Positions 1 through 32,690 of a DNA stretch of 32,690 nucleotides are shown here, one piece after another; the first letter of the stretch is position 1; each line of letters opens with the position of its first letter. Under the pieces are notes generated by a model, which worked only from the letters and a program-made list of their open reading frames with translations, made no database searches and was not told the origin of the DNA. Source of the stretch: Halocafeteria seosinensis (lineage: Eukaryota); the NCBI GenBank assembly GCA_001687465.1, contig LVLI01000238.1, forward strand, positions 1 to 32,690. The letters are read 5' to 3'. The position numbers and the translations under genes were made by a program.

Positions 1-2
1 CG

Positions 3-221
3 GCGGTATTGGAATACTTGGCTGCTGAGATTCTCGAGCTCGCTGGAAACGCTGCTCGTGACAACAAGAAGACTCGTATCATCCCTCGACACATCCAATT
101 GGCTGTCCGAAATGACGAAGAGTTGAACAAATTGTTGAGTGGGGTAACAATTGCCAGTGGTGGTGTTCTTCCGAACATCCACGCTGTGTTGCTCCCCAAG
201 AAGAAACAAGGCAAGAAGTAA
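3..221 (+). CDS. H2A: Histone H2A, 5'-truncated by the window edge
   Basis: Translation [72 protein letters not shown] is the canonical H2A C-terminal half. There is no SQ(E/D) tail, so it is not H2A.X. Confidence 0.99.
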
Positions 222-261
222 ACCCTCTTCCTGTGGCAACACTCTCATTTTTGGCTCACAA

Positions 262-288
262 CAAACGGTGTTTCTTAAACACCACCAC
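262..288 (+). promoter_or_regulatory. Histone mRNA 3' UTR stem-loop
   Basis: CAAAC-GGTGTTT-CTT-AAACACC-ACCAC, with the stem starting 45 nt after the H2A stop. The GG..CC stem base and A/C-rich flanks match the layout of the replication-dependent histone stem-loop. Confidence 0.85.
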
Positions 289-804
289 AAATTTCTCTCT
301 TCTTAACTGCTGCAATGAGTCTTAAGTTAAGTCAGACTCTTAACTCATGTCTTGTGTAACAATTGACGGAAGGTTTTGAACGACACCCCCAGATTGAGCG
401 TAGTGATGCCAATCGATTGTAATGTGACATATTTTTTTTGGTGGTGCTATCATCCGACATTCCTCAATAACCTGGCCATTTTTAACATGCGAGGGATGTG
501 CTTGTAGCCATCCGTTACAGCACCACTGGTTGAGGTCCACAGTATGTCATGTTAGCTGCCAACGTTTTCAGTTCTTTCCGCCTAATACAATTATTGCTGT
601 GCAGCAAGCATGTGCCGTCAGGTTGTAGCTGTTATACCGTGGTACGGTACATTGTAAATAATGAGTACAATGGTACAGCCCATTCGCATACCACGCGTAA
701 CGTGTGTGTTGTGGCCGTACATCGTACATGTATCTCTGCACCCCATTCCAATTCCATGATACACGTCGTTCGCATTGCCATCATTTTTTTCCTTTATCTT
801 TCAT

Positions 805-826
805 TGTGTATGTGTGTGTATGTGTG
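805..826. repeat. Imperfect (TG)n microsatellite
   Basis: tgtgtatgtgtgtgtatgtgtg. Confidence 0.6.
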
Positions 827-1159
827 GTGGTCGTAGCGCGTGCCGCTTGGGGAGGTCCGGGAAACACGGTTTTCTAAGGTTCGTGGTCGCACTGCACGCT
901 GACTCGCAAGTTACCAGCAGAAGATGAATGCGAACCCTCGGCTTAGTTACCACCGGTCGTACCCTTATGTATGTAGTTTTAGAACTGGTGCATAAACTGT
1001 TTGTTTTGTATTTGCGTCCGAATATACTGTAGTTTTCGACGAAGCCTGGAGGGTGTCCGGTACCAACACCATACCTAACCGGCCATCGACGGAAGGGAAA
1101 AGTGCCCTTCAAGGGTTTATTTTGCGCAATTTTTGGTATTTCCGAAGCTTAGACACACA

Positions 1160-4100
1160 ATGGCGGATGAATTGCACCACACGGGAAATATGGATGACTT
1201 GGTGGCTGGGCTGTATCAGAAAGATGAGGAGGAGGAAGGCCTTGAGTTCGAAAAACTACAAACACCTGATGCCGCCGGCAACGATTTTCGGTTCGATGTA
1301 GGAGGCACGGAGCATTATGACACGGAGAAAAAAGTGCGCGGTTCCCGATTAGAAAGTGAGCGTCGAGCCAAGGAGGCAGCGAAGCCCCAGGAGCCAGAGA
1401 GACGGGAAACTTCAACGGCAAACACGTCAACTTCTAGAGATGGAGCTACTGGTACAGGGAAAACCAGTACTTCTGAGAATCAGGCCGCAACTTTATCTGC
1501 TGCGGCAACTGGTTGGACGACCACGAGGAGTAGCAACTCAATTTCCAGTACAGCCACGACGAATGTCGTGAGTACCGGCAAACAGTCTACTTCTACTTCG
1601 GTCGCAAGTTCGTCTACCGCGACGTCAAGAGTGACTCCCACAAGTACTACTGCGAGTACAAACAAGAGACAGGATGGTGCCGAGAGCTCGTTACGAGATT
1701 CAAATAAGGGCTCAAATAGAACCGCAAGAGGTGCCACCACCTCGCTCGCTACCTCGAACCAGTCGACAACCAAAACCGATAGCTCCAGCAAAGTTTCAGT
1801 TGCTTCCAACGGGACAAAACTAAGTTCCAGGTTATCCACGCAGACGAAAGGCGTTAGCATCGACGTTGCAGCGATGACTACTACTACAAGTATAACGGCT
1901 GTGGCGACCGAGAAAGGGCAAGTCAATAAGGGGCACGGAAGTGACGTGAGTTCGGCAAAGACAAGTCAATCTACGACAGTAACCGAGGGAGGAGATTCAG
2001 ACACTCATGGAAATTCGGCTACCCTCAGTCAACATGAACAGTACACTGGTGCTAACAAAGGTGGGCGGAGCGCCGACGAGAATACTGAACGCTCCATATC
2101 CGGCAGCAGTGTGAGTGGAGGTCATTCGGCGACCCAATCGACAGCGTCTGCACCGTCCACTGCAGTCTTACCGGAAAATACCCACTCAAATAGTGGTTCT
2201 TCTAAAACCGCAGATCAAACGCAAACCTCCGAATACAAGACTCCAACTACTACCAGTGAGGTCCAAGACACCCTACCGGAGGAAGGAGGTGGTGCCCAAA
2301 ATAGCACCAGTTTTGAGGGAGCGCCGCAAGCAGAAAGCCGGGATGGCAATTCTACTACATGTGCTTCTAAAGGCATGTACTCTACAACTCCAGAAATAAC
2401 GCACGTGGGCGTCACTAATGATCGCGGAAACACAGGAGATCCCGCGGTACAGTATGTTCGCAATTTCGTTGTAGATGCTGGAAGTGCGAAGGAGGGAAAC
2501 GACGAACTCGTGACGGATGACGCTTTGGCTGAAAACACTGGCATTGCGCCCATCGGATGGGAGGATACAAAGGAAGGAGGGAATGACGAGGATAACCAAG
2601 GTGACATTGAAAACCCGAGAGAAGAATATTTCCTGGGTACCGCCGAAGCCCCAAGAGATCAGGGTCGTCGGCGTTCTTCCATTGTCGACGATGAAAACGT
2701 GGCGCAAGTTTGGCGGGAGTTACAATACAAGCATTACAAAGACTGGTTTGAAGAGTTTGCTTCATCTGAAGATGAAGATGATGATTCTCTAGAGATGAAT
2801 AATTTCGTCCGGAAGGAACTCCCTGTAACTGATTTCGAATATCAGCTCTATGACCCCTCTCACTATTATTTAGACTACACCCCTCTAATTACACTCCAAC
2901 CCAGAAACATTGATACTGCTCTGAGAGTGAAACGTGACGCGCGCGACATTTCACTGATGATATTAGGTAAGTTGACAATCAGTCGGTATGTGGGGCTGTT
3001 GAGTATGGTAGTTGCGTTTTCACCTCTGTGCTTATGCAGTGACTGTAAGCCATGAGGATGGTGATCTCCTCCAGAAGACGTTGACTGGCATTGCCAACAA
3101 CTTGGCGTCGCTTCAAAAGAAAGTGGATATTCTCTGGGACGAAGTTGCTGTTTGCATAATGGTAGACGGGAGGCAGATGATGAATGAATCTTTGAGGCAT
3201 TATGCGGAAACACAACTAAAAGTGTTTGATTCTTCCATGATTGAACTTTACTCGAATGATCAGCCTACCCAAGTGCACATCTTTGAAAGAAGTGTCGAGA
3301 TTCCACGATATTTGCAGCAAGGCGATTATTTTGAGCCCCTGCAAGTTATGTTCGCCGTAAAGGAATACAACGGTGGCAGGCTTAACAGTCATCTATGGTT
3401 CTTCTCCGGGTTTTGCCAACAATTGCGACCGCAGTATACATTGTTGATGGATTGTGGGGTAGAACCTTTGCACTGTAGTATCGCATATCTCATGGAGCGT
3501 TTGGAAGAAGAGCTGACAGTCGGATCTGTCAGTGGCGAAATATCCACTAGAGACCTGTCCTTGTGGAATCCCGTTCATGCGGCCCAGCATTTCGAGCAGA
3601 AGTTGCACTCCGTTCTTACTTTCACCTCGGATTCGATCACCAACTACATGGTAAGCCCGACATCAGGATTCGTTGCCTACAAATATAAAGCAATTGAGGG
3701 TACAGTATTAGGGAAGTATCTCGTGGCTGAAGAGCGGACGCCTTCGGAACTGGGGCCTCAGAAGTCTAACATGTTCATGGCGGACCAACGCGTGCTTGCC
3801 CACGAATTAGCATTGCACCCTACACAACGATACAAAATAGTCTTCGAGTCCCGAGCGCGGGCATTGCAAACTATGCCCTCCAGTTTATTAGGTCTACTGC
3901 ATTTTCGGCGTCCGCATTATAACGGTGCGACGATGATCAACTGGGAATTTGTGCAACACTTTGCAAGTGCGACGTTCGGGAAGCGGGACACGGTAAATCC
4001 CTTCCTCCTCATACTAAGCGTTATTCAGTACGTCCACAAGACTATATCGTTTCTTTTGGAATGGTTCGCGATCGGCATAATGTTCCTAATCGCATTCATC

Positions 4101-6122
4101 GTTGCTTCTGTTAGTTTGGAAGAAACAAATGGGGGGAGTGCAAATTCGGCATTTGCCTTAACTGTCGGTTATACATTTCTAACCGTAGTACAAGTCATGA
4201 TCGGGCTAGGAGGCAATCCTGAAGACTTTCGAGTGGTCTACTGGCTAATATCCTTTGCCTTTGGCTTTATCATGCTGTTTCTTGCTGCCCTCGCTGCGTT
4301 CTTAGCTGCGATGCAAGACTTCAATTTTGTAGTGTTCATTATTGGTATAGGAAGTATCGGTCTTGTTCTACTGGCAACGTTTTTCCAGGGGAAGCTTTTG
4401 AATTTGCTTAAGGCGACGTGGCAATTTGTGTTCATGGTTCCGTTCTTTGTTAACATGGTTCCTATTTTCTCATTTTGCAACCTTCATGATACTTCGGACT
4501 CTCAGTCCATTGTACATCGAGCTCGGCGAGCAGCACGGTTGCAAAGAGGATCAATTTTCGGCCAGCCGGAATCAAGTGCTAACAAGCACGGTTCGAATAG
4601 TGGGTCGAAGAAGAACACAAATAACCGCAAGAATAGCGTGAAGGTAGCACCGGAGGGTAACGAAAATGCTGAAAAGACGTCCAATGGCTCTCACCAAAAT
4701 ATAACTGTTGCTCACCAGGAGCCAGAGCATACGGAGGGTGTGCACTATGACACGAATGGGAATGCAGTAACCGGAAACAATCCACTAGACTCAGAAGAAA
4801 ACGAACATGCGGATGCGTCCATCATGTCACTACGTCACTATCGACGAAGGCGATCCTCAGTTTTAGGCGAATCTCCCGAAGATGTAAGGGCACCACCGCC
4901 AGAGAAGTACGCCACCAGCGTAGGTAAAATCCTCAAGGCATGTAGAGAAGATGATAACTGGAGAGCTCAAAGCGTCATCGTCGAGGCGTTGAGCAATGAA
5001 GCAACAAGGGTGCGTTCACTAGAGCTGCAGACCCAAGAGGAGCACCAGAAAGTTAAGAATTTCTTTAGCGCATTTCGGACGAAAGCACTGTCATGGTGGC
5101 TTCTTACAAACTGGTTTCTCATCACTGGTATTCTCTGGTCCGGAGCCACTGCTGGATTCGCAATGGGGATTGCCATATTGCTGGGGTCAACTATAGTTGG
5201 GAGGGTCCTCGGTTCGTTCATGTATTCGATAGGTCAGGCATGGCGACACTCATTCAAAGGCATTCGGCGCCATTGCGGTCGTTGTTGCGTTGGATGTTGC
5301 CTGAAGTGCTGCCTCTGCTGTTCCTGCTGGAAGAAATGCTGTGTAGCATCATGTCGAAATTGCTACACCAAAGCGAAGTTAGTACATAACGCGAGGGAAG
5401 CAAACAAATTGCATGATGTCTCAGCAGCGCAATGTCTCAAAGATCTAGAGAACAGCACACTGGCTCCTAATCGACTTCGCAGGATCCAACGAAGGCACGA
5501 GCGTCAGCGGCAAGCTAAAAAACCAGCGACGCTAACGAATCATCAAACGCTGGGAACAGGATCGCCGGGACAAGGGCATTTCCCTTTCTCCCAGAATTAT
5601 GAAAGCAAGGAGGGACCAGCTTCGGAAAACCGGTCACAATCGCCTCAAGGAAGTGAAGTGTCCACCCGAGTTGAGAATGGGGGCGAAAGCGAAACAGGGT
5701 CTGTTTCCTCCCGGCGAGAGAAAAAGAAGAAAAAGCGTCGAAAGCATCGTCACAAAAGAAGCTCCACAACTGGTATTCCAACGAATAAGCGAGGGTCCAT
5801 AACAGGTCAAGGCGGGGGGGAGAAGCCCCCTCCAACTCCGTATGTGGGGCATTCGCCTAGCTCTACGCAGACCGGAGGAATCGCAACTGGCCGCAGCCGA
5901 GAAGGACCGCGTCGGCCCTCGTACTTGCTTCAAGGAGATCCAGTGAGCGGAATGTTTGGGTCTCCTCATTCTCTTGATTCTCCTGAAATGTCGAACACTG
6001 GACATTTCTCTTCGCCATTGCAAGGTCACCATCGTAGCCCACGAGATGGAAACAGCCGAAGGCGAGCTAGGGGAAGCTCAGCTACTCCTCACCCTTCTCA
6101 TGCCAGACGCGGCAGTGTATAG
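1160..6122 (+). CDS. CHS: Chitin synthase-like GT2 protein 1, probably catalytically inactive; exons 1160-2966 and 3040-6122; 1629 aa
   Basis: Removing intron 2967-3039 (GTAAGT...TGCAG, 73 nt, phase 1) joins ISLMIL-V-TVSHEDGDLLQKTL, which aligns with IIIAICITIYNEDADELRMTL of gene 2. Chitin synthase motifs present: VDGR, KEYNGGRLNSHLWFF, AAQHFE, FCNLHD, FRTKALSWW, plus several TM segments. EDR is replaced by DQR and QRRRW by FRRPH. Confidence 0.9.
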
Positions 6123-7787
6123 AAAAATTGAAAAGTGGTTCATGTTTTAGCACAGTGTTGCGTATGGCAATTCGATTGTGGGGAATCCTTCAATAAATGC
6201 AAACTCCATGGCGTCTTTAGCAGCGATCTAACCTACTCAACTTATACAATCGGGATACATCTTCGTTTACGTTGCTCACTGTACTACTGTAGTCTGTACT
6301 TGTCTTGTCAAAACCCTAGCAGTTCAGCCACGGACCGCCAGCCGACCAATTACAGCTGCAAGCAAGGTGGCCACAGTGGCGACTGCGCTACGCAGCACAA
6401 CAGGACTAGACGGTGCTCCGAAGATCTTGATTGAATTTTGCAACTAAGCAGCGACCAACACCAGTAACAGTGTGGGGCAGAGTGAAGTAACACAGCGAGG
6501 TCACGTGCTCCTTTCCGACAAAAACAGTACGTGCTACGCTATGGAAGCTGGGAAGCACACTATCTCAAGTTAGCGGACAGCTTAAACAGTCTTTCCTCAC
6601 TACAACCAAAACCTTCAGCCACAGACGCAATGAACGATGGATGTGGGTTCCATACCACTCGCACTCAACCAGAGCCATGAAGGAAAGGAGCGTACAAGGA
6701 AAGTTGAAGCTCCAAAATGATTTTATTTAGGAATTTTGGCGTATATGTACACCGAAATTCAGACCAAATTTCGTTTTGGGGGCAAATTCGTTGATTGGAA
6801 ATTGCGGGAACAGAAAATATTTAACCCACCGACCCTACATTTTGGTATATATGAACAAAAGGACACGACACTGCAAAGTATTCTTGCGAGAGGAACACAC
6901 ACGAGGAAAACTACAGTATGACCATTTTTTGGGGGAAAATGCCAACTACTACATGTATGGTGACAGAACGTTGTACGGTATGCTTGCTACAAGAACAGCG
7001 CGATGCAAGAAAGATACTACCCAGATACAGGTACAATGTATTATGCCGTTTCGCACTATTGAACTCATTTCGTTTCACTGTAATCAATGGCGAACATACA
7101 CGTGAATACTGTATACAGTGTACAAAATACCATGTACACAGTACAGGTCATTGGTGGGTGATGGCATCGACAGTACAGTACTATTGGGACTACCTTGCAA
7201 TGCATGACGTAGTACGCCCTGTGCACTGGTACGCAGCAATGATAAATCTCTGGAAGTCTTATAGGTGTTTGATGCATTTCGACAGTTTCTTCTCCAGCAT
7301 GTCAACGGTACGTGTACAGTGTAGTGGTGGTCAAATGGACACAATGGTTGGGGAGGAGTACCTAAAGTTTGCATTTCCCCGCTAAACGACGGCGATACGC
7401 TGTATAATTTGGAAGTGATGGTAAGCTATGTGTACCTGTGTTCCCGATTCGTTGTTGTCAGTAGGCGTGTTTCGGTATCCTTGACCTCGTTCGGTCACCG
7501 GGTCAACGACACACACTCTGGTCTGGCTGCATATGTACAGTATGTGTGCTAACCAGCCCGGTGTCTGTCAGAGGTTTTGGTTTATTGCAGACGACAAAGC
7601 AAAAAAATGCCTTTTGTCGCGGCTATGAGCTAGTTGGCTTTCTTTAATATTGTTGCCTTGGACACTGTACAGTGTACGTCGTACGCAGAGCCCATCAAGT
7701 TCTGCGCGTATTCCACGAGGAGTGGGAACAGCCACGTACCTCTAGCCTTTACCCCTATGACCTCAAAAAGGGAAGCAAACACATACA

Positions 7788-8900
7788 ATGGCGGATGACG
7801 GATATATGACTCCAGAGGACACGCAGACTGAGCCTACGACGGCGGCGCTTGGGTTCTTCATAGGGTTTGCTGCATGTTGGAGCATGGTCCTCTACAGTAT
7901 CGTCTTTATGATATCGTTGCAAGTGCGAAAGGGTATACCCAGTCGCTATATAGGTACATTTGTTATACAGTGCATCTTTTGGGCCGTCTTTGGAGGAGCA
8001 TTGTTTCCAGCATGTGCACCTGGCAGACCATTCCAAGAGCCGGAACAGCACTGGAGGCTCTCAGGCTGCTTGGCATCTCCCGCAAAGTATATTGGGTTAG
8101 GGGTTGTGTCAGGCGTAGTATACCTACTCATGCAACTCGTCAACTACAAAAATTTCAAGTCTCTGGAGAAGGCACAGACAGTGGACGATTTGGAGCGAAC
8201 GATCCGGAGTTATCAACGGTGTAACCCGGAAATTAGTTACAGCTATCATTCGTACCATACGACCACGACCACAGACAAGGATGGTAATACCCACACTGTC
8301 ACGCATACGACGTATCGGGGGTCGGTGCCGTTTGTGTTCGGTCAATGCGAGGATGAGACAGTAGATCCTACGGATGAATTGGATTCGCTTGGATTTGCAA
8401 CCGTCCGAATCACGCACCATATCGAGTATGGTGACAGTGAAACACTAAAGAAGGCTGATCAGTTAATGTTTCAAACTGATGAAGAGTACAGGAATTGTGA
8501 TCGCAAGTATGATACGCACTGGAACTACGGTTTGAGTAATCTCCCGGTAGAGATGAACGTGTTTAACGACCGCTCGTCTCTGAACAGAACGAATTGTATC
8601 ATTGCGTCGTTATGCGGGTTTGGGTGGTATTTTTTTGCTTCTTTGGGTCTTAATTTGAGCTACAAGAATTTTGTCATCGAGAAAGCAGTATATTCGGGCA
8701 GTGGAAGTGCAATCCAAAGCGTCCAGCCTGAGTCCTCTGCTCCTGTTGGGCCCGCAAACAGCATTTTCAGTTTTGCTCAATCATCAATGAATAATAAAGG
8801 TGGAATGAACAATTTGGGTGTTTCAAATCAAGCTCAAGTGATGACTCGTCGTGGTGACCAGGGAAGCATTGAGATGACTAACCCAATTCGCGAGATCTAG
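7788..8900 (+). CDS. TMEM151-like membrane protein, 370 aa, single exon
   Basis: About three N-terminal hydrophobic helices, then PEISYSYHSYHTTTTTDKDGNTHTVTHTTYRGSVPFVFGQCEDET, recalling the TMEM151 pattern P.I.....YH...V.TH....F.....D, and a further hydrophobic segment (IIASLCGFGWYFF). Family assigned by recognition, not by search. Confidence 0.65.
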   Translation: MADDGYMTPEDTQTEPTTAALGFFIGFAACWSMVLYSIVFMISLQVRKGIPSRYIGTFVIQCIFWAVFGGALFPACAPGRPFQEPEQHWRLSGCLASPAKYIGLGVVSGVVYLLMQLVNYKNFKSLEKAQTVDDLERTIRSYQRCNPEISYSYHSYHTTTTTDKDGNTHTVTHTTYRGSVPFVFGQCEDETVDPTDELDSLGFATVRITHHIEYGDSETLKKADQLMFQTDEEYRNCDRKYDTHWNYGLSNLPVEMNVFNDRSSLNRTNCIIASLCGFGWYFFASLGLNLSYKNFVIEKAVYSGSGSAIQSVQPESSAPVGPANSIFSFAQSSMNNKGGMNNLGVSNQAQVMTRRGDQGSIEMTNPIREI

Positions 8901-9696
8901 TCGAGTCAGTGCACTACACGTACGTTCTCTCGCTTTGAACTTGATTGTTGCATTCTTTGGTATTAAGAGTTGCTCTGCTCTCTCCAAAATATCGATTTAA
9001 ATAATAGCATCGATGGATACATATCATTGAACGCAAAATGTCCATCCATCCTTACGAGAGTCCCCGTATTCAGACGGGTGTTGTTGCTTTTCCTGCGCAC
9101 TCGTCTGAACAAGATTGCTCTCGAGAGGTACATCAGACGAACAGATAACACACTTCTATCAGCCTCTTCCAGTTATCTAGCTGGTTATCTCCAAGTTTTA
9201 GCGTAATCTGGTTCTCATTCTGCTGATTCTGGCCACTTATGTTTACCTGTTTGTAACGCAGAGTTGAAGAGCAACCACGACTTACAAGTCAAAGTGTAAT
9301 TCATAAGACTTTGATACGCTGCAGAATGAATTTACAGACAACTAAGGTTCCAAAAGGTCTCTCAGTGCTCTTCCGGGATCTTCTTCGGCCTAAACGTTTG
9401 GAGCAGAGTCTCCAGCGCCAGTCTCAGGCGAGGCAACAACTAAGTGAATGAAAAGATTGTCTTCGTTCGTCCATGGATGCTGAGTCCCCTAGAGATGCTG
9501 TTGCATACAATAGATACACGGGCGCCAACAAAATAGTTAGTTGTAGTGGAAGTACGTACGGTAGTGTATGAGGGCGCGAAGGATTACAAGCATTTGTACC
9601 ACCCAACAGCCTCAGAGCCATTCTGCTTTCCCAGAAGGCTGGAATTGTGACGGTAAACAAGCCAAAGTACAAAATACAATTGTAGAGTAGAGCAAG

Positions 9697-12600
9697 ATGG
9701 AGGCATTGGAGGAGCTGGCCAATGCCAGCTCTCCGTATTCGCGCGCCGTGGCAGCGCATCAATTACGGTATCGTGTGACTACCTTATCCAAAGAGATGCC
9801 GGCGGATTCCTTCCTGAAATTCATCAATTATCTGATCAAGCGCATTTCCGAGTTGCTGAATGCCCCCCAGGACACGTCCAAGATGGCAGGCGTTTATGCT
9901 ATTTATGAGCTCATTAGTGCACAGACCAAAGAAGTGGACGTCAAATCGCAGGTCGTGAGATTCGCGAATTACTTGCGCACCATCATTGGCTTGTCCACCG
10001 CGGATCCAGCCGTCCTCAAGATGGCCGCCAAAGCCATAGGACGTCTGGCAGCGGTCGGTTCTACAGTGGCGCCTTCATTTTTGGGATTCGAAATCAATCG
10101 AGCGTTGGAGCGACTCGAGTATCAGGAATCTTCCGAGGGGCAATTGTTCTCATCGGTGTCCATTTTGCGAGAAGCAGCGGAGAACGCACCGACATTGTTT
10201 TATAAGTCGATCGAAAGGTTTTTCAAGAATGTATGGACGGCATTATCACACAGTAAACCGTTAGTGAGGGAATCGGCGGCAAAGACTCTAGGCTCGTGTT
10301 TGAAACTGACGAAGCGTAGGAAATCACAGCGACACGACGAATATTGTGAGGATATCTACAGCAACGCTTTGACTGCATTCAACAACAGCGGTGCGACATG
10401 GGAAGCTATTCATGGTGCGCTTTTGGCTCTAAGAGAGCTGATAATGCATGCAGACGAATTTTGCTCACCAAAGTTTACGGAGATATGCTCATGCGCATTA
10501 AAGTATCGGGATGTCCGCGACCGTTTGATACGAGGCACTATAATTGACATTCTACCAAGGCTTGCTGCGTTTGACCCGAACGGGTTCGTACATGGATATG
10601 TCGATCTTACACTTGAATATTTGTTGGGAACGCTTCGAGATCTACAAGAACGAGGTCCAGCGTTTGTGGCAGTTGGCAGTGTTGCTTTGGCGGTTAAAGA
10701 TTATTATCCCCTGTCGTCGCTGAGACCGCAGTTGGACAAAATCGTCTCTCTCATAAAGGAAGCACTGACCCCTAAAAGAAACCGGCCTTTCTGTACCGAC
10801 GCCCTAAAGTGCGTAGCTATGCTGTCTGACGCTGTAGGTCCCTCACTGATTACCTATATGCACGACTTGCTGGAACCAATGTTTGCTGCGGGACTCACTC
10901 CGGAGCTGACTCATGCATTGAAACAGTTAGTTAGTAACATTCCACCATTGTTGGAGTTGATACAAGAGCGGCTGCTGCATGAAGTGTCGTTTATTTTATC
11001 GGGGAAGCCATTTCCTCCCCCAGGTCAGGAGTTTGCATCGTTTCTCCCCTCAAACGCCCCTGCAGCTGTTTCAGCGGCGTCCAAGGCAGCAACTGCACAC
11101 AGGTTTCGTTCGAGGAGTCACAGTCAGAGTGCCCAAAAGGAAGGGGTAGATAGCTCAACAGACCATAGTGGTTCAGTGGATGGGTCAAGTTCTGGAGGAA
11201 ACAAGATAGGGCGCTTAATGGGGGAATCTGTCGGTTCGATGTCTGCTGCAGCCGCCGCGGTAGCTGCGGCAACAAATAGGGATACCATGGACATGGGCCT
11301 AGAATATCGGGGCGCTCAAGTGAACTCGGCGATGATCAAAAGTCAGCAGGCGTTTATGGGCACTGGCCCGGACAGTCGGGAAATTCGCTCAGAGAAATCT
11401 AATATTGCTTGGACTCGTTCTATGTTGGCCGGTACCGCCACCGGTGGCGGTGGCGCAGCCATTACCAACGCCAAATTCTCAATGGCGTCTCCCGAGGCCG
11501 CTTCTCAATCTGGGGCTAGCGGGAGTAGCAGTCTGCTCTCAATGCAGTCAAAGAAGAGTTCCCAACCGTTACTCACGAGGGTACAGCGCATCTCACTAGC
11601 TTTGCGCACCCTGGCCACCTTCGATTTCCGTGGAATTTCTCTGCTTCCTTTTGTTCGCCACATCGTACTATTGTATGCTGATGATCCTGACCTGTCTATC
11701 CGTCGAGACGCTATAGTAACGACGTCAATGTTGTTAGTAAGTCCAAGTGGCTGTCGTCTCGATAAGGCCACGGTGACGTCGGAGAAACGGCGCTGGCAGC
11801 AGAAGGAATTCTGTAGTTCTGACGGTCAGCAGACTGGCTCCCAAACCAATGGCGCAACTGATCCCGGTGAAATTGATACGTCTGCCTCTCATCCCGCCGG
11901 CATCAGGAATCTGAACCGAAATCTACAATCTGTATTGTTTCCGGAGGCATGGTATCTCTTTCTTGATAGAGATCTCGAACCATATCGGGGAGAGAAGCTT
12001 CGCGGAGAGGTCGATGACTCTCTTAGATGGAATGTCAATGACACTAACAAAGCCGGAGAGAGAGCGGAGCATAAGCAGGAGGGTTCCATGTTTGTTGGGG
12101 GAGTCTTGCCGGTGGTCTTGATGGATGCCGGACCCACCTTAGAACTGGTTAACGAAATTTTGCAGCGCCTTATCATGGCGGCTGTGGGTGACCCACATCC
12201 CTATATCCGTATGCTAACTTTACAGTGCCTTGGTGCTGGCATGCGCGTTCTGTCCATAACTGGCAAAGACAACCCACAACTAATTAAGCCGGAGGGTCTG
12301 TACACACTGGGGACTAATTGGGCCATCGAATATCAACCGAAGCATCACGTTGTTTACCCCTTTGGGTCTTTGGAAGGGGGTTGGTTTGATGCCTTGCTAG
12401 CACAACCTGTGGCTTTACGAACACTTTGTTTTTCCCTGCATGATGAACACCATTCTGTTAGGGAGATGGCAGTATTCCTGCTTGGCAGATTGACCCACCG
12501 TAATCCCTCAGGTGTCATGCCGTCGCTTCGTCGGTTGTTGATGGAAATTTTGCAAGAGCTTGAGCTTGGAGCTCCAGCTCGCAATTCAAAACACAATGAC

Positions 12601-15600
12601 GTATCAGTTGAAAGTTGGAAGCCTGAAAAAATGAACTCCATGGGCGCTAGTAACGCCATGGCGAATCAATACCTAGACAGCATCCCGGGCTATTCGCTGA
12701 AGGATCCACCGCGTGATCCAGTTAGAGACCAAGAGCAGGCTGTCCGGCTGCTCGGCTTTGTTATCAAAGCGGCCCATCGGTTGGTGTCTCCATATGTTCG
12801 ACCGATATTGAGAACACTGTTGCCGAAGTTGGCCATTGACACGGTCACGCGAAGCAACCGCAATCCCGAAGAAGAGGGGCACCACGATGCTGAGTTGGAA
12901 CTAGATCAAGATCTGCAAAGGGACGAGAGTGATGACTCATATCGCGAAAACGAAAATGCTGATATGCTACCTCTTGTTGACTCTAACCTAGTCTCAAGCG
13001 CATTGTCCACTTTAGGGGAACTGAGTGAAATCGGTGCTGAGTCTATGCTTCCTTATTTCCACAAACTTACTCGATTGATTATCCATACCATTGGGAATCG
13101 TGGTGAACCTCAAAATCAGAAGGTTGCAGTGGATACGTTGACGCTTCTAGCAGGGAATGCCGGGAGAGTTGTTCTTCCGTATATCGAGCATCCAACTCTC
13201 TTACCGTTACTGCTGAGCCTCCTTCGCTCAGAACCAGGTTCGTCTTCTACGAAAACGCCCCAGAGGCCCGCTGTTTCCAATGGAGGAGACAACGAAGTCC
13301 CATGGCAACTTCAAAAATCCGTTCTTCGATGTGTTGGGGTACTGGGCTCCCTCGACCCTCATCGCTATCAACTCTCTCAAATCGCCTTGCTGCAGTTGAA
13401 GCGAAATGCAAGTATGTTTAATAATGAAAGAAATAATCAGTTGGTTGGGTTGGCAACCCATGAACGCCAGGCCAATGCTCACGCTGCTATTCAGGCTGCT
13501 CTAGCGGCTGCTAGGAATAACAGGGCTGGCGTGCTTGGAGTTGGAAGTACCGACCCGAACGTATCTAATGTGATGGCGACCATTGGATTCGATTTGGGAG
13601 ATGACGACGAGGATGATGAAGTCGGTGGCTGGTGGTGGAGGTGGGCTTGGGCTCAGGATGATGATTATGACGATGAATCTGCTACACTGCGAGATCCTGC
13701 CTCCGTAATTGACGGGGTGGACGCTGTCGATCCCATCATGGCGGCGGTCGAAGGTATTGCTGATGAGGACACAGCTTTGTCCATTAAATCTACTCTTGCT
13801 GAAGGTGCTCAGAGGGGACGACTTCATCTGAAGTCCGACGGTGCTACGGGTTCTACCATGTTGAGTGAGTCAGGTCTATCGATAATGGGTGCGGCAAATC
13901 AAGGCAGAAGTGCGGCCTCTATCCTTCCTTCAAATTTCGCTGAGAGAGATGTGTACTTTTCCACTGTGGCGTTGACGTCGTTGCTCCGAATACTGTCTGA
14001 TCCCAGTCTGACTGACCACCATCCAACAGTGCTGCAGGCTGTAACGTGGATATTTCGCTCTCTCGGCCAACGATGCGTAAAGTTCTTGCCTCATGTAGTA
14101 CCTGCGTTCCTGAACATTTTGCGACAACGCGTTCGTTCTCTGCGAGAGATCGGTGGCGCTGCGGCTCTATTGGGCTTGAAGAACAAGTCTGATAGTATTG
14201 TGGCAGGGTCTTCCCAAAACCCCGCCAATTCATCAGGCAACGCATCTCTCCGGGAGGCTATCCTTCAACAGCTGGGGGTGTTGGTTCTTCTAGTTAAGGA
14301 GCATATGCGGACCTACTTACCACGGCTGTTTGGCCTCTTGCACGAACTCTGGCCGGCCTCGCTTGCCGCAGTACTAAGACTGGTGGAGCATATTGCTCTA
14401 GCCTTGCCTAATGAGTTTAACAATTATGTTCCTGGTATCTTGGTGCACATTCTAGCAACATTGCAGAATCCGACGGATCCACTGGCCTCTTCCGCAGAAG
14501 CCTTAGCCCGGTCGGCTCGGGCTTCCGGCACCGGTGGATACGATTCCGGCACTTCCAGCGCATTGACGCGTTATTCAACTGGGGGAGGAACTATGACTAA
14601 CGACGAAGGAGTTGATCAAGCGGAAGCGCATGGAGCAAAAACTGATGACAGCATTAGTAGAGCAACACCAGAACAGCTTCTCGAAAAGGGAGTTGCTCTT
14701 TGCCGCCATGTACTCAGTACTGTTGCTTCGCTGGGTTCGTTACTGGAGCCGTATTTAGATCAATTGCTACCAGCTATACTGTGCTTGGCGGATCGAAACG
14801 ACCTTCCTCCGGCCCTTCGTCGACATGCTGTGGTAACATTAACGAAGCTTGCCAGAGGCGGTGTTTCTTTGGTTGATCATTCTTCTCAAATTTTACATTG
14901 TCTGTCACGGATAATTGCTGGCCATCTTGCTTGGGCCATGCCCGGGCGAGTGTATTCCTATGATACGGAAAGCTCGAACATTTATTCCAAATCAAGCAAG
15001 CACCAACCTGATGCGAAGGCCTCCTCGAATACAAAAGCGCTCAAGCGTTCAGCCTGCGATTTGTGCTGTTGGGTTGCGTGCCAAATGCGGGAGGAATTCT
15101 TGGTATTTGTTCCGTTACTTCGTCGCGCTCTGGTTGCATCGGACACCCAGCATCAGACTTTGGAAGGTTTGATGTCTATGCTCTTGGGGGGAATACCATT
15201 GCCACCTGATCCTGTGGACTTTGCTTATGTAGTGTCTGAGCTTTCATGGAGAGATTGGGTTCCTTTCTTGGATTTAGAGGATCTTAAAGATATCCGCGAG
15301 AATTTGGGCACGGAAATGCTTTCTTTAGGGTCTGAAGTTGCTGTAACACGAAAGCAACGTGAAAATACTTTGAAAACAAATTTTGACGGGGTTGGAGATG
15401 AAACTATTGACGAAGATGACGAAGAATACGACCATACGAATATTGACACTGATGCAGACTCGAGCGCGCAGGATAAGGTTAATGCTGCCCTAGGTGTGGT
15501 CACGGGAGCCACCGTTGTCGAAGAAGGAGATGGAGGCAATGTAGGGGGGAACGAGGGTATGGAAAAATTAGAAGTCAACGAGGAAGCCCTAGCGAGAGCT

Positions 15601-18600
15601 TGGGATACTGAAGGGAGAGTTACCCGGGAGGATTGGGTGGAATGGATGAGGCGATTGACTGTGGAATTACTGCGCTACTCTCCGTCTCCTGCCCTACGCG
15701 CTTGCTGGAACCCAGCACAAGTTTATTATCCACTAGCGCGTGAGTTGTTCAACGCTGCGTTTGTGTCGTGCTGGTCTGAAATGCGCTCACCATCCCAGAA
15801 GCACCTTCTTGATGCTATCGAAACTGCGTTGCATGCTTCGAAGACTCCTAACGAGATATTACATGCCCTACTAAATCTGGCGGAATTTATGGAGCACGAT
15901 GAGAAGGCCTTACCAATGGATATAAGAACCCTCGGGAGACTAGCTGAGAAGTGTCAAGCATACGCAAAGGCTTTGAGGTACAAAGAGCGTGAATATGAGC
16001 AATACCTCACTGGGGATGGAGTGTCGTCGAATGTGTCTAATAGTGCAGGCCATCGACCTCAGCAGACCGGAAATGATTATGAGGGCTTTGGGTCTACTCA
16101 CTCAAATGTGAAGACCCATTCGGCCATCGTTGAGTCGCTGATTGGCATAAATAACCAGCTTGAACAGCCGGAAGCTGCTATTGGAATATTGAAATATACT
16201 CAGGCTCAAGCGGCTGTTGGCGATCGCGATACTATGGGAAAGCTGGGTATCGGCGTACACACAGCACCAGACGTTAACCAGAATACGGATGCTGAGAGTC
16301 GGTATTTCTCTTGGGGCTTATTAGAAATCAAGGAAACATGGTATGAAAAACTTGGACGGTGGGAAGATGCACTTGAAGCATACAATCGCAAGTTCGCTGA
16401 GAACTATAGCACCATTCAGGAAGGGGAAAACGGGAATCTTGTTCGGGTTTCTATGCCATCTCATCTAACAGGCTTCAACACAGACAAATCGGCGAGTGAG
16501 GCGTATGTGCCCCTAACGTTACAGCTCGGGAGAATGAGATGCTTGAAAGCCTTAGGCGAATGGGTTGAGCTACAACAGTCAGCAACTGAGCTTTGGCCTC
16601 AGCTATCTGTAAAGGAGAGCATTGACGCTGTGGCTCCGCTTGCAGCGCAGTCCTCATGGGCACTGGGTGACTGGAAGAGCATGGAAATGTTCTCTCGGTA
16701 TACCCAGAGTAAGACAATGGACGGAACGTTGTTCCGCGCTGTATATAGCATTTATGCTCATAAGTTTGAATCCGCCAAATCGTATATTGAACGAGCGAGG
16801 AAACTGGTATCCGGCAACTTGTCTGCTGTCGAAGCCGAGACTTATACTCGATCGTATAAAAGTCTAGTGACGGTGCAGCAACTTACTGAAATGGAGGAAA
16901 TTATTCATTACCTCCGATTACGCAGTGCTGGGGAGGTGGAAGCGGCAGAAAGATACATGCAACATGTTCGACCCTTGTGGGAGCGTCGCCTGAAGGGATG
17001 CCAGCAGAATGCAGATGTATGGCAAAATATGTTAAGTGTCCGTGCACTTGTGAGACAAACGGAAGAGGACTTAGACTCCTGGATTAAGTTTGCTAATCTC
17101 AGTAGAAGGGAGCATCGGGTTTCGATGAGCCGAAGGATTTTGCTTGGGATCGGAATGGATGGAAATGGAGGATTTCAGCAGGGCTCGGCCTCCACAGTCG
17201 TCGAAACAGGAGGGCTTGCATGCTTTCCACCGCCTCAGAACTCCCAATTTCCTCAATCATCTTCCAAGAGATACGTGACCGGTAATGCCATACCCATGCT
17301 TTCATCCTCTGTGCTGAAGCAAAGTCAACAGAATAGTACGGACGATAAGAGTAGTAATAATCCAAACTCACCGGCTGTTGTTGGTGTGGGCGTAACTGGA
17401 GCTGGATACTTCGATCAACCCCACTCTAGTCGTGAATCAGCTCAAAGTTCGGCTTCGGAAGTGTCTGCAAGTCAATCCCAGCATTTGAGAACCCCAGGCT
17501 GGGCAGTCTCAACTAGGCAGAGTCCTGATGGGCCCATGCCCCACGCATATCCAGTACAGGTTGGAACCCAGGGCTATGATGGCGCATCACTGGACAACCA
17601 AACATACGAGGGAGCTCTAGTGAACAATTGCGTTGGTATGCTTGGTGATATTCGTCCTCATCCGAAAGTAGATTTTGCCTTTGCGAAACATTTGTGGGCG
17701 TCGGGTAGTGAGTTTGCCGCTATATCTCATCTCACCCGTTTGGTAACCGAGCTCGATAAAGCCGGAGGAACCAAGATTGAGATGGGCAACTATTCGCACT
17801 CGCTTGGAGAACGAACAACGACGGCAGACAATGAGGACATGCTACCGCAGATTCGCAGGATAGATAGAAGCCCGTATAAATACGGGTTCGGTTCTATATT
17901 GGATGAAGAAACAAGCCGACAGCTTAGGATGCAATGTCATCTGAAACTCGGAGAATGGAAATGGTATCTAATGGAGACTCATGGGACTCTGGATGTCCAC
18001 GGAAGCCATAACAACAGCAATGCAGGCACGGGGCCGCACGAAGACACCACGATGCCGAAGGAAGGCTACGCAGAGAGCGAGGAGCTGTCTTCTCGTGCCA
18101 GTTTCTATCGCGCCCAGTCATCGGAGGACTTTATGCGTATTCTACAGAGCATCCTTGGTGACTATAAGGCCTCCACCGATGCCGTGCCCCGGAACTACCG
18201 AGCTTGGCACGCCTGGGCTTTGGCAAACTTTCAAGCAGCGCAACGTCTTCATGTGTCCTTGTCGGATACATCTGCTGGAGAGGATAAGAAAAACTCGGGT
18301 GGCAAGAAGTCGAAACCTAAGCGGACGTCACTTGGATTCGGATTCAATGTCCTTGCCTCCCGTGAAAACCAAAGCAGTGAAGAGTCCGAGAACCAAAGGA
18401 GAATGGTTGCGGCTCATGTGGTTCCCGCTGTTCGTGGATTTTTCAAGAGCATTAATCTCGGTAGGGGTAGGTTACGAGCTCATGTCTTACAAGATTTGCT
18501 TCGTCTCTTGACCCTATGGTTTACGTTTGGCGGTACTGGGCAACCTGAAGTTCGGAAAGAATTGGAAAATGGTCTTGCTTCGGGGTTTATCGGCGTCGAT

Positions 18601-20652
18601 ACTTGGCTAGCGGTCGTTCCTCAATTAATTGCCAGAATAGCTATCCCTGACACGGAAATCCGTAGGCTTCTTCACTCTCTATTGATAAGGGTTGGCGTAA
18701 GGCACCCACAAGCGCTGGTTTATCCTCTAACAGTCGCGGCTAAGAGTACATCATCTGCCCGACAGCGCAGTGCAATGGAACTGCTATCGTCCCTGCGAGA
18801 GACCCATCCTCTCCTTATTGATCAAGCTCAACTGGTTTCTGAAGAGCTGATCCGAGTAGCGATTTTATGGCACGAGGAGTGGCATTCTGCGCTGGAGGAA
18901 GCGTCGAAGTTACATTTTACCGAGAAAAATACCGAGGGTATGCTAGAAACCCTTTTACCCTTGCATGAAAAGGTCGCTCGCGGTGGTAATACCGCCCACG
19001 AAATGACATTCGTCCAGTCGTATGGACGTGACCTAGCGAAAGCACACGATTGGTTAAAAAGGTATGAAAGACACAAGGATGAAAACGACATTAGTGCTGC
19101 ATGGAAAATCTATTACAACGTCTTCAAGCGGATCGATAATTCCTTATCTCAATTGAAGAATATTGAGCTTCAGTATGTATCTCAATCATTGCTGTCAGCA
19201 ACAAATCTAAAGCTGGCAATTCCCGGGACTTACTCTGCTGGATTCCCTGTTGTTCGTATCCGAGCGTTTTCTCCCTCAGTAGCTGTGATCCCTTCTAAGC
19301 AACGTCCGCGGAAGCTAACCTTAGCTGGTTCTGACGGAAGGATGTATACCTTCTTGCTGAAAGGCCATGAAGATCTCCGGCAAGATGAGCGTGCAATGCA
19401 ATTGTTTGGACTTGTTAACACTTTGCTGGCTAACGATGCGGAAACGTCAAAACGAGACTTGGCTATTCGCAGATATAGTGTCACTCCATTAAGCCACAAT
19501 GCTGGTATCGTCGGTTGGGTTCCAAATTGTGACACTCTTCATTCCTTGATAGAGGAGCATCGTAACAGTAGAATGGTACTCCTCAACGTTGAGCACCGAT
19601 TGATGCAAGCCATGGCACCGATGTACGATGAGCTAACTGCTCTTCAAAAAGTAGAAGTCTTTCGATATGCCCTCGAAAACACTTCCGGGAAAGATCTAGA
19701 TCGGGTTATGTGGCTCAAGAGTCTATCGTCAGAAATGTGGCTACGTCGCCGTACAAATTTCACGAGGTCGTTGTCGGTTATGTCGATTGTTGGCTACATT
19801 TTAGGCCTCGGAGATCGGCATCCTTCTAATTTGATGCTTGACCGCACTACTGGGAAGGTAACTCATATAGACTTTGGGGACTGCTTCGAAGTGGCCATGA
19901 GACGGGATAAATTTCCCGAAAAGATTCCGTTTCGTCTAACGCGGATGCTGGTTAATGCGATGGAAGTATCAGGCATAGAGGGGAATTTTCGGAGTACTGC
20001 GGAAGCAACAATGCGGGTGCTGCGCCAGCACAGAGACAGTGTGATGGCAATGCTCGAAGCATTTGTCCATGATCCCCTGATCAATTGGAGGCTATTAGGC
20101 ACCAACGAAGAGGAAAAGCCGTCACCATCCGCGGATCAAGATGAAGGCAGGACGGAGAAGGGCAATGAGATTTCCCAACAGGACATCTCACAGCGCGATC
20201 AAGATCAGGGAGCAGCAGGCCAGGGTACCACGGATAACGTTCCACCTAAGCGGCGTGGAGATCGTGAAAGAGAGTTGATTCAAGCTCTTGGGCCTGAAGG
20301 AATGGATGCACCTGCTGAGGCTCTAAACGACCGAGCAGTCCAGGTCTTGACGCGTATCAAGGCTAAGCTCACGGGGAGAGATTTCATCGATGATCCGATG
20401 TCTCCGAGGAAGAAGAGTTCCGTCCTCGGAAATCGGAGTAAGGAGTACTACGAACAACATGGCGGGGAAGAAGCTCCTCGCCCGTCACGAAAGAGTGCAA
20501 CCGAAGCTGGTAGAAGTGGATTTGGTCGGGCTTCAGGAGATCTCGAAGGGAATTCTTTGTCCGTTCAATCTCAAGTACAACGCTTAGTGGAACACGCTTC
20601 CTCGCACGAGAATCTATCGCAGCTATATGTAGGCTGGTGTCCCTTCTGGTGA
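9697..20652 (+). CDS. TOR: Target of rapamycin (TOR) PIKK Ser/Thr kinase, 3651 aa uninterrupted ORF
   Basis: N-terminal HEAT region, FAT start (LLNLAEFMEHDEKALP, CQAYAKALRYKE), FRB (RVAILWHEEWHSALEEAS), kinase motifs LLKGHEDLRQDER, GLGDRHPSN and HIDFGDCFE, FATC end YVGWCPFW*. Confidence 0.99.
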   Translation: MEALEELANASSPYSRAVAAHQLRYRVTTLSKEMPADSFLKFINYLIKRISELLNAPQDTSKMAGVYAIYELISAQTKEVDVKSQVVRFANYLRTIIGLSTADPAVLKMAAKAIGRLAAVGSTVAPSFLGFEINRALERLEYQESSEGQLFSSVSILREAAENAPTLFYKSIERFFKNVWTALSHSKPLVRESAAKTLGSCLKLTKRRKSQRHDEYCEDIYSNALTAFNNSGATWEAIHGALLALRELIMHADEFCSPKFTEICSCALKYRDVRDRLIRGTIIDILPRLAAFDPNGFVHGYVDLTLEYLLGTLRDLQERGPAFVAVGSVALAVKDYYPLSSLRPQLDKIVSLIKEALTPKRNRPFCTDALKCVAMLSDAVGPSLITYMHDLLEPMFAAGLTPELTHALKQLVSNIPPLLELIQERLLHEVSFILSGKPFPPPGQEFASFLPSNAPAAVSAASKAATAHRFRSRSHSQSAQKEGVDSSTDHSGSVDGSSSGGNKIGRLMGESVGSMSAAAAAVAAATNRDTMDMGLEYRGAQVNSAMIKSQQAFMGTGPDSREIRSEKSNIAWTRSMLAGTATGGGGAAITNAKFSMASPEAASQSGASGSSSLLSMQSKKSSQPLLTRVQRISLALRTLATFDFRGISLLPFVRHIVLLYADDPDLSIRRDAIVTTSMLLVSPSGCRLDKATVTSEKRRWQQKEFCSSDGQQTGSQTNGATDPGEIDTSASHPAGIRNLNRNLQSVLFPEAWYLFLDRDLEPYRGEKLRGEVDDSLRWNVNDTNKAGERAEHKQEGSMFVGGVLPVVLMDAGPTLELVNEILQRLIMAAVGDPHPYIRMLTLQCLGAGMRVLSITGKDNPQLIKPEGLYTLGTNWAIEYQPKHHVVYPFGSLEGGWFDALLAQPVALRTLCFSLHDEHHSVREMAVFLLGRLTHRNPSGVMPSLRRLLMEILQELELGAPARNSKHNDVSVESWKPEKMNSMGASNAMANQYLDSIPGYSLKDPPRDPVRDQEQAVRLLGFVIKAAHRLVSPYVRPILRTLLPKLAIDTVTRSNRNPEEEGHHDAELELDQDLQRDESDDSYRENENADMLPLVDSNLVSSALSTLGELSEIGAESMLPYFHKLTRLIIHTIGNRGEPQNQKVAVDTLTLLAGNAGRVVLPYIEHPTLLPLLLSLLRSEPGSSSTKTPQRPAVSNGGDNEVPWQLQKSVLRCVGVLGSLDPHRYQLSQIALLQLKRNASMFNNERNNQLVGLATHERQANAHAAIQAALAAARNNRAGVLGVGSTDPNVSNVMATIGFDLGDDDEDDEVGGWWWRWAWAQDDDYDDESATLRDPASVIDGVDAVDPIMAAVEGIADEDTALSIKSTLAEGAQRGRLHLKSDGATGSTMLSESGLSIMGAANQGRSAASILPSNFAERDVYFSTVALTSLLRILSDPSLTDHHPTVLQAVTWIFRSLGQRCVKFLPHVVPAFLNILRQRVRSLREIGGAAALLGLKNKSDSIVAGSSQNPANSSGNASLREAILQQLGVLVLLVKEHMRTYLPRLFGLLHELWPASLAAVLRLVEHIALALPNEFNNYVPGILVHILATLQNPTDPLASSAEALARSARASGTGGYDSGTSSALTRYSTGGGTMTNDEGVDQAEAHGAKTDDSISRATPEQLLEKGVALCRHVLSTVASLGSLLEPYLDQLLPAILCLADRNDLPPALRRHAVVTLTKLARGGVSLVDHSSQILHCLSRIIAGHLAWAMPGRVYSYDTESSNIYSKSSKHQPDAKASSNTKALKRSACDLCCWVACQMREEFLVFVPLLRRALVASDTQHQTLEGLMSMLLGGIPLPPDPVDFAYVVSELSWRDWVPFLDLEDLKDIRENLGTEMLSLGSEVAVTRKQRENTLKTNFDGVGDETIDEDDEEYDHTNIDTDADSSAQDKVNAALGVVTGATVVEEGDGGNVGGNEGMEKLEVNEEALARAWDTEGRVTREDWVEWMRRLTVELLRYSPSPALRACWNPAQVYYPLARELFNAAFVSCWSEMRSPSQKHLLDAIETALHASKTPNEILHALLNLAEFMEHDEKALPMDIRTLGRLAEKCQAYAKALRYKEREYEQYLTGDGVSSNVSNSAGHRPQQTGNDYEGFGSTHSNVKTHSAIVESLIGINNQLEQPEAAIGILKYTQAQAAVGDRDTMGKLGIGVHTAPDVNQNTDAESRYFSWGLLEIKETWYEKLGRWEDALEAYNRKFAENYSTIQEGENGNLVRVSMPSHLTGFNTDKSASEAYVPLTLQLGRMRCLKALGEWVELQQSATELWPQLSVKESIDAVAPLAAQSSWALGDWKSMEMFSRYTQSKTMDGTLFRAVYSIYAHKFESAKSYIERARKLVSGNLSAVEAETYTRSYKSLVTVQQLTEMEEIIHYLRLRSAGEVEAAERYMQHVRPLWERRLKGCQQNADVWQNMLSVRALVRQTEEDLDSWIKFANLSRREHRVSMSRRILLGIGMDGNGGFQQGSASTVVETGGLACFPPPQNSQFPQSSSKRYVTGNAIPMLSSSVLKQSQQNSTDDKSSNNPNSPAVVGVGVTGAGYFDQPHSSRESAQSSASEVSASQSQHLRTPGWAVSTRQSPDGPMPHAYPVQVGTQGYDGASLDNQTYEGALVNNCVGMLGDIRPHPKVDFAFAKHLWASGSEFAAISHLTRLVTELDKAGGTKIEMGNYSHSLGERTTTADNEDMLPQIRRIDRSPYKYGFGSILDEETSRQLRMQCHLKLGEWKWYLMETHGTLDVHGSHNNSNAGTGPHEDTTMPKEGYAESEELSSRASFYRAQSSEDFMRILQSILGDYKASTDAVPRNYRAWHAWALANFQAAQRLHVSLSDTSAGEDKKNSGGKKSKPKRTSLGFGFNVLASRENQSSEESENQRRMVAAHVVPAVRGFFKSINLGRGRLRAHVLQDLLRLLTLWFTFGGTGQPEVRKELENGLASGFIGVDTWLAVVPQLIARIAIPDTEIRRLLHSLLIRVGVRHPQALVYPLTVAAKSTSSARQRSAMELLSSLRETHPLLIDQAQLVSEELIRVAILWHEEWHSALEEASKLHFTEKNTEGMLETLLPLHEKVARGGNTAHEMTFVQSYGRDLAKAHDWLKRYERHKDENDISAAWKIYYNVFKRIDNSLSQLKNIELQYVSQSLLSATNLKLAIPGTYSAGFPVVRIRAFSPSVAVIPSKQRPRKLTLAGSDGRMYTFLLKGHEDLRQDERAMQLFGLVNTLLANDAETSKRDLAIRRYSVTPLSHNAGIVGWVPNCDTLHSLIEEHRNSRMVLLNVEHRLMQAMAPMYDELTALQKVEVFRYALENTSGKDLDRVMWLKSLSSEMWLRRRTNFTRSLSVMSIVGYILGLGDRHPSNLMLDRTTGKVTHIDFGDCFEVAMRRDKFPEKIPFRLTRMLVNAMEVSGIEGNFRSTAEATMRVLRQHRDSVMAMLEAFVHDPLINWRLLGTNEEEKPSPSADQDEGRTEKGNEISQQDISQRDQDQGAAGQGTTDNVPPKRRGDRERELIQALGPEGMDAPAEALNDRAVQVLTRIKAKLTGRDFIDDPMSPRKKSSVLGNRSKEYYEQHGGEEAPRPSRKSATEAGRSGFGRASGDLEGNSLSVQSQVQRLVEHASSHENLSQLYVGWCPFW

Positions 20653-20784
20653 TTTGTATATGGTATACGTGTGTGCAATTAATAGATGAGAACACGATTC
20701 TTGCAAACGGAAAACTATGAGCACTGTACCGCTTCCTTACCGCGCAGGTACTGACTGATTGCCAAACGAGAGCAACGCGGATGT

Positions 20785-22492
20785 TTACGGAGTAGTCAAT
20801 TCTGGATTCGGAATGATATCTCGGCTGATGATTAGTCGCTGAATCTGGGAGGTGCCTTCATAGATTTGATAGATCTTGGCATCGCGCATTAGCTTTTCCA
20901 CGGGGTATTCGGTGTTAAAGCCGTTCCCACCAAAGATCTGCACGGCGTCCGTTACGACTTTGTTGCAGTGGTCAGCAGCATACGCTTTCGCCATGGATGC
21001 AAGATGCGTGTTCCGTTCTCCCGAATCTACCATCCATGCCGCTTTATAGGTCATAAGCCGCGCAGCTTCGATTCCCATTGCCATGTCAGCAATCATAAAT
21101 GCTACCGCCTGATGCATAGCGATCGGCTTCCCCATTGTTTTCCTTTCTTTGCTGTACGCGACAGCTTCATCCATTGCGCGCCGGGCCAAACCAACGGCTC
21201 CAGCGGCTACAGGAGGTCGAGTATGATCAAAGGCTTGCATAGCAATCCTGAACCCTTGACCTTCACTCCCGAGCACATTTTCTTGAGGGACTTCTACGTC
21301 TTCGAATGTAACAGCACGAGTGTCACTGCATCGTTGCCCCATGTTCACTTCTTTCTTACCAACATGAATACCGGGGGAATCAGCATCCACAACGAATCCG
21401 GTGAATGCCTTGCCGGTAGGGGTTTCAGGATCGTCGCTGGTCCTTGCCAAGACAAAATACCAATTAGCCACACCACCGTTAGTAATCCACATTTTGTTCC
21501 CGTTCAAAATGTACTTGTCCCCTTTCTTGACAGCCTTCGTTTTGGCCCCAGCGACGTCACTTCCCGCTTGCGGTTCGGTTACACAGTAGGCTGCTTGAAG
21601 TGGTTCCTCCGTCATACGTCCTAGATACTTCTTCTTCTGCTCTTCATTGCCAGCAACAATAACTGGTGCCTCCGCGAGACCATTTCCTTCGATGGCAGTC
21701 ATCATGCCGGTACAACCATATGCGAGCTCTTCGGCAATGACGACACCCTCGATAGCTCCGAGCCCAGCTCCACCGTAATCGGCTGGGATATGAGTGTTTA
21801 CAAGACCAAGCTCCCAGGCTTTATTGAATATTTCTCGAGGATACTCCATAGATGTATCGTATTCCTTTTCCTTTGGCATCATTTCTTCCTTTGCGAACTT
21901 CCTTGACAGTTCTTGGATAGCACGTTGGTCGTCCTGCGAAAAGGGGGATCACATACTTGTTACCATACCATTCCATACCATACCCGAAGCTAACTTTCTC
22001 ATTCCTGTTTCACCGCCCTTCTAAGGTATAAGGTTGTTGTCCTCCCCTGGTATGCTACACCCGCGCACCCACGCGGCACACAACACTGTCTGTCGTAAAA
22101 GACACGACAAACATTTCGGCGAGTTATTAAGTTTCCGCCCGAAATTCCGGAGGTGCCTTTTTTCCCCCTCATCATGGGGTGTATACAGTACAACCATGCG
22201 TGCATCTAGCAGAAACCCCAAGAGTGCATAGGATCTAACACTAACTCAGCTGTCCTTTCCTGAGTTTAGTGGGAGTAAACAGGGGTTCTGTGCGCCGCTG
22301 ACGTAGCCACCATCCTCCCTTCACACTCTGTTTCTCATTCTTGTCTATTGACCCCACGCTTGGTTATTACTTGGTACATACCGTGAGATTGAAATTCATG
22401 CCTCCGGTGGTTTCAGTGGACATCATCATTCTTGTCATGGTACGCGTGGTTTGGCGGCCCACAAGAGGACGGAGGACGGATTGCATCATCAT
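20785..22492 (-). CDS. ACADM: Mitochondrial medium-chain acyl-CoA dehydrogenase; exons 22492-22382 and 21933-20785; 419 aa
   Basis: Exon 1 [37 protein letters not shown] (Arg-rich presequence) ends at a GTATGT donor. A 448-nt phase-0 intron ends at TTCGCAG, then [17 protein letters not shown]. Motifs [32 protein letters not shown] and [13 protein letters not shown] (MCAD-type catalytic Glu). Confidence 0.96.
21961..21984. repeat. Short (TACCA)n pentanucleotide repeat within the ACADM intron
   Basis: taccataccattccataccatacc. Confidence 0.7.
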
Positions 22493-23382
22493 CTTTTTTC
22501 TTAGTCTTCACTCACTCTCTCTCTCACACACACACGGGGAGTACTAATAACAATAATAAAACGGGGTATAAATCCTGCTAGAGAAACAACGAACGGTTCG
22601 GTCGCAATAATCATCAAACCAACTTCCTTCCTGGGATTGGAATTTCAAGTTTCACCCACAACCAAACGCAAACGGTCCGGACCGGGAAAGAAGCGGTGTT
22701 TCCTGGAAAAGCCGAAGCCGCCAACCCAAAGACAAGAATTCGTGGTTGGTTGACTGTCGCTGAAGCCACGGAACATATGTATAGTGAACATGACGTCAGT
22801 GCGCGTCTGGCTATCGTATCTTCAGAACTTGTAGCCAGTGGACTGTTGTACAACTACTTCTTCTTGTACCGAAACGCGATAGTGGACCACGTGGTGGACG
22901 GACGGAGCAGCTTGCGCTTCTCCGACACGACTGGAATGAATGAGCTCGTTCTTCACGTACTAACGTCACTAAGGGGCTCTGTGAGTTGAGATTCAACAGA
23001 CGGAGTATGTTTCAAGTGTAATGTTTCGGGCTTGCTTAGTAAATCTGCCTGACCACACCTGGTCACAAGTTTGGAATTACCTGGTACTGCAGGAGATGAG
23101 GAAGCACTGTCGTATGGTACCGTAGTAGAACCATTTCTGGAAATGCTCACTTCATTTGAACCGACAAAACGAGTGCGCAATTTCCTGCTTCAGCCACCTG
23201 GCCAACTCGTTGCTTGTCGGTGGGTCACCCGTGGGTGGTACAGTGGTAGTACCAATTACACACTCACACACACACATATGTGACAGATTACACACTGTAA
23301 ACCTGAACCTGGGCCTGCACAGCCCTCGTCTCCCCCATGTGGCGTGGCCTTTGCGTTCAAGTCTCAACCATTAGCCAGATAA

Positions 23383-23662
23383 TATGGGGACTGTAGCTGT
23401 AAGCGGGTGGGAATTTTGAGCCAGCGAGATTAGAATCTCCCTTGAGTTGCGAGGTGGTTGAAGAAGGACCGCCGAAAGGGGCTCCCTGAGGGAGCAAAAA
23501 AGGTCGCCTGCGCGACCTCTTCCGTCGAAGTCTGGAAGTTTCCTCCCCGTTCGTTCACCTTGGGAAAGCATGCATTGATTGGATGAATCCTAGGGGTATG
23601 GTGTGGCTGTTAAGTAAAGCACTTAGTAGAACGGAAAACGCACTAGACGGTTGCACTCCATA
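23383..23662 (+). ncRNA. Candidate structured RNA element, family unidentified
   Basis: Long-range helix 23383-23400 with 23647-23662 (16 bp, five G:U on the + strand) encloses several hairpins, including GCTCCC-TGA-GGGAGC and AGGTCGC-CTGC-GCGACCT. Confidence 0.35.
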
Positions 23663-24018
23663 AAAGAAAGAGTCGGGAGTACTGTACCGTACCGGTAGCA
23701 AGGTGTCTCGGGAAGTTGGGTTGACACCACACAACCAGTTTTGTAGGACATTGTGCCTGTGCAAAGTGCTGATTTAGTTCAATTTACTATCGTATTTGAG
23801 TTGTTTGCGTGCTTGCTTGCCTGCCTGCTTTCAGGAACAAAACGACGACCAGGAAGAGGAAGAGGAAGCTGCTGCTGCTGCGGCTTGTGAGCTGGTGTAC
23901 GCATCCTGTGTTTAACATTAACGCGTCTCGCCCTGGCGGGCTTTATTTGGCCAAAACAATAGGAGTAAGGGTGTCGAAGCCCCCCACGACTGGGCACGTA
24001 AGAAAGGGCTAAAAGGAA

Positions 24019-27000
24019 ATGGAAGGGACACCTAGCTCGCCGAGGACGGCCGGTAACGGACCTGGGACTGGAAATAATCAACACGAGGACATTCAGCAAC
24101 GTCAGTCTCCGGACGATGGGGCTCACAGTGACCAGGACGGCGTCCAGAAAAGAATCGAGGACAAGACGGGAAGTACGGGAGACACTGAAACCACCGGCAG
24201 ATGGACAGACGGGAACCTGGAACAGGATTCGCCTCAGAGTGAACGTGCTGATGCTGGGCGTATACGCAAGGTGGAAATACCAAAGAGCCCGAGTACACAA
24301 CGTTCTGTTGAAGAAAGAAGCTCTATAGAGCAGGGGGATGCAACGGAACAATTGTACGAAGAACCAAACAAAGACTACGATGAGGAGGATAGGCAGGCCC
24401 AGGACGACCGACGATTTTACCCGGGCCTAGCTCCTAATATATCAGACATATCCGAGTCGGAGGATAGGGACGACAGTAGTGAGGAGGCTGCTCACCAGCT
24501 TCCAATCAACATGGTAAGAGGGCACAGCTTTCTGCGCAAGGAACTGTCTTCCGATGAATTTAGTCACTTCGAAGATCGAGAGGAGATGATGACTGTCGAT
24601 TATACTCCGGCAATCAACATTCGCCCAGTTGATCTTCATACCCCTCTACGGACCCTACGCTTAGGTAGAGATATCATAATTGCAATCTGTATCACCATAT
24701 ACAATGAAGACGCAGATGAACTAAGGATGACTCTTCGTGGAATAGGGGAAAACCTTTCGTACTTGGCGTCTGTTGGGGTTGACTGGACCCAAGTCCAGAT
24801 TGTTATTGTAGCTGACGGACGGAACAAACTGAATGAGTCCGTCCAAGAGTTTTTTGCAAAAGAATTGCTACTTTTCAATGAAGATCTATTGCTTAAGTCG
24901 CATAAAGGGAACCCCGTTACTTGCCACCTTTATGAAAAGACGGTTGAGATTGCGCGACACTCCTCACAGCGGCAATACTATTTTCCGATGCAAATATTAC
25001 TGGCTATGAAGGAGAAAAATGGCGGAAAATTAAACTCGCATCTTTGGTTTTTCAGTGGTTTCTGTCGACAGTTGCAGCCGAAATACGTATTTCTCGTAGA
25101 TTGTGGTACTGCCCCCAAGCGAGATGCAATAATGCACTTATACCGTAGGATGGAAGAAAATCCACAACTCGGAGGAGCAACAGGAGAAATTCAAGTCCGC
25201 ACTCCCCGGTTTTACCACATGCTTGAAGCTTCGCAGCACTTTGAGTACAAAGCAGCCCATATGCTGGATAAGCCCATGGAAAGTGTGTTTGGTTACCTGT
25301 CGGTACTTCCGGGCGCATTCTGTGCATACCGATGGGAGGCTATTCGGGGGGAACCTCTGTCCCAGTACTTCAAGTTGGAGGAAACCGGTGCGCAGCAGCT
25401 CGGTCCGTTTGCGGCAAACATGTACCTTGCAGGTGAGATAAATTATCGCTTGTATCACATTATATTGTTTGTCTCGTAGCGGTAATTGCTTACTACTGCA
25501 GAAGATAGGATTTTGTGCTACGAAGTGATCGCAAAGAAAAGGCGCAATTATACACTTTATTTTGATCACAACTCTGTGGCTGTGACTGACGTACCGGGGT
25601 CACTTCTTGAGCTAACAAAACAGCGGCGGAGGTGGCTCAATGGATCGTTTTTTGCGATACTGTACTATATAACAAAATTCTGGGGTTTGTTGAGTCGTAC
25701 GAGTCACTCGGTACCGCGGCGATTCTTCTTGATTATTCAGTTCTTCTATTATGTGAGCTTGATCTTCTTTAACTGGTTCGGAGTCTCGCTGTTGTATCTC
25801 AGTTTTTCCCTCATCATCGATCTGGCGATGGATCAACTTGAGTCGGAGACGTTGGCTTTGGCCCTGTTTTTTTCATTTCACATTGTTTACCTCTCGTTAA
25901 CATTCTTACAAGTACTTTTTGGACTCGGTGCCAAAGCGCAGGACGTTACTCGTGTTTATTTTGTCTCGTCTATTGTGTACGGTCTTCTGATCGTCTTGGC
26001 CATTGGATTGTCCGTGTGGCAACTAACTGCGGAGAACAGTTTGGCGCTGCTATTGATCTCTGTTTCAGCGTTCGGGACATTTTTCCTTTCTTCATGTATC
26101 TATGGGCAACTGTATACGATGATGTCCACGTTTGTTCAATATGTGTTTATGCTGCCTACGTTTCTAAACATGTTCATCGTTTATTCGTTGTGTAATATGC
26201 ATGATGTCTCATGGGGCACGAAGGAAGGAAATCTTCGAACACAGCTTGCCGAGGCGCGAGACAAAGTTGACCAAAAGAGTGGTGACGTTAAGGCCGGAGA
26301 AGACGGAGATACGCGTATGAAGAATCTGAGAGCGGCGGCGCGTCTGTTGCAGGGTAGTCAGTCGGATGGTGATCAGGCAGACGTGCCTATGGAAGACAAA
26401 GACCCCCATGCCGTTATGCTCAAGATAGCTGAACAGGCTGAGGAGGAGAGACATAAGGAGAAAGTTGAAAAGTAAGTAGTCTTTGCAAAACGCACAATTC
26501 TTCATCTCATCTCCATCATCTGGATCTGCAATTTCTTGGTTGTGATTCTTGGGCTCAGGAACAAGGAAAAGCTGCAGAGAGAAAATGATGAGCTCCGTCG
26601 CCGCTTCCAAGCGTTTAGGACGCGATTATTAGCGTTTTGGCTGTTCTGCAATGGGTAAGTTGACCTAAGAAGTCTTGCTATATTTTACCATCCTTTTACT
26701 GGTGGTTGTTTTTGCAGCACCGTAGCGTCGATAGTACTTGGATTCGGCCTTATCACTTACTTCGGTTGGTTTATGGCGGGCGCAGTCGGATTTCAGATGA
26801 TTTACAGACTAATTGGAGCATTTTGGTATCAGGGGGAGCGTTTGGTAAAGTATTGTTGGAGGAAAGTCTTTTCGTGGTGGTGCTGTTTCCGCTGTTGCTG
26901 GGAACGACACAAAATGCAACGGTTTCAGATTCGGGCGAAGGAACGACGACTCAAGCAACAGCGACAGATACGACGCTACATTGGTGGGTATGACGATGAG

Positions 27001-30000
27001 CCCGTCGATGACGAAACGGACGATATGTCAGCAGTTGACAGCGAAGACGAGGAGGAAAAACGGAAATGGGGTGCGAAAGATTGGAGCCAGTACGCAGGGT
27101 ATGGATTGGTGCACGAGAAAGCCCAGATTGATGCTGCTACAGGTAGACAGCGTAGAGCATCACACCTCATTGGCTGGGATGAGGAGATGGACGAGGGTGA
27201 ACGGCAGAAAAAGCTGGGCAGACGCAGCAGCATTTTCGATTCCCAAGCGTCTGTGGAGGTTGATGCTGGTGGGGCAAAAAGACGAGTATCCTTGTATCTC
27301 GACACGCCCAGGGAAAGCAAGATGATTCCAGCGGACACTGTCTCTGCTGCGGCAGCTGGAAAAGTCGGGACACAGCACGATGCCGTTTCACACAACGAAG
27401 AGGCTGCAGACCGGGGGGAGCATACACCCACTTCTTATGAATCTGGTAACTCCTCTAGCGATCGTCTGTCTGTTCGGTCCGGTTCGGACGAGTCTTGCGA
27501 CTCTGCGGAATTGAACGCTTGCATTGAAGATGGCGAAAACGTTGCCGCAAATGCGAAGTCGAAGCTACAAGGGGCTGATGACATTGAGTCGTCGAATACT
27601 GTCCCCAATTATATACTTCCTCCTGGGGCCTCATCCTTCCCGCCCGTGGACCATGTCAAGGCAGTTTGGAATACTACGACGGCGAGCAGTGCTGTACAAG
27701 CCCAGAACGCCAATGAATATGCAACGACAGCAACTAGAACCGATAACACGCGTGATGACGAACTAAGCACATATACTGGCCAGGGGGTTATTGAGTACAC
27801 TACAGATGCCAACCATGCACCGGATCCTTCGCATGAGAACTCGGTATCCTCGGGTTCCGCAAGGCATGAAGAGCAAGGCGTTGTAGATACGTCCTTGGGG
27901 TATGGAAGGAGATCGACCCCTTCACGCAGTAGCGACGGGGACGCTTCGGATGAAAGTGTTGGGAATGACGATGCTGGGTCCTTTCATTTTCCGAAACAGA
28001 AGGGTCATAGCTTCTTGCGCAAGAAATTCGACTCATCCGATTTGAGTGTTACCGGAGAGGAAGAAGAAATGTATACTTTAGATTACNCCCCCGCCGTAAA
28101 CAGAAGACCTGTAGACTTGCTAACCCCCCTTCGTTTGGTTAGGCTTGGAAAGAACATCGAAATATTCGTGTGTCTTACATATGGTCATGGAAGCTTGCTG
28201 GAGCTCAAACGGTAAGTTGCTATGTATGTATGGAAGATACTTGTCGGAATCCGCTCACCTATATTGTATTCGGAACGATGCAGGACACTGACTAGTGTCG
28301 CAGAAAATTTGTATGGCCTTCAGCGATTCGGCATCTCCTGGGACCGCGTTGCGCTGTGTCTTGTAATAGATGGTCGTGAGTCCATCCCCAATGAAGTACG
28401 TGATTATCTTGTTAACGAGGTCAAGATTTGGGAACCAGACATGCTTTTGAAGAGCCACAAGGGCGCGGATGTGATGTGTCACATATTTGAACGAACGGTT
28501 GCCCTTCCGAGGCATTCCTCGCAGGGGGAATACTTCCTACCGCTGCAGATGGTGTTGGCGGTCAAAGAGAAGCCTGGCGGAACACTGCACTCTCATTTGT
28601 GGTACTTTTCAGCGTTCACGCGGCACGTTCAGCCAAACTATTGCCTTGTCCTTGACAGTGGCGTGAAACCACAGAAGAATGCTGTTCTGAACTTACACCA
28701 GGAACTGGAGGTGAATCCCCAAGCAGGGATAGTGTTTGGAGAGTTGAGACCCTTGGATCCGCGATACTACAACATAGCTGAATCCAGTCAGATTTTTGAG
28801 TATACCTTGGCTCATAGCTTACAAAAGCCGGCGGAATCTTTTGCTGGGTATGCGACACCATTTACATCCGGCTTTACGATGTATCGTTGGAAGGCTATTC
28901 GAGGAGAACCACTGAATCAATATTTCCGTGTAGAAGAGGAGGGTCTAGCTGCGTTGGGTCCATTCTTATCGAATTTGTACTTAACAGTGGATCGGATCAT
29001 TACGTTTGAAACATTGACTAAGCGGCAAAGGAAATGGAGAACTTTGTACTGCTCGGCGGCAGTCGCCGAGCATAAGACGCCTGATACACTTATTTCATTG
29101 ATCACGAACAGGCGCAGGTTTGTAAGCGGAAGTCTTTTTGGGTATATGTACTTCTTGAGCCAGTCGATGAAAATTTGGCAAAGAAGTGCTCACTCGGTTG
29201 TGCGGAAGCTAATGCTCAGCGCCCATACTTTGATGAATGTTGTGTATATCATTTTCTACTGGTTTGCCCCTTCCCTGGTCTATCTGCTGATGTTCTACAT
29301 ATTTACCACGTCTGTCAGCGGTCTGGGCTTCGGCACTACGTAAGTGCTGCGACAGCGATTGTTTTTGTTTTATGTTAGCGATCAGAAAGTGGCATACTTC
29401 GTGCTGCAGGATTATTACATTCGGCTTCCATCTGGTGTACCTGGCGACAATGCTACTACAAGTGATTTTCTCGCTTTCGTCCCGTTCCGAGGATGTTGAA
29501 CGGATATTTTTTGTATCTTCTATAATCTACGGAGCGTTTATGTACACTGCATTTGCGCTATTCTTCCTTTCTGCCGTGAATGGGGCCTTTGACAACATAT
29601 TTCTTCTTGGACTTGCAGTTTGCGCGGCTAGTGCTCTAGCTGCTGCCCTAATTCACGGTAATCTGTTTCGCCTGCTGGCTTCGTTTTTGCAGTATCTCTT
29701 CATATTTCCCACCTCTGTGAATTTATTCATGGTGTATTCGTTCGCGAATTTGCATGATATAAGCTATCGTCTAAGAGAGGGCAATCTGTTGGCATTAATG
29801 TCTCAGGCTCGAAAAGGTGTTCGTCATGATGCTTATGATGTGAAAATGAATCAGAGACCGCGGAGGGCTTCTGAACTTCTGCGGGAGCTGGACGTTGCAA
29901 TGCGAGAACAGATAGGTCATAGACTTTCCAACGACGATAACGTAGCGGAGAATGCGGAAGAACACGAAACTGGAAGCTCTATGCAGCCCCCTCCCCAGCA

Positions 30001-31217
30001 AGTAGCGAGAGCGTCAGTGGGTGGAGACCCAAAAGAGATTTTGGAAAGAGCATACCAGGCAGCTCAAGAGGAGCAGATGCAGCGAGAAATCGAAGAGTAA
30101 GCATAGCGCCTCTCTTGGTTCGCTATCTGCTCAGCAATTGTTGAGTTTTGTTGCAGGCGCAAAGAAAAGATCCAACATGAAAATGCTCAAATCTCTTCCG
30201 AGTTTGCATCTTTCCGAACCCGCCTACTCGGTGTCTGGTTGTTTACAAATATGTAAGGATTGCAATGGAGCTACTGGACGCTCACCATCCTGCCGATTAT
30301 TGTACCGCTCATTTACATGTTACGCAGGATGCTTGGTGCTGCGTTTAGTGGAACGGGCCATCTTAAAGAAGGTGCTTGGGGAGTCGCTGGTATAACAACT
30401 TTGATTTTTATTCTACGTTTGCTGAGTACGATCTTCTTCCAGTTGGAGCGTGCGTTTAAACATATATGGACAATGTACTTCTCGTGGTGCGGCTGTCGGT
30501 GTTGGTGGGAAAAGGGTTCAAAACGTTCGTCGCAAAAGAAGCAGGGAGAGCCCCGATATGCCGAGGTTGTTCCTGGAATGGAAGTAGAAGGCGAGCAAGC
30601 GGAGACTGGAAGCACGGACTCTGTTGACCGTTACGACGAGGCTCAGTGGGGTGCGTATAACTGGTCAAATTACTTTGGTTATGGTGTCGCTGAAGGTCGT
30701 GGCGAAAATGACATAATAGGATGGGACGAAGAAATGGATGAAGAAACCCGGTTGAAGCTCGTCGGAAGAAGGCACAGTGTATTTGACGAGGCACCGCCAG
30801 TTCCTAAGACTTTCAGCCGAAAGATAGATGTGCCCAAAGTAGATGCACAAGTCGACACCGAAGAAGATCACGTAGTTTATGTTAAACCATCCCATGAATC
30901 GACAGGGAAGTCACAGGGACAACCTGAGGCCGCGGATAGCCAAAGTGGGGTCGACGAAACTGAAACGGAATCTCTTGGACCCTTGTTGAGAGAAGGCGAG
31001 GAGGTGGCTAGACGTGTCTCTGTAAGTCTGCGCCAACATGAAGAGTAACTGTGGATTTCGGCAAAAGACCGCAGAAAATCATAACGAGGTGTTTCCGTTT
31101 GAGCAACTTCAGATAGAAGAAGAGCAGGACATCACTCCTGCAAGTCTTATGCATCTATATACGCCCACCACTGTACACAAGTCCTCACAGGAGGATTTGG
31201 ATTTGTTAACCCGATGA
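24019..31217 (+). CDS. CHS: Tandem double-module chitin synthase (intact module A plus degenerate module B); exons 24019-25432, 25502-26471, 26559-26654, 26718-28211, 28284-29339, 29410-30096, 30157-30252, 30328-31021, 31113-31217; 2203 aa (2177 aa ending at 31048 if the last intron is not spliced)
   Basis: Eight GT-AG introns (69, 87, 63, 72, 70, 60, 75, 91 nt) each restore the frame; the first seven also restore homology. Module A: TIYNE, DGR, KEKNGGKLNSHLW, VDCG, VLPGAF, YLAEDR, TDVP, QRRRW, HDVSWGTK, FRTRLL. Module B repeats the architecture with altered motifs. No stop codon lies between the modules. Confidence 0.88.
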
Positions 31218-31546
31218 CCGACCCGTGACCAGGACCCCCACATTCGGTCCCGGTCGCCACATCTGTCCCTACTTGAACTTCCAACCACAAGGAAGGTGGA
31301 TCATCTCGCTTCCCTTCCAATTCAATGGAATGAGCGACGTCTATTATTATCTGGCGTTGATGCTTCGAGGGTTGTAAAAGAGCATGTTATTGTGTTCCCT
31401 TTGGTAGCTTCTGTTCTTTCTGTGTGTTGTTTCATACAAATACATGTACAGTAGGTTGTACTAACCTGTATGTGTAAGTAAGTGTATATACAAACAGCTG
31501 TACAAGGTTGCTAGATAAAGTTTATTACCACCGTTTGTAGGAAACG

Positions 31547-32690
31547 ATGCCGAAGAAGGGAGCTCCTAACACTACCAGTACGCCCGCTACAGGACGCCCC
31601 AATACCAGACAAACAGCTAATGAGAACCGTCAAACCCAGAAAAGAGGCCATTCACGGGAATCGGGGACGAAAAATACTCAAAAGAGGTCCAAGAAGACAC
31701 CTTACAACAAGCAAGCGCCTACAGGCAAAGAAGGCACAGGTCGTAGCTTTGGACAATCGGGACAACAAAATAAGGCTAGTGTGTCCAGACAACAGGCGGC
31801 GAGCTCTTCCTCCGGGGAGAGGAAAGCGAGTAGCTCCTCGGCTTCCAGCACGAAAAAGGAAGGCCCAACGCTGGTGAGAGTGTACCGGAAGCCAATTGCA
31901 CCGGTAAACCAAAACTACTGATACCATCTTCGGCTACCCGAGAGGAGGAAAATAGGTTAAAGGAAGAATATAAAGCGAAACTGGCACAGTATGGTGGGAA
32001 CCGTTCTAGCGGGACTGATACAACTCCAAGGAAAAGCCACTCACAGCGACAAACAGCCGATGGTGGAGGGGACACATCCGAGCATATCGAGAGTGGAGCC
32101 GAAGGTAATACGGAAAGTGAGTAAACTGAGTACAAGGAATTTTGGATGTCTCAAAACGTTCCGTTTGACTCTCTGGCCACATTTCCGTAGACAGAGAAAC
32201 CTGTGGTTACCGAGACAACTCAAGAAACTGTGCCATGTAAGTTATCTTGGTGAGAACTGTATACTGATTCTTGTTCGTCTTGAATTCCCATGGGCACTTG
32301 TTTGCGCGACATTGCAGCCCTGAAAAGCATTCTGCGGAACAGGTTCGATAAATTCCTCCAGCAGAAGCAATACAAAGCGTCATGGCCCGCCGCAAAACAG
32401 GTAAAAGGCATCAAAGAGGCGTTCGAGGCCATGACGGGTGATTTGGATGAGGCCTCCTTCGAGGACAAAGAAAGCCTTCAAGCGTTTCTCCAGGGCTACG
32501 TCAAGAAACACCAAGCCACCACAATCGCCGGTGAATTATTCCGGTGCTTGAAAAATGCCAGAGAAGCGCGTAAGTCTATGGTTTGTATGCGACAGTACAA
32601 ATGTAGCTCAATTCCCAAATACCATATTGTTGTCTTCTCTTGTATTACTTTGTTGCTTGTTTGCAGGAGGCGGCGGTGGAAGCTCAAGTT
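31547..32690 (+). CDS. Hypothetical multi-exon protein with a basic low-complexity N-terminus, 3'-truncated; exon structure partly unresolved
   Basis: ATG 31547 opens MPKKGAPNTT... Clear introns at 32237-32317 and 32570-32666 (GTAAGT...TGCAG) flank an open exon (LKSILRNRFDKFLQQKQYKASWPAAKQVKG...). The junctions near 31850-31990 and 32105-32194 are ambiguous. Confidence 0.55.

What the first reader, a model, noticed from the sequence alone, without database searches (positions are those of the whole stretch)
24019..31217. Two complete chitin synthase modules fused in one polypeptide: an intact enzyme followed by a pseudo-enzyme
Seen: exon 26718-28211 reads without a stop from the last TM segment of module A, through a ~370-aa mostly acidic/Ser-rich linker, into the start of module B (GHSFLRK..DYxPAVN.RPVDL.TPLR at 28003, matching 24520). 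Module A keeps EDR and QRRRW (25621-25635). Module B has VDR (28987-28995), NRRRF (29107-29121), PFTSG for VLPGA, SYR for SWG, TYGHG for TIYNE and GGTL for GGKL, yet its frame and TM layout are intact. Established: fungal and oomycete chitin synthases form homodimers with both termini cytosolic, so head-to-tail fusion is topologically feasible. Inference: this is a single-chain asymmetric pseudo-dimer in which B is structural or regulatory, or changes chain number or product. I do not know of this architecture being described, but cannot check.
Basis: partly seen in the sequence, partly recalled or inferred. Interest (0 to 1): 0.88.

Follow-up and report, generated by a model that had tools for sequence, protein, structure and literature searches.

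The report
Chitin synthase fused to dead twin
A spliced protist gene encodes two whole chitin-synthase units in one 2,177-residue chain: the first has every catalytic motif, while the second has lost most of them yet stays conserved, so it likely acts as a built-in structural partner, a layout we did not find described for this enzyme family.

Summary
Confirmed. The gene (24019-31048, seven introns) encodes 2,177 aa with two chitin synthase modules. Spliced contigs from three runs skip exactly these introns and cross the linker, and an unspliced contig crosses it too. A transcriptome protein matches the model. Module A has all nine motifs. Module B lacks equivalents of PsChs1 Glu495, Pro454, Trp539, Trp742 and the uridine-binding YNE, but keeps three aspartates. 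The same species has a second A+B paralogue (P0004, 43% identical) whose B is also degenerate, and a stand-alone degenerate synthase lies at 1160-6122. B-type relatives lose different aspartates, form one clade (100/100) and share unusually conserved TM1-TM3 helices. B's SNPs are 8 silent to 1 replacement. Best reading: B is a non-catalytic protomer that pairs with its own A as a single-chain pseudo-dimer. A fold prediction gave only weak support (0.35 vs control 0.00). Full fusions were seen in this one species only, and no activity is measured. Ten literature searches found no two-module chitin synthase. One correction: the stop is at 31048, not 31217.

The parts
24019..31048 (+). Gene for the 2,177-aa double chitin synthase; exons 24019-25432, 25502-26471, 26559-26654, 26718-28211, 28284-29339, 29410-30096, 30157-30252, 30328-31048 (stop TAA 31046-31048)
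   Evidence: Splice model; all seven joints seen in X2, X3 and X4; transcriptome protein P0267 has the same length and differs at 7 residues plus the window's one ambiguous codon
24520..26847 (+). Module A (aa 168-870): canonical chitin synthase, GT-A domain plus membrane domain; TIYNE 24694, DGR 24814, VLPGA 25303, EDR across intron 1, QRRRW 25621, SWG 26209
   Evidence: E 9e-61 to PsChs1 (7WJM) for exon 1 alone
26893..27255 (+). Cytosolic tail of A (aa 886-1006), homologous to the tail of B (GYG...IGWDEEMDE...GRR.S.FD)
   Evidence: Local alignment score 172, 0 of 2,000 shuffles
27256..28002 (+). Low-complexity Ser/Ala/Asp/Thr-rich linker, stop-free, inside exon 4; about 23% identical to the paralogue's linker
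27484..27573 (+). Conserved island in the linker (aa 1083-1112), possibly the former C-terminal end of A
   Evidence: Matches P0004's linker (6 of 2,000 shuffles); weak match to the protein's own C-terminus (59 of 2,000; the three other C-terminus/linker pairings were not significant, 179-219 of 2,000)
28003..30469 (+). Module B (aa 1256-1985): degenerate chitin synthase; TYGHG 28177, DGR 28369 (kept), GGTL 28576, DSG 28654 (kept), PFTSG 28858, VDR 28987, NRRRF 29107, SYR 29762
   Evidence: E 3e-62 to PsChs1 for exon 5; the B-type relative P0128 models at pLDDT 84 with TM-score 0.76 to solved chitin synthases
29281..29590 (+). B's TM1-TM3 stretch (aa 1658-1737, including GLGFGT), better conserved between the two B modules than the matching stretch is between the two A modules
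   Evidence: B/B identities 14, 13, 14, 11 of 20 against A/A 9, 10, 12, 10
30500..30802 (+). Cytosolic tail of B (aa 1996-2096), homologous to A's tail
26472..26717 (+). Introns 2 and 3 (phase 2), at the same aligned positions and phase as introns 6 and 7 of B (30097-30156, 30253-30327): trace of duplication of an intron-bearing gene
1160..6122 (+). Separate gene C: 1,629-aa stand-alone degenerate chitin synthase (TVSHE, SPTSG, DQR, FRRPH, SDS; catalytic Asp replaced by Gln); one intron 2967-3039
   Evidence: intron skipped in X2, X3 and X4; transcriptome protein P0127

Best explanation
The gene is a head-to-tail duplication of a whole chitin synthase gene, read as one 2,177-aa protein, in which module A keeps all catalytic motifs and module B is likely a non-catalytic protomer predicted to pair with its own A as a single-chain pseudo-dimer. 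Shown: one spliced ORF, two complete modules, B's motif losses, purifying selection on B, and a second A+B paralogue in the same species. Inferred: A polymerises UDP-GlcNAc and exports the chain through its own channel. B's altered gate loop, acceptor Trp, SWG loop and uridine pocket leave it with little or no processive activity. Both termini of each six-helix module would face the cytosol, so the roughly 385-aa tail-plus-linker can join them. B would fill the partner position of the dimer, stabilising or trafficking A and giving one chain per dimer instead of two.
For: ORF and splicing. B degeneracy. In PsChs1, Glu495Ala loses about 95% of activity, Pro454Ala and Trp742Ala abolish it, and Trp539Ala greatly impairs it (PMC9556331 passages); window B differs at all four positions. 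The aspartates that window B keeps are not conserved among B-types: the DxG Asp is Gly in P0128 and Asn in P0133, and the catalytic Asp is Glu in P0004-B. B is maintained: 8 synonymous to 1 replacement SNP (P = 6e-5 against neutral; A 6 to 0). B-types form one clade (4 of 4 rows, 100/100) on a 0.77 stem, separate from the A-type clade (4 of 4, 100/98), so the A/B split predates the paralogue split. Between the paralogues, GT-domain identity is 45% for B against 64% for A, but the membrane region is 53% against 59%. B's TM1-TM3 stretch is more conserved than A's, and TM2 and the TM2-TM3 loop are dimer contacts in PsChs1. Predicted A(500-875):B(1590-1990) complex: weak support, 0.35 against best control 0.00, runs agree in at least 62% of contacts, partner pLDDT at least 64. 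The mark was reached by 51 of 78 solved complexes and 2 of 108 mismatched pairs, but at 0.60 or under by only 5 of those 78 and by all 4 mismatches that passed. Homodimers of this family are solved, so the pass may reflect likeness only.
Against: Window B still has the equivalents of Asp291, Asp382, Asp496, Glu432, Tyr433, Arg536 and Arg538, so residual or altered activity is not excluded. The complex score is weak and cannot tell cis A:B from trans A:A' or B:B' pairing. PsChs1's dimer depends on N-terminal SP/MIT domains that the paper says occur only in oomycetes, and interface residues vary between families. Full-length fusions were seen in one species only; P0128 and P0133 are isolated exon-sized calls whose link to an A module is unseen. 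The transcript evidence is assembled contigs from one study (3 samples), not long reads, and P0267 may derive from the same data. The SNP count is small (22 coding SNPs from one contig set). Chitin production in this organism was not shown.
Confidence: 0.57

Rival explanations
1. B is non-catalytic but pairs in trans: A modules dimerise with A and B with B across different chains, so the long linker strings active dimers into arrays that set fibril spacing or chain number.
For: The linker of about 385 aa is far longer than needed for a cis pair. A-types and B-types each keep their own membrane-surface signature, as homotypic interfaces would. CHS oligomerisation is proposed to matter for fibril formation (PMC9556331 passage).
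Against: A tethered cis partner has the concentration advantage (general principle). The A:B pair got weak predicted support. A:A and B:B were not folded, so there is no direct comparison.
Confidence: 0.18
2. B is a slow or respecified glycosyltransferase, for example making short primers or adding a different sugar, and cooperates with A.
For: Window B retains DGR, DxG and the catalytic-base Asp, and 60 of 85 positions invariant in nine canonical rows. B-types share new invariant residues in the gate loop (PF) and next to QHFEY (LQK).
Against: Those aspartates are lost in different B-types (Asp to Gly, Asn or Glu), and the YNE and QxxRW positions differ between B-types. That pattern looks like relaxed constraint, not a new conserved active site.
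Confidence: 0.11
3. B is a ligand-sensing regulatory module (binding UDP, UDP-GlcNAc or nascent chain) that tunes A allosterically, like the N-half of hexokinase I.
For: DGR is kept in all 3 B-types that cover it, and the GT fold is intact. The hexokinase I precedent is recalled.
Against: The uridine pocket (TMYNE) is differently degraded in the two B modules that cover it (TYGHG, TFHANQ), and GT-domain conservation is relaxed relative to A. PsChs1 protomers work independently, Hill coefficient 1.
Confidence: 0.09
4. The chain is a polyprotein cut in the linker, or the two modules are really separate genes joined by read-through or assembly.
For: Contigs are not single molecules. In X3 the contig covering the 3' part is deeper than the 5' one. 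The linker is disordered and open to proteolysis.
Against: A has no in-frame stop and the linker is stop-free beyond chance. Four contigs cross it. The paralogue has the same open linker with a conserved island. X3's contig break lies at a SNP inside A, not in the linker, and gene C shows the same rise in depth towards the 3' end. Cleavage itself is untested.
Confidence: 0.05

Closest known systems
Oomycete and fungal Division 1-type chitin synthases (PsChs1, PDB 7WJM/7WJN; S. cerevisiae Chs1 7XS6/8K3Q; C. albicans Chs2 7STL)
   Same: PF01644 + PF03142 core, all nine motifs in module A, GT-A domain followed by the membrane domain
   Different: Those are single-module proteins that form homodimers of two active protomers. 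Here two modules share one chain and the second is degenerate. Pfam found no MIT or Chitin_synth_1N domain.
P0004/P0122 (EukProt GECG01007496.1 / GECG01007492.1, 2,326 aa)
   Same: Same A+linker+B layout; A 62% identical, B 48% identical; B degenerate
   Different: A paralogue from the same transcriptome series as the window's own genes (P0127, P0267), not a second species. Its B has also lost the catalytic Asp (AER). No description of it was found.
Internally duplicated enzymes with one degenerate half: hexokinase I, membrane adenylyl cyclases, ABC transporters with a degenerate site, JAK JH1/JH2 (recalled, not tested here)
   Same: A tandem duplicate kept as a structural or regulatory partner in the same chain
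   Different: Unrelated folds; the analogy is to the logic only
Glycosyltransferase/pseudo-enzyme partnerships such as C1GalT1-Cosmc, CHSY-CHPF and IRX10 with IRX9/14 (recalled); bi-domain exostosins (PMC9178029, search listing only)
   Same: An active transferase works with a catalytically impaired homologue
   Different: These are separate polypeptides, or two different GT families; none is a duplicated processive GT2 synthase with two membrane channels

Membership tests
Chitin synthase (GT2, Division 1 type) - module A | Pfam Chitin_synth_1 and Chitin_synth_2 above curated cut-offs | tested here: met
Chitin synthase (GT2, Division 1 type) - module A | TxYNE, DGR, GxKL, DxG, QxFEY, VLPGA, EDR, QRRRW, SWG motifs | tested here: met
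   9 of 9
Chitin synthase (GT2, Division 1 type) - module A | Six membrane helices after the GT domain | tested here: inconclusive
   Hydropathy found 5 segments above threshold in each module; the sixth is inferred from alignment and the PsChs1 description
Chitin synthase (GT2, Division 1 type) - module A | Makes chitin from UDP-GlcNAc | not testable with these tools
   Needs an assay
Active chitin synthase - module B | EDR and Q(R/K)RRW intact | tested here: not met
   VDR and NRRRF; relatives have AER/SQRRF, VDR/HRRRQ and VDR/TRRRF
Active chitin synthase - module B | VLPGA gate Pro, SWG Trp, YNE uridine pocket | tested here: not met
   PFTSG, SYR, TYGHG
Active chitin synthase - module B | The three aspartates of the D,D,D,QxxRW signature | tested here: met
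   Present in window B (DGR, DSG, VDR); not conserved across the other B-types
Active chitin synthase - module B | Chitin synthase fold | tested here: met
   Tested on the B-type relative P0128 (57% identical): pLDDT 84, TM-score 0.76 to 8Z0O and 7WJN; window B itself by sequence, E 3e-62
Pseudoenzyme (retained, catalytically impaired homologue) | Expressed, in frame and under purifying selection | tested here: met
Pseudoenzyme (retained, catalytically impaired homologue) | Measured loss of activity | not testable with these tools
   Inferred from PsChs1 mutants only
Chitin synthase dimer (PsChs1-like) | A and B membrane domains pack as the two protomers | tested here: inconclusive
   Weak support, 0.35 against control 0.00; no contacts given

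The most novel reading that the evidence does not exclude
This lineage has built a chitin synthase machine with dedicated dead protomers. Two covalent enzyme-plus-pseudoenzyme chains and a free pseudo-synthase (gene C) assemble so that inactive subunits set how many chains are extruded and how they are spaced. That would make it a natural one-chain-per-dimer synthase, and a direct test of whether two-chain dimer output determines chitin fibril form.
Probability: 0.3. Interest if true: 0.88.

Novelty: new variant of a known kind. Interest (0 to 1): 0.76.

Why it matters
Solved chitin synthases are symmetric homodimers whose protomers each extrude a chain, and oligomer geometry is thought to shape the fibril (PMC9556331). 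A natural, expressed, selectively maintained single chain with one live and one degenerate module would separate dimer architecture from catalysis. It would let one ask whether dimerisation serves folding and trafficking or fibril assembly, and what product results from one chain per dimer. It is also a ready template for an asymmetric, linked chitin synthase in structural work. It points to chitin synthase pseudoenzymes, for which our searches found no paper, in a little-studied flagellate lineage where the use of chitin is unclear.

Tried and rejected
No whole genome is held for the window, so synteny and a full gene-family count could not be made. The run search listed no holder on record as RNA; the spliced joints in X2-X4 are what identify them as transcript-derived. 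An extra intron at 31022 leading to a stop at 31217 was rejected: three spliced contigs run unbroken through it and P0267 is 2,177 aa. P0004 as an orthologue from a second species was my first reading and was rejected: the same transcriptome series holds the window's own gene C (P0127, 8 differences in 1,629 aa) and A-B protein (P0267). Cross-species fusions were sought and not found. One search covered 616-2,000 aa only. One search (1,012-3,220 aa; 120 of 228 hits listed) gave only P0004. One search (best 150 of 3,466 hits) gave only P0004 with two full modules. BLAST of the 266 proteins then held gave only P0004/P0122, plus three weak split hits. The metagenome scan gave 3 loci, each with one canonical module. 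These blanks are weak: gene calls split intron-bearing genes, and a double enzyme of the animal or Division 2 type would rank below the list. An A+B sister relation in the tree is unresolved (74/54), though both lie in a 10-row starred clade (98/96). The idea that the linker island is A's old C-terminus has only one marginal test in four. Contig depths were not used as expression levels. The scan's own notes held nothing relevant. The CaChs2 paper could not be opened, and no supplements were consulted.
Full report
Gene model. The region carries one plus-strand gene from ATG 24019 to TAA 31046-31048 with seven GT-AG introns of 60-87 nt. It translates to 2,177 aa with no internal stop. Contigs of runs X2, X3 and X4 skip exactly these seven introns, while X1 skips none. 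X2 record 9 (7,306 nt) covers 23582-31386, X4 record 16 covers 24236-31334, X3 record 14 runs from inside module A to 31386, and unspliced X1 record 6 covers 24970-30681. The linker is therefore neither a misjoin nor interrupted. These are assembled contigs from 4 runs, at most 3 samples and 1 study, so they are not proof of single molecules. A transcriptome protein, P0267 (EukProt GECG01013925.1, 'complete', 2,177 aa), equals the model except for 7 residues and the window's one ambiguous codon.

Two modules. Pfam finds Chitin_synth_1 and Chitin_synth_2 twice each. Each module matches the solved oomycete enzyme PsChs1 at about E 1e-61. The two cores are 42% identical. A's and B's cytosolic tails are homologous (0 of 2,000 shuffles), and introns 2 and 3 of A sit at the same positions and phase as introns 6 and 7 of B. 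A whole intron-bearing gene was thus duplicated head to tail (inference). The 247 least conserved linker codons are stop-free, which 0 of 20,000 shuffles reproduce.

Motifs. A has all nine motifs. B has TYGHG, PGGTL, PFTSG, VDR, NRRRF and SYR in place of TIYNE, NGGKL, VLPGA, EDR, QRRRW and SWG, but keeps DGR, DxG, QxFEY and the Asp of EDR. In PsChs1, Glu495Ala removes about 95% of activity, Pro454Ala and Trp742Ala abolish it, Trp539Ala greatly impairs it, and Asp291, Asp382 and Asp496 are essential (PMC9556331, passages read). B differs at the first four positions and retains the three aspartates. It is probably inactive or nearly so, but this is inferred.

Relatives. P0004 (GECG01007496.1, 2,326 aa) has the same A-linker-B layout, 43% identical overall, A to A 62% and B to B 48%. 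I first took it for an orthologue. The same transcriptome series also holds the window's gene C and its A-B protein, so P0004 is a paralogue in the same species. The accession prefix suggests the halophilic bicosoecid stramenopile Halocafeteria seosinensis; this name is recalled and no call verified it. Two exon-sized B-type proteins come from ENA assemblies: P0133 (90% identical to window B) and P0128 (57%). Two A-type first exons, P0140 and P0159, end at the position of intron 1. Across B-types the remaining aspartates are lost in different ways: DxG becomes GPG in P0128 and NSG in P0133, and EDR becomes AER in P0004. In a 39-row tree the four B-types form one clade (100/100, stem 0.77) and the four A-types another (100/98). 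A+B sisterhood is unresolved (74/54) within a starred 10-row clade. The A/B divergence thus predates the paralogue split. The path between the two B modules is about 1.0 against 0.65 for the two A modules.

Selection. All 25 differences listed between X1's contigs and the window from 24484 to 30681 were classed: A 6 silent and 0 replacement, B 8 and 1 (P = 6e-5 against neutral), linker 3 and 2, C-tail 1 and 1, introns 3. Between the paralogues, B's GT domain is less conserved than A's (45% against 64%) while its membrane region is close (53% against 59%). In the TM1-TM3 stretch B exceeds A (14, 13, 14, 11 against 9, 10, 12, 10 of 20). PsChs1 uses TM2 and the TM2-TM3 loop to contact the partner's TM5. 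The B-type relative P0128 models confidently (pLDDT 84) and matches chitin synthase structures at TM-score 0.76 (the Atlas agrees).

How widespread. An HMM search of 1.84 billion cluster representatives gave 3,466 hits; among the best 150 only P0004 has two full modules. Word-based searches and a metagenome scan (3 loci, each with one canonical module) added none. Full fusions are therefore known here from one species only. The searches cannot see fusions split by introns in gene calls, nor doubles of the animal type. Single-module degenerate relatives do occur elsewhere (P0141, P0261, P0239), so motif loss alone is not unique; the fusion is the unusual part.

Gene C. At 1160-6122 lies a 1,629-aa single-module gene, with its intron skipped in X2-X4. 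Its catalytic Asp is Gln, QRRRW is FRRPH and SWG is SDS. It sits on a long branch (1.61) outside the A/B clade, with uncertain placement, so it probably degenerated independently.

Mechanism. Most likely A synthesises and exports chitin while B, tethered by a cytosolic tail and linker of about 385 aa, takes the partner's place in the dimer (confidence 0.57). A prediction for the two membrane domains gave weak support: 0.35 against best control 0.00, at least 62% contact agreement, partner pLDDT at least 64, alignments not used. The tool notes that passes at 0.60 or under are more often wrong than right unless likely beforehand, and solved homodimers exist, so the pass may show likeness only. 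Rivals are trans A:A'/B:B' arrays (0.18), residual or altered catalysis (0.11), a ligand-sensing B (0.09), and cleavage or separate products (0.05).

Literature. Ten full-text searches (listings only, and only the top 20-30 rows of the larger ones) returned no paper reporting a two-module or pseudoenzyme chitin synthase. Passages read in two surveys (PMC5122149; PMC3942024) and an amphioxus study (PMC4937987) describe myosin, cytochrome b5, SAM, discoidin and MIT fusions and one motif duplication, but no duplicated whole module. PMC7852580 (passages) reports chitin synthase expression in a related kind of marine flagellate and only speculates on its role. PMC5294986 (passages) was not relevant. 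Subscription reviews of eukaryote and oomycete chitin synthases (recalled) are outside the library, and no supplements were read, so a mention in such places cannot be excluded.

Verdict. The architecture is real, expressed, duplicated and maintained, and is a new variant of a known enzyme family. The role of B is inferred, not measured. Interest 0.76.

Noticed in passing
window 1160-6122 (+): Stand-alone, spliced, degenerate chitin synthase gene C (1,629 aa) lacking the catalytic Asp, about 18 kb upstream of the fusion gene; a candidate partner subunit.
   Followed up: partly
P0004/P0122 (not in window): Second A+B fusion paralogue of the same species; its B has lost the catalytic Asp as well.
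   Followed up: yes
window 9691-20652 (+): Open frame of about 3,650 aa encoding TOR kinase (FAT, FRB, kinase, FATC) with long low-complexity insertions and no apparent intron.
   Followed up: no
window 20785-21948 (-): Acyl-CoA dehydrogenase gene in one open frame.
   Followed up: no
window 7788-8900 (+): 370-aa membrane protein with no Pfam match at E 0.01; its YHSYHTTT...THTTY stretch recalls the TMEM151 family (from memory, untested).
   Followed up: no
window 31100-32000: Several divergent contigs pile up here in all four runs, at roughly 5-18 times the flanking depth: a multicopy repeat or gene family starting just behind the fusion gene.
   Followed up: no
window 23582-24018: The spliced contig X2 record 9 extends at least 437 nt upstream of the ATG, with two short out-of-frame upstream ORFs at its very start (23583, 23598).
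   Followed up: no
P0141, P0261, P0239: Single-module chitin synthase-like proteins from other assemblies with degraded motifs (for example EDE/ARKRY, PSM/RRAQM); further possible pseudo-synthases.
   Followed up: partly
P0014, P0017, P0018, P0022, P0024, P0019: Chitin synthases fused to FAD-dependent oxidoreductase domains, ubiquitin-like repeats or a long cysteine-rich N-terminal region in unnamed assemblies.
   Followed up: no
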